From contig JAUCBJ010006665.1 in NCBI GenBank assembly GCA_032718475.1, positions 28,953 to 92,952 on the forward strand: a DNA stretch of 64,000 nt, written 5' to 3'. This DNA comes from Nemertoderma westbladi. Lineage: Eukaryota > Animalia > Xenacoelomorpha. The position numbers and the translations under genes are program-made. The notes beneath the pieces are model-generated. The model worked only from the letters and a program-made list of their open reading frames with translations, searched no databases and was not told where the DNA came from. Numbering within the stretch: position 1 is the first letter of the stretch; each line of letters starts with the position of its first letter. Below are positions 1 to 64,000 of this stretch, one piece after another.

Positions 1-1439
1 TGGAACATAATTTGGAAATTTTTTCAAGTGTTTTGGTTATATTAAGGTATAAATAATATCAGCTATAATGGTGATTAATACCTCGGATGAGCAGTGCGCA
101 GACTAAAATGTGCTTTACTTATTATAGGCGCAATATACAGAAACGTAAACGTGACTAAAACATGGAAAAAAAGTGAGTCCATAGTGTAATTATATTTCTA
201 CTGAATGAAATCTCAAAATAAAATGTTACAGGTAGATATTTTCATCAGGAATCTGGGAAACGATGTTTACTATAAGCCAGCATAGGCTACTTGAAACCAT
301 AAACGATGATTTATAAGTTAAACCTTTGTCTTTAAATTTAATGAAACATCGTAAACATCATGAAATAAGAAAGACGTATTATAGTTAATACACAGGATCT
401 TCTAGAACACTTTATTTTCTACTATACTTCCCCTTGGGATCTAAAATGTCCCCAATGGAAAAACAAAACATAATATTAGCAATTAATTGTGGTTTCAGCC
501 AATCCTCCTAATTATTTTTTATAGAATCTGTTATAAACAACTTTACAAATTCATCGAAAAGTTTCAAGATATGAGTTTGAAGGGTTTCGGATCGAGACAT
601 AAAACAATAAACTGTCCCCTCCTGTAACCAGCGTTACATCCAATGGCATTGCCACATATAATTGGTACCTCAGTGAAACAATTAAAGTTCGATGCTTTCT
701 TTTGATGTATAATGTTCATAATGCAACATTTATAATGTGTGTTTGGTAGTGTCAGTCGTACCGTACCATACTGCCCAGCACATAACCCAGCCTGTAATAG
801 CGTTCCCATTATATTTACATGCAGGGTTACAAGCAACGCCGTAACCAATTATCCTTCGAAATGTGTTAAAATAATGAGTGTACAGGAAGGGACAAGCAGT
901 TATATTATTTTTATAGATCATATTTAAGGTCGACCAATACTCGCATTGAATTCTACTGACTCTGAGCTTTCAGAATATCATGTTGGGTTTTGAGAAACTT
1001 TATATTTTACAAATGAATGACTCTAGTTTGGCAACTTTTCTGTATAACTCCCCATAATGTATAATAATTACATTATTATTACTAGATTATTTTAATCTTT
1101 CTAAAATATTCATAATAATATTCATATTAACTATAATATTCATAATATTTTACATAATATAATAAAATATATTAATTAACATTAAGGTAAATGTGTAAAT
1201 GAGAAATACAACAATAAAGTTACGAGAGCACGTATAATGCACCAATGTAAACTGAAACTAAATACACACATCAACTTTACTGTTATTTAATTATTGTCAA
1301 CTCTGAATAAAAACCGGAAGGTAATTTATTAATAGCATCTCACTCCATGTCCTAAACTCTGATCATTAATTATCCGTTGTTTGGGTAAAGTGAGCAACCG
1401 ACCTATTATATCCACGAGTGTTAGTCATTCATCCATCTG

Positions 1440-1610
1440 CGATATATTGTCGCAGCAGACTAACTGCTGTGAGAGGTCCCGGGTTCGACCCGGGGTTGAG
1501 ACACTTCCTATGGAAACTCTGCTTCTGCTTGAAGTTGTAAATAAAGGGTTGCATATAGGCCAGGATTGTTAAACATTCGTTTTAAAAGTGACGTCTGCCT
1601 TTATAGGTAA
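1440..1610 (+). mobile_element. Possible tRNA-derived SINE remnant
   Basis: gaggtcccgggttcgacccg resembles a tRNA T-arm/B-box; no full cloverleaf. Confidence 0.35.
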
Positions 1611-1926
1611 CTACCAAGAGAGAAGAGCTTTCGTATTGTATTCTGGTGTTCAGGCAACTTTAATAAAGACGTAACTTTATAATTCACGTGATACTAGCTC
1701 AGGTTTTTGAGCCGCATACAAGGCTTACAGAGGCCGCCACTTTGTGTCTCATCGTTGTATAAATTCATAAATTCACACTCTTACCTCTAACAAGTAGCGG
1801 GGCTTTAACTAAAACCTAAACAATAAGCTTTAAATTTATTGTGACAAAATAAAATAGACTTCCTATAACCCGGAATTCAAATCATAGTAGACGCGCATCC
1901 CAATCAATCACAGTATGAAACTTAGC

Positions 1927-2150
1927 GGGTCAGAGTAAAGCGCGGATCCGGATCCGGATTCTACATTTAACATTGTCCCTACGGAAGTCGATTTTTTTAC
2001 ATTTTTATAACTCCCAAAAATAAAACTATAACATGTTCTATTGACTTTAGTTTATTGTTTTGGTTAAAATAACGTGCCACTGTAACCTGCTCCTTTCCCT
2101 TAATGGATAATTTTGGAATCCGGATCCGGATCCGCGTTTTACACCTACCC
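1927..2150. mobile_element. Small MITE with ~35-bp TIRs
   Basis: gggtcagagtaaagcgcggatccggatccggattc against gaatccggatccggatccgcgttttacacctaccc. Imperfect 9-bp flank repeat aaacttagc/taatttagc. Confidence 0.7.
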
Positions 2151-3573
2151 TAATTTAGCTTGCTTTATATATTAAACGCGTTTACGTGTGTCACACAGGG
2201 ATGCGAGTCAGGAAATGTAAGAAATTTCCTAGATATTTTTCGGGAAATTTCCTATCTCACTAATTTATTATATAAAGTTTACTTTTAATAGTTAATATTT
2301 ACAGAAATATCATATGATTAATTGTATAAAATAGTAATAATAAGATTTTAACTAAAATTGTTATTGTTGTTATTATTGTTATTGTGACTTTGTTTTTTGT
2401 CAATTTCATTATTAAGTATGTTTTATATTGAACGCAATTAATACATTTTAAAAATTAACTTCACAATGTAATACCTCCTGCTATTTTGCCAGTTTATTCA
2501 TATTGAAACCCTAGAAAGTAAACCCTAGACTGAACCCTAGAAACGTAAGTGATTCCTGCTTAGTGGTGTTTAGGTGGTTCGTTGTCTTGGTTCTTGGGTC
2601 GTAACTACGGGGGAAATATACTCTTCTGGAAAATTCATTGAAAAAATATATTTCCGGAAAACTCACACCCAGTCTCCAATCAACAATGAACCAGTCGCAC
2701 TGCCGCTAATCTTAGTATTTAAATGTCTTGTTACCGATGGAAACAGTTTCATTTGTTCAACTTAGTTAAATAAAGCCGGTTAAAATGTGAATTACTTAAT
2801 AGTTTATTAAACTGGATTAGCACAATAAATAAATAGTAAAACTATACAGAAACGCTACATAGGTTTAGTACAACCAATATAGGAACAAACTAATAGTAAT
2901 ATGGATAATAAATAACAACACAACGGATTCTGTAGAGAAAATAAGAGCTGTCCGGGAATTAAAGTGGTTTCACTCGAAAATAAATGTAATATTAATAATA
3001 ATGACAATTATAACTGGCGGTTATTAACTTGTATCACTGAATGGTAGCGAACTGTGTAGGAGGTGTTGCAATGAATACTAGCGTCGAGTGCCTGAAATGT
3101 ATGGTTCACTGAAAATATATTATTTAATGCAATTCAGTTTGAATACGATGGCGTTTTTAGTTACAAAATCTCAAAAATTGTGGAGATTTGTTATTTTACA
3201 AAAACAAATTTCGTGCTCAATGTGAATAGCATTTCCATGGAAACCCCAATATGTAAACTCCATTTATTCAATCTTACTCCATATGGAAACACCATTGAAT
3301 AACCTCCGAAAAACTAAGCTAAAAGCTGAAAAAATTATGCTACTCCTGTAAAACAGAGTAAATCTAAAACTCGGCAAGTTAAAAACGATTTATGTGGGGA
3401 AATATTCAATCTATAAACTGGATCAAAGTTGGAAAAGTGCTAAACATTGATTAGTGTTTATTTATTCTTTATTTCCATGGCGACGTCAAGATGACTAATA
3501 CCGTGTGATAGAGTAACCAAGGTGATCAGAGTCTACGCAGATTGCAACCCATTTATCGGTTGTTATGGGAGAT

Positions 3574-3690
3574 TCAACCAGCGCAAGTTGGTCCCAACTC
3601 GATACGATATTGGTGCATATTGGAAATCCCGTGGAAATGTACGAACGCCGCCACAACAACCAGTACATGAAAGAACTGGTGACTCTGAAA
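3574..3690 (-). CDS. ADIPOR: Adiponectin receptor (PAQR family), last coding exon (8)
   Basis: Acceptor ttttag at 3691-3696. Translates FQSHQFFHVLVVVAAFVHFHGISNMHQYRIELGPTCAG*, with the PAQR HxxxH zinc motif. TGA at 3574-3576; AATAAA on minus near 3458-3467. Confidence 0.95.
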   Translation of the reverse strand, partial: FQSHQFFHVLVVVAAFVHFHGISNMHQYRIELGPTCAG

Positions 3691-3824
3691 CTAAAACATA
3701 GAAAATATGATATAATAAAAGTAAAAATAGAATAAAACAATATCTAAACTGATTTACTCATGTTGATATGTCCGCATTAATGATACAGCTACTCTAAGTA
3801 AGAATTAAAATAAAATAATAAAAT

Positions 3825-4887
3825 GGATCTAGGACACTTCCCCCCCGGACACTCCCCCCCCCCCCCCCCGGACACTTCCCCCCCGGACACTTCCCCCCCG
3901 GACACTTCCCCCCCAGTTAAAGTGTTAAAATTAATCTGGGTGCATCAAAGCAATAAACAAAAGTTAAAGATGGTTACAGGACAAGTTGTATCTAGACAAG
4001 TTTTTTCAAAATTATAAAAAAAACATTTTTATAGTCAAATTTTGTTTGCTTTTCTTTTAATTAAGGGCTGCCGCCCCCAAACCCCGCTTATTTTCTTGGG
4101 GGCTGCCGCCCCCAAACCCCCGCTTATTTTCTTGGGGGCTGCCGCCCCCAAACCCCCGCTTATTTTCTTGGGGGTTATCGCCCCCAGACACCGGCATTTC
4201 CCTGAGTGCCCGTGGTGAAAGACTTAAGACCATTTTGAAATAATTAATTCATGTTTGTATCATCAGATAATAAATTGACTAAGCCTAAAGTAGGAGCTGT
4301 ATTGAATGTTAACCAATTTAATATATAAATTACTACAATATTATATAATTCAACAAAATCCTATTAAAAGTATTGCAAGTAACCAGGAAATTTAATATGT
4401 AGTGTGTATAATATCTATATAGTATGTATAGTAGTAATATGTATATCAATATGTAACTTTGCTGAACACAGAATACAGGTCGACGCATGTCGATTTTACC
4501 CTGGAGAGGTATAATTTTGATTGCAACAATAATATTCATCCTCATCTGCTACAATTTGAAGAAGACTATTACATAATAATACCTATAATTAAAACAATTA
4601 ATTATTATAATTCTATAGTTAATAAAAACAGTATATCATTCCGGGGATGGAATTTATAGGTCATCTAATATAATTAATTGTTTAAAGATTAGCAATTAGC
4701 ATCGGGATGCAAAAGATTACTTTCTGAGCTACGAAAGGAAAATTGGATACAACTTATCTGGATACAAGCGGTCCGTTTACCTTACAAAATGAAAAATACG
4801 AATGTGCGAAGTTAAGAACAGTCGGGGGGGGGGGGGGGGGGGGGGTGTCTGGGAGGGAAGTGTCCGGGGGGGAAGTGTCCGAACACC
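3825..4887. mobile_element. MITE with GG termini, subterminal ggacacttccccccc repeats and 8-bp TSD, in the last AdipoR intron
   Basis: Inverted ggacacttccccc/ggggaagtgtcc arrays. AATAAAAT at 3817-3824 and 4888-4895. Internal ~36-bp tandem repeat (x3) at 4065-4185. Confidence 0.85.
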
Positions 4888-4944
4888 AATAAAATTCTAA
4901 AATTTTTAAAACTAGTAAAACAATTACTTCCCACATTAACTCAC

Positions 4945-5138
4945 CATCAGGTCGCATTTCCCGGGAAAGAATCTCTCAGGTATTCGAACAGCGTAGATTA
5001 CAGCGCCCCCGATATATAGCAAGGCCATTAGTAGAAGCCAACCCATTGCGCCAACTGTGACGGCCTTGTAGAACCCATCGGTGATAATATAGTGAATACC
5101 GGGGATAACGCCAGATAGACCCAGAGCAATGAATGTTC
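4945..5138 (-). CDS. ADIPOR: Adiponectin receptor exon 7
   Basis: (G)TFIALGLSGVIPGIHYIITDGFYKAVTVGAMGWLLLMALLYIGGAVIYAVRIPERFFPGKCDLM, containing the AdipoR RIPERFFPGK motif. Donor gtgagt at 4939-4944, acceptor ag at 5139-5140; phases fit both neighbours. Confidence 0.95.
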
Positions 5139-6876
5139 CTAAATGTAAGATAACTACAGATAGACCCAGAGCAATGAATGTTCCTAAATGTAAGATAACT
5201 ACAGATAGACCCAGAGCAATGAATGTTCCTATAATGTAAGATAACTAACTACAGATAGACCCAGAGCAATGAATGTTCCTAAATGTAAGATAACTACAGA
5301 TAGACCCAGAGCAATGAATGTTCCTATAATGTAAGATAACTACAGATAGACCCAGAGCAATGAATGTTCCTATATTGTAAGATAACTACAGATAGACCCA
5401 GAGCAATGAATGTTCCTATAATGTAAGATAACTACAGATAGACCCAGAGCAATGAATGTTCCTATAATGTAAGATAACTACAGATAGACCCAGAGCAATG
5501 AATGTTCCTAAATGTAAGATAACTACAGATAGACCCAGAGCAATGAATGTTCCTATAATGTAAGATAACTAACTACAGATAGACCCAGAGCAATGAATGT
5601 TCCTAAATGTAAGATAACTACAGATAGACCCAGAGCAATGAATGTTCCTATAATGTAAGATAACTACAGATAGACCCAGAGCAATGAATGTTCCTAAATG
5701 TAAGATAACTACAGATAGACCCAGAGCAATGGATGTTCCTATAATGTAAGATAACTACAGATAGACCCAGAGCAATGAATGTTCCTAAATGTAAGATAAC
5801 TACAGATAGACCCAGAGCAATGAATGTTCCTATAATGTAAGATAACTACAGATAGACCCAGAGCAATGAATGTTCCTATAATGTAAGATAACTAACTACA
5901 GATAGACCCAGAGCAATGAATGTTCCTAAATGTAAGATAACTACAGATAGACCCAGAGCAATGAATGTTCCTATAATGTAAGATAACTACAGATAGACCC
6001 AGAGCAATGAATGTTCCTATAATGTAAGATAACTACAGATAGACCCAGAGCAATGAATGTTCCTATATTGTAAGATAACTACAGATAGACCCAGAGCAAT
6101 GAATGTTCCTAAATGTAAGATAACTACAGATAGACCCAGAGCAATGAATGTTCCTATAATGTAAGATAACTACAGATAGACCCAGAGCAATGAATGTTCC
6201 TATAATGTAAGATAACTACAGATAGACCCAGAGCAATGAATGTTCCTATATTGTAAGATAACTACAGATAGACCCAGAGCAATGAATGTTCCTATAATGT
6301 AAGATAACTACAGATAGACCCAGAGCAATGAATGTTCCTATAATGTAAGATAACTACAGATAGACCCAGAGCAATGAATGTTCCTAAATGTAAGATAACT
6401 ACAGATAGACCCAGAGCAATGAATGTTCCTATAATGTAAGATAACTACAGATAGACCCAGAGCAATGAATGTTCCTATAATGTAAGATAACTACAGATAG
6501 ACCCAGAGCAATGAATGTTCCTATAATGTAAGATAACTACAGATAGACCCAGAGCAATGAATGTTCCTAAATGTAAGATAACTACAGATAGACCCAGAGC
6601 AATGGATGTTCCTAAATGTAAGATAACTACAGATAGACCCAGAGCAATGAATGTTCCTATAATGTAAGATAACTACAGATAGACCCAGAGCAATGAATGT
6701 TCCTATAATGTAAGATAACTACAGATAGACCCAGAGGAATGAATGTTCCTATAATGTAAGATAACTACAGATAGACCCAGAGTAATGAATGTTCCTATAA
6801 TGTAAGATAACTACAGATAGACCCAGAGCAATGAATGTTCCTATAATGTAAGATAACTACAGATAGACCCAGAGCA
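5113..6876 (-). repeat. 45/46/50-bp tandem array (~38 copies) made of the AdipoR exon 7 acceptor plus exon start
   Basis: Minus-strand unit gtagttatcttacat(t/ta)tag+GAACATTCATTGCTCTGGGTCTATCT. The terminal copy is the real exon start (5113-5138). Confidence 0.97.
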
Positions 6877-6882
6877 AAAGCA

Positions 6883-7020
6883 GGGCGAGCCACGAAGTTG
6901 GCGGAGCTTTAGCGTACTGATACTGTTAGGGGTGAGTCAATTATGGCAAATAGTTGCTGTCGTCGATGTTACCATTTTGCCACGCTAATAACTTCGTCGG
7001 ATTTAAATTTTTTCTACTAT
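6883..7020 (+). mobile_element. 5' fragment of a Helentron/HINE-like non-autonomous element
   Basis: gggcgagccacgaagttggcggagc...tgttagggg...gcaaatagttg..gtcgtcg is near-identical to the reverse complement of about 22890-22968. Confidence 0.6.
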
Positions 7021-7074
7021 TATTATTAATTGACAACAAGCATACGTATATGTTATTGTTGAATTGTACATTAA

Positions 7075-7310
7075 CTATAATCTAGCTAGCAATCGCTCCA
7101 TTACGGCAAATGCTTTACTCAGATACAAAGCAGCTACGTTTTTAAATCAGGTTAATAATGCCTTAAATTTATATAGCGATGGGTTTATAGTATAATACCG
7201 CCCTAAATAAGTTTGCCTTATATTTGAGTAAGCAGGACACACAAGCAGAAAGTCTTCTACTTCCCTTAAGTTATAAATTTTACACACCCGATCCCATACA
7301 GCTCTGTGCA
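7075..7310 (-). mobile_element. Degenerate LINE ORF2 C-terminal (CCHC) fragment
   Basis: DRVCKIYNLREVEDFLLVCPAYSNIRQTYLGRYY..PSLYKFKALL resembles the RxCxxC..VEDExHFLxxCPxYxxxR end of non-LTR retrotransposon ORF2. Confidence 0.7.
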
Positions 7311-10300
7311 CCAAGTGAGAGTCGCGTGAGTACCGACTTGTAAACCAATTGAGTGCCGACTTGTAAACCAAGTGAGTGCCGACTTGTAAACCACGTGAGT
7401 GCGGACTTCTAAATCAAGTGAGTGCCGACTTGTGAACCAAGTGAGTGCCGCCGACTTGTGAACCAAGTGATTGCCGACTTGTAAACCACGTGAGTGCCGA
7501 CTTGTAAATCAAGTGAGTGCCGACTGGTGAACCAAGTGAGTGCCTACTTCTGAACCAACTGATTGCCGAATTGTAAACCACGTGAGTGCCGACTTCTAAA
7601 TCAAGTGAGTGCCGACTTGTAAACCAAGTGAATGCCGACTTGTAATCCACGTGAGTGTGAACTTCTAAATCAAGTGAGTGCCGACTTGTAAACAAAGTGA
7701 GTGCCGCCGACTTGTGAACCAAGTGATTGCCGACTTGTAAACAACTTGAGTGCCGACTTATAAATCAAGTGAGTGCCGACTTGTGAACCATGTGATTGCC
7801 GACTTGTAGACCACGTCGTGAGTGCCGACTTCTAAATCAAGCAAGTGCCGACTTGTAAACCAAGTGAGTTCCGACTTGTAATCCACGTGAGTGCGGACTT
7901 CTAAATCAAGTGAGTGCCGACTTGTGAACCAAGTGAGTGCCGCCGACTTGTGAACCAAGTGATTGCCGACTTGTAAACCACGTGAGTGCCGACTTGTAAA
8001 TCAAGTGAGTGCCGACTGGTGAACCAAGTGAGTGCCTACTTCTGAACCAACTGATTGCCGAATTGTAAACCACGTGAGTGCCGACTTCTAAATCAAGTGA
8101 GTGCCGACTTGTAAACCAAGTGAATGCCGACTTGTAATCCACGTGAGTGTGAACTTCTAAATCAAGTGAGTGCCGACTTGTAAACAAAGTGAGTGCCGCC
8201 GACTTGTGAACCAAGTGATTGCCGACTTGTAAACAACTTGAGTGCCGACTTATAAATCAAGTGAGTGCCGACTTGTGAACCATGTGATTGCCGACTTGTA
8301 GACCACGTCGTGAGTGCCGACTTCTAAATCAAGCAAGTGCCGACTTGTAAACCAAGTGAGTTCCGACTTGTAATCCACGTGAGTGCGGACTTCTAAATCA
8401 AGTGAGTGCCGACTTGTGAACCAAGTGAGTGCCGCCGACTTGTGAACCAAGTGATTGCCGACTTGTAAACCACGTGAGTGCCGACTTGTAAATCAAGTGA
8501 GTACCGACTGGTGAACCAAGTGAGTGCCTACTTCTGAACCAACTGATTGCCGAATTGTAAACCACGTGAGTGCCGACTTCTAAATCAAGTGAGTGCCGAC
8601 TTGTAAACCAAGTGAATGCCGACTTGTAATCCACGTGAGTGTGAACTTCTAAATCAAGTGAGTGCCGACTTGTAAACAAAGTGAGTGCCGCCGACTTGTG
8701 AACCAAGTGATTGCCGACTTGTAAACAACTTGAGTGCCGACTTATAAATCAAGTGAGTGCCGACTTGTGAACCATGTGATTGCCGACTTGTAGACCACGT
8801 CGTGAGTGCCGACTTCTAAATCAAGCAAGTGCCGACTTGTAAACCAAGTGAGTTCCGACTTGTAATCCACGTGAGTGTGGACTTCTAAATCAAGTGAGTG
8901 CCGACTTGTAAACCACGTGGGTGTGGACTTCCAAATCAAGTGAGTGCCGACTTGTAAACCAAGTGAGTGCCGACTTGTAAATAAAGTGAGTGCCAACTTG
9001 TAAACCAAGTTAGTGCCGACTTTTAAATCGAGTGAGTGCCGACTTGTGAACCAAGTGAGTTCCGATTTATGAACCAAGTGAGTGCCGACTTGTGAACCAA
9101 GTGAGTGCCGATTTGTAAACCACGTGAGTGCCGACTTCTAGATCAAGTGAGTGCCGACTTGTAAACCACGTGAGTGTGGACTTCTAAATCAAGTGAGTGC
9201 CGACTTGTAAACCGCGTGAGTGCCGACTTCTAAATCAAGTGAGTGCCGACTTGTAAACCACGCGAGTGTGGATTTCTAAATCAAGTGAGTGCCAACTTGT
9301 AAACCGAGTGAGTGCCGACTTCTAAATCAAGTGAGTGCCGACTTGTAAACCACGTGAGTGTGGACTTCTAAATCAAGTGAGTGCCGACTTGTAAACCACG
9401 TGAGTGTGGACTTCTAAATCAAGTGAGTGCCGACTTGTAAACCACGCGAGTGTGGACTTCTAAATCAAGTGAGTGCCAACTTGTAAACCGAGTGAGTGCC
9501 GACTTGTAAATAAAGTGAGTGCCGACTTGTAAACCAAGTTAGTGCCGACTTTTAAATCGAGTGAGAGCCGACTTGTGAACCAAGTGATTGCCGACTTGTA
9601 AACCACGTGAGTACCGACTTCTAAACCACGTGAGTGTGGACTTCGAAATCAAGTGAGTGCCGACTTGTAAACCACGCGAGTGTGGACTTCTAAATCAAGC
9701 GAGTGCCAACTTGTAAACCAAGTGAGTGCCGACTTTTAAATCAAGTAAGTGCCGACTTCTAAATCAAGTGAGTGCCGACTTGTAAACCAAGTGAGTACCG
9801 ACTTGTAAACCAAGTGAGTGCCGACTTGTAAACGAAGTGAGTGCCGACTTGTGAACCAAGTGAGTGCCGACTTGTAAACCACGTGAGTGTGGACTTCTAA
9901 ATCAAGTGAATGCCGACTTGTAATCCGCGTGAGTGTGGACTTCTAAATCAAGTGAGTGCCGACTTGTAAACGACGCGAGTGTGGACTTCTAAATAAAATG
10001 AGTGCCAACTTGTAAACCGAGTGAGTGCCGACTTCTAAATCAAGTGAGTGTCGACTTCAACATCAAGTGAGTGCCGACTTTGAGTGCCGACTTGTAAACC
10101 AAGTGAATGCCGACTTGTAATCCACGTGAGTGTGAACTTCTAAATCAAGTGAGTGCCGACTTGTAAACAAAGTGAGTGCCGCCGACTTGTGAACCAAGTG
10201 ATTGCCGACTTGTAAACAACTTGAGTGCCGACTTATAAATCAAGTGAGTGCCGACTTGTGAACCATGTGATTGCCGACTTGTAGACCACGTCGTGAGTGC

Positions 10301-13300
10301 CGACTTCTAAATCAAGCAAGTGCCGACTTGTAAACCAAGTGAGTTCCGACTTGTAATCCACGTGAGTGCGGACTTCTAAATCAAGTGAGTGCCGACTTGT
10401 GAACCAAGTGAGTGCCGCCGACTTGTGAACCAAGTGATTGCCGACTTGTAAACCACGTGAGTGCCGACTTGTAAATCAAGTGAGTGCCGACTGGTGAACC
10501 AAGTGAGTGCCTACTTCTGAACCAACTGATTGCCGAATTGTAAACCACGTGAGTGCCGACTTCTAAATCAAGTGAGTGCCGACTTGTAAACCAAGTGAAT
10601 GCCGACTTGTAATCCACGTGAGTGTGAACTTCTAAATCAAGTGAGTGCCGACTTGTAAACAAAGTGAGTGCCGCCGACTTGTGAACCAAGTGATTGCCGA
10701 CTTGTAAACAACTTGAGTGCCGACTTATAAATCAAGTGAGTGCCGACTTGTGAACCATGTGATTGCCGACTTGTAGACCACGTCGTGAGTGCCGACTTCT
10801 AAATCAAGCAAGTGCCGACTTGTAAACCAAGTGAGTTCCGACTTGTAATCCACGTGAGTGCGGACTTCTAAATCAAGTGAGTGCCGACTTGTGAACCAAG
10901 TGAGTGCCGCCGACTTGTGAACCAAGTGATTGCCGACTTGTAAACCACGTGAGTGCCGACTTGTAAATCAAGTGAGTACCGACTGGTGAACCAAGTGAGT
11001 GCCTACTTCTGAACCAACTGATTGCCGAATTGTAAACCACGTGAGTGCCGACTTCTAAATCAAGTGAGTGCCGACTTGTAAACCAAGTGAATGCCGACTT
11101 GTAATCCACGTGAGTGTGAACTTCTAAATCAAGTGAGTGCCGACTTGTAAACAAAGTGAGTGCCGCCGACTTGTGAACCAAGTGATTGCCGACTTGTAAA
11201 CAACTTGAGTGCCGACTTATAAATCAAGTGAGTGCCGACTTGTGAACCATGTGATTGCCGACTTGTAGACCACGTCGTGAGTGCCGACTTCTAAATCAAG
11301 CAAGTGCCGACTTGTAAACCAAGTGAGTTCCGACTTGTAATCCACGTGAGTGTGGACTTCTAAATCAAGTGAGTGCCGACTTGTAAACCACGTGGGTGTG
11401 GACTTCCAAATCAAGTGAGTGCCGACTTGTAAACCAAGTGAGTGCCGACTTGTAAATAAAGTGAGTGCCAACTTGTAAACCAAGTTAGTGCCGACTTTTA
11501 AATCGAGTGAGTGCCGACTTGTGAACCAAGTGAGTTCCGATTTATGAACCAAGTGAGTGCCGACTTGTGAACCAAGTGAGTGCCGATTTGTAAACCACGT
11601 GAGTGCCGACTTCTAGATCAAGTGAGTGCCGACTTGTAAACCACGTGAGTGTGGACTTCTAAATCAAGTGAGTGCCGACTTGTAAACCGCGTGAGTGCCG
11701 ACTTCTAAATCAAGTGAGTGCCGACTTGTAAACCACGCGAGTGTGGATTTCTAAATCAAGTGAGTGCCAACTTGTAAACCGAGTGAGTGCCGACTTCTAA
11801 ATCAAGTGAGTGCCGACTTGTAAACCACGTGAGTGTGGACTTCTAAATCAAGTGAGTGCCGACTTGTAAACCACGTGAGTGTGGACTTCTAAATCAAGTG
11901 AGTGCCGACTTGTAAACCACGCGAGTGTGGACTTCTAAATCAAGTGAGTGCCAACTTGTAAACCGAGTGAGTGCCGACTTGTAAATAAAGTGAGTGCCGA
12001 CTTGTAAACCAAGTTAGTGCCGACTTTTAAATCGAGTGAGAGCCGACTTGTGAACCAAGTGATTGCCGACTTGTAAACCACGTGAGTACCGACTTCTAAA
12101 CCACGTGAGTGTGGACTTCGAAATCAAGTGAGTGCCGACTTGTAAACCACGCGAGTGTGGACTTCTAAATCAAGCGAGTGCCAACTTGTAAACCAAGTGA
12201 GTGCCGACTTTTAAATCAAGTAAGTGCCGACTTCTAAATCAAGTGAGTGCCGACTTGTAAACCAAGTGAGTACCGACTTGTAAACCAAGTGAGTGCCGAC
12301 TTGTAAACGAAGTGAGTGCCGACTTGTGAACCAAGTGAGTGCCGACTTGTAAACCACGTGAGTGTGGACTTCTAAATCAAGTGAATGCCGACTTGTAATC
12401 CGCGTGAGTGTGGACTTCTAAATCAAGTGAGTGCCGACTTGTAAACGACGCGAGTGTGGACTTCTAAATAAAATGAGTGCCAACTTGTAAACCGAGTGAG
12501 TGCCGACTTCTAAATCAAGTGAGTGTCGACTTCAACATCAAGTGAGTGCCGACTTTGAGTGCCGACTTGTAAATCAAGTGAGTGCCGACTTCCAAATCTA
12601 GTGAGTGCCGACTTGTAAATCAAGTGAGTGCCGACTTCCAAATCTAGTGAGTGCCGACTTGTAAACCAAGTGAGTACCGACTTGTAAACGAAGTGAGTGC
12701 CGACTTGTAAACGAAGTCCGACTTGTGAACCAAGTGAGTGCCGACTTGTAAACGAAGTGAGTGCCGACTTGTGAACCAAGTGAATGCCGACTTGTAAACC
12801 ACGTAAGTACCGAATTCTAAATCAAGTGAGTGCCGTATTGTAAACCAAGTGAGTGCCGACTTGTAAATCAAGTGAGTGCCGACTTCCAAATCAAGTGAGT
12901 GCCGACTTGTAACCCAAGTGAGTACCGACTTGTAAACGAAGTGAGTGCCGACTTGTAAACGAAGTGAGTGCCGACTTGTGAACCAAGTGAGTGCCGACTT
13001 GTAAACGAAGTGAGTGCCGACTTGTGAACCAAGTGATTGCCGACTTGTAAACCACGTGAGTACCGAATTCTAAATCAAGTGAGTGCCGTATTGTAAACCA
13101 AGTGAGTGCCGACTTGTAAACGAAGTGAGTGCCGACTTGTGAACCAAGTGAGTGCCGACTTGTGAGCGAAGTGAGTGCCGACTTGTGAACCAAGTGATTG
13201 CCAACTTGTAAACCACGTGAGTGCCGACTTGTAAACGAAGTGAGTGCCGACTTGTGAACCAAGTGAGTGCCGACTTGTAAGCGAAGTGAGTGCCGACTTG

Positions 13301-16300
13301 TGAACCAAGTGATTGCCAACTTGTAAACCACGTGAGTGCCGACTTGTAAACGAAGTGAGTGCCGACTTGTGAACCAAGTGAGTGCCGACTTGTAAACGAA
13401 GTGAGTGGCGACTTGTGAACCAAGTGAGTGCCGACTTGTAAGCGAAGTGAGTGCCGACTTGTGAACCAAGTGATTGCCGACTTGTAAGCGAAGTGAGTGC
13501 AGACTTGTGAACCAAGTGATTGCCAACTTGTAAACCACGTGAGTGCCGACTTGTAAGCGAAGTGAGTGTCGACTTGTGAACCAAGTGATTGCCGACTTGT
13601 AAACCACGTGAGTGCCGACTTGTAAGCGAAGTGAGTGCCGACTTGTGAACCAAGTGATTGCCAACTTGTAAACCACGTGAGTGCCGACTTGTAAACGAAG
13701 TGAGTGCCGACTTGTGAACCAAGTGAGTGCCGACTTGTAAGCGATGTGAGTGCCGACTTGTGAACCAAGTGATTGCCGACTTGTAAGCGAAGTGAGTGCG
13801 ACTTGTGAACCAAGTGATTGCCAACTTGTAAACCACGTGAGTGCCGACTTGTAAGCGAAGTGAGTGCCGACTTGTGAACCAAGTGAGTGCCGACCTGAAA
13901 GCGATGTGAGTGCCGACTTGTGAACCAAGTGATTGTCGACTTGTAAGCGAAGTGAGTGCGACTTGTGAACCAAGTGATTGCTAACTTGTAAACCACGTGA
14001 GTGCCGACTTGTAAGCGAAGTGAGTGCCGACTTGTGAACCAAGTGATTGCCAACTTGTAAACTACGTGAGTGCCGACTTCTAAATCAATTGAGTGCCAAC
14101 TTGTAAACCAAGTGAGTACCGACTTGTAAACCAAGTGAGTGCCGAATTGTAAACGAAGTGAGTGCCGACTTGTGAACCAAGTGAGTGCCGACTTGTAAGC
14201 GAAGTGAGTGCCGACTTGTGAACCAAGTGAGTGCCGACTTATAAGCGAAGTGAGTGCCGACTTGTGAATCAAGTGAGTGCCGACTTGTAAGCGAAGTGAG
14301 TGCCGACTTGTGAACCAAGTAATTGCCAACTTGTAAACCACGTGAGTGCCGACTTCTAAATTAAGTGACTGCCGGGTTGTGAACCAAGTGAGTGCCGACT
14401 TGTAAGCGAAGTGAGTGCCGACTTGTGAACCAAGTGATTGCCAACTTGTAAACCACGTGAGTGCCGACTTCTAAATTAAGTGAGTGCCGGGTTATGAACC
14501 AAGTGAGTGCCGACTTGTAAGCGAAGTGAGTGGCGACTTGTGAATCAAGTGAGTGCCGACTTGTAAGCGAAGTGAGTACCGACTTGTGAACCAAGTGATT
14601 GCCAACTTGTAAACCACGTGGGTGCCGACTTCTAAATTAAGTGAGTGCCGGGTTGTGAACCAAGTGAGTGCCGACTTGTAAGCGAAGTGAGTGCCGACTT
14701 GTGAACCAAGTGATTGCCAACTTGTAAACCACGTGAGTGCCGACTTCTAAATTAAGTGAGTGCCGGGTTGTGAACCAAGTGAGTGCCGACTTGTAAACGA
14801 AGTGAGTGCCGACTTGTGAACCAAGTGATTGCCGACTTGTAAACCAGGTGAGTGCCGACTTGTAAACGAAGTGAGTGCCGACTTGTGAACCAAGTGAGTG
14901 CCGACTTGTAAGCGATGTGAGTGCCGACTTGTGAACCAAGTGATTGCCGACTTGTAAGCGAAGTGAGTGCGACTTGTGAACCAAGTGATTGCCAACTTGT
15001 AAACCACGTGAGTGCCGACTTGTAAGCGAAGTGAGTGCCGACTTGTGAACCAAGTGAGTGCCGACCTGAAAGCGATGTGAGTGCCGACTTGTGAACCAAG
15101 TGATTGCCGACTTGTAAGCGAAGTGAGTGCGACTTGTGAACCAAGTGATTGCCAACTTGTAAACCACGTGAGTGCCGACTTGTAAGCGAAGTGAGTGCCG
15201 ACTTGTGAACCAAGTGATTGCCAACTTGTAAACTACGTGAGTGCCGACTTCTAAATCAATTGAGTGCCAACTTGTAAACCAAGTGAGTACCGACTTGTAA
15301 ACCAAGTGAGTGCCGAATTGTAAACGAAGTGAGTGCCGACTTGTGAACCAAGTGAGTGCCGACTTGTAAGCGAAGTGAGTGCCGACTTGTGAACCAAGTG
15401 AGTGCCGACTTGTAAGCGAAGTGAGTGCCGACTTGTGAATCAAGTTAGTGCCGACTTGTAAGCGAAGTGAGTGCCGACTTGTGAACCAAGTAATTGCCAA
15501 CTTGTAAACCACGTGAGTGCCGACTTCTAAATTAAGTGACTGCCGGGTTGTGAACCAAGTGAGTGCCGACTTGTAAGCGAAGTGAGTGCCGACTTGTGAA
15601 CCAAGTGATTGCCAACTTGTAAACCACGTGAGTGCCGACTTCTAAATTAAGTGAGTGCCGGGTTATGAACCAAGTGAGTGCCGACTTGTAAGCGAAGTGA
15701 GTGCCGACTTGTGAATCAAGTGAGTGCCGACTTGTAAGCGAAGTGAGTGTCGACTTGTGAACCAAGTGATTGCCAACTTGTAAATCACGTGAGTGCCGAC
15801 TTCTAAATTAAGTGAGTGCCGGGTTGTGAACCAAGTGAGTGCCGACTTGTAAGCGAAGTGAGTGCCGACTTGTGAACCAAGTGATTGCCAACTTGTAATC
15901 CACGTGAGTGCCGACTTCTAAATTAAGTGAGTGCCGGGTTGTGAACCAAGTGAGTGCCGACTTGTAAACGAAGTGAGTGCCAACTTGTGAATCAAGTGAG
16001 TCCCGACTTGTAAGCGAAGTGAGTGCCGACTTGTGAACCAAGTGATTGCCAACTTGTAAACCAGGTGAGTGCCGACTTGTAAACGAAGTGAGTGCCGACT
16101 TGTGAACCAAGTGAGTGCCGACTTGTAAGCGATGTGAGTGCCGACTTGTGAACCAAGTGATTGCCGACTTGTAAGCGAAGTGAGTGCGACTTGTGAACCA
16201 AGTGATTGCCAACTTGTAAACCACGTGAGTGCCGACTTGTAAGCGAAGTGAGTGCCGACTTGTGAACCAAGTGAGTGCCGACCTGAAAGCGATGTGAGTG

Positions 16301-17384
16301 CCGACTTGTGAACCAAGTGATTGCCGACTTGTAAGCGAAGTGAGTGCGACTTGTGAACCAAGTGATTGCCAACTTGTAAACCACGTGAGTGCCGACTTGT
16401 AAGCGAAGTGAGTGCCGACTTGTGAACCAAGTGATTGCCAACTTGTAAACTACGTGAGTGCCGACTTCTAAATCAATTGAGTGCCAACTTGTAAACCAAG
16501 TGAGTACCGACTTGTAAACCAAGTGAGTGCCGAATTGTAAACGAAGTGAGTGCCGACTTGTGAACCAAGTGAGTGCCGACTTGTAAGCGAAGTGAGTGCC
16601 GACTTGTGAACCAAGTGAGTGCCGACTTGTAAGCGAAGTGAGTGCCGACTTGTGAATCAAGTTAGTGCCGACTTGTAAGCGAAGTGAGTGCCGACTTGTG
16701 AACCAAGTAATTGCCAACTTGTAAACCACGTGAGTGCCGACTTCTAAATTAAGTGACTGCCGGGTTGTGAACCAAGTGAGTGCCGACTTGTAAGCGAAGT
16801 GAGTGCCGACTTGTGAACCAAGTGATTGCCAACTTGTAAACCACGTGAGTGCCGACTTCTAAATTAAGTGAGTGCCGGGTTATGAACCAAGTGAGTGCCG
16901 ACTTGTAAGCGAAGTGAGTGCCGACTTGTGAATCAAGTGAGTGCCGACTTGTAAGCGAAGTGAGTGCCGACTTGTGAACCAAGTGATTGCCAACTTGTAA
17001 ATCACGTGAGTGCCGACTTCTAAATTAAGTGAGTGCCGGGTTGTGAACCAAGTGAGTGCCGACTTGTAAGCGAAGTGAGTGCCGACTTGTGAACCAAGTG
17101 ATTGCCAACTTGTAATCCACGTGAGTGCCGACTTCTAAATTAAGTGAGTGCCGGGTTGTGAACCAAGTGAGTGCCGACTTGTAAACGAAGTGAGTGCCAA
17201 CTTGTGAATCAAGTGAGTCCCGACTTGTAAGCGAAGTGAGTGCCGACTTGTGAACCAAGTGATTGCCAACTTGTAAACTACGTGAGTGCCGACTTCTAAA
17301 TTAAGTGAGTGCCGGGTTGTGAACCAAGTGAGTGCCGACTTGTAAACGAAGTGAGTGCCAACTTGTAAACCAAGTGAGTGCCGA
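7309..17384. repeat. 23-bp satellite, ~10 kb (~440 monomers), with higher-order repeats
   Basis: Monomer gtgagtgccgacttgtaaaccaa and variants. Identical ORFs recur at 492-bp and 2475-bp spacing, near-identical ones at 1171/1217 bp. Ends about 32 bp from the exon 6 donor. Confidence 0.98.
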
Positions 17385-17416
17385 TTAAAATAAATAAATG
17401 TGTGGTCGACTCTTAC

Positions 17417-17604
17417 CAGCTCGTACAGGCCGGAATCTTGGAGACGCGAAACGCTCCATCATAGAGACAGTGACTGCACATGAGCCGAGGATGAAGATGA
17501 GCACGAGATAGGCGGTACGAGCCGCCTTGGCGCAGTAGAACCCGTAATAGAGCCAGGGTATAAACGAACCAACAATAAGCACTGCAATGCCCGTGTAATC
17601 CAAT
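17417..17604 (-). CDS. ADIPOR: Adiponectin receptor exon 6
   Basis: LDYTGIAVLIVGSFIPWLYYGFYC...FRPVRA. Acceptor ttacag at 17605-17610, donor gtaag at 17412-17416. Confidence 0.95.
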
Positions 17605-17815
17605 CTGTAAGCAAAACGTAGAACGAAAAATTCGGTTATAGATTTACTTTCATTTTATGTTTGTATACTTTAATTTTCCGAAATTAATTAATACAAAAAT
17701 ATATTTAGTTAAAATTAAAATAAAGTAGAAATAAAGAAGATAATTATACTAGTATCGGTTATATTAGTGTATTCTACTACGTAGTTAAAGATTTATAGAT
17801 TTATTACAGACTTAC

Positions 17816-17996
17816 TTGCAGAAGAGTTTGGAGACCTGCCGACTGTGACAGTAAACTGTGTGGAACAGCCAACTAAAACCCAGACAGATGATGGCAGATA
17901 TAAAGAAAGCAATGAACACGACACTGTCCTGCCATTTAAACGTGTCCGGAGCACCAAATATAAAGTAAATCGTTGTGCAGATCATAAAGAGAAAAC
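17816..17996 (-). CDS. ADIPOR: Adiponectin receptor exon 5
   Basis: FLFMICTTIYFIFGAPDTFKWQDSVVFIAFFISAIICLGFSWLFHTVYCHSRQVSKLFCK (SxxxH motif). Bounded by ag and gtaagt. Not in the ORF track. Confidence 0.95.
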
Positions 17997-18555
17997 CTAT
18001 AAAACAAATATAGATAACTGATTATAGGACATTTTGATGAATAACTTAAACATTTCCATACAACTTTTATATATATAACTAATCAATGTAATCAATATAC
18101 AGTATAAGGACTAGGAGGTGTATAAGGAGGTGAAAAATTAAGTTTCTCAAAATGCAACGTGATAATATATTCTGAAAGTTCAGATTTGTAGAATTCAGCG
18201 CACACCGCATGGTCTCTTTTTTTTCATATTTTGGCCATTTTTCTGTATATTGCGCCTTAAAATGTTTTTTGCTGTCTATTATTACTTTAATACTCCTCAG
18301 TACTATTCCCTCAGTACTAGAAACCACTTGTACTTTGAATAAGCCATTAGACGTCCAAGCTAAAGCTAGGGGGTCGATGTCGGGGGGGGGGGGGGGGGGG
18401 GGGGGGTGTATTGTTTCAAAAATAAGACGTTTGACGACTTTACAGAAAGAATTCATCATCACGTTGAGATTTTAAGGATGCTAAACAAATTTAAATAGTA
18501 TTTAACAGATTGACACACTGATGAGCCCCAGTCTGTGGGCCCCCAGTAAACTTAC

Positions 18556-18889
18556 CGAGAAGATGAGTCCAAATGTTACCGGTTTCCGTATGTAACCGGA
18601 ATATCGAGCCGAAACACTTCCGGAATGACGGCATCGGAGGCCGGTGATGGTGCCATAGATAGTCGTTATCTCTCAGCCAATCAGGAAGCGCGTCGAACGC
18701 AATCAGCCGCCATTCCTTGGCCTTCTCCGTGGCTTTGTGACACGCCTCCCTCGCCCTATCCTGTGCATGCGTACAGACGTCCCTCGCTTTGTCTTTACTG
18801 CGGGAGATCATATCTCTTGCTAAACCCAACGGTGTGTGTTCTCCCTCGATAACCGAAACAGACGGGGACCCATTGAATAGTTGACAACT
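18556..18889 (-). CDS. ADIPOR: Adiponectin receptor exon 4
   Basis: SCQLFNG...LPDWLRDNDYLWHHHRPPMPSFRKCFGSIFRLHTETGNIWTHLLG. Strong poly-T acceptor at 18890-18902, donor gtaag at 18551-18555. Confidence 0.93.
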
Positions 18890-19211
18890 CTATAAAAAAA
18901 AAGAATATGTACCTCAAAGAACAGTTAAAAAAACAATAGAATATAATGTTAAATTGTACATGCATATTGAATGTCTGAGAAATCAAAAACAGCAGCCCCA
19001 AATGCAAATCAAATCTATAGTTATTGCCACAAAATGAGACGCTATATTTTTGGGCCTACTGGCATATAAGTAACATATGTTTTGTTTATTTGCCAAATTT
19101 CCCTGTCATCACACCCATAATTCAACCGGTTTGTAATTTCTACTCGAATTTTACGTATCTTATGGTCAGTCTCTTGAAACTGACGCCCGTAATTCTAAGA
19201 AATTAACTTAC

Positions 19212-19346
19212 TTCAGTATAACGACAGAAGCAGTGACCGCACCGGCAGTCTACCGGTAGTAATGGAGACAGTTCGTCGTACAATATAAACTCGTCGTGCT
19301 CGTCGCCCTCACAGGAGCAACTGCAGTCGCAGTACTCACTGCTGTC
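19212..19346 (-). CDS. ADIPOR: Probable AdipoR N-terminal exon 3, Cys/acidic-rich cassette (or alternative first exon from ATG at 19355)
   Basis: 135 nt, phase 0-0, DSSEYCDCSCSCEGDEHDEFILYDELSPLLPVDCRCGHCFCRYTE. Perfect donor gtaagt, weak acceptor, in-frame ATG 9 nt upstream. Confidence 0.6.
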
Positions 19347-19649
19347 CTGGTCCATACCCACCCGTGCAAAAAGGGGAAACACAGAGGAAACACCGAAGTA
19401 TTAGCGCAAATGCGCTAATACTTGCTGTCTATTGGCCCATCCGATGGTACGATATAACTTGGCACACGTAGTGAAAACGATAGGGTGGGGTGGGGGGGTT
19501 ACTATACGCGGTTGGAGTTACACACTTAGATTGAATGGGAATATCTGGCATACAACTGAACATCATTCATACTGTAAACATCGCTAGTAAATCGTACTAC
19601 TGCTACTACCACACTGTCGGCAATAGACTTAGCATTATATTATATCACA

Positions 19650-20110
19650 TATTAAGAATGCTATGCCGGCTTATCGGCAAAGTTGCGACTCCACAACTCC
19701 CTACCCCTACCCCCATGACTTTCGTTAGAGTATCAGCCCCTTCAAGAGCAGTGACCTTTACGAGGCGTTTCAACAAGTCAGGAGGGGCTGTCCCTCCACC
19801 ATGCTTATTCACTTCATGAGGAGCCATACAATGATCTGACCTGGCGGCAAAGGCAATGTCTTTCAAAGCGGAAGCGGCTCCGTTCAAGTATAAAGGGTTT
19901 CCTCCCTTCCCCACTTACGTATCCTAAGGCATCCTTCACCTGGATTCCGAATCCATAATCCCAAGTAGCAGAAGTTATCCACCTGCTCAAACATGGCATC
20001 CTTTGAGCTTAAGCTCATACGATCAGACATTTCCTGGAGACTCTCAAAGTTACATGTCAAAAATGTTGTGTTTTTTGGAGTTAACAAAAATTCCAACACC
20101 AGACGCTGTC
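19650..20110 (-). mobile_element. Degenerate LINE RT fragment with a dispersed 3' segment
   Basis: EQVDNFCYLG is an RT-thumb-like motif. Segment 19650-19790 is similar to 42847-42970 and 62591-62615 (attaagaatgc..gccgg). Confidence 0.5.
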
Positions 20111-20231
20111 TGACCCAATAGTAGTGATTTTGTCACAGTACTTCTAAGTTATCATCAAAGTCTATACCAGTTTTCATCGACTTTGATCATAGGCCTTGAA
20201 GAAGTCAAGAAATATAACATGTACAGTTGTA

Positions 20232-21659
20232 GGCGGTGCGTTTTTTACTTTTTATTAGATTTCATTGTTCTACCGGTGCGCAAAAGTTGCCAAATGGTAA
20301 AAAAAAATGAGGCAAAAAAATTTCTCTAAATTTCATCAATATCTTGACGTACCCCAAGGGGGTAGAAATTTTGAGCCTTCGCGATGCACCACAATGAAAC
20401 TTATAACAATATAACAATAACACATTGATGAAATATCAATGACTCAAGAAAGAACTTCCTACATGCATCAAATGTCATCAAATGGGTCCAAACTAAGTTA
20501 GATACCAAAATTCTAATTTTGGGATTAAGGGAACTAGTGCAACAGGGTGCAACCCTTTGGCGCAAGTGACCCTTATTCTCAATTTTCGCGATGGTCATCT
20601 TTTAGTTCTCCTACGGCATTAATATTATGCTCATTAGAACCGAAATGACCGATTTAGTGGGGGTAGACACCATCAAAACAAGCGTAGAGCGAATAGTTCT
20701 TGAGATTCGCAGAAAAGGGAAGTCCGGCACAAGTCTACATTACCGCCATGATGCGATATGGACAAATTCACTAAAAATGATACTTTGAATTATCTCAAGG
20801 CATCAAAAATAACACATCAATGCAACGAATTGATTTAGTGTATACAGACACCTTCGGAATGAAAGAGTAGTTAGTTCTCTTAGTTCTCTATAGTTCTATG
20901 ATTAGTTCTCTATAGTTTTTATACAAAATGTCTGTCTCTCTACAAAATGTCTCAATTTAAAGCATCAATTGGTGGACATACTCTTGACATTTTGTCACAA
21001 GAACACAAGAACTAATGACTCTACTCTTATTTTGAAGGTGTCTACACCCACTACATCGATCATTTCTGTGATGTGTCTATTCTTGGTTCCTTGAGATAAT
21101 TCAAAATAAATTTTTTTGAGGATTTGTCCATATCGCATCAAGGCGGTAATGTAGACTTGTGCCGGACTTCACATTTTCTGCGATATTTCAAGAACTATTC
21201 GCTCTACGCTTGTTTTGAAGTTGTCTACCCCCACTAAATCGGCCATTGCGGTTCTAATGAGCATAATATTAATGCAGTAGGAGAACTAAAAGTTGTCAAT
21301 CGTAAGAATTGAGAATAAGAGTCACTTGCGCCCAAGGGCAGGTTGTAGCCATGTGCCTGTGGCACTAGTTCCCTTAATCCAAAAATTAAAATTTTGGTAT
21401 CTAACTAAGTTTGGACCCATTTGATGACATTTGATGCATGCAGGAAGTTCTTTCTTGGGTCATTGATCTTTAATCCATGCGTTATATTGTTATAACATTC
21501 ATTGTGGTACATCGCGAAGACTCAAAATTTCAACCCCGTTGGGATCCGTGAAGATATAGACGAAATTTATATAATTGTTATTACCTTAATTTTTTACAAT
21601 TTGGCAACTTTTGTGCACCGGTAAAAAATGAAATCGAAAAAAGTAAAAAACGCACCGCC
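20232..21659. mobile_element. 1.4-kb foldback/palindromic non-autonomous DNA transposon
   Basis: Arms of ~650 bp are reverse complements: ggcggtgcgttttttactt...aagtaaaaaacgcaccgcc, and the internal catgcatcaaatgtcatcaaatgggtccaaac is mirrored at about 21409-21441. Confidence 0.85.
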
Positions 21660-21979
21660 CGAAGTACAGCCCAATGTCTGTTTTTCTTTTTTCATACTTC
21701 TTCGACAACTCTTCTAAGCCCCAAAACGGAACAGTGGATCATCCCACAAGGATCATTTGTAAATCACATTATTAGTAAATCGTGCGCGACGCACGGTAAT
21801 ATGTCACAGTCGCGAAAAATATATAGAAAAAAAAAAAGAAATACTAACCTATTTGCCAATGATAATAATTACGAAATAGTTAAACTTGTAAAAAACAGTC
21901 AGGTAGCAAATGCGAATACGAAGAGGTACTAAATGTTATAATAAACAGCTGCGAATGATACATGTACACTGCTGGAACT

Positions 21980-22970
21980 AACATACTACAATGCTCCTAC
22001 AGACACGAAGTGGGGCCTTCGCGCAGCACGTGAAATGAGTTAATGCTAAGTATCAACTCGAAAGGATTATAAAAACATAGGAGAAGATTTTCCCGGAAAA
22101 CGTTAACCCTCTAGCGGGAGACTGGGTAACTGAAGAAGGAAGGATTAGTTTCCCTACAAAGCCACAGCCTATGGTCTATTACATATCTACCAAGTTTCCG
22201 ATTGACGGATCATAAATAACGAAATGTTGGAAGGTTTTCACTTTCATACATTTAGCCCTCTAGCGGCATATTAAAGAACTATGGATCGATCACCTTCCTC
22301 ACAAAGACGAGGCATGTGGTCTAGTACATACCGGTACTGTATATTCCAAAATTCAGCTTAAATAGATTAAGATCAAGGAATTTGCGAAGGTTATCACTTT
22401 CCTACATTTCGCCCTCTAGCGGCAGACTCGAAAACTCCGGACCGATTACTGTCCACACAAAGACTTAGGATGTCTTCTAGTACATATATGACAAGTTTCA
22501 GCGTAATCAGATCATAAACAACTAAATGGAAGAATAATTTCACATTCGGGACATTTCGCCCTCTAGCGGCAGACTGGAGAACTGCAGACAGATTAGCCTC
22601 CTTTGAAATTTACAGCTAATGGTCTAGTACATACTTCCCAAGTTTCAGCTTAAACGGATTAAAAGCAAAGAAATGGGTGGCCATTTAATGTTTAGACATG
22701 TGGCCCTCTAGCGGGAGACCATTGCACTGATGGTGTCTGAAAGTCTCTCAAAAATCTCAACTTTTGCTCATATTGATACCTACAAATTTTCAACTTGGCA
22801 GCTTTAAATCCGACAAAGTTATTAGCATGTCAAAATCGTAACGACGACGACAACGACGACGACGACGACGACAACGACGACGACGACGACGACAACTATT
22901 TGCATAAATTGACCCACCCCCTAACAGTGTCAATTCGCTAAGGCTCCGCCAACTTCGTGGCTCGCCCCAC
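21980..22970 (-). mobile_element. Helentron/HINE-like element with (GAC)n microsatellite and ~150-bp central tandem repeats
   Basis: Family terminus tgtggggcgagccacgaag on minus at about 22952-22971. (GAC)n at 22841-22895. Five repeats marked by ccctctagcgg at 22107, 22256, 22412, 22559 and 22704. Left boundary approximate. Confidence 0.65.
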
Positions 22971-24136
22971 AGGCTTTATAAGATGGGGTAGTGAATCAAT
23001 ATAATGCGTCATGTGATCACGCCACACATTGTATTAGTAGTTGTTATTACAACTTATACAGTAGATTACCAATGAACTTATCATTGTCAGTATTATAACA
23101 CAACTAGGTATATTTGGTATATTTTGTTTTTGTATATTTGGTCATCTTCCCCACTTGAAATATTTTTGTGCTAATGTTTAGGTTTGCTGATATCCATAAA
23201 GTTGCATTTACTTTAGAATGAAATATACAACTCTACAAAGAAATGAACAATATAATACAGCTCAATAATAATAATATAAACTTAAACCGAGTTTATTGGC
23301 CATTATTGACGGCACTTCGAATCACAATATCCACATGAAATGAGTAGTTTAAAATCCTGTACCTTCGCAAATATTTGGGGAAATAACTTAACAAATTTAT
23401 TAATTTCAATGAGGAATATTACTGTAACTTATGAATGTGGGGCAAACCACGAAGTCAGGTGAGCCTTGCCTTGACACAGCGGTATAATTAGTAAACCGTC
23501 TGACGGCGCAGTCTTTGGAAATGTTTGAACGTTTTAAGTCGGCCAATCATTGATGGAATGGGACCAAACTTGGATAGTTATTAGTTAAGCTCTTGGACTC
23601 ATGGGTCAAACTCATGTAGTCTTTCAAAAGTTTAGAAATTCTACAGAGAGACAGACTTCTAGCTAGTTCTACAGTTTCTATGTCGGTCGCTAGGGGGCGA
23701 AGTATAAGAAATCAGAAACCTAGAAGTAGCCATAAATATCCATGTTTTTGAATTGAAATGTAACTTGGTCTGGCGGAGCCGGTAACGCCTCATTATTAGG
23801 TCCTTCATCGTTAATATCTGCGTAATACAGTGTGTAGATTTATTTATATTAACAGCTGATAACCGGTACTGGTAAAAATTTAACTGTAATCGTTTTCGGG
23901 TTAGTGTCGGACGTTTTTCTGCACATATTTTCTCTACGTCGTGTGACTTTCAATGATACATAAAAACATAAAATTAACTTAAATAAATTAATATAAATTA
24001 AAAATTGCAGGTTAAAAAAATCGTGATCAAAACAATGACAAAGTTCGATAAAATACCATTTACGTAAATTGTTCATAAATTGTGATCAATTATAAACATA
24101 GAATATAAAACCCAAAATAAGTGCTGGTGCTTAGGA

Positions 24137-27071
24137 TGTGGGGCGAGCCACGAAAGTAAGCGAGCTTAGCATACAGGTACCACTAACTCAATCGGTGTGT
24201 CTGTTGTTCTGTGGGACGAGCCACGAAAGTAAGCGAGCTTAGCATACGGGTACCATTAACTCAATCGGTATGTCTGTCGTTCTGTTGTGTTCAATTTTAA
24301 ACGTTAATAACTCAGCCAAATCTTAATGAAATCCAGTAAGCAACCGAGGGTGAACTCTCTATAGCCGAGGGGCACTTGTATAATAACTAATAATCACGAA
24401 CCCCCTCCTCTTATAATATATAACTCTGTAGTAGTCAGTAGTAGTAGTAGTAATAGTAGTAGTAGTAGTAGTATAAGTAGTAAGTAATAGTATAGGAGAT
24501 CGGTTTAAACCAAAGTGATAAAGTAACATTATTATATAACATAATCATATAGACAAAGTAGAATAAGATACAGATTCATAATTATTTTATCAAACTCATG
24601 TTCTACTTACTTCAATGTGCCAATTGTAATAATAATTAAACATATTATTCCGATTAATCTGCGTTTGGCCCTATAAGATATTATACTGAAGTGTTTTATA
24701 TCAATATATCCATGCGAGTAAACAAGAAGTGAAGTAAATGTTTATTATTATAGTTTTAGAAATTGAATGATATACCCAAGATAGTGAAATAGATAATATA
24801 CAAGAAATTGCCATTTGATCAGATATATCAAAGCGGCGTCTTTAGTATAATACCGTAATAGTATCAATTAACTCTGTTATACAATGTAAATATACTAAAT
24901 CTATTTATAAATATATTATGAGCCCTACATTGTATATTTCTCCTACAGGTAGACAATGTAGATGTTAAAACTTGATATAATTTGGTATAATGTATAACAT
25001 ATTACAAATAAGACTGAGGCAGCTAAACTATATTGCAAAGAAATCAAATATCCTAAAGTAATATACTAGACCCTCCCTCCACCCTATAAATAGTGTTCAC
25101 CACCTACCCCACCCACCGCCCTTATTACTTCATAACAATGAAAGATAGTACTGGCGCTCCGGTCACTCCGTTCCCTCCGCTGGGGGGGTTAAGTTGTAGG
25201 TTTTGACACTATGCAAAATACGAGCACAGAGTTAGAAGCGCATTGGATAGGCGAACATTTCTTGCAGTGAAAGTATTTCCATACCTATTATAGTTTTCGA
25301 GATAGTTAGACATGAGTAGCTAAAATTTGAATATTTTTCGGTAAAGTCTGATTTCACCGGTACCTGTCATCCGAAATATGGATTGTGATATATCGTTAAA
25401 TGCGGGTCCACTATCTGTACATTCAAATATTTTCAAGGAAAAAAATCGATCAAGGGTTTTCGAAATATTTTCGAATTACCGGAAGCAGACTTTGGGCGAC
25501 CATATCTCCGGTACCGGTAGGCCTATTGAGTCGAAATTATTTTTAATCTACTTAGAACACTCCAGTGAATGTTTTTTAGTTTGAAAGTTTTGCCCCAAAA
25601 TGCTCAGAAGTAATTTCGAAAAAAATGATCATTTCGCGATCATGATCTTTTGACCCCCTAGAATTGAACTTTTTAATGGTTAAATTTTGGCTACCCCCCC
25701 TAATTCGAGGGTGAGGAATCTTTTTGTAATGTTAAGTTTTTTCATACGGTGAACTCACAGGACTTGGTCTTCGAAATAAAACCGAAAACATGATCTTTCG
25801 TGATCATGGCCTGATCAAATCGCTTTTTGAAAATTTCGAAATGCTTAAAAGTTGCCCCTTCTTAATAGAAGTCGATTAGTAAAAAAAAAATCGGGGGTCT
25901 CAAACAAAGTTTTCGAGAAAATCGGGAAAAACCGAAAAACACGATCTTTTATGATCAGGTATCAGATCTCGAGAACCGGTTGTCCGATCGAGCCAATTTT
26001 TTTTTAATCAACTCAGAATTGACCATTGAACATTTCTTACAATGAATGTTTATTAGAAAAATGCTTAGATTCGATTTTAAATATACTGATCTTTTCGCGA
26101 TCATGATCTTGAGTTTTGACCCTCTAGACTAGAACTTTTTTTGCCCAAATTTTGGCTACCCCCCATAATTCGAGGGTGAGGAATCTTTTTGTGATGTTAA
26201 GTTTTTCCATACGGTGAACTCCCAGGACTTGGTCTTCGAAATAAAACCGAAAACACGATCTTTCCTGATCATGGCCTGATCAAATCGCTTTTTGAAAATT
26301 TCGAAATGCTCAAAAGTTGCCACTTCATCATAGAAGTCGATTCGTAAAAAAAAAATCGGGGGTCTCAAACAAAGTTTTCGAGAAAATTGGAAAAAACCGA
26401 AAAACACGATCTTTAATGATCAGGTATCAGATCTCAAGAACCGGTTGTCCGATCGAGCCAATTTTTTTTTAATCGACTCAGGGCGTTGTTCCGAACGATT
26501 CCTACAGTAATTGTTTATATCCAAAATGCTTAGTTACGATTTTACGAAGTCCGATCTTTGCGCGATCATGATCTTGCGTTTTGACCGGGAAGAATTCACT
26601 TTTTTAAAATCTTTTAACGGGAATCATGACTAATGTGGGGTCGCTGAATCTTTTTGTAATGTTAAGTTTTTCGATTGGAGCAAGCCTTGAGTGTCCGATT
26701 GCTGATCAAAACTGATCTTTGCTGATCATGGTCAAGATCATGATCTGATCGCTCCAAAAAAAAGGTTGTGAAGGTAAACCCATATGCTGCCTACAGTTTG
26801 GCGCCGGTCCCAAGTCCGTAGCATTAGCGGTTCTGGACTTATCTCCATAGCAACGTGGTTGCTAGGGAAGCGGACTTTTTGACTCAAATTGGCCCTAGCC
26901 GGAGAACCGTAGACTTTTTTAACACATTATGTATGGCGAAAAGTCTTCTGGATAAATTTTGGGGGGGGGGGGGGGGTCTAGGAACATCCTATTGTTCGTT
27001 TTCGCTTAGTTGCTGAGATCCTCTCGTCCCACAAATCCCAGGATTCTATAAAGGCATTCTGCTGGACTAGT
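24137..27071 (+). mobile_element. ~2.9-kb Helentron/HINE-like element with ~480-bp internal tandem repeats
   Basis: Starts tgtggggcgag (head duplicated at 24210), with the inverted partner ctcgtcccaca at about 27023-27033, followed by a weak hairpin and CTAGT. (AGT)n at 24430-24490. Repeats of ~465-480 bp over 25500-26700. Confidence 0.65.
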
Positions 27072-28460
27072 TCCGTGGCCGGAATAGTGTTCGGTGTTCT
27101 GCGAACAGAGAACCTAATCGGTTTAGGGCCCTGACCGTCTAGCCAAACTTGGTACACATGTAGTCTGGCAAAAGTTTAAAAATTTTCCAAGTTGAATTTC
27201 CGCGTGGCCTTCGAGAAACTAAGATAATAACAGTTAATTAGTTAATTAAGTTGATTAGGGTAAAAACAGCATTTTCAACCTGCCTCTTAAAGGATATTAA
27301 TTATTTTCTAGTATAAGATTTAAATAATTATACTTAAAAGTTATACAGCTGTAATCCCCATACCCCATTCCATTATAGTTTTTAATTAGTTGAAGAGATT
27401 TGCTTTAAGAAATGTGTTTTTAATTTATCTAAACCTCATTAACTTATTAAAATGCCCGTCTCCAGCTATAGCTCCCACAGTCCTTGGCATGCTTGCTATT
27501 GCTAGCTGGTAAGTGGAACCAGACCAACACCCTCATCACTACTCCAAGGCATCATTGTAATGAGCAGGAGTAATAAGTCAGCTTGGTTATTGTGTTTACC
27601 TTACAAAATGATTGGCCGAGTACTTAATCATGATTCTTTAGAATAATTAGCTAAATAATTTCGTTGAGGTGTTGACATGATAAATTAATATCTCAGTATC
27701 AATACTCGGCATAAGGTAAGTTTGATATTTCTTACAAATTGGGTCGCCTCCACGCCTAAAATATTTCTGATATTACTTCATGAGGTTAACATGTTACCAA
27801 TAAGATGAGTTTATTGATATCTTTGTTGGTTAAGAAAATTAAATAATATGCGATCTTTAATTATTTTTGCTAGAAATTTGTGCTGTTCGTATATTTGTGA
27901 ATCGCTTTTTTTTATTTGTGAAAGGCTTTATTCTCCTTTCTTTGATTTACTGGTGTTTGGTTAAATTTCTTGAATACCGACTTTGTGATACAGTAGAATC
28001 GCTCAATATTAATCTGTATCTCATAACTAAGCCTCGTGCTGCGCGAAGGCCCTACGAACGTGTTGAGTTATGAGATATGATGGTACTCATTGGTTTTGAT
28101 TTGAGTGTTGAGATAAACGTCAGATAAGAGTTGTTTACTTCACCTGAACCGAGGTAGGGGTAGGGTACAGTAGTAGTCCAGTATACCACCCAGATTGGGA
28201 CACCCATATTGTGAATGGTAAAAACTACAGACGTATAGTTATAGAATATAGACGACGCAAGAGTATAATCCTTATCCGACCTATGGTAGATATCTCGGCG
28301 ACCAATTGTACGAGGCTGTCCGCTTACTTCACGATCGGTAAACATTTAAACACAAAACAACTGAGACAACAAGCTACAGAGATGATCCTGGCTGCTAAAG
28401 TTAAGGGCGCTAAACTGAGGGAAAGAAGTCGAAATGATGCCGTTCGTGGCGTATCCATAA

Positions 28461-29272
28461 TTATAACTTCAGGGATAATGACTGTAGAAAGGGTCTAATG
28501 CCACGGTTAACAAAAACAGTTTCTATTTATATGGCCATTTCATCCTCACGGACGTCTTCAGTAAATAAATTAAAATAACATTAAAACACAATTTATAAAC
28601 CTAAACCATAATATTAAATTTAACGTACGGTACAACCAATTATTATGCAACCAAATTCCGATATACACAGTATGATAGGATGTATTAGATTAATATATTT
28701 AGATTTATCATAATACTGCATGTAGGCCTAGAGATATAATTGTAGGCTACAAGTGTTGTTAAGGTATTAGACGTTCAATATTAAATTTAAAAATTAAAAA
28801 TAAAAATAAAAAGGGTGCTAAATGAAGAGGTGTAAAAAGGGTGGGTAACGTTAAAACCATTAAATGATTAAAAATTGTTAAAAATTGTTGGTTCCAATAT
28901 TAAGTCGTTGAGTTACAAATTTACAAATAAAAGTGAGGGTGGTAAAAGGGTAAAAAAATTCTAAAAAAATATTGGTTCTGAAATAAAAAATCATTAAAAA
29001 TATATTTAAAAGAAGGGAAAGAATACCTAAGCCATAAAATTGAGGGGGATAAAAGGACACATATTACTGATACTAAATAAAAGGAATCCCTACAAGATTA
29101 CATATTACAATTTTTAAAAAAGTTTTTGTTTTGGTATTTCCTATTGAATACTAATATGTTCGGCTATAGTACGTACATTACAGCTGGCTGACACAATGTA
29201 TATTACAGCAAGTAGAGCGTACTGCACAGTGGCATTAGACCCTTTCTACAGTCATTATCCCTGAAGTTATAA
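28461..29272. mobile_element. MITE with 44-bp perfect inverted termini
   Basis: ttataacttcagggataatgactgtagaaagggtctaatgccac (28461-28504) is exactly inverted at 29229-29272; the interior is AT-rich. Confidence 0.85.
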
Positions 29273-30299
29273 AACTGAGGGAGGACTACTGAAATATTAT
29301 CACTATCGAAGGCAACGCCAACAAACTGTCAATCAACATAAGGACGGAAAGAGCAGGTGGTGGTTTCCCAGGTCCAGGGTCCACCTTTTATATGGGCAAT
29401 GAGGATTATAAGAGGAGAGCGATTGTATTTTTTATCCAATTTTATATTTTCTAATTAGTAATTCTGCAGAGCTGAGCAGTGCCAATAATGAGCATGAGAG
29501 GTGTTCGATGGGTTATGTAGGCTGCCATTGATGTGATATAAGAGCAAAAAGGGGAGAATCAACAATCTGAGTAAGCGATCGTGTTTCGAGGGAGCTGGAA
29601 TTTTAATTGAAACTAATGAATATCTACAAATTTACGTCAATGTCAACCTGGTGCTGCCTGACATACGTTATACAACAAACGAAGAAGTTAGCTTGGCCCT
29701 CTATGAAAAAGGCCAGATTGGGAAGTCAGAGTGGAGGGTCCCAGACTACAACTCCCAACAGCAGTGGGTCAGTTTACATTTAGGCATTCACACGTGTCAC
29801 ATCCCTTGTGAATTTAAGGCGAATCACTAAACTTGCCCCATTAGCCACCAGTACACCCAGCCCCGGCACTGCACAGCGGCAAGGAAAATGAACATCACCT
29901 GCTGGTAGGATGAAGTTATTATCCATGAACATCGGATGAGGTCACAAGGTTAGCCACACGGTTTTGGGAGGTGGGTGGATTGGATATTTGTCAGTGCAGA
30001 TAATGACAGAGGAGCAGGTGGTATTGGTCTCTTACTACACTCCTAGATAGATTCATCCGCTGCCAATTCTCAAGGCCTGATAGGATGGAATCATTCAGGT
30101 TCTATGCAAGATAAATTGGATTGTGCCGAATGACTACTGAAAAGTTTAGAACACGCAGGGCGCAGTATCTAATGATGATATTAGCCTAATTAGCTAAAAC
30201 CCTAAGTTTTTAATACCGAACACGAAAGGGTAAGGAAAGGTTCAACTATACATGAAATAGGTAAATCATCTGGAATAACATCTACTCCAAAAGTAAATT

Positions 30300-31315
30300 T
30301 ATTCCGGGCAATTTAAGCCTGTGGTGCTGGTTTATAGCGTGGCAATAACAGCGCAGCTGGTATTCCACAATCTCGGATCGGTAGGAACATCTCATTACCA
30401 AAACCAAGCATCGCCCTACACAGTACACACAATACGGATGAGTCATGCCCGTCACTGATAACAGAAACAAAACTGTCGGGGTGTTTGTAAAAACACGAGG
30501 AAAGGTTCGAAATGGCGGATTTAAGTAAGCGCGGGAAGCCAATTTTGAACATCAGCTGTGAGTGGCTGCTACAGATTTGATGTCACTTTTGACTCTATAA
30601 TGAATTAAATTCACGATGAGGAACATTGATAAAATGTTGTTCACAATTTATTGTAAACTCGGCAGATTGCCTGACCGGTATGCAAGCACCAGCCCGCCCT
30701 AACCGCCATTGCATTACAGTATCGGAGTATTGCTGCATTGCTTACGCTACCGGAGACAGGTACACATTTAATATTCCAAGGAGCTGACTACCAATTATTA
30801 TAGTACCGGCTGACCGGTATTACACAATTAGTGTTATTATTAATCTGTAAATCTAATCTGTGGGCCTTACCGTATTCAATACAGCAGGGAACTGCTGTAT
30901 TGCACACCGGTCAGCAATCTGCCGAGTTTACAACATGAATTTAATTAATTGCAGTGTCAAAAGACGCGCAAGACTCTCCTTAATATAACCCACGTGTGAA
31001 ATAATTGAAATTTAATGTGTAATTGAATGGATCGAAAATTACTATCCATATCCATAGAAACCAATATAAGAAATTATCAATTATCAGAGCACCACCCTAA
31101 ATGACGTCAAATATGTAGCAGCCAATCACAGCCGATTTTCAAAATTGGCTTCCCGGGCTTATTTAAACCCACAATTTCGACCGTTTCCACGTTTATCGTT
31201 CATAAAAGGAGCAGGTTACAATGACAGGCTTTTCTAACCAAAACAATAAACGATGACTCAATAACATAGGTTATTTACAGGGTTATTTTTGCAATACGAA
31301 AATACCACAGGTATG
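30300..31315. mobile_element. Degenerate nested inverted-repeat element(s)
   Basis: 30507-30586 is inverted at 31102-31180. Inner arm ttgtaaactcggcagattgc (30651) is inverted at 30914-30933. The right arm resembles 43060-43130 and the reverse complement of 2048-2101. Confidence 0.6.
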
Positions 31316-31366
31316 AACTATAACTCTTCATTGAATTGATCAGAGACGATCAGTAGGTCTACCAAC

Positions 31367-31621
31367 CTGATCATCCTTAACGCATTCCACTTCGTCTTCA
31401 TCTAGAGAACCCCCGCTAGACTGTTTTTCTCCGAGATCAGCGGGGCTATGGTCCACATTGCTCTGGTTCCCTGACGCCGCTGTAGCTGATGAATCCACAT
31501 GGTTCCCGCTCCCAGACACCACTGATACTACCGGTGGTACAGGCGAGGCGTCAAAGTCCACAGATATGTCCTCAAGAGAAGCGATAGCGCAACGCAATAT
31601 GTGTTTCCGGTCGACTCGAAT
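31367..31621 (-). CDS. ADIPOR: Probable AdipoR N-terminal exon 2
   Basis: 255 nt open, phase 0-0. Acceptor ctttacag, donor CAG|gttggt. Ser/Asp-rich disordered sequence IRVDRKHILRCAIASLEDISVDFD...VKDDQ. Confidence 0.7.
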
Positions 31622-31831
31622 CTGTAAAGGACAGCATTATAGTGAACAGATGAGCAATATCGTAGTCCTACCTGATATAATCACAGAATTGAAGCAAATG
31701 CGGTTTGCATTATTTAATTTATTGCAAATTGCAATAAATTCAATTAAATATAATATGCCTATATTCTTCATGGCACGTTCGTCAGTCATTCGTATCCAAC
31801 CCATCCAATAAACGTTTTCATATTTGTCCCG

Positions 31832-32825
31832 AAACCAGCGGAGGCCTATCGTAACCGTCGGTCGTATGTTAAATTCACGTTTTGTCCGCGTATGTGGAAC
31901 ATCCCCCACATGTATGTGGCACATTCTCCTCATGTATGTGGCACATTCCCCACATGTATGTGCACATTCCCCACACGTATGTGGAAATGTGGCATATTCC
32001 CCACATACATATAGGTGGCACATTCCTAACATGTGTGTGACACATTCCCAAAATATATATGTGGCACATTCCCAACATGTATGTGGCACATTCCCAACAT
32101 GTATGTGGCACATTCTCATTCCTAACATGTATGTGGCACATTCCCATTCCCAACATGTATGTGGTACATTCCCAACATGGACATTGGACATGGTACATTC
32201 CCAACACATGTATGTGACACATTCCGCATATGTATCTGGAATATTACCCACAAGTATGTTTATGTGACACATTCCCAACATGGACATTGGACATGGCACA
32301 TTCCCAACACATGTATGTGGCACATTCCACATATGCATCTGGCATATTACCCACAAGTATGTTTATGTGACACATTCACTATTCACAACATATACTGATA
32401 TATGTGCCACATTCCCACATGTATGTGTCTCCTGCCACATTCCCACATGTATGTGTCACCTGCCACATTCCCACATGTATGTGGCAAGAGGCTCATTCTC
32501 ACATAAATGTGGCACATAACAACATGTATGTGGGACATTCCCACAAGTATGTGACAGATGCCACAGTCCCCATGTGGAACATATTCTTCTCATAGATGGA
32601 ACATCTACTCACATACATGGATGCATGCCTGTCTGTCTGTGGTCTGTGGAATATTTTTCTCAATTGTCTGCGGAACATTTTCTCATCTGTTGTGGGACAT
32701 TTTCTCACATGCCAGTATAGTCTCTGGAAGATTTTCTCACATTTACAGATTTATGTGGAACATATTATATAACCTGTACAGCTGCATGGTATGTATGTAA
32801 AACATTTTTGCACCTTCTCTGGTTT
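31832..32825. repeat. Degenerate ~22-bp atgtatgtggcacattcccaac array with partial inversion, probably a MITE interior
   Basis: Semi-palindromic short repeats. Possible 13-bp termini aaaccagcggagg / ccttctctggttt. Confidence 0.7.
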
Positions 32826-32909
32826 AATATTTTCTAACCTGTATCGCTGTATCTGCGCTGCATCAATCTGCTTACACTGCCAGACTACAACTATCTAATA
32901 TTTTCTAAC

Positions 32910-33134
32910 CTGTCTCTGCTTCGGTCTGCTAACACCACAGCTATCGTTAAGACTGTTCTCCCCTTCCGAATCAGTGGTACCTGGCGACGAGTCCTCAGCG
33001 CTCACATTAATTATGTGCATCGTTTGTTTTTGTGTTTTACGTTTCCTTAAATAATTTGTATTTAAAGAAGAATTGAGAATATCATCGCGGCTTTCAGAGG
33101 AAACAGGACCCCATATATCCCATTTATCAGTCAT
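32910..33134 (-). CDS. ADIPOR: Probable AdipoR first coding exon
   Basis: ATG at 33134; MTDKWDIWGP...LRKRK...PKQRQ, then CAG|gttaga donor, phase 0. Upstream acceptor tttttacag near 33242. The eight exons sum to 1629 nt (543 codons including stop). Confidence 0.65.
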
Positions 33135-34221
33135 AGGATACGGTATATAAGAGACACATAATATATTTATAATAGTGTAAGTTGGAATTTCTAAATTATC
33201 CTAGATTCCGGTTATAAATTACAGAACGGTAAATCTTGAATCTGTAAAAAGCAGAACCCAGTACGGTCAGACGGTAGGCCTACAGTAATGAAGGATAATA
33301 CTGTAATAGAATATTAATATTATTATTAGCCTACAGTATTAACACTCATCTGCTCATACTGTCATTGTGTCATACCATGATAAAATAAACATTTCACATT
33401 TATAGGCCTATTCCATATTATACTGTTATAGGGGCCTACCATAGCAGCATAACCATAACAAATATGTACCGGTACCGGTATATACCGGTACTGGTCAGCT
33501 GGTATATGCATAATTACTGTGTACTGAATTATGGATAATACTGTAATAATAGACTGGCATAACTGCATAATATAGGCAGATAGGCTGATAGGCCTACCGG
33601 TCACCGGATGCAAAATAGATAGGCCCACCGGAACCGGTAGCGCTACCGAACACGAACATTAGAGTAAAATAGCCATCACTCATTTTTTGAGCATCCAATA
33701 GGCCTACTGCAATAATATTGTCCTTGTCCGTTTATAACTCAGTAACTGCTTACAGGCTTAAGACATTCAGACATTAGATAGAGCAGTAGAGTGCTTTCAG
33801 TTGTTGTTGTTGTGTTGTGGGAATGCTGGAATGCAATCTAACAGACAGTCAGCAGGTCAGGCAGCACGCAGTGTAAGTAGGCCTAGGCCTACTGAAGTAA
33901 TGCAGCACAGTTGAGCAGGTCAGGCTCAAGCCTACGCCTCGCCTACCTGCCTACTGGCCAACGCCTACGGGCCTACGTATATATCTGGATCTGCATGTAG
34001 TATCGGTCAGCTGGTCAGCCGGGTAGCCTTTACCGCGTACTGGTAGGCACAGGCAGACAGGCACTGAGGAAGTAGGAGTAGGCTGGTAGGCCTAAAGTCT
34101 GATAGTGAACAGCTGACAGACAGACAGACTGGTACTTACAGACTTAGGCCTGACAGCCTGACCTTGGCCTACAGCTGTACAGTGTACAGTGTTGCGTTGC
34201 CTAGCCTAAAGCACAAGCCAG

Positions 34222-35423
34222 GGGTAAATCTTTTCGACCTACGCGTAGGCCTACGCGTAGCTACGCGTAGCTACGCGTAGCTACGCGTAGTTCGCAACAT
34301 TGGGTCATATATCACCAGTTTCAGAGTTTTAACAATAACTACGCGTAGGTGCTACGCGTAGCTACGCGTAGGTGCTACGCGTAGCTACGCGTAGGTCCTA
34401 CGCGACCTACGCATAGGTGCTACCCATAACTATGCCTATACGTCAGTACGTCGTTTATCATTAGTAGGCTTACGTATTCCAAGCGAGTCAGTACTAAAAT
34501 AAGACACAATACGGTATGTTCAATAAACAACCCACAACCATCAAATGCTTTCAACAGTAATGTATCCTATACCTGTATACTCTATATAGAGGAATACGCG
34601 AAAACTACATATTCTTCACTTCATGCGTTGCGGGCGGTAAAATGTGTTAATAATTAATGTTTAGAGTTCAAAAATAGTTTACAAAGGAAATAAGCCGATG
34701 GTTCTTATCGATTCTCTATGCTTTTTATTGCCTTTGTTCACGATAGGGCAAGGATATACTGTATTTAATATGTTAACCCCTTGACAAGGGAAGGGGGAGA
34801 CTAAATTGTCTACCATGATTGGTTGCACTTGTCATTTGACCAAACAATTTGATTATATGCAGTGTTTATCAGCTTTCGCTTAACCTCTTCACCGGTAGAC
34901 TGGTCGCTTTATTTACTACTGTTCAATATTTAAATAATCCAATGGAAACAAAGATACTTGAATCATGAGACGTGAATTTCAAGTTTACTTTTTATTCATC
35001 CTCTGTGTTTGTATGTGAAAGAGCCGAATATTATTTATTACCAGTGCTGTATGTAGAGATATGAGTTTCCGACTCTGTTATTACATTTGTCTGATAATCA
35101 GATACCTGAACCTGACATATACCGATACTTGCCTAACAACTCAACCCTACCGGACCTGAAATGAAAAATCATTGTTATCAGGACTGGTACGCGTAGCACC
35201 TACGCGTAGCTACGCGTAGCACGTACGCGTTGTTTCAAAATACCTACGCGTAGTTCCAAAATTACTACGCGTAGTTTTAAAACACCTACGCGTAGTTGTT
35301 AAAAAGGCAGTAAGTCTGGCCCTACCGGTAAATGACAGGAATGGAAGTTACAAACTACGCGTAGCTACGCGTAGCTACGCGTAGCTACGCGTAGGCCTAC
35401 GCGTAGGTCGAAAAGATTTACCC
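34222..35423. mobile_element. MITE with long perfect TIRs, palindromic ctacgcgtag subrepeats and 8-bp TSD
   Basis: gggtaaatcttttcgacctacgcgtagg... is inverted at the right end. TSD CAAGCCAG at 34214-34221 and 35424-35431. Confidence 0.92.
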
Positions 35424-36143
35424 CAAGCCAGCAAGCGCGGATATACAAGTACAGACAGACAGAAGTATACAATGCGATTTAGGCTATTTCATTTTTTTGT
35501 TTATTGACATTACATCGCAGCTGATTGTTCATTGTTCCGTTATCGGTTCTTAGAGTTAGAGTCATGGAAGACTAACATTGTCAATTCCCATCCGTCCGTC
35601 GAAACACCCACATCACAACAAATCACACAAAATAACAACCAAATCACACGAAATCATAAACAAAAAATTCTGATTTTCAGTTTTTCAAATCGTTTATTGT
35701 TTATCCTTTTGGCTACTCGCTGCTCCTTTACTTTTTAATTTTTTGTCATTTTGTGTGATTTTGTTGTGATTTGGTAGGCCTATCATTTGGTGTGATTTGG
35801 TATCACTGTAGGTGTGATTTGGTTTTGTGATTTGGTGGGATATTTAGTTTGTGATTTGGTTTGATTTAGCTTACACGGTGATTAAACGGACCCATTCCCT
35901 CGGGGGTGGGTGAAAACTGCGAGACTGCGACATGGAATGATGTAGTTAATTCTTATTATTTATTGCAGAACTAAATCCATATTACATTTACATACTGTAT
36001 TAGAGCCCATGTGAAGAATATATTATTTATTACGAATGAATATAGATATTTAGAAGAATATACTGCATATTTATTTCCATATGCAGGCCTGGGGCAGTAA
36101 GGGCTACACAAGATCTAAGATTTCTAGTGTATAGCACAAGTAA

Positions 36144-37285
36144 ATACTACTACTACAGTACAACTAGGTCGAGCGAACTCAGACAGTGGAAATGAGATCC
36201 TTCCAGGCTTCCCGATTCTCCATAGTTGTCGCAATTTCGTTTCTCCCGAGTTCAGTATCCCTTTCAAGTTGATATATATGTTATTGCCGGTCGTCCACGA
36301 CTACGCTTTACATAAGTTGGTTGCCAGAAAAGTAGATCTGGTATGATCTCGTCTTTACTTCGCTAGCAGTGCCCACTTAATCTTAATCTGCGTTCACGGA
36401 GGGTAGTTGATACAGGTGGTATTCTACCATAAAGCTCGGCGTTTGTCATGTGTTGTCTCCAGCTGATATTTAGGGCTGCCCTTAGTAGTCTTGTGTAGCA
36501 ACCATCAATTCGTTGTTCAAGTGATTTAGACATTGTCCAGGTCTCACCCCCGTATAAAAATACACTTTCCACTGTGGCTCGAAAGAACTTAGTCTTCAGG
36601 TTCCTGGAGAGATCTGATTTCTAGATGGTATCCATTTTTGATACAGTAGAGCTATCCAAGCCTTTGCTTTCCTAACTTCTATGTCCTTTTTCGCTACTCT
36701 CTATCCATGATCCTAGGAACTGGAAGTCGTCGCCCTTCCTTAGTTGATTATTATCAATGGTTGTCAAGTTTCCATCCACATTAAATGTCATGAATTCGGT
36801 CTTGGTAGCATTTATATGCAATCCAACCTCCTTAACAGCCCTCTCCACTTTATTTTTAGTAGAAGCTGTGCATTTGCTAGCGTATTAGAGAGCAGGGCGA
36901 TGTCATCCGCAAAGTCGGTGTCTGTGACTGTAGTTGCCGGATATCTACTACTTCTGCGTTCTTGAAGTGTGAATCCCAGGTCTTCACCCTTTGTGCGTCC
37001 TTATTGCGTAATCCAGCACAATTACAAATAGTAATGGTGCTAATGTGTCACCTTGCAGTACGCCAGCAAGGATTGAGAAAAACTCAGTTTCACCATCTGG
37101 TGAGAGTACCTGCGCTTCTGTGTCACAATATAACAATCCAATGCCAACAACAATTAATTCTGGTATTCCATAAGCTCTTAGGATTTCAAGCATTTTACAT
37201 CTATGGATGGAGTCGAATGCCTTCTTGAAGTCCACAAAAGTCATGACTGCGGGGAGATCCTTTGACTTAATTCCTTCAATCAGGC
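36144..37285 (-). mobile_element. 5'-truncated RTE-clade LINE, degenerate RT
   Basis: FVDFKKAFDSIHR, GVLQGDTLAPLLF, DFADDIAL (about 36895-36918) and ESVFLYGGETW...RLRLSGHC. Short (GTA)n tail near 36144-36156. Confidence 0.9.
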
Positions 37286-38899
37286 TGGACCAACTCATCC
37301 TAACCAAAATATTATAACAATAAATAATTGAAATAATAATAAACCAAATACCTCAAAAAGCCATTTAAATAGGCCCTGGCTAGGCCGATAGCCAAAATAG
37401 GGCTCGATCGCTTCATGCCAACTATTATGAACATTTAGGACGACTCTCCCGCACGTCAAGATAACAGCCTTTTATTTTCAGTCGACAGATACTGTATTTC
37501 TTTTAATTCAGTAATTATTTAATTTTATTTCCATCAAACTTTTAACCCTTGACACATACCTATAGTATATCTTAATTTTTCTCGAATTTTATTCATATTT
37601 TTTTTGCTTACATAAGTTTATTTAAAATTTTTGTTTTCCCGGCTTTAAAATGCAATTGCGTAACTTGGCAGAATCTTCGAATACGCAATTGCAATGAATT
37701 TAGAAATATACTGTAAATTTCATGATTACATATACGTCATATGTTACCTGCAATCTTAATTAACTGATGCATTTTATCATAATGTTTTCATAATAGGTCG
37801 CCCTTATGCGGACACTACAAACTGTATTATGCATTATTTTTAAACTATGAAATTTGTAACTTTTTTTCTTCCATGTTCGAGGCATATATTTCTTGTTACT
37901 TTACGGTATGACTTTAATATTTATTTTTTTTTATCGAGTTTTATCTTTAATTAATTAATCTATTTTTTATTTATATTTTATTCCCGCCCTTAAATGCAAC
38001 TGCGTAACTTGCGAGCCATTGCGAAAAACAAAATGTTTATAATATCTGAATATGTAAGTATTTATCTTGGTGCAATGCAGACTGTATAACAGAACGTGTA
38101 TATATTTACATTACAGTACGTACGTAAATTACCTTCATATTGAAATTTAATTTTACTGTAATTTTGTCCTAATCATGGATTATCTTTATTTCTGTCATCT
38201 GTGTTTGTATGTTTGACTTTTGAGATATATTTTTATTGATACTGGCGTAATTAAACTAAACTAAACTAAACTAAACAGACACTGAGGCAGTCTGGCAGTC
38301 AGAATGTCAGGTTACAGCCTCAAATGTTTTAATAGAACGACACGATTAGGGGACAGGTTAGGTTAGTTGTAGGGTAGGTGGTGTGTGTGGGGAGGGGGGG
38401 TTACAAGATTGATGTACACGGTGTTATAGGCCTATAGTTATATAGTTAATATTTAATGCAATGTCATCGAGTATACTTTATTCTGTCATTACAGCATTAG
38501 GCAGTTAGGGCCGTGCAATATTCCATATTCTGATATTCCTGTATTCTGTCACTTTACTGCTTTACACTTTATAGGCCTACTATGTAAATATTTACTAATT
38601 AGTATTCTTAGGTAGTTCTCCTACATACTAGGCCTATGTAAATAATAACGGTACCTACCTGGTACCTACCTAACTATAATTTAACTTAAATGTGATATAT
38701 GTAACGTAACATTTATGTAATTACTTCAAGTAACTGTATCGTCCTTGATAAGGAGACAAGATCTCGAAATCGATCGGAACAAATATCTTTTTAGATACAA
38801 GGGGAGTCCCCAGTGGTGAACCTATCTTTCTTAACAGGTTACAGCCTGACAGCAGTACAGTATAAATACCAGTCCAGTATGCAGTACCGGTGCACACTA

Positions 38900-39358
38900 C
38901 ACAGTACAGCAGAATACAGGAATAGGCTGATAGGTCTGTAGGTGCGGGTGCGAGGGCCCTGGAGCTGAAACCGCCTCTTCTCATCTTGTACACTGGTACA
39001 TTCTGACATTTGAGAATTGACATAGGCCTAGTTAAGTTTTATATCATTTGTTCTTCGTTCCACTCGCGAATTTTTCCATACACGTACACGAGGTACGGCC
39101 ACGGCAGCACGAGCTGACGAGTCTAACGGTACGGCAGTACGCGGTACAGGTCTAGTTCGCTCGGTTTGTTGTTCGTCGGTGTGAGGTGTGACCTGGTGAC
39201 TGTGACTGAGAGACAAACTCACAGACTGCAGTCTCAGCGCTGCAAGTGAGTCGGACCTCGGTTTTGCGGTTGGTGCTGGTGGTTGGTATAAAGTGTAAAG
39301 CTGTAAAGACAGAAAGATAAACAGATAACTGGATAATCTAGCTGTCTAGGCCTATATC
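38900..39358. promoter_or_regulatory. CpG-enriched region upstream of RBM42, candidate bidirectional promoter for RBM42 and AdipoR
   Basis: Local CpG enrichment at 39060-39270 against an AT-rich background, divergent gene orientation, and a minus-strand donor-like gtgagt at about 39216-39221. Confidence 0.4.
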
Positions 39359-40840
39359 ATGTCGAACTTAATCGATGAAATGAGTCGGTTTGAAGACGAG
39401 ATTTACGGAGACAGCGATGCCATTAAAACTGAACCTCCCATAGGGAGCGACGCCTCGCATCGGGATAATTCCGGTCCGCAGTCCGACAGTCTGAACCGTG
39501 TTATCGGCCCCTTCGCCCCTCCACCCCCTCCGCCCCCTGCCGCCCCCTCCAACCCGCCCATGTTTGTGCCGCACCAACTGCGCCCCAGGGGACACATTCC
39601 CCCGCCCCCTCCGAGGGGGAACTTCTCCGCCCGGCTCAATAGACCCGCCCACCCAGGTGGTCCCCCGCAGTTTTACCCCAGGGATTCTCCGGGTTTTCAT
39701 CCCCCTTTCCGCCCCCCCGGGCCACCTTCATACCCCGACCGCTACCACCAGCCCCCCAGACTACTGCGCCCCCCTGGCCCACCCCCTGACAGACTGTCCT
39801 ACTCCCAGATGCTCAGCTCCAAGCCGGCGGCCACACCCGGAGTCTTTAAAGCCCATAGAGAAGGTCCCGTCATCGAAAGTAAACCGCTAACTTACTCCTC
39901 GAAGAAATCCCAACCAGTTTCTGTAGCAACGGAAAGTCGACCGACACTAAAAACCGATCAACAAAAAGCTTTTAGGATAAAAGAAGATAAACAGGTAAAA
40001 GAAGATGCTGTTTCGGATTCATTAAAAGATTTCTACGATGAGTTAGAGAAATCAGAAGAGAAAGTTCGTAAGAAAAAGAAAAAGGGTAAAAAGAAAGACG
40101 AATCTATTGTCGATGTAGTTATGGACGATTCTACTGTGACAAAGGAAACACAGCCAGTTGGTTCTACAGATCAGTCTGGGTCTGGTACTAACCCATCTGT
40201 GTCGACCAGTAACCCGTCAGCATCAGCTTCTTCCTCTTACAACCAACCAGTAAACATAATCACCAACCAGCCGTTGTTCCCCCCTAACTTCCCCTTCCCC
40301 CCGGCTCCCTCGTTCCCTCTTCCTTACGCCGCCCCCTCCACGACCGCTCCCGTTGCCTTCCACCCCCACTCGGCCGCCATTCTCGCCCACATGGCGGCCT
40401 ACGGTATTTCGGCCCCCCAACCCGCCCCCGCCAACGACCCGCCTACCAAGGGGGCCAAGAAGAAAAAACTAATGAAGCGAACAGCCGGAGGCCAGGTCTG
40501 GGAGGACATGTCCCTCACGGAATGGGACGTCAACGACTTCCGTATCTTCTGTGGGGACCTCGGTAATGACGTTTCCGATGATACCCTCGCTAAAGCCTTC
40601 AACTGCTACCCCTCCTTCCTCAAGGCCAAGGTCGTCCGGGATAAAAAGTCTCACAAGTCAAAAGGTTTCGGCTTCGTTTCGTTTAAAGACCCAAACGATT
40701 TCGTAAAGGCAATGCGAGAGAAGAATGGTATTTACGTGGGAACTCGGCCGTTGAAGTTGCGGCGCTCCACCTGGAAGGAACGAAACTTGGACGTATCGAA
40801 AAGAAAAGAAAGAGATAAGAAACGGTTGGGTCTCAAGTAA
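39359..40840 (+). CDS. RBM42: RNA-binding protein 42 (tri-snRNP-associated RRM protein), intronless CDS
   Basis: 493-aa ORF with a Pro-rich N-terminus and RTAGGQVWED...DFRIFCGDLGNDVSDDTLAKAF...KSKGFGFVSF...YVGTRPLKLRRSTWKERN...KRLGLK, which matches the RBM42 C-terminal RRM. Confidence 0.95.
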   Translation: MSNLIDEMSRFEDEIYGDSDAIKTEPPIGSDASHRDNSGPQSDSLNRVIGPFAPPPPPPPAAPSNPPMFVPHQLRPRGHIPPPPPRGNFSARLNRPAHPGGPPQFYPRDSPGFHPPFRPPGPPSYPDRYHQPPRLLRPPGPPPDRLSYSQMLSSKPAATPGVFKAHREGPVIESKPLTYSSKKSQPVSVATESRPTLKTDQQKAFRIKEDKQVKEDAVSDSLKDFYDELEKSEEKVRKKKKKGKKKDESIVDVVMDDSTVTKETQPVGSTDQSGSGTNPSVSTSNPSASASSSYNQPVNIITNQPLFPPNFPFPPAPSFPLPYAAPSTTAPVAFHPHSAAILAHMAAYGISAPQPAPANDPPTKGAKKKKLMKRTAGGQVWEDMSLTEWDVNDFRIFCGDLGNDVSDDTLAKAFNCYPSFLKAKVVRDKKSHKSKGFGFVSFKDPNDFVKAMREKNGIYVGTRPLKLRRSTWKERNLDVSKRKERDKKRLGLK

Positions 40841-41672
40841 TCAGTTTGGCAATATATTTTCGATCTTTTCTGTCTATATTGGTTATATTGTATTGGTTAT
40901 ATAATTATAAAGTGTTGTTTTATGTGATAATTGTAAATTTAATGGAAAACTAAAATACTGCTTCATCTCTATGGACTGATTTTTCTCCATACCTCAAAAA
41001 CACATTAACTTTCACCATGCGTGCACCACCGCACATACAGAACATAAATCTATATGATATTTTAGGGTGTATCACTCACTGCCACTCCCCGAAACAATAC
41101 CCCTCCACACTTCAACGCGGGCCATGCAGCACGCCGATTTTAGTAGTAATATTGGAGAGTCATGTATATATATTTTGATCTACAGTGGTAACATTTTATT
41201 CATTGAAGCCACCGTAGAAATATTGCATAAAACATTGTTTGTACAGTGTCAATTTGACTTATATTTATCAATATTACGGGGTAATTTTACAAAGAATATA
41301 ATATAGTTTTCAACTAAATAATATTGTGATAGGAAACATACGTGTTACATTCCATCTTAGAATTACCAATATCGTTATTTGTGCAAATAAATAAAATATA
41401 CAAATGCCGGAACAACAAGTTAATGATTATACGTTAAAGACTAAGTTGATGTAGTTATAAGTTAATGATTTTAACGAACAGTGAACGGCGAACTAATTAA
41501 CATTGAGATACAGAGTATACTTTATTAACCTACTATACTGCACTGTACATACTTTATTGTTTCAAAGTTACCTAAACATTTATAGTTATTATACACAATA
41601 TACATTACTACATAGCATATTTTATATTTCGGCATATACAACATAAAATATTGTGAATTCGACATATTTTAT

Positions 41673-42449
41673 TCACAAAGACAGCGGGAAGGTATTACCA
41701 AGTGGAGACAATGGTACAAGAGAAAGAGTTGTCCCATCTTTACTGGAGGTAGAGGGACATCTTTGGCTCTGTGTGGATGATCTCGTGTACAAGGTGGTTC
41801 CGTACTTGGTCGGCGATGACGCTGAGCTGCGTCGTACAGTGCTCCGCTTCGCTAAAAATCTTTTGTAACATTGTAAGTATGGCTGAAGGAACATACTACG
41901 GAACTGTCCGTAACAGCATATATAAACAAGTAAGTTAATAGAGCTGTTGATGATTGCACACGAGTCGCTGAAATTCATCCAGAAACTATAGGGATGAGTA
42001 AATATTGAACCTTGTAAAGGCCCACCTTCTCCTTCTATATACCTTTTAACCATGTCGATTGCCTCAATACAATTTGGCGCGAGTAAAACTATGTATATGA
42101 TGGTTGTTGCGATTATTACTCTGTTCATTCGGGTGTGGTGCACGTTGCCTTCACGGTTGTGCGTCCATCTGCGACGATGCATCGCTAGACTCGTGACCGA
42201 AACGCAAGTAAAGAGAATGATAAGGATGAAGGGCAGAATGCGTACGAGTATTAGAGATTTCAGTTGGAGCGAGATCATGATGTTCTTCTCGTAGAACTCG
42301 TAATCTAAGCTTATCCAATCGTAAAGCGTACAGTAGTAGCGGAGCGGTTGAATATTGTCCAGTAGTTCGACGCCGCGATGTACCATAATGTCGAGGACGC
42401 TGAGAAAGAAGCTGATGACAGCGATCCCAGTTAAAAACCAAATGATTGG
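41673..42449 (-). CDS. Class A GPCR (FMRFamide/peptide-receptor-like), last exon, TM4-TM7 and tail
   Basis: Acceptor tctttcag at 42450-42457. Hydrophobic helices, TM5 LPFILI, TM6 LLAPN, TM7 NSSINLLVY, helix 8 QFR, Ser/Thr-rich tail. Confidence 0.9.
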   Translation of the reverse strand, partial: PIIWFLTGIAVISFFLSVLDIMVHRGVELLDNIQPLRYYCTLYDWISLDYEFYEKNIMISLQLKSLILVRILPFILIILFTCVSVTSLAMHRRRWTHNREGNVHHTRMNRVIIATTIIYIVLLAPNCIEAIDMVKRYIEGEGGPLQGSIFTHPYSFWMNFSDSCAIINSSINLLVYICCYGQFRSMFLQPYLQCYKRFLAKRSTVRRSSASSPTKYGTTLYTRSSTQSQRCPSTSSKDGTTLSLVPLSPLGNTFPLSL

Positions 42450-44042
42450 CTGAAAGATAAAAATCATAAAAACTATTTTAAATTATGTATGGGAGACTCA
42501 AAACTTATTTAGTGAATGCCTACCACCGCTCTGTTCACCTTGTTAATTTTGTGGTATACGTATCAGAACCAATAGACCAATCAGAAACGTATTAAACAAT
42601 GCAGTTTATAGTGATTGGATTGTCCACCTTTTTCAAGTTTTCGCTTTCTTAATTACATAATTTGGAATAAGATGTGTGTTTGAAAAAGGTGGACTAGACT
42701 CTGGACACAGGCACATAAAACATAGATAATAAGTCTGACCAATCAGAATCGGTTTAAGCAATATGCTGTTTTGTAGTGATTCATGTACTGTTCACCTTTT
42801 ACAGGTTTCAATTATCTATCTATAATCGGCATGCTGGAAGCAGCTGCATTAAGAATGCTATGCCGGGTAAAATTGCGCGGCCACAACTCACTATCACCCT
42901 TGACTTTCGCGAGATTATCCGCAACTTTAAGAACAGTGTCTTTTAAGAGGCGTCTCAAGAAAGTCGAGACAGGGGGGGGGGGGGGGGGGGGGGGTAACTG
43001 GAAGCAAAACCAGCCTTAGCGAATTAATATCTCGCCTCAATGTTAAATTCTCAATTTAGGGAAAGGAGCAGGTTACAGTGGAACGAGATTTTAACCAAAA
43101 CAATAAACTAAACACAATAGAACAGGTTATAGTTTTATTTTTGCTCGTAAACAGCTGTTATTTGCGTCCAATTTCCCCTGGATAGCTGATGAATTATTAT
43201 TGCGTCCAGATTCCCCCTTTCTTTTATTTAGTCAACTGTTGTACTGTAATAAATAATATTCTGAAATTCAATAGTAAAATGACATCAAACTATTAATACT
43301 CGTCAAAATCGTCATTATTAGAAATAAAACTACATAGGGGGCCTATTGTACAATAAATAAAATACTTAATTTACCTTTTCACGCCTCGATCCGACTTGTT
43401 TACCTCCCTCACGGCGTTCGATCGTTTAATAACAGATATCACGAACGGTAAATAAAGCATATTATATTTACCGTACCGTAGAATACGTTATAATATTAAC
43501 GTTACAATATTGATGCTAAGGCTCAGCTCACAAACTTCGTGGCTCGCCACATATTATTTAACTCCTTGGACAACCTCGATAGGCCACATTAAGTATGGGA
43601 TAATAAAAACAATAATCCATAAATACATTCTCTAAATTTTGAAAAACGTGGACAGAGCTGCTATAATGTGCAAATCAATCTGATTGGCCAATTCAATGCC
43701 AGTTTTTCTCAACCCAGTCCACCTTTTTCAAATTTGAAAAAGGTAAACAACAAAGCTGAAAAGGGTGGACATGCTGTGTGACGCAACTCGCCCGCGATTG
43801 GTCTGCCCATTCTCCATGTTTTCTGAGTCCAGTCCACCTTTTTCAAACTCCCCCATAAATACCAATTATTTCAATATATTATGGACAATGGTATAATTTA
43901 CGCAGGTGGTTCTTATTAAACCGATTCCACTGTAAATCAGTGAGTAACAATAGTTTCTGGTGTAGGCCTACTGTAAGTAATAATGCTGGAAGTAATTAAG
44001 GTGCTGGTGTTGATATGAAGAAATAATAATAAAGTTAGTTAA

Positions 44043-45137
44043 CCCTTTCACTACTGATTCAAGATTGTATGTGTTCCCCACGTACTGATGTCTGTCGGTC
44101 TTTCTGTCAGTTTGTCTGTCAAGACTTAAGAAAGAATTAAATCTACTAACATTCTCGCTTTGGGGGTTTTAAGGGTTGGTGATTTCATTTCTGATGTCAG
44201 TTTTTACGACTGACCAACTCTAGGCTGTCTGTGTCTGTATGTATGTCTGTTTGTCTGTCAGTCTGTCTGTCAAAAAATAAGGTAGCATATTATGTAATAA
44301 AAACATTCGCTATGGGGTTTTCTAGGTCTCTGATTTCATTTCTGATGTCCTTTTTTACGACTGACCAACTCTAGGCTGACTGTGTCTGTATGTATGTATG
44401 TTTGTCTGTCAGTCTGTTTGTCAAAAAATAAGGAAGCATATTATGTAATAAAAACATTCGCTATGGGGGTTTTCTAGGTCTCTGATTTCATTTCTGATGT
44501 CAGTTTTTACGACTGACCAACTCTAGGCTGTCTGTGTCTGTATGTATGTCTGTTTGTCTATCAGTCTGTCTGTCAAAAAATAAGGAAGCATATTATGTCA
44601 CACAGTGTGTCGTGAGTCGAGCCAGGCGTGAAAACTGACATCAGAAATGAAATCAGAGACCTGGAAAACCCCCACTTATTTTTTGACAGACAGACTGACA
44701 GACAGACAAACAGATATACAGATATACAGACATACATACAGACACAGACAGCCTAGAGTTGGTCAGTCGTAAAAACTGACATCAGAAATGAAATCAGAGA
44801 CCTGGAAAACCCCCATGGCGAATGTTTTCATTACATAATATGCTTCCTTATTTTTTGACAGACAGACTGACAGACATTTTATTACCAGTACCAGCAGGCC
44901 TTTATATTCCATTATACTTACTGCTCTACAGCCCTACCAAAAACCAAAACAACCAATTAAAATTTGAAATTACCACTTAATTTTGTTATGAGGAAGAGTA
45001 CTGAACATGTAATGGGTGTGTCAGCTATCAGACTGACATGATTATGTGGCCATAGAGCTCCTAGTACTTCGTGGCATAACACCTAGGCCATAGTACAGTA
45101 GGTGTGACCTAACTGTTATGCCATAGTAGTGAAAGGG
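44043..45137. mobile_element. piggyBac-type MITE
   Basis: TTAA-ccctttcactact ... agtagtgaaaggg-TTAA. The interior has ~152-bp tandem repeats (44100-44600) and inverted copies (44630-44875). Confidence 0.88.
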
Positions 45138-45719
45138 TTAAGGTCAGGGAGGAAATCCGTGGTCGTTGCTATGCGGTTATTGATTGTTTATATCAGTTGC
45201 TAGGATATACCATAGGATAATCAATAATTTTACGAGATCCTACTCCTTTATAAGAGACATGTCATATTTTTTCGGTTATACTTAGTACTACATGTACACA
45301 ATCTGCAGTTTTTTTTCCACTGAACCTTGTATTTCAGTACTGTATACTGTATAGTAAATGTTTTGTGTGATGTTATCAATTTTCCTTCCGATTAATGCCC
45401 AACCAAACTGGCATCTTTGATTTTATGACATTATTGCTATTAAAAAAAGTCTTCAGGAATGGTTTATATCTTGCATCCACTAACTGTCCTATATTTTGGC
45501 AGAAAATTGACCACTGAAAATGAACGAATTGTCCATTATTCTATATTTTCTATTGCAGACAAATTCATAATGTAAATGCGACATAATCTTATGTGGCGTC
45601 AGTACAGTAGCTCATTTGGAGAAAGTTTTGAGCTTTTAAATAATTATTTTTACAGTTTACTTATTTTATATTTAAGTATTTATCAAATTACCTCAACTAC
45701 TTTACTATTTATAAATCCG

Positions 45720-46445
45720 ATGGCTATCCTTAACAGCTGTTGTTGCGGCTGCAGCCTGCGAAAAGGTTCACTTATCTGCGTTTGGTTCACAATAATATCC
45801 ATGGCACTTCTCCTCGCCTACCACGCATGGTATTTAAACATCGCTATTGGACTCATACAACTCGCTGGAGTTTACGCTATGATTGGAATAAATGTCTACG
45901 CGTTGGTTGGCTTCCAAGCTATCAACTGCATCCTCTGTGTCGTCATGATCATTGTATCTGTGTTAGTAATCTTCGCTATTGATAAAATGAACAAAGGCCT
46001 TCTTATACCGTGGGTCATCTGCTCTTGTATCACCATGGCGTTTGGTTTCATTGAACTTTGCTATTATTGGTCCAACTATTTACTTCACATCGGATTTGGC
46101 GTGTCCATCATTGCTTTCTGGCTTCTCGATATCTACTGCATTCTCATCGTAGTCAGCCTTTACCAAGAGTTCGCCGCTGGAAGGGACGGCCGAGATAACC
46201 GACTGGCTCCCATGGCTATGAGTGGTTACTATGGTAACCAACAGACCGGACAGGTCGCGCCTCCAGCGCCGGGATATGGGCAGCCAGCGGGTCAGGTCTA
46301 CCCCCCAGGTCAGCCATACCCCCCGGGACAGGCATACCCCCCGGGGCAGGCCTACCCCCCGGGACAGGTCTACCCAGGTAATCAAGCTCAGTTGCAGAAA
46401 GTTGACGGCCCACCCCAACAACAACCACCCGGATATGCGACCTGA
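45720..46445 (+). CDS. LAPTM-like four-transmembrane protein, nested antisense in a GPCR intron
   Basis: Likely start MAILNSCCCGCSLRKGSLI, four hydrophobic segments, LLIPW motif, SLYQE, then a YPPGQ-repeat tail ending PPGY. The ORF-track extension to 45576 is AT-rich and probably UTR. Confidence 0.8.
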   Translation: MAILNSCCCGCSLRKGSLICVWFTIISMALLLAYHAWYLNIAIGLIQLAGVYAMIGINVYALVGFQAINCILCVVMIIVSVLVIFAIDKMNKGLLIPWVICSCITMAFGFIELCYYWSNYLLHIGFGVSIIAFWLLDIYCILIVVSLYQEFAAGRDGRDNRLAPMAMSGYYGNQQTGQVAPPAPGYGQPAGQVYPPGQPYPPGQAYPPGQAYPPGQVYPGNQAQLQKVDGPPQQQPPGYAT

Positions 46446-47199
46446 GATAATCACGCACATTGAGTCATTCAATCAACTTCTAATTCTTGTTTACGAATAT
46501 CACAAAAATTATCGACTACAGTACATTATATTGCATTTTATATCAGTTAGTGTGTATTGCTAATGAGTGCTTCTTGTCTTGGATTTGTAAAATGTAGTTA
46601 GATAGTTTCCAAGAAGGCCTATTTTATTTATCCTTATAAAAAAACCGCATCAGAAACATTACTTCGGTAGTCGGTACGGTATAACTCCTACCTTCGGAGA
46701 GCACCTATCGAAAGAAGAGACTTCTGTTCGCCCCCGGCCTCCGCCGACTGTTTGCTTTGCTTTGCGTTTTTTTATGTTTTATATTATTTGTTTAGAATTA
46801 CAAATACATCAATATCTTAATATTTATATTGGGACCACCACTGGTATATACAGCTGAACCCATTGGATTCAGTTTATTTATCAGTTAATGGAAAGGGGTA
46901 GGCCTATTGTAACAGTTAAGTGACAGTATTATTGAGATTTATAAACAAAACTATAATAAAAAATTATGAAAACATTTTTTTAATCACTGACTTGCTCGAT
47001 ACAGTAGGCCTACTGTAAGGCCTACAGTACAGTTAGGAAACATACAATGGTACATTTACACTCAAGTTTTTAGTTAAAAGTCGATTTTCCCTTCAGAATG
47101 TACCAGCATGAAGTAAAGTAATGTGAAGTTGATGTAATTAAAAGTACTGTACAGTAGGCCTACTCATACTGTAAATTATGTTATACCAGTCTACTCAAC

Positions 47200-47449
47200 C
47201 TTTCTACTGGAGAGCCTTGCACGGTGTTGTAAAGGTGTTGCTATGGCGACAGCTCGGTCCATGGCCAATAAGACAACGATCCAACTGCTGGACATGCGAG
47301 ACCACTCCTTCCAGACTGGGACCACGAAACAGTCCATCGTGACCAACGCCCGACTAGTCTGGTATTCTCGAGCCCAAGTGTAAACAGCATTTTGGTAGAA
47401 AAAGTACATCAACACTAGAGCGTCCGCCACCGCAAGGTTAATGATGCAC
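47200..47449 (-). CDS. Class A GPCR exon 3, TM2-TM3
   Basis: CIINLAVADAL...DC...SSSWIVVLLAMDRAVAIATPL...SRK (LAxAD and DRY-like motifs). Bounded by ag and gttgag; phase 2 in, phase 0 out. Confidence 0.9.
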
Positions 47450-48227
47450 CTAAGTTGATGATTTACAAAAGTTAAACTACTACTATGTGGCACTAATTAA
47501 TATTATTCATTATACATCAATTACCGAGGCACGAATACCACCTGAGTAGCCACCACTCTTAATTTTATAAGAATACAATACATTTATAAGTGTATACAGT
47601 AGGCCTAAAGTATAAGTAGGCGAGGATCCTAATAATCACTAAATCAAAATTAATCGATAAAAATCTTGTTGATATCAAAGAACAGTAAATAAAATTATAA
47701 TGCAATTATGAAAAGTATTAATTACAATTATGAATTCATAATTTAAATTAAATTCCATTATAAGAACAAAAAATTACTGCTCTAGCGTAAGAATAATTAT
47801 AGTTGCTAAGTAAAATTATGCCTGCCTACTGTACATACTGTATATACAGTAACATAGGCCAGGCATATACACTATACACTATACAGGGCAGACTGGTACT
47901 GGTTCTTTTTTTAAACAAAAAAATAGAGTATACTAGTATACAATATTACCAATTTGAGGCTTATATTTTGGGCCAATATAATTTTGAATAGTAACAATGC
48001 TACATTTAGTAGGACCAGATGGTCAAATTCCGCACATAATTTTCCCTAATGTCTTTATACTGTACTTCATTGCTTTGTATATTTGCCAAAAAGTGCAGCT
48101 TTGAATTTCAGGTCAGTGCGGTTGCAGCATTGGATTTACTTGCATGTAGCCAAGTAGGATGGGTGTTTCCTGAATCTACACATAAAGGCCTAGGCGATAA
48201 TGTGCCATATATGCAGATTTTGTTTAC

Positions 48228-51200
48228 TTTGATTGTGTGCGGAGTCACCCTGTGCCGGTAGCCGGTTCCATATCAGAGAACTTGAAAGTGTGCGGAGTCA
48301 CCCTGTGCCGGTAGCCGGTTCCATATCAGAGAGTTTGATTGTGTGCGGAGTCACCCTGTGCCGGTAGCCGGTTCCATATCAGAGAGTTTGATTGTGTGCG
48401 GAGTCACACTGTGCCAGTAGCCGGTTCCATATCAGAGAGTTTGATTGTGTGCGGAGTCACCCTGTGCCGGTAGCCGGTTCCATATCAGAGAGTTTGATTG
48501 TGTGCGGAGTCACCCTGTGCCGGTAGCCGGTTCCATATCAGAGAGTTTGATTCTGTGCGGAGTCACCCTGTGCTGGTAGCTGGTTCCATATCAGAGAGTT
48601 TGATTGTGTGCGGAGTCACCCTGTGCCGGTAGCCGGTTCCATATCAGAGAGTTTGATTGTGTGCGGAGTCACACTGTGCCAGTAGCCGGTTCCATATCAG
48701 AGAGTTTGATTGTTTCCGGAGTCACCCTGCGCCGGTAGCCGGTTCCATATCAGAGAGTTTGATTGTGTGCGGAGTCACCCTGTGCCGGTAGCCGGTTCCA
48801 TATCAGAGAGTTTGATTGTGTGCGGAGTCACCCTGTGCCGGTAGCCGGTTCCATATCAGAGAGTTTGATTCTGTGCGGAGTCACCCTGTGCTGGTAGCCG
48901 GTTCCATATCAGAGAGTTTGATTGTGTGCGGAGTCACCCTGTGCCGGTAGCCGGTTCCATATCAGAGAGTTTGATTCTGTGCGGAGTCACCCTGTGCTGG
49001 TAGCCGGTTCCATATCAGAGAGTTTGATTGTGTGCGGAGTCACCCTGTGCCGGTAGCCGGTTCCATATCAGAGAGTTTGATTCTGTGCGGAGCCACCCTG
49101 TGCTGGTAGCCGGTTCCATATCAGAGAGTTTGATTGTGTGCGGAGTCACCCTGTGCCGGTAGCCGGTAGCCTGTTCCATATCAGAGAGTTTGATTCTGTG
49201 CGGAGTCACCCTGTGCTGGTTGCCGGTTCCATATCAGAGAGTTTGAAAGTGTGCGGAGTCACCCTGTGCCGGTAGCCAGTTCCATATCAGAGAGTTTGAA
49301 AGTGTGCGGAGTCACCCTGTGCCAGTAGCCGGTTCCATATCAGAGAGTTTGAAAGTGTGCGGAGTCACCCTGTGCCGGTAGCCGGTTCCATATCAGAGAG
49401 TTTGATTGTGTGCGGAGTCACCCTGTGCTGGTTGCCGGTTCCATATCAGAGAGTTTGAAAGTGTGCGGAGTCACCCTGTGCCGGTAGCCAGTTCCATATC
49501 AGAGAGTTTGAAAGTGTGCGGAGTCACCCTGTGCCGGTAGCCGGTTCCATATCAGAGAGTTTGATTGTGTGCGGAGTCACCCTGTGCTGGTTGCCGGTTC
49601 CATATCAGAGAGTTTGAAAGTGTGCGGAGTCACCCTGTGCCGGTAGCCGGTTCCATATCAGAGAGTTTGATTGTGTGCGGAGTCACCCTGTGCTGGTTGC
49701 CGGTTCCATATCAGAGAGTTTGAAAGTGTGCGGAGTCACCCTGTGCTGGTAGCCGGTTCCATATCAGAGAGTTTGATTGTGTGCGGAGTCACCCTGTGCC
49801 AGTAGCCGGTTCCATATCAGAGAGTTTGATTGTGTGCGGAGTCACCCTGTGCTGGTTGCCGGTTCCATATCAGAGAGTTTGAAAGTGTGCGGAGTCACCC
49901 TGTGCCGGTAGCCGGTTCCATATCAGAGAGTTTGATTGTGTGCGGAGTCACCCTGTGCTGGTTGCCGGTTCCATATCAGAGAGTTTCATTGTGTGCGGAG
50001 TCACCCTGTGCCGGTTGCCGGTTCCATATCAGAGAGTTTGAAAGTGTGCGGAGTCACCCTGTGCCGGTAGCCAGTTCCATATCAGAGAGTTTGATTCTGT
50101 GCGGAGCCACCCTGTGCTGGTAGCCGGTTCCATATCAGAGAGTTTGATTGTGTGCGGAGTCACCCTGTGCCGGTAGCCGGTTCCATATCAGAGAGTTTGA
50201 AAGTGTGCTGAGTCACCCTGTGCCGGTAGCCGGTTCCATATCAGAGAGTTTGATTCTGTGCGGAGTCACCCTGTGCTGGTAGCCGGTTCCATATCAGAGA
50301 GTTTGAAAGTGTGCGGAGTCACCCTGTGCCGGTAGCCGGTTCCATATCAGAGAGTTTGATTCTGTGCGGAGTCATCCTGTGCCGGTAGCCGGTTCCATAT
50401 CAGAGAGTTTGATTGTGTGCGGAGTCACCCTGTGCTGGTAGCCGGTTCCATATCAGAGAGTTTGAAAGTGTGCGGAGTCACCCTGTGCCGGTAGCCGGTT
50501 CCATATCAGAGAGTTTGAAAGTGTGCGGAGTCACCCTGTGCCGGTAGCCGGTTCCATATCAGAGAGTTTGATTCTGTGCGGAGTCACCCTGTGCTGGTAG
50601 CCGGTTCCATATCAGAGAGTTTGAAAGTGTGCGGAGTCACCCTGTGCCGGTAGCCGGTTCCATATCAGAGAGTTTGATTCTGTGCGGAGTCATCCTGTGC
50701 CGGTAGCCGGTTCCATATCAGAGAGTTTGATTCTGTGCGGAGTCACCCTGTGCTGGTAGCCGGTTCCATATCAGAGAGTTTGAAAGTGTGCGGAGTCACC
50801 CTGAGCCGGTAGCCGGTTCCATATCAGAGAGTTTGATTCTGTGCGGAGTCATCCTGTGCCGGTAGCCGGTTCCATATCAGAGAGTTTGATTGTGTGCGGA
50901 GTCACCCTGTGCTGGTAGCCGGTTCCATATCAGAGAGTTTGAAAGTGTGCGGAGTCACCCTGTGCCGGTTGCCGGTTCCATATCAGAGAGTTTGAAAGTG
51001 TGCGGAGTCACCCTGTGCCGGTAGCCAGTTCCATATCAGAGAGTTTGATTCTGTGCGGAGCCACCCTGTGCTGGTAGCCGGTTCCATATCAGAGAGTTTG
51101 ATTGTGTGCGGAGTCACCCTGTGCTGGTTGCCGGTTCCATATCAGAGAGTTTGAAAGTGTGCGGAGTCACCCTGTGCTGGTAGCCGGTTCCATATCAGAG

Positions 51201-54200
51201 AGTTTGATTGTGTGCGGAGTCACCCTGTGCTGGTTGCCGGTTCCATATCAGAGAGTTTGAAAGTGTGCGGAGTCACCCTGTGCTGGTAGCCGGTTCCATA
51301 TCAGAGAGTTTGATTGTGTGCGGAGTCACCCTGTGCCAGTAGCCAGTTCCATATCAGAGAGTTTGATTGTGTGCGGAGTCACCCTGTGCTGGTTGCCGGT
51401 TCCATATCAGAGAGTTTGAAAGTGTGCGGAGTCACCCTGTGCTGGTAGCCGGTTCCATATCAGAGAGTTTGATTGTGTGCGGAGTCACCCTGTGCTGGTT
51501 GCCGGTTCCATATCAGAGAGTTTCATTGTGTGCGGAGTCACCCTGTGCCGGTTGCCGGTTCCATATCAGAGAGTTTGAAAGTGTGCGGAGTCACCCTGTG
51601 CCGGTAGCCAGTTCCATATCAGAGAGTTTGATTCTGTGCGGAGCCACCCTGTGCTGGTAGCCGGTTCCATATCAGAGAGTTTGATTGTGTGCGGAGTCAC
51701 CCTGTGCCGGTAGCCGGTTCCATATCAGAGAGTTTGAAAGTGTGCTGAGTCACCCTGTGCCGGTAGCCGGTTCCATATCAGAGAGTTTGATTCTGTGCAG
51801 AGTCACCCTGTGCTGGTAGCCGGTTCCATATCAGAGAGTTTGAAAGTGTGCGGAGTCACCCTGTGCCGGTAGCCGGTTCCATATCAGAGAGTTTGATTCT
51901 GTGCGGAGTCATCCTGTGCCGGTAGCCGGTTTCATATCAGAGAGTTTGATTGTGTGCGGAGTCACCCTGTGCTGGTAGCCGGTTCCATATCAGAGAGTTT
52001 GAAAGTGTGCGGAGTCACCCTGTGCCGGTAGCCGGTTCCATATCAGAGAGTTTGAAAGTGTGCGGAGTCACCCTGTGCCGGTAGCCGGTTCCATATCAGA
52101 GAGTTTGATTCTGTGCGGAGTCACCCTGTGCTGGTAGCCGGTTCCATATCAGAGAGTTTGAAAGTGTGCGGAGTCACCCTGTGCCGGTAGCCGGTTCCAT
52201 ATCAGAGAGTTTGATTCTGTGCGGAGTCATCCTGTGCCGGTAGCCGGTTCCATATCAGAGAGTTTGAAAGTGTGCTGAGTCACCCTGTGCCGGTAGCCGG
52301 TTCCATATCAGAGAGTTTGATTCTGTGCGGAGTCACCCTGTGCTGGTAGCCGGTTCCATATCAGAGAGTTTGAAAGTGTGCGGAGTCACCCTGAGCCGGT
52401 AGCCGGTTCCATATCAGAGAGTTTGATTCTGTGCGGAGTCATCCTGTGCCGGTAGCCGGTTCCATATCAGAGAGTTTGATTGTGTGCGGAGTCACCCTGT
52501 GCTGGTAGCCGGTTCCATATCAGAGAGTTTGAAAGTGTGCGGAGTCACCCTGTGCCGGTTGCCGGTTCCATATCAGAGAGTTTGAAAGTGTGCGGAGTCA
52601 CCCTGTGCCGGTAGCCAGTTCCATATCAGAGAGTTTGATTCTGTGCGGAGCCACCCTGTGCTGGTAGCCGGTTCCATATCAGAGAGTTTGATTGTGTGCG
52701 GAGTCACCCTGTGCCGGTAGCCGGTTCCATATCAGAGAGTTTGAAAGTGTGCGGAGTCACCCTGTGCCGGTAGCCGGTTCCATATCAGAGAGTTTGATTC
52801 TGTGCGGAGTCACCCTGTGCTGGTAGCCGGTTCCATATCAGAGAGTTTGATTCTGTGCGGAGTCACCCTGTGCTGGTAGCCGGTTCCATATCAGAGAGTT
52901 TGATTGTGTGCGGAGTCACCCTGTGCCTGTAGCCGGTAGCCGGTTCCATATCAGAGAGTTTGATTGTGTGCGGAGTCACCCTGTGCCGGTAGCCGGTTCC
53001 ATGTCAGAGAGTTTGTTTCTGTGCGGAGTCACCCTGTGCCGGTAGCTGGTTCCATATCAGAGAGTTTGAAAGTGTGCGGAGTCACCCTGTGCCGGTAGCC
53101 GGTAGCCTGTTCCATATCAGAGAGTTTGATTCTGTGCGGAGTCACCAGGTGCTGGTAGCCGGTTCCATATCAGAGAGTTTGATTGTGTGCGGAGTCAACC
53201 AGTGCCGGTAGCCGGTTCCATATCAGAGAGTTTGATTGTGTGCGGAGTCACCCTGTGCCGGTAGCCGGTTCCATATCAGAGAGTTTGATTCTGTGCGGAG
53301 TCATCCTGTGCCGGTAGCCGGTTCCATATCAGAGAGTTTGATTGTGTGCGGAGTCACCCTGTGCTGGTAGCCGGTTCCATATCAGAGAGTTTGATTGTGT
53401 GCGGAGTCACCCTGTGCCTGTAGCTGGTAGCCGGTTCCATATCAGAGAGTTTGATTGTGTGCGGAGTCACCCTGTGCCGGTAGCCGGTTCCATGTCAGAG
53501 AGTTTGTTTCTGTGCGGAGTCACCCTGTGCCGGTAGCTGGTTCCATATCAGAGAGTTTGAAAGTGTGCGGAGTCACCCTGTGCCGGTAACCGGTAGCCTG
53601 TTCCATATCAGAGAGTTTGATTCTGTGCGGAGTCACCAGGTGCTGGTAGCCGGTTCCATATCAGAGAGTTTGATTGTGTGCGGAGTCAACCAGTGCCGGT
53701 AGCCGGTTCCATATCAGAGAGTTTGATTGTGTGCGGAGTCACCCTGTGCCGGTAGCCGGTTCCATATCAGAGAGTTTGATTCTGTGCGGAGTCATCCTGT
53801 GCCGGTAGCCGGTTCCATATCAGAGAGTTTGATTGTGTGCGGAGTCACCCTGTGCTGGTAGCCGGTTCCATATCAGAGAGTTTGAAAGTGTGCGGAGTCA
53901 CCCTGTGCCAGTAGCCGGTTCCATATCAGAGAGTTTCATTGTGTGCGGAGTCACCCTGTGCCGGTTGCCGGTTCCATATCAGAGAGTTTGAAAGTGTGCG
54001 GAGTCACCCTGTGCCGGTAGCCAGTTCCATATCAGAGAGTTTGATTCTGTGCGGAGCCACCCTGTGCTGGTAGCCGGTTCCATATCAGAGAGTTTGATTG
54101 TGTGCGGAGTCACCCTGTGCCGGTAGCCGGTTCCATATCAGAGAGTTTGAAAGTGTGCGGAGTCACCCTGTGCCGGTAGCCGGTTCCATATCAGAGAGTT

Positions 54201-57085
54201 TGATTCTGTGCGGAGTCACCCTGTGCTGGTAGCCGGTTCCATATCAGAGAGTTTGAAAGTGTGCGGAGTCACCCTGTGCCGGTAGCCGGTTCCATATCAG
54301 AGAGTTTGATTCTGTGTGGAGTCATCCTGTGCCGGTAGCCGGTTCCATATCAGAGAGTTTGATTGTGTGCGGAGTCACCCTGTGCTGGTAGCCGGTTCCA
54401 TATCAGAGAGTTTGAAAGTGTGCGGAGTCACCCTGTGCCGGTAGCCGGTTCCATATCAGAGAGTTTGAAAGTGTGCGGAGTCACCCTGTGCCGGTAGCCG
54501 GTTCCATATCAGAGAGTTTGATTCTGTGCGGAGTCACCCTGTGCTGGTAGCCGGTTCCATATCAGAGAGTTTGAAAGTGTGCGGAGTCACCCTGTGCCGG
54601 TAGCCGGTTCCATATCAGAGAGTTTGATTCTGTGCGGAGTCATCCTGTGCCGGTAGCCGGTTCCATATCAGAGAGTTTGATTCTGTGCGGAGTCACCCTG
54701 TGCTGGTAGCCGGTTCCATATCAGAGAGTTTGAAAGTGCGCGGAGTCACCCTGAGCCGGTAGCCGGTTCCATATCAGAGAGTTTGATTCTGTGCGGAGTC
54801 ATCCTGTGCCGGTAGCCGGTTCCATATCAGAGAGTTTGATTGTGTGCGGAGTCACCCTGTGCTGGTAGCCGGTTCCATATCAGAGAGTTTGAAAGTGTGC
54901 GGAGTCACCCTGTGCCGGTTGCCGGTTCCATATCAGAGAGTTTGAAAGTGTGCGGAGTCACCCTGTGCCGGTAGCCAGTTCCATATCAGAGAGTTTGATT
55001 CTGTGCGGAGCCACCCTGTGCTGGTAGCCGGTTCCATATCAGAGAGTTTGATTGTGTGCGGAGTCACCCTGTGCCAGTAGCCGGTTCCATATCAGAGAGT
55101 TTGAAAGTGTGCGGAGTCACCCTGTGCCGGTAGCCGGTTCCATATCAGAGAGTTTGATTCTGTGCGGAGTCACCCTGTGCTGGTAGCCGGTTCCATATCA
55201 GAGAGTTTGATTCTGTGCGGAGTCACCCTGTGCTGGTAGCCGGTTCCATATCAGAGAGTTTGATTGTGTGCGGAGTCACCCTGTGCCTGTAGCCGGTAGC
55301 CGGTTCCATATCAGAGAGTTTGATTGTGTGCGGAGTCACCCTGTGCCGGTAGCCGGTTCCATGTCAGAGAGTTTGTTTCTGTGCGGAGTCACCCTGTGCC
55401 GGTAGCTGGTTCCATATCAGAGAGTTTGAAAGTGTGCGGAGTCACCCTGTGCCGGTATCCGGTAGCCTGTTCCATATCAGAGAGTTTGATTCTGTGCGGA
55501 GTCACCAGGTGCTGGTAGCCGGTTCCATATCAGAGAGTTTGATTGTGTGCGGAGTCAACCAGTGCCGGTAGCCGGTTCCATATCAGAGAGTTTGATTGTG
55601 TGCGGAGTCACCCTGTGCCGGTAGCCGGTTCCATATCAGAGAGTTTGATTCTGTGCGGAGTCATCCTGTGCCGGTAGCCGGTTCCATATCAGAGAGTTTG
55701 ATTGTGTGCGGAGTCACCCTGTGCTGGTAGCCGGTTCCATATCAGAGAGTTTGAAAGTGTGCGGAGTCACCCTGTGCCGGTAGCCGGTTCCATATCAGAG
55801 AGTTTCATTGTGTGCGGCGAGTCACCCTATGCTGGTAGCCGGTTCCATATCAGAGAGTTTGATTGTGTGCGGAGTCACCCTGTGCCGGTAGCCGGTTCCA
55901 TATCAGATAGTTTGATTGTGTGCGGAGTCACCCTGTGCCAGTAGCCGGTTCCATATCAGAGAGTTTGATTGTGTGCGGAGTCACCCTGTGCCGGTAGCCG
56001 GTTCCATATCAGAGAGTTTGATTGTGTGCGGAGTCACCCTGTGCCGGTAGCCGGTTCCATATCAGAGAGTTTGATTGTGTGCGGAGTCACCCTGTGCCGG
56101 TAGCCGGTTCCATATCAGAGAGTTTGATTGTGTGCGGAGTCACCCTGTGCCGGTAGCCGGTTCCATATCAGAGAGTTTGGTTGTGTGCGGAGTCACCCTG
56201 TTCTGGTAGCTGGTTCCATATCAGAGTTTGATTGTGTGCGGAGTCACCCTGTCCCGGTAGCCGGTTCCATATCAGAGAGTTTGAATGTGTGCTCAGTCAC
56301 CCTGTGCCGGTAGCCGGTTCCATATCAGAGAGTTTGATTGTGTGCGGAGTCACACTGTGCCAGTAGCCGGTTCCATATCAGAGAGTTTGATTGTGTGCGG
56401 AGTCACCCTGTGCCGGTAGCTGGTTCCATATCAGAGAGTTTGATTCTGTGCGGAGTCACCCTGTGCCGGTAGCCGGTTCCATATCAGAGAGTTTGATTCT
56501 GTGTGGAGTCACCCTGTGCCGGTAGCTGGTTCCATATCAGCGAGTTTGATTGTGTGTGGCGAGTCACCCTGTGCCGGTAGCCAGTTCCATATCAGAGAGT
56601 TTGATTGTGTGCGGAGTCACCCTGTGCCGGTAGCCAGTTCCATATCAGAGAGTTTGATTCTGTGCGGAGTCACCCTGTGCCGGTAGCCAGTTCCATATCA
56701 GAGAGTTTGATTCTGTGCGGAGTCACCCTGTGCTGGTAGCCGGTTCCATATCAGAGAGTTCGATCGTGTGCGGAGTCACCCTGTGCCGGTTGCCGGTTCC
56801 ATATCAGAGAGTTTGATTCTGTGCGGAGTCACCCTTGTGCCGGTAGCCAGTTCCATATCAGAGAGTTTGATTCTGTGCGGAGTCACCCTGTGCCAGTAGC
56901 CGGTTCCATATCAGAGAGTTTGATTCTGTGCGGAGTCACCCTGTGCTGGTAGCCGGTTCCATATCAGAGAGTTTGATTGTGTGCGGAGTCATCCTGTGCC
57001 GGTAGCCGGTTCCATATCAGAGAGTTTGATTGTGTGCGGAGTCACCCTGTGCCGGTAGCCGAGTCCATATCAGAGAGTTTGATTG
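48228..57085. repeat. 53-bp satellite, ~8.9 kb (~167 monomers), in GPCR intron 2
   Basis: Monomer gagtttgattgtgtgcggagtcaccctgtgccggtagccggttccatatcaga. Occasional 60-bp variants with duplicated gtagccg. A block recurs at 1537 bp (29 x 53). Confidence 0.98.
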
Positions 57086-57309
57086 AAGCTTGAAATAATA
57101 TTAGATTATACATGATGTATCATATCAACTCTTTAGTATTAGATAATTGATTTAATATTCACTTTAATCCTACATTCAATCCTAATAAGTGTTAGAAACT
57201 CTGAAATTTAAAAAATTAACAATATAGGCCTAGGTAAAATATGTAAAATTATTTAGTATTTAGTAATTTAATTATTTATTCATATCGGCCGAGGTTTTAA
57301 ATCACTAAC

Positions 57310-57528
57310 TGTATGTAGGGGAATCTACTCTCGGTCCCACATATCTGGTATCGGGACGCCGTGCAGGCAATGTTGTAAAGTCGGAACATATGCCGGAGCA
57401 GATAAGTATAATAATATATAATGGATATATTGAATAAAGGTAGTCTACCGGGCTACACGGATTCTCGGTCGTCATGAAAAGTGAAAGTATCTAGTGCCGG
57501 TACTGGTACCATAGTCGCTATTGCCACA
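57310..57528 (-). repeat. 3' LTR
   Basis: Direct repeat of 62071-62289; preceded on minus by a polypurine tract at 57529-57536. Confidence 0.97.
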
Positions 57529-57594
57529 CCCCCTTTCGAGCTCGGGTTAGCCGTCTGACGCAGTGCTGAGCTAAAATTCGTTCTTACTCAGATG

Positions 57595-60500
57595 TCAGAG
57601 TCGGTCGGGTGGCTGACGTAGCCGCCTCGGGTATTTGGAAACTGAAAGTTTCTCAAATTGTTGAGTTTCGATGAGGGGTTCACGCCAGAGTACGAGTTTG
57701 GGGGCTGTGGGTGTCGCGTCCGGGGTTGGTAGGCCCGTGGGTGTCTCCTGGAGGGTGGTGTCCGGAATAAGTAGGCGTCGGTTGCGGATGAGTGTGCGTC
57801 CGGAAGGCATCTGGACAGTATACTTCCGGTTTGTACCAGACTCAACGATGGTGCTGGTGCGCTCCCACCGTTTATTGGTCGGGTGTTGAACCCGGACCCT
57901 GGCGCCCACTGCGAGTGGTTCCAGGGCCTTCGCTCCGCGGTTATATTAGGCGGTCCTGGTTGATTTTAATGCTGGCGCCACTCGGTCTAGCTCCGTCCGG
58001 GTCTCCTGGGGTTTCCGAGCGAAGGCGCTGTGGTGGGCCGGAACGCGCAACCTCATAGGATGGCCGAACACGATGTCCGCTGAGGAGAAGCCACTCTCCC
58101 TGGGGCTATTTCGGAGTTCCAGGAGCCCCTCCTGAAACGCGGCGGAGGTCGTTGACCCCCCAGTCTTCTCCAGTAGGCGCTTGAGGGCCTTCACTGCTGA
58201 TTCAGGGTGCCCATTACTCTGGGGGTATTCCAGCGATGATGTGACCGGTGTGACCCCCCAGTCTTTCAGGAAGCTGGTTAGCACTGCTGCTGTGAACTGG
58301 GTTCCGCCGTCCGACCGGAAGCGGGTTGGTACCCCGTAGCGGACGAACCAGTCACGCAGGGCAGTGGTTGTCCGGGCAGCGGTGTGTGGGGCGGAGAATC
58401 TGTAGATTTCCGGCCATCCGGAATATCTGTCAGCGGTGGCGAGGAAATGTTTCCTGTCGAGTGAGAAGAAATCTCCCGAGATAACTTCAAACGGGCGAGT
58501 TGGTGGGGGCTCCGTCAGAAATGGTTCCTTGGTCTGGCTTGACCAACAGGCCAGACACACGCTGCAGGCGCCCCACGGACGTCCAGATGTCGTTGGTGAT
58601 GCCTGGCCAGTATACACACTGCCGGGCACAACATAGCGTTTTTTCCACCCCCTGGTGTGCCGCGTGTAGGCGCTCGAGGGTGGGTTTCCGGAACCCTGTG
58701 GGGACCACAATACGGTGGCCAAACAAGGCCCGGTCCCCGTCCGTAGTTAACTGGTCCCAGGCAGACCAGTATATGTTGACAGCCGGTTCCTTCCGGCCGG
58801 ATTCCGGGAAGCCCGACTCAATGGCCGCGAGTAGGGCTTTATAGTCCGGGTCGTCCCGCACTCAGGCGACTCAGGCGAGTTCCTCGAGGATGGGATCCGC
58901 GAGGTGGGCGGAGTCGGAGCCGGTTATGTCGGCGGCGGACTGGTGGGTGACTGCCCTGATGTAGATCGCCATGTCCCCATCGTCGACGATGTCATCAGGT
59001 GTGGGGTCATTGACCGGGGCGCGGGACAACGCATTGGCGATGGCGTGGTCCTTCCCCTTGGTCCACATGGTGGTAAACTGGTACGGGGCCAGTTTAGTCT
59101 TGAGGCGTTGGAGGCGGGTGTTGTCTGTGGCGTCCACCGTATACTTATCGATGATTGTGACATGCGGTTGGTGGTCGACAATCAAGTTGAAGTGGGGGAG
59201 GCTGAGCAGATACAGCCGGCACTTATGGACGGCCCATACGACGGCGAGGAGAGTTCCACCATGGCGTACCTGGACTCCATGTCAGTGGTGAACCTCGAGC
59301 CACACTCGATCAGCCTCCAGTCCTCCCCGTACTGCTGGAGGAGGGCGTATCCGAGGCCCTTCAGCCGGGAGGCGTCGGTAATGAGGCGGGTCTCCCGGGT
59401 CGTGTCGAACGGGGCGGGGACCGGTGGGGTTGTGAGCGCCAATTTAGTGACCTCGAAGGCCCGTTCGTGGTCCCCCGTCCAGGTGAAGGTCGCCTTCATA
59501 CTGAGGAGGGGGCGGAGCGGAGATATGGCGGCGGCGATGTCGCCGGAGAATGGAGCGAGTTGCTCCACGAGTCCCACGAAGCTGCGGAGGTCCGTGATGT
59601 TCCCTGGGCGGGGGAAGGCGGCGATCGCCTTCAGTTTCTCTGGGTCGGCCTTAATACCGGAGGCGCTGACGAAGTACAAAGCGAACCGAACCTCGGCCTG
59701 GGCGAACTGTACCTTCCCAGGGTGCAGCGTAATGCCATGGGTCCGGCACCGCTCCCTGAACCGGTCGACATTGGCCAGGTGCTCCTCCATGTTGTCGTTG
59801 TAGAGGAGCACGTCGTCTACAACCTTGATGAGATTGGGGAGTCCCTGGAGTGCGTCGTCGCCCCGCCGGTTAAACTCATCTCCGGACGAGATGAGACCCA
59901 TGACGCTGCGGGTGTGACGGTACCGGCCCCAGGGAGTCACGAAAGTTGTGAGGAGTTGTGACTCCTCGTCCAGGGGAACCTGCCAGTAGCCACTGGCGGC
60001 GTCAAACACCGAGAAAACTTGGGCGGTGGAAGAAACTCCGGCCACCACCGACTGTGGACTCGGGGTGGGATAGTAGGGACGTCGCACCTGCGAGTTTAAG
60101 TGGCGGAGGTCAACGCAAAGTCGAGGTTTACCCCCCGGTTTCCTCGCCACTGTCATCGGGTGGGCCCAGTCTGTTGGCTCATCGACCCGGGCGATGACTT
60201 CCCTCCGTTCCAGGTTGACGAGGAGATCCTTTACCTCGTCCCGCATCGCGAACGGGATGGGTTGCGCGCCGTTGACGTGGAACGGCGTCACCCCGTCTTT
60301 CAGCAGGATGTGCATGGGCGGGTCGTGCATCATCGGGAGTGGGGCGGAGTCGTCGTCGAAGACGTCGTCGAACTCGTGGAGGTAGTCGTCCCGGGAGCGG
60401 GTCGCCGGGGATGGAGCGACAGAGGCGATGGTTCCTCGGCTGCGGAGGGGAGCCGGGAAGTTCCGCGGGAGGATGTCGAGGTCCTGGATGGTCCTCTTGG

Positions 60501-61972
60501 AGAGGATTAAACCGGGAGATAACCAGTTCGGTGATCGCCTTCACCCCGAAGTATTCGACCTCCACCGGGAACCACGCCACGGCCGCCATGGGGAGCCGGT
60601 TCGCCGCCTCGAACTTGTCGTCTTCCCGCAGCGGGAGGAGGTCGGCACGGCGACCCCCGAGTCGGAGGAAGAGTTTCTCGTTGAGGACGGAGGCGGCCGC
60701 TCCGCTATCCGGGAGGGAGTGGCGGGCCCGTCCCATAAACCAGTTGGTCCTCGAGTTTGTTACATCGACAGAGATGTAGTTGAGGTCGCAGCTGGTCCAG
60801 TCTTTGTCCGAGCTGCGGATGCTCCGTTGTCGGAACATCGTCGAAACCTTCGACGATTTGGGTGCGGATTTGGACCGGCACACCGACTTGCCGCAGGCGT
60901 GGCATGTGATACCCTTGGCAGGGCAGTCCTTCCCCTTGTCGTGGGTTCGCCCACAGTTGCCGCAACTGTTGGATGCGTTGGTTCGACGGGAAGGGTCGGG
61001 GGACGAGTAGCGAGAACCCGCCAGGGTGCGTGAGGCCGCCGGAGATCGGGAAACCGAGCGCTCGCGTTTGTAGGAGGAGAGTTTGTTGATCGATTTCCCG
61101 CTCGCCATAATGGAGTCGTTCCTCTCGCTGGCCTCCACACTCTGCGCGATCCGCACGCAGTCCTCGAGGGTCGGCTGCGGGAGCACCTTGAGCAGCTCGG
61201 TGCGGGTCTCCGAGCACCGCACACCCACGAGGACTTGGGTAACGATCTGCCGGTCCCGGCAGTGGCCGCAGAGTTCGGTGGTGTCCGCGAGGTCCTCCAG
61301 GGCCACCCTGAAGGAGTCGAACCCCTCGTTCCCACCTTGGCGGCACTCGTGAAACTTGATCGCGTCGATTGCGATGCTCCGTTTGGCGCGGAGGTGGGCC
61401 TGGAGAGCGTCATCGAGGATCGTCTCCGGGGTCGTCTCGTCCGAGTCGATGTCAACCTGGAGGGTGATGCGGATGGTCTCCTGGAGGTCGATGCCCAGGC
61501 CGGTGACAAGAGCGTAAACCTGCTCCACCCTGGGGAACGTGGTGACCTGCTGCCAGTGGGCATGGACCCTCCACGCCTGTCTCCACCAGCGGAACGAGGA
61601 GAAGTCGACGTCCTCGTCGTCCATGGCGGAGATGTCGATAACCCGGCATCGTGGAGCTGGGTTCGTAGCGGCCTCCGCGTACGTGGGTTGGGACGCCGGC
61701 GGTCGTGGTGCGGCGGCCGCCGCCACGCCGGGTTGTAAAGCCGCAAGGAGTAGGTGGTCGTCCGCAGCCTCCTGGCGACGGTTGGCGTCTTCCTGCTGTT
61801 GCGCCAGCAGCTGAGCCATAGCAGTCTGTTGTTGGGCGAGAATACGCGCGAGGTCGTCCATCTGGATAGGAGTGCAACTGCCGCCTCGGGCTTCTATAGT
61901 TTTGTCGCCGTCGCTGCTGTCCGCCGTGGGCGGTGACGTGGGTATTTGCTTCCCTTTAGATTTAGGCAGCAT
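57595..61972 (-). pseudogene. gag-pol of the Gypsy element, broken by several frameshifts and stops
   Basis: Domains are split across six ORF-track fragments in different frames (60179-61972, 59182-60333, 58871-59185, 58487-58861, 57946-58722, 57595-57909). Confidence 0.9.
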
Positions 61973-62070
61973 GGGCCCAAATTATCAAATACGTAGGAAA
62001 CAAACTGGTAGTGTTGGAGATCCCGTAGAGGTTCCTCCCTATCACAGGTGAAAGTTAATTCACTGCGCCA

Positions 62071-62289
62071 TGTATGTAGGGGAATCTACTCTCGGTCCCG
62101 CATATCTGGTATCGGGACGCCGTGCAGGCAATGTTGTAAAGTCGGAACATATGCCGGAGCAGATAAGTATAATAATATATAATGGATATATTGAATAAAG
62201 GTAGTCTACTGGGCTACACGGATTCTCGGTCGTCATGAAAAGTGAAAGTATCTAGTGCCGGTACTGGTACCATAGTCGCTATTGCCACA
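62071..62289 (-). repeat. 5' LTR
   Basis: Direct repeat of 57310-57528 with 2 mismatches; followed on minus by the PBS at 62061-62070. Confidence 0.97.
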
Positions 62290-62801
62290 CTAACTAAATT
62301 TGGAGGCTCTTATCTGATAATTAATTATTAATTTATTTTAATGTTTTAGATTTAAGGGACATTTTTCATTGGGACTGCAGTAGGCCAGTACCTAATAATC
62401 TACTGTGTGTTTTCAATTATATTACTAGTTTTACTGTAAATTGTTTAAAATAAAGTATTCTATATTAATAAAATTATATTAATTAAATCGGCCTGCTGCA
62501 TTGAAACGGCACATTGAGATGCTATACCGGCTTAACAAAAGTAGTTTGCCACCACCATGCAATCCACAATTGGCTAGCCCAATGCAGCATGCATTAAGAA
62601 TGCGGCCGGCTTATCTTAGTATGTAGTGGTACCTCGATAAACGAGGTAATGCAGTTTCCTTATTAAGCCAACTTTTTTTTGGAACATCTTTCAAAAATCG
62701 AAACTCAAACCAACATGCACTAAATTAAAATACATTTTTTTTAACAATTCAACTAATATAACTTACCCCTATGTATAACTTGTTATTGTTTATATACTTA
62801 C

Positions 62802-62920
62802 ATGCTAATAGACTTCGATCGCATGGAGTCATCGCATAATGTTACAATCACTAAACCATTCATCGCGATACCTAATGGCGCTAAGTACATCCAAGAAACT
62901 GTTAACAATTTCAAAAATAC
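62802..62920 (-). CDS. Class A GPCR exon 2, TM1-ICL1
   Basis: VFLKLLTVSWMYLAPLGIAMNGLVIVTLCDDSMRSKSIS(M). Acceptor ttctag, donor gtaagt. Ends in phase 2 (AT) and joins G at 47449 to give SISMCIINLAVAD. Confidence 0.85.
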
Positions 62921-63219
62921 CTAGAATTTAAAATAATAATAGTAATATAATATATAAACAACTGTTTTAGAACATTTTTTTATGATATATTTCTGGGTCG
63001 TTGACATAAAGTAGTAGTTACAGTTTAGTTGGTAGATATTAAGATTAATGGGGGGTTATTAATTCGTTTTTCAATTTAGGGCTATAGCCAGCCATATGTA
63101 GGTAGAGATATCAAGAAGGCAATAATAGCAAGGTGGATTGATTTATTCTACGCATTTTATTCATCTCTCTTTACTAACCAGGCCTTTATTTTAATAGTTG
63201 TCATTGCGTGTAATGCTTA

Positions 63220-63520
63220 AGGCGAGCCCGAGTGGATATTTAATTATAGGAATAGTTACATACAAGTCTTTGGTGGGCAGGTTCAAATTCAACTAAAGGC
63301 TGTATAAATCTCGCACTGGTTTGTCCTTAAGCAAGACACTTGAGACATTAGTGCTTAGTGCTTACGCAAAATATGTGCTGACATGGCAACCTGGCCTCTG
63401 CTGGGAGAGTAAAGGAAGGGTTTGAAAATTATGGAGTGTTCATCCTTGGGAGTTAGTGTGCCACCCTCCCTGCCTTATAGGTAACAGACAAGAGAGAGGA
63501 GCCTTCGGGTTGTCTCCAGG
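63220..63520 (+). mobile_element. Degenerate tRNA-derived SINE
   Basis: B-box-like ggttcaaattc at 63280 followed by gtccttaagcaagacactt, a segment typical of conserved SINE bodies. Confidence 0.45.
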
Positions 63521-63827
63521 TTTTGTGTTTCTCGTTTAACAATAACTTTTCTTCACAGAATTAAAGTGTTTAAAGGTGACTTCTCCCATTGCTTATTATT
63601 TGGTTCATTATTTGGGTCCATTCGCAGTGTTCGGGACTAAATGTTTCCTGGACTGAGTTGATAAAAGTTAGATAGAACGATAAACATTAAACTTTGCTTA
63701 AAGTCATTCCCATCCCAGTAGGTTACATAGTAGGCTATTATAACAATGTAATTTATATAAGTAACATTGTATTATACTATATTTGCGGTAGAATTCTATT
63801 AACGACAGTTAAGTAATAGTTAATAAC

Positions 63828-63896
63828 CTCGGTGATCGCTTCGGAAGTATACCATCGGTCTTCAGGGTCCCAATCGCCGAACAAGTCCATCTCCAT
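63828..63896 (-). CDS. Probable first coding exon of the GPCR
   Basis: ATG at 63896, MEMDLFGDWDPEDRWYTSEAITE, GAG|gttatt donor, phase 0. The four exons total 1215 nt (405 codons including stop). Confidence 0.6.
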
Positions 63897-64000
63897 TATT
63901 TTCCGGCTGCTACATATCTATAAATCATTCTAGAACACAAGTAAATTCGCACCGATAATGTTTGACTACATATAAATGGCTATATGGGTCGCCACATGCT

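Follow-up and report, generated by a model that had tools for sequence, protein, structure and literature searches.

Minisatellites whose unit spans an intron-exon boundary have been described in lancelets (amphioxus) under the name of 'mirages'. These arrays occur in Adh3, in the globins BflGb6 and BflGb9, in troponin C (TnC) and in PGBD5, and the accessible text of both reports describes the mRNA as normally spliced (PMC3087553, PMC3902484). The PGBD5 case is added by the second report, the accessible part of which also cites the Adh and TnC mirages as making no aberrant mRNA (PMC3902484), while Ebner et al., in the part of their paper at hand, propose a gain of introns from mirage repeats (PMC3087553). 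In human CBS, c.844_845ins68 duplicates 52 intron and 16 exon nucleotides, and the distal acceptor is reported to be strongly favoured with a normal mRNA (PMC7490669, PMC2630376, PMC1802585, accessible portions). Intron 7 of human F7 carries a 37-bp VNTR with 5-9 identical donors, of which the authentic one alone is described as used (accessible text of PMC1557585). The choice of the last copy is not automatic, since in older experiments with duplicated gamma-globin sites, as summarised in the same text, the proximal copy was used (PMC1557585). An association of repeat length with splicing has also been described for many loci in humans (PMC10078293, accessible text). As described there, these repeats act via protein binding or branch-point spacing and not, unlike the array considered here, by way of repeated acceptors. 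The VNTR of ABCA7 is reportedly a case of repeat length affecting splicing.

The array analysed here lies in an AdipoR gene of Nemertoderma westbladi, within a window (the whole stretch of DNA under analysis) of 64,000 nucleotides. It is a mirage of the kind already described in lancelets, as its unit spans the intron-exon boundary of the host gene and is repeated head-to-tail at 38 junctions. Tandem copies of the boundary, homogenised units and a normal mRNA are shared with the amphioxus mirages as far as the accessible reports describe them; the acceptor-side layout (3' end of the intron plus 5' part of the exon) is that of BflGb6, and the unit falls within the 10-72 bp range given for the Adh3 mirage. 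The globin and PGBD5 mirages, in contrast, are described with 3-7 copies against 38 here, and the AdipoR array differs from the amphioxus examples available for comparison in having lost its far boundary against an interspersed repeat and in belonging to a different invertebrate host. CBS 844ins68, in the portions consulted, is similar in the duplication of an intron end with an exon start and in the choice of the downstream acceptor copy, but has two copies instead of 38 and keeps its ancestral upstream intron; furthermore, G runs between its sites are reported to promote the distal choice, whereas each AdipoR unit has one GGG. F7 intron 7 is similar in that the terminal minisatellite unit is the real splice site and identical pseudo-sites are described as silent; its repeat, however, is on the donor side, has 5-9 copies and has been tested in minigenes, while the AdipoR array is on the acceptor side, has 38 copies and is known from sequence and contigs. 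No literature on this AdipoR array was found in a search that covered neither most subscription journals nor supplements.

The host gene was modelled as six exons on the minus strand, with an open 385-aa frame running through the acceptor at 5138. Its exons, and the repeats of the intron that carries the array, are as follows in the order of transcription, X3 being the sequencing run that holds a spliced contig and X1, X2 and X4 the DNA runs.

19212..19355, minus strand: probable first coding exon, 144 nt, placed from the open 385-aa model.
18556..18889, minus strand: AdipoR exon, 334 nt, aligning to homologues within the model.
17816..17996, minus strand: AdipoR exon, 181 nt (Pfam HlyIII, E 6.1e-10).
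17417..17604, minus strand: upstream AdipoR exon, 188 nt, with donor GTAAGA at 17416 joined to 5138 (Pfam HlyIII, E 1.1e-15; the X3 loose end behind 5139 is the end of this exon).
7326..17384, unstranded: unrelated 23-bp satellite, about 434 copies, which occupies the greater part of this AdipoR intron (tandem-repeat scan; no other match in the window).
7030..7310, unstranded: diverged fragment of a multi-copy repeat (depth 270-2,300, many fixed differences).
6883..7007, plus strand: interspersed repeat of very high copy number, ending sharply at 6883 and lacking its first few terminal bases (depth, flanks, copies in the window).
6878..6882, unstranded: 5-nt filler between array end and interspersed repeat, resembling the adjacent array end (sequence comparison).
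5139..6877, minus strand: minisatellite, its intronic portion, with 37 full units and a partial far-end unit (TRF, unit splitting, 46-nt loop contig in X1, X2 and X4).
5139..5228, minus strand: last two 45-nt units, with the four nearest alternative AGs in frame and stop-free (translation of outcomes).
4945..5138, minus strand: true AdipoR exon of 194 nt, the fifth of six coding exons, whose acceptor is the last array copy and whose donor is GTGAGT at 4944 (AdipoR2 structure 5LWY, E 8.6e-27; Pfam HlyIII, E 2.7e-15; X3 contig).
3574..3690, minus strand: last coding exon, to the stop codon (Pfam HlyIII, E 0.0085; the X3 loose end before 4945 is the start of this exon).

Four of the five exons scanned match PF03006 (HlyIII), three of them above the curated cut-off, and GTRAG is found at the donors of all five introns, the shortest of which has 211 nt. 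The model is 49-62% identical to animal AdipoRs and aligns without gaps to a Lamellibrachia homologue over residues 108-380; for the array exon itself, the best identity among 120 listed homologues is 76%. In a tree of 39 rows (the model and 38 of the 120 listed homologues, picked as named or top full-length matches), it stands on a long branch without resolved placement. The exon had been labelled coding exon 7, which follows human numbering; in the present gene model it is the fifth of six. Two observations concern the 3' end of the gene. A second AG lies 6 nt downstream of the last exon's acceptor (3684-3690, minus strand) and its use would drop two conserved residues, and the X3 contig uses the upstream AG. 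The last intron contains inverted repeats of a 15-nt unit (3832-3916 and 4821-4881), which enclose about 1 kb with a 36-bp minisatellite, so that 3832-4881 looks like a non-autonomous DNA transposon.

TRF places the array at 5104-6877, with a period of 46, 38.6 copies and 96% matches. When the minus strand was split at each acceptor, 38 acceptor/exon-start junctions were obtained from 6840 down to 5138, enclosing 37 full units of 46 nt (22 units), 45 nt (12) and 50 nt (3), with spacers of 20, 19 and 24 nt, respectively. Each unit consists of a 26-nt stub of the AdipoR exon start and 19-24 nt of intron end closing in TAG. The TAG is kept at 38/38 junctions, so the AG splice signals are retained in the units, and in 33 of the 37 upstream copies the stub equals the real exon start letter for letter. 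It is only the copy at 5138 that extends into the rest of the conserved exon, as evident from the AdipoR2 and HlyIII matches downstream of it. The first-pass annotation, which had described a satellite of about 38 copies of acceptor plus exon start, the make-up of its unit and the single productive continuation, is thus upheld on these points. Its count of some 37 decoy acceptors before the productive one holds for the exon-start copies, but each spacer contains a second AG, bringing the AGs of the array to 79 (38 at exon starts and 41 within spacers).

A block of three units recurs at a spacing of seven units. Such recurrence among units that are 96% alike is a pattern as in ordinary minisatellite turnover, and the matching units, exon-identical stubs and recurring multi-unit blocks together constitute concerted evolution of the array. 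The last two units are both of 45 nt (permutation p 0.10), and a 45-45 pair is found again at units 6-7.

At its far end the array starts within exon-derived sequence (17 nt), followed by the 5-nt filler and by the interspersed repeat at 6883, which agrees with the earlier description of an end in exon-derived sequence against a mobile element and adds the filler and the high copy number of that repeat. Three other copies in the window carry the few terminal bases that are missing at 6883, so that a junction left by a deletion seems likelier than a clean insertion, and the filler may likewise be compared with that of a deletion junction. The interspersed repeat reaches a summed depth of up to 147,000-183,000 in the DNA runs, with many different flanks before 6883; the element must be present in thousands of copies, since its depth of about 150,000 compares with about 20 for locus-specific contigs. 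A second long copy, 87% identical, lies at 22803-22967. The element end proper (6883-6932) recurs at 22884-22967, 24137-24285 and 43533-43548; an ACG microsatellite forms part of the copy near 22900, and the copy at 24137 is tandemly doubled. We take the element to resemble Helentron-associated elements, and one frame of the fragment at 7030..7310 presumably resembles a LINE ORF2 tail. The ancestral upstream intron had been considered gone. It is lost beside the array, but the donor at 17416 is intact at a distance of 12,278 nt, the length of the intron before the array exon. The 23-bp satellite (10,059 nt), which begins just 33 nt past that donor, and the acceptor array (1,739 nt) make up 96% of this intron.

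Eight merged tandem arrays occupy 36% of the 64-kb window. With two of them filling 96% of the AdipoR intron, arrays appear to arise readily in this DNA. When the eight were compared, only the AdipoR array matched an identified exon, the matches of three others being unchecked for exons. Another of the window's arrays is a satellite of 8.9 kb at 48228-57085 (53-bp period, 166 copies, no match elsewhere in the window), beside which stand two minus-strand frames (41673-42482 and 47191-47496) of a probable GPCR gene, so labelled by inspection. Other features of the window are a single 496-aa open frame on the plus strand at 39350-40840, with a C-terminal RRM (E 2.7e-15) and a proline-rich N-terminus, which looks intronless and which we assume to be an RBM42-type gene; a 289-aa plus-strand frame at 45576-46445 with four hydrophobic segments and a repeated tail rich in proline, glutamine and tyrosine, apparently intronless; and a GC-rich minus-strand region at 57588-61981, by inspection an LTR-retrotransposon, whose gag-, reverse-transcriptase- and integrase-like frames are split over several pieces.

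The array is real and present in the DNA of two samples. Five of the nine listed runs contain part of 3560-5200; X1 and X4 derive from one sample and X2 from a second, and a further run, X5, which yielded nothing for the exon, was left out of account. A contig of 76 nt, representing the 46-nt unit closed on itself, is found in all three DNA runs at depths of 222.9 (X1), 539.6 (X2) and 102.1 (X4), and since two samples carry it, at least one is independent of the source of the window. In X2, where a neighbouring window-identical contig has a depth of 23.4, the loop-to-flank ratio is 23.1, close to the value of 23.8 that the window gives as mean multiplicity of 31-mers. In X1 a unique contig of the exon (depth 18.2) breaks off at 5141, at the beginning of the array. 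An assembly artefact, raised earlier as a possibility, is largely refuted by these data and by the structured variants among the units. In its favour, none of the contigs listed reads through the array or across its far junction (at 6877-6883, known from the window sequence) and one DNA run may be the window's own source; we regard it as extremely improbable. Copy-number variation was sought in contig depth and dropped. Contig depth is not copy number. The ratios are 23.1 in X2, 9-12 in X1 and about 4 in X4, the last with a reference contig that is not specific to the locus; as X1 and X4 are one sample and yet differ two- to threefold, these figures give no reading of length polymorphism. Among the loose ends listed for the two samples there is no array-free intron or allele, which fits with fixation by drift or by selection.

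The authentic terminal acceptor at 5138 is used in the one transcript contig seen. This contig (2,676 nt, depth 1,274.6) covers 4945-5139 without other letters and is spliced at both ends, with junctions 17417 -> 5138 and 4945 -> 3690. It comes from a single run (X3) labelled 'DNA?', none of the listed runs being recorded as RNA; X3 is taken as an RNA library because the contig is spliced at both ends and the flanking intron is uncovered; a retrocopy is argued against by the DNA runs, which list no spliced junction. No spacer- or repeat-bearing contig is listed from X3 on either stretch, contigs being prone to drop rare forms and to hide minor or NMD-degraded isoforms. An intron of 12.3 kb, 96% of it tandem repeat, is nonetheless correctly spliced in this contig.

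The outcome of splicing at each of the other AGs was obtained by translation. A premature stop follows from 35 of the 37 upstream exon-start acceptors, in all 35 cases more than 55 nt before the last junction, and from 39 of the 41 internal AGs (38/39 stops beyond that distance). The exceptions are the four nearest AGs, which are in frame because the last two units are 45 nt long; they give stop-free exons starting at 5153 (+15 nt), 5183 (+45), 5198 (+60) and 5228 (+90), adding 5, 15, 20 and 30 aa to exons of 209-284 nt. The prediction that distal acceptors cause a frameshift and NMD would hold for the 35 as far as their premature stops go but fails for the nearest two exon-start copies (5183 and 5228). 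That all four nearest AGs are in frame could reflect selection against leaky use, a lead at p about 0.10. Upstream exon-start copies as a whole would give exons of 239 to about 1,900 nt. Two further ideas were examined and rejected: masking of decoys by RNA structure, as the last units form poorer structures than shuffled sequences do (z +1.61), 192 of the 200 shuffles being as good, and the 23-bp satellite as an additional field of decoy acceptors, in which only 2 sites passed an ad hoc filter.

The branch point must lie in repeat sequence, as had been proposed, because there is no non-repeat intron within 1.7 kb of the acceptor. Matches to YTNAY, the branch-point pattern, occur at -37 and -8, and TNA occurs at -13 and -47. 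The candidate put forward about 37 nt before the AG has this pattern match in its support, but an internal AG lies 20 nt downstream of it and is unused in the transcript contig, which fits poorly with first-AG selection. Either the branch point is nearer than -37, or first-AG selection is overridden.

These observations are most probably explained by a boundary mirage in AdipoR whose seen transcript is spliced at the last copy, the array being likely neutral and likely tolerated through exon definition, which favours the acceptor nearest the downstream donor. The array most likely grew, by unequal exchange or slippage, from a duplication of 45-46 nt across the boundary, and its far boundary may afterwards have been lost through a deletion or an insertion. 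With an upstream intron of 12.3 kb, the array exon is probably recognised across itself. The last copy would pair with the GTGAGT donor 194 nt away and has the full exon body ahead of it, while upstream copies would give exons of 239 to about 1,900 nt and have just a weak GT after them. Occasional use of the closest AGs would insert 5-30 residues without a frameshift, and use of AGs further up would give premature stops, with probable clearance by NMD. This acceptor choice by exon definition is probable from established splicing biology and from the analogues described above.

Against this reading stands, as an unlikely alternative, a copy-number-tunable rheostat, in which some transcripts are spliced at upstream copies, acquire a premature stop and undergo NMD, with array length thereby setting the AdipoR dose; the share of transcripts lost would rise with copy number, and the in-frame 45-nt units would be kept by selection as a buffer, a combination for which we see little likelihood. 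The near identity of the decoys to the real site and the nearly uniform premature stops so far before the last junction speak for it, the depth ratios of X1 and X2 might be length variation, and the human splicing-associated repeats offer, in the accessible text, a precedent for repeat length near splice sites shifting splicing, as a rheostat needs (PMC10078293). Contigs are blind to minor isoforms and to those removed by NMD, so the reading retains a small probability. On the other hand, the normal junction is the only one seen, depth is no measure of copy number when X1 (9-12) and X4 (about 4) differ within one sample and the X4 reference contig is not locus-specific, and the authentic site is the one reported, in the portions consulted, as used in published mirages, in CBS 844ins68 and in F7 IVS7. 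It is improbable, too, that the four nearest AGs serve minor in-frame isoforms, with 5, 15, 20 or 30 mostly hydrophobic residues added before a membrane segment and the last units held at 45 nt by selection. Their stop-free, in-frame state, which the commonest unit of 46 nt would not give, agrees with such a role. However, the permutation value is 0.10, an ancestral 45-nt unit would leave the last unit needing no explanation, the 45-45 pair recurs at units 6-7, none of these isoforms is seen in the transcript contig, and 15 or 30 extra residues at the start of a helix would probably upset the topology of the seven helices.

Stepwise re-splicing or an ongoing intron gain, in which the GT...AG spacers would be removed singly or several together as small introns, is very improbable. 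Every spacer does begin with GT and end with AG, mirages have been proposed as an intron source in a model (PMC3087553), and in human paralogues a link between tandem repeats and new introns has been drawn (PMC2812944), according to the accessible text of both. The tandem-duplication model of Rogers, as cited in the accessible part of PMC3087553, expects a new donor and acceptor to excise the duplicated segment and a new exon to stay in the mRNA; at this locus the transcript contig has no extra stub and the spacer GT is without GTRAG. The spacers (19-24 nt) compare with 211 nt for the shortest intron of this gene. Animal introns are usually far longer than 19-24 nt. The spacer GT is without -1 G, +4 A and +5 G, while all five real AdipoR donors are GTRAG, though a crude count of donor matches (6/11) ties it with the weakest real donor. 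It may be a by-product of the junction, since in a 27-nt match its G also equals the next exon base. A 26-nt micro-exon would, moreover, shift the frame, and these features speak against the suggestion of intron gain under way. Stepwise re-splicing fares no better. At a recursive splicing site, splicing to an acceptor AG restores a donor behind it (AG-GT), but the exon-start AGs here are followed by GA and the internal ones by TT, and the joined exon-exon sequence has no GT and hence regenerates no donor.

The AdipoR mirage, read as a probably neutral array with splicing at the last copy, is a large and clean example of a known repeat type. It provides a natural substrate for the question of how a single acceptor is selected out of 79 closely spaced AGs when the branch point lies in exon-derived repeat, and a warning for annotation, as boundary arrays can yield false micro-exons. 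In the literature examined, supplements aside, the role of a splice-acceptor dial was found demonstrated for no mirage. If decoy use did scale with copy number, the minisatellite would be a direct dial on gene dose, and length tuning would turn it into a splice-acceptor dial that is inherited and mutates fast. That mirages also occur outside lancelets is a point better made from a set of such loci than from the AdipoR locus alone.
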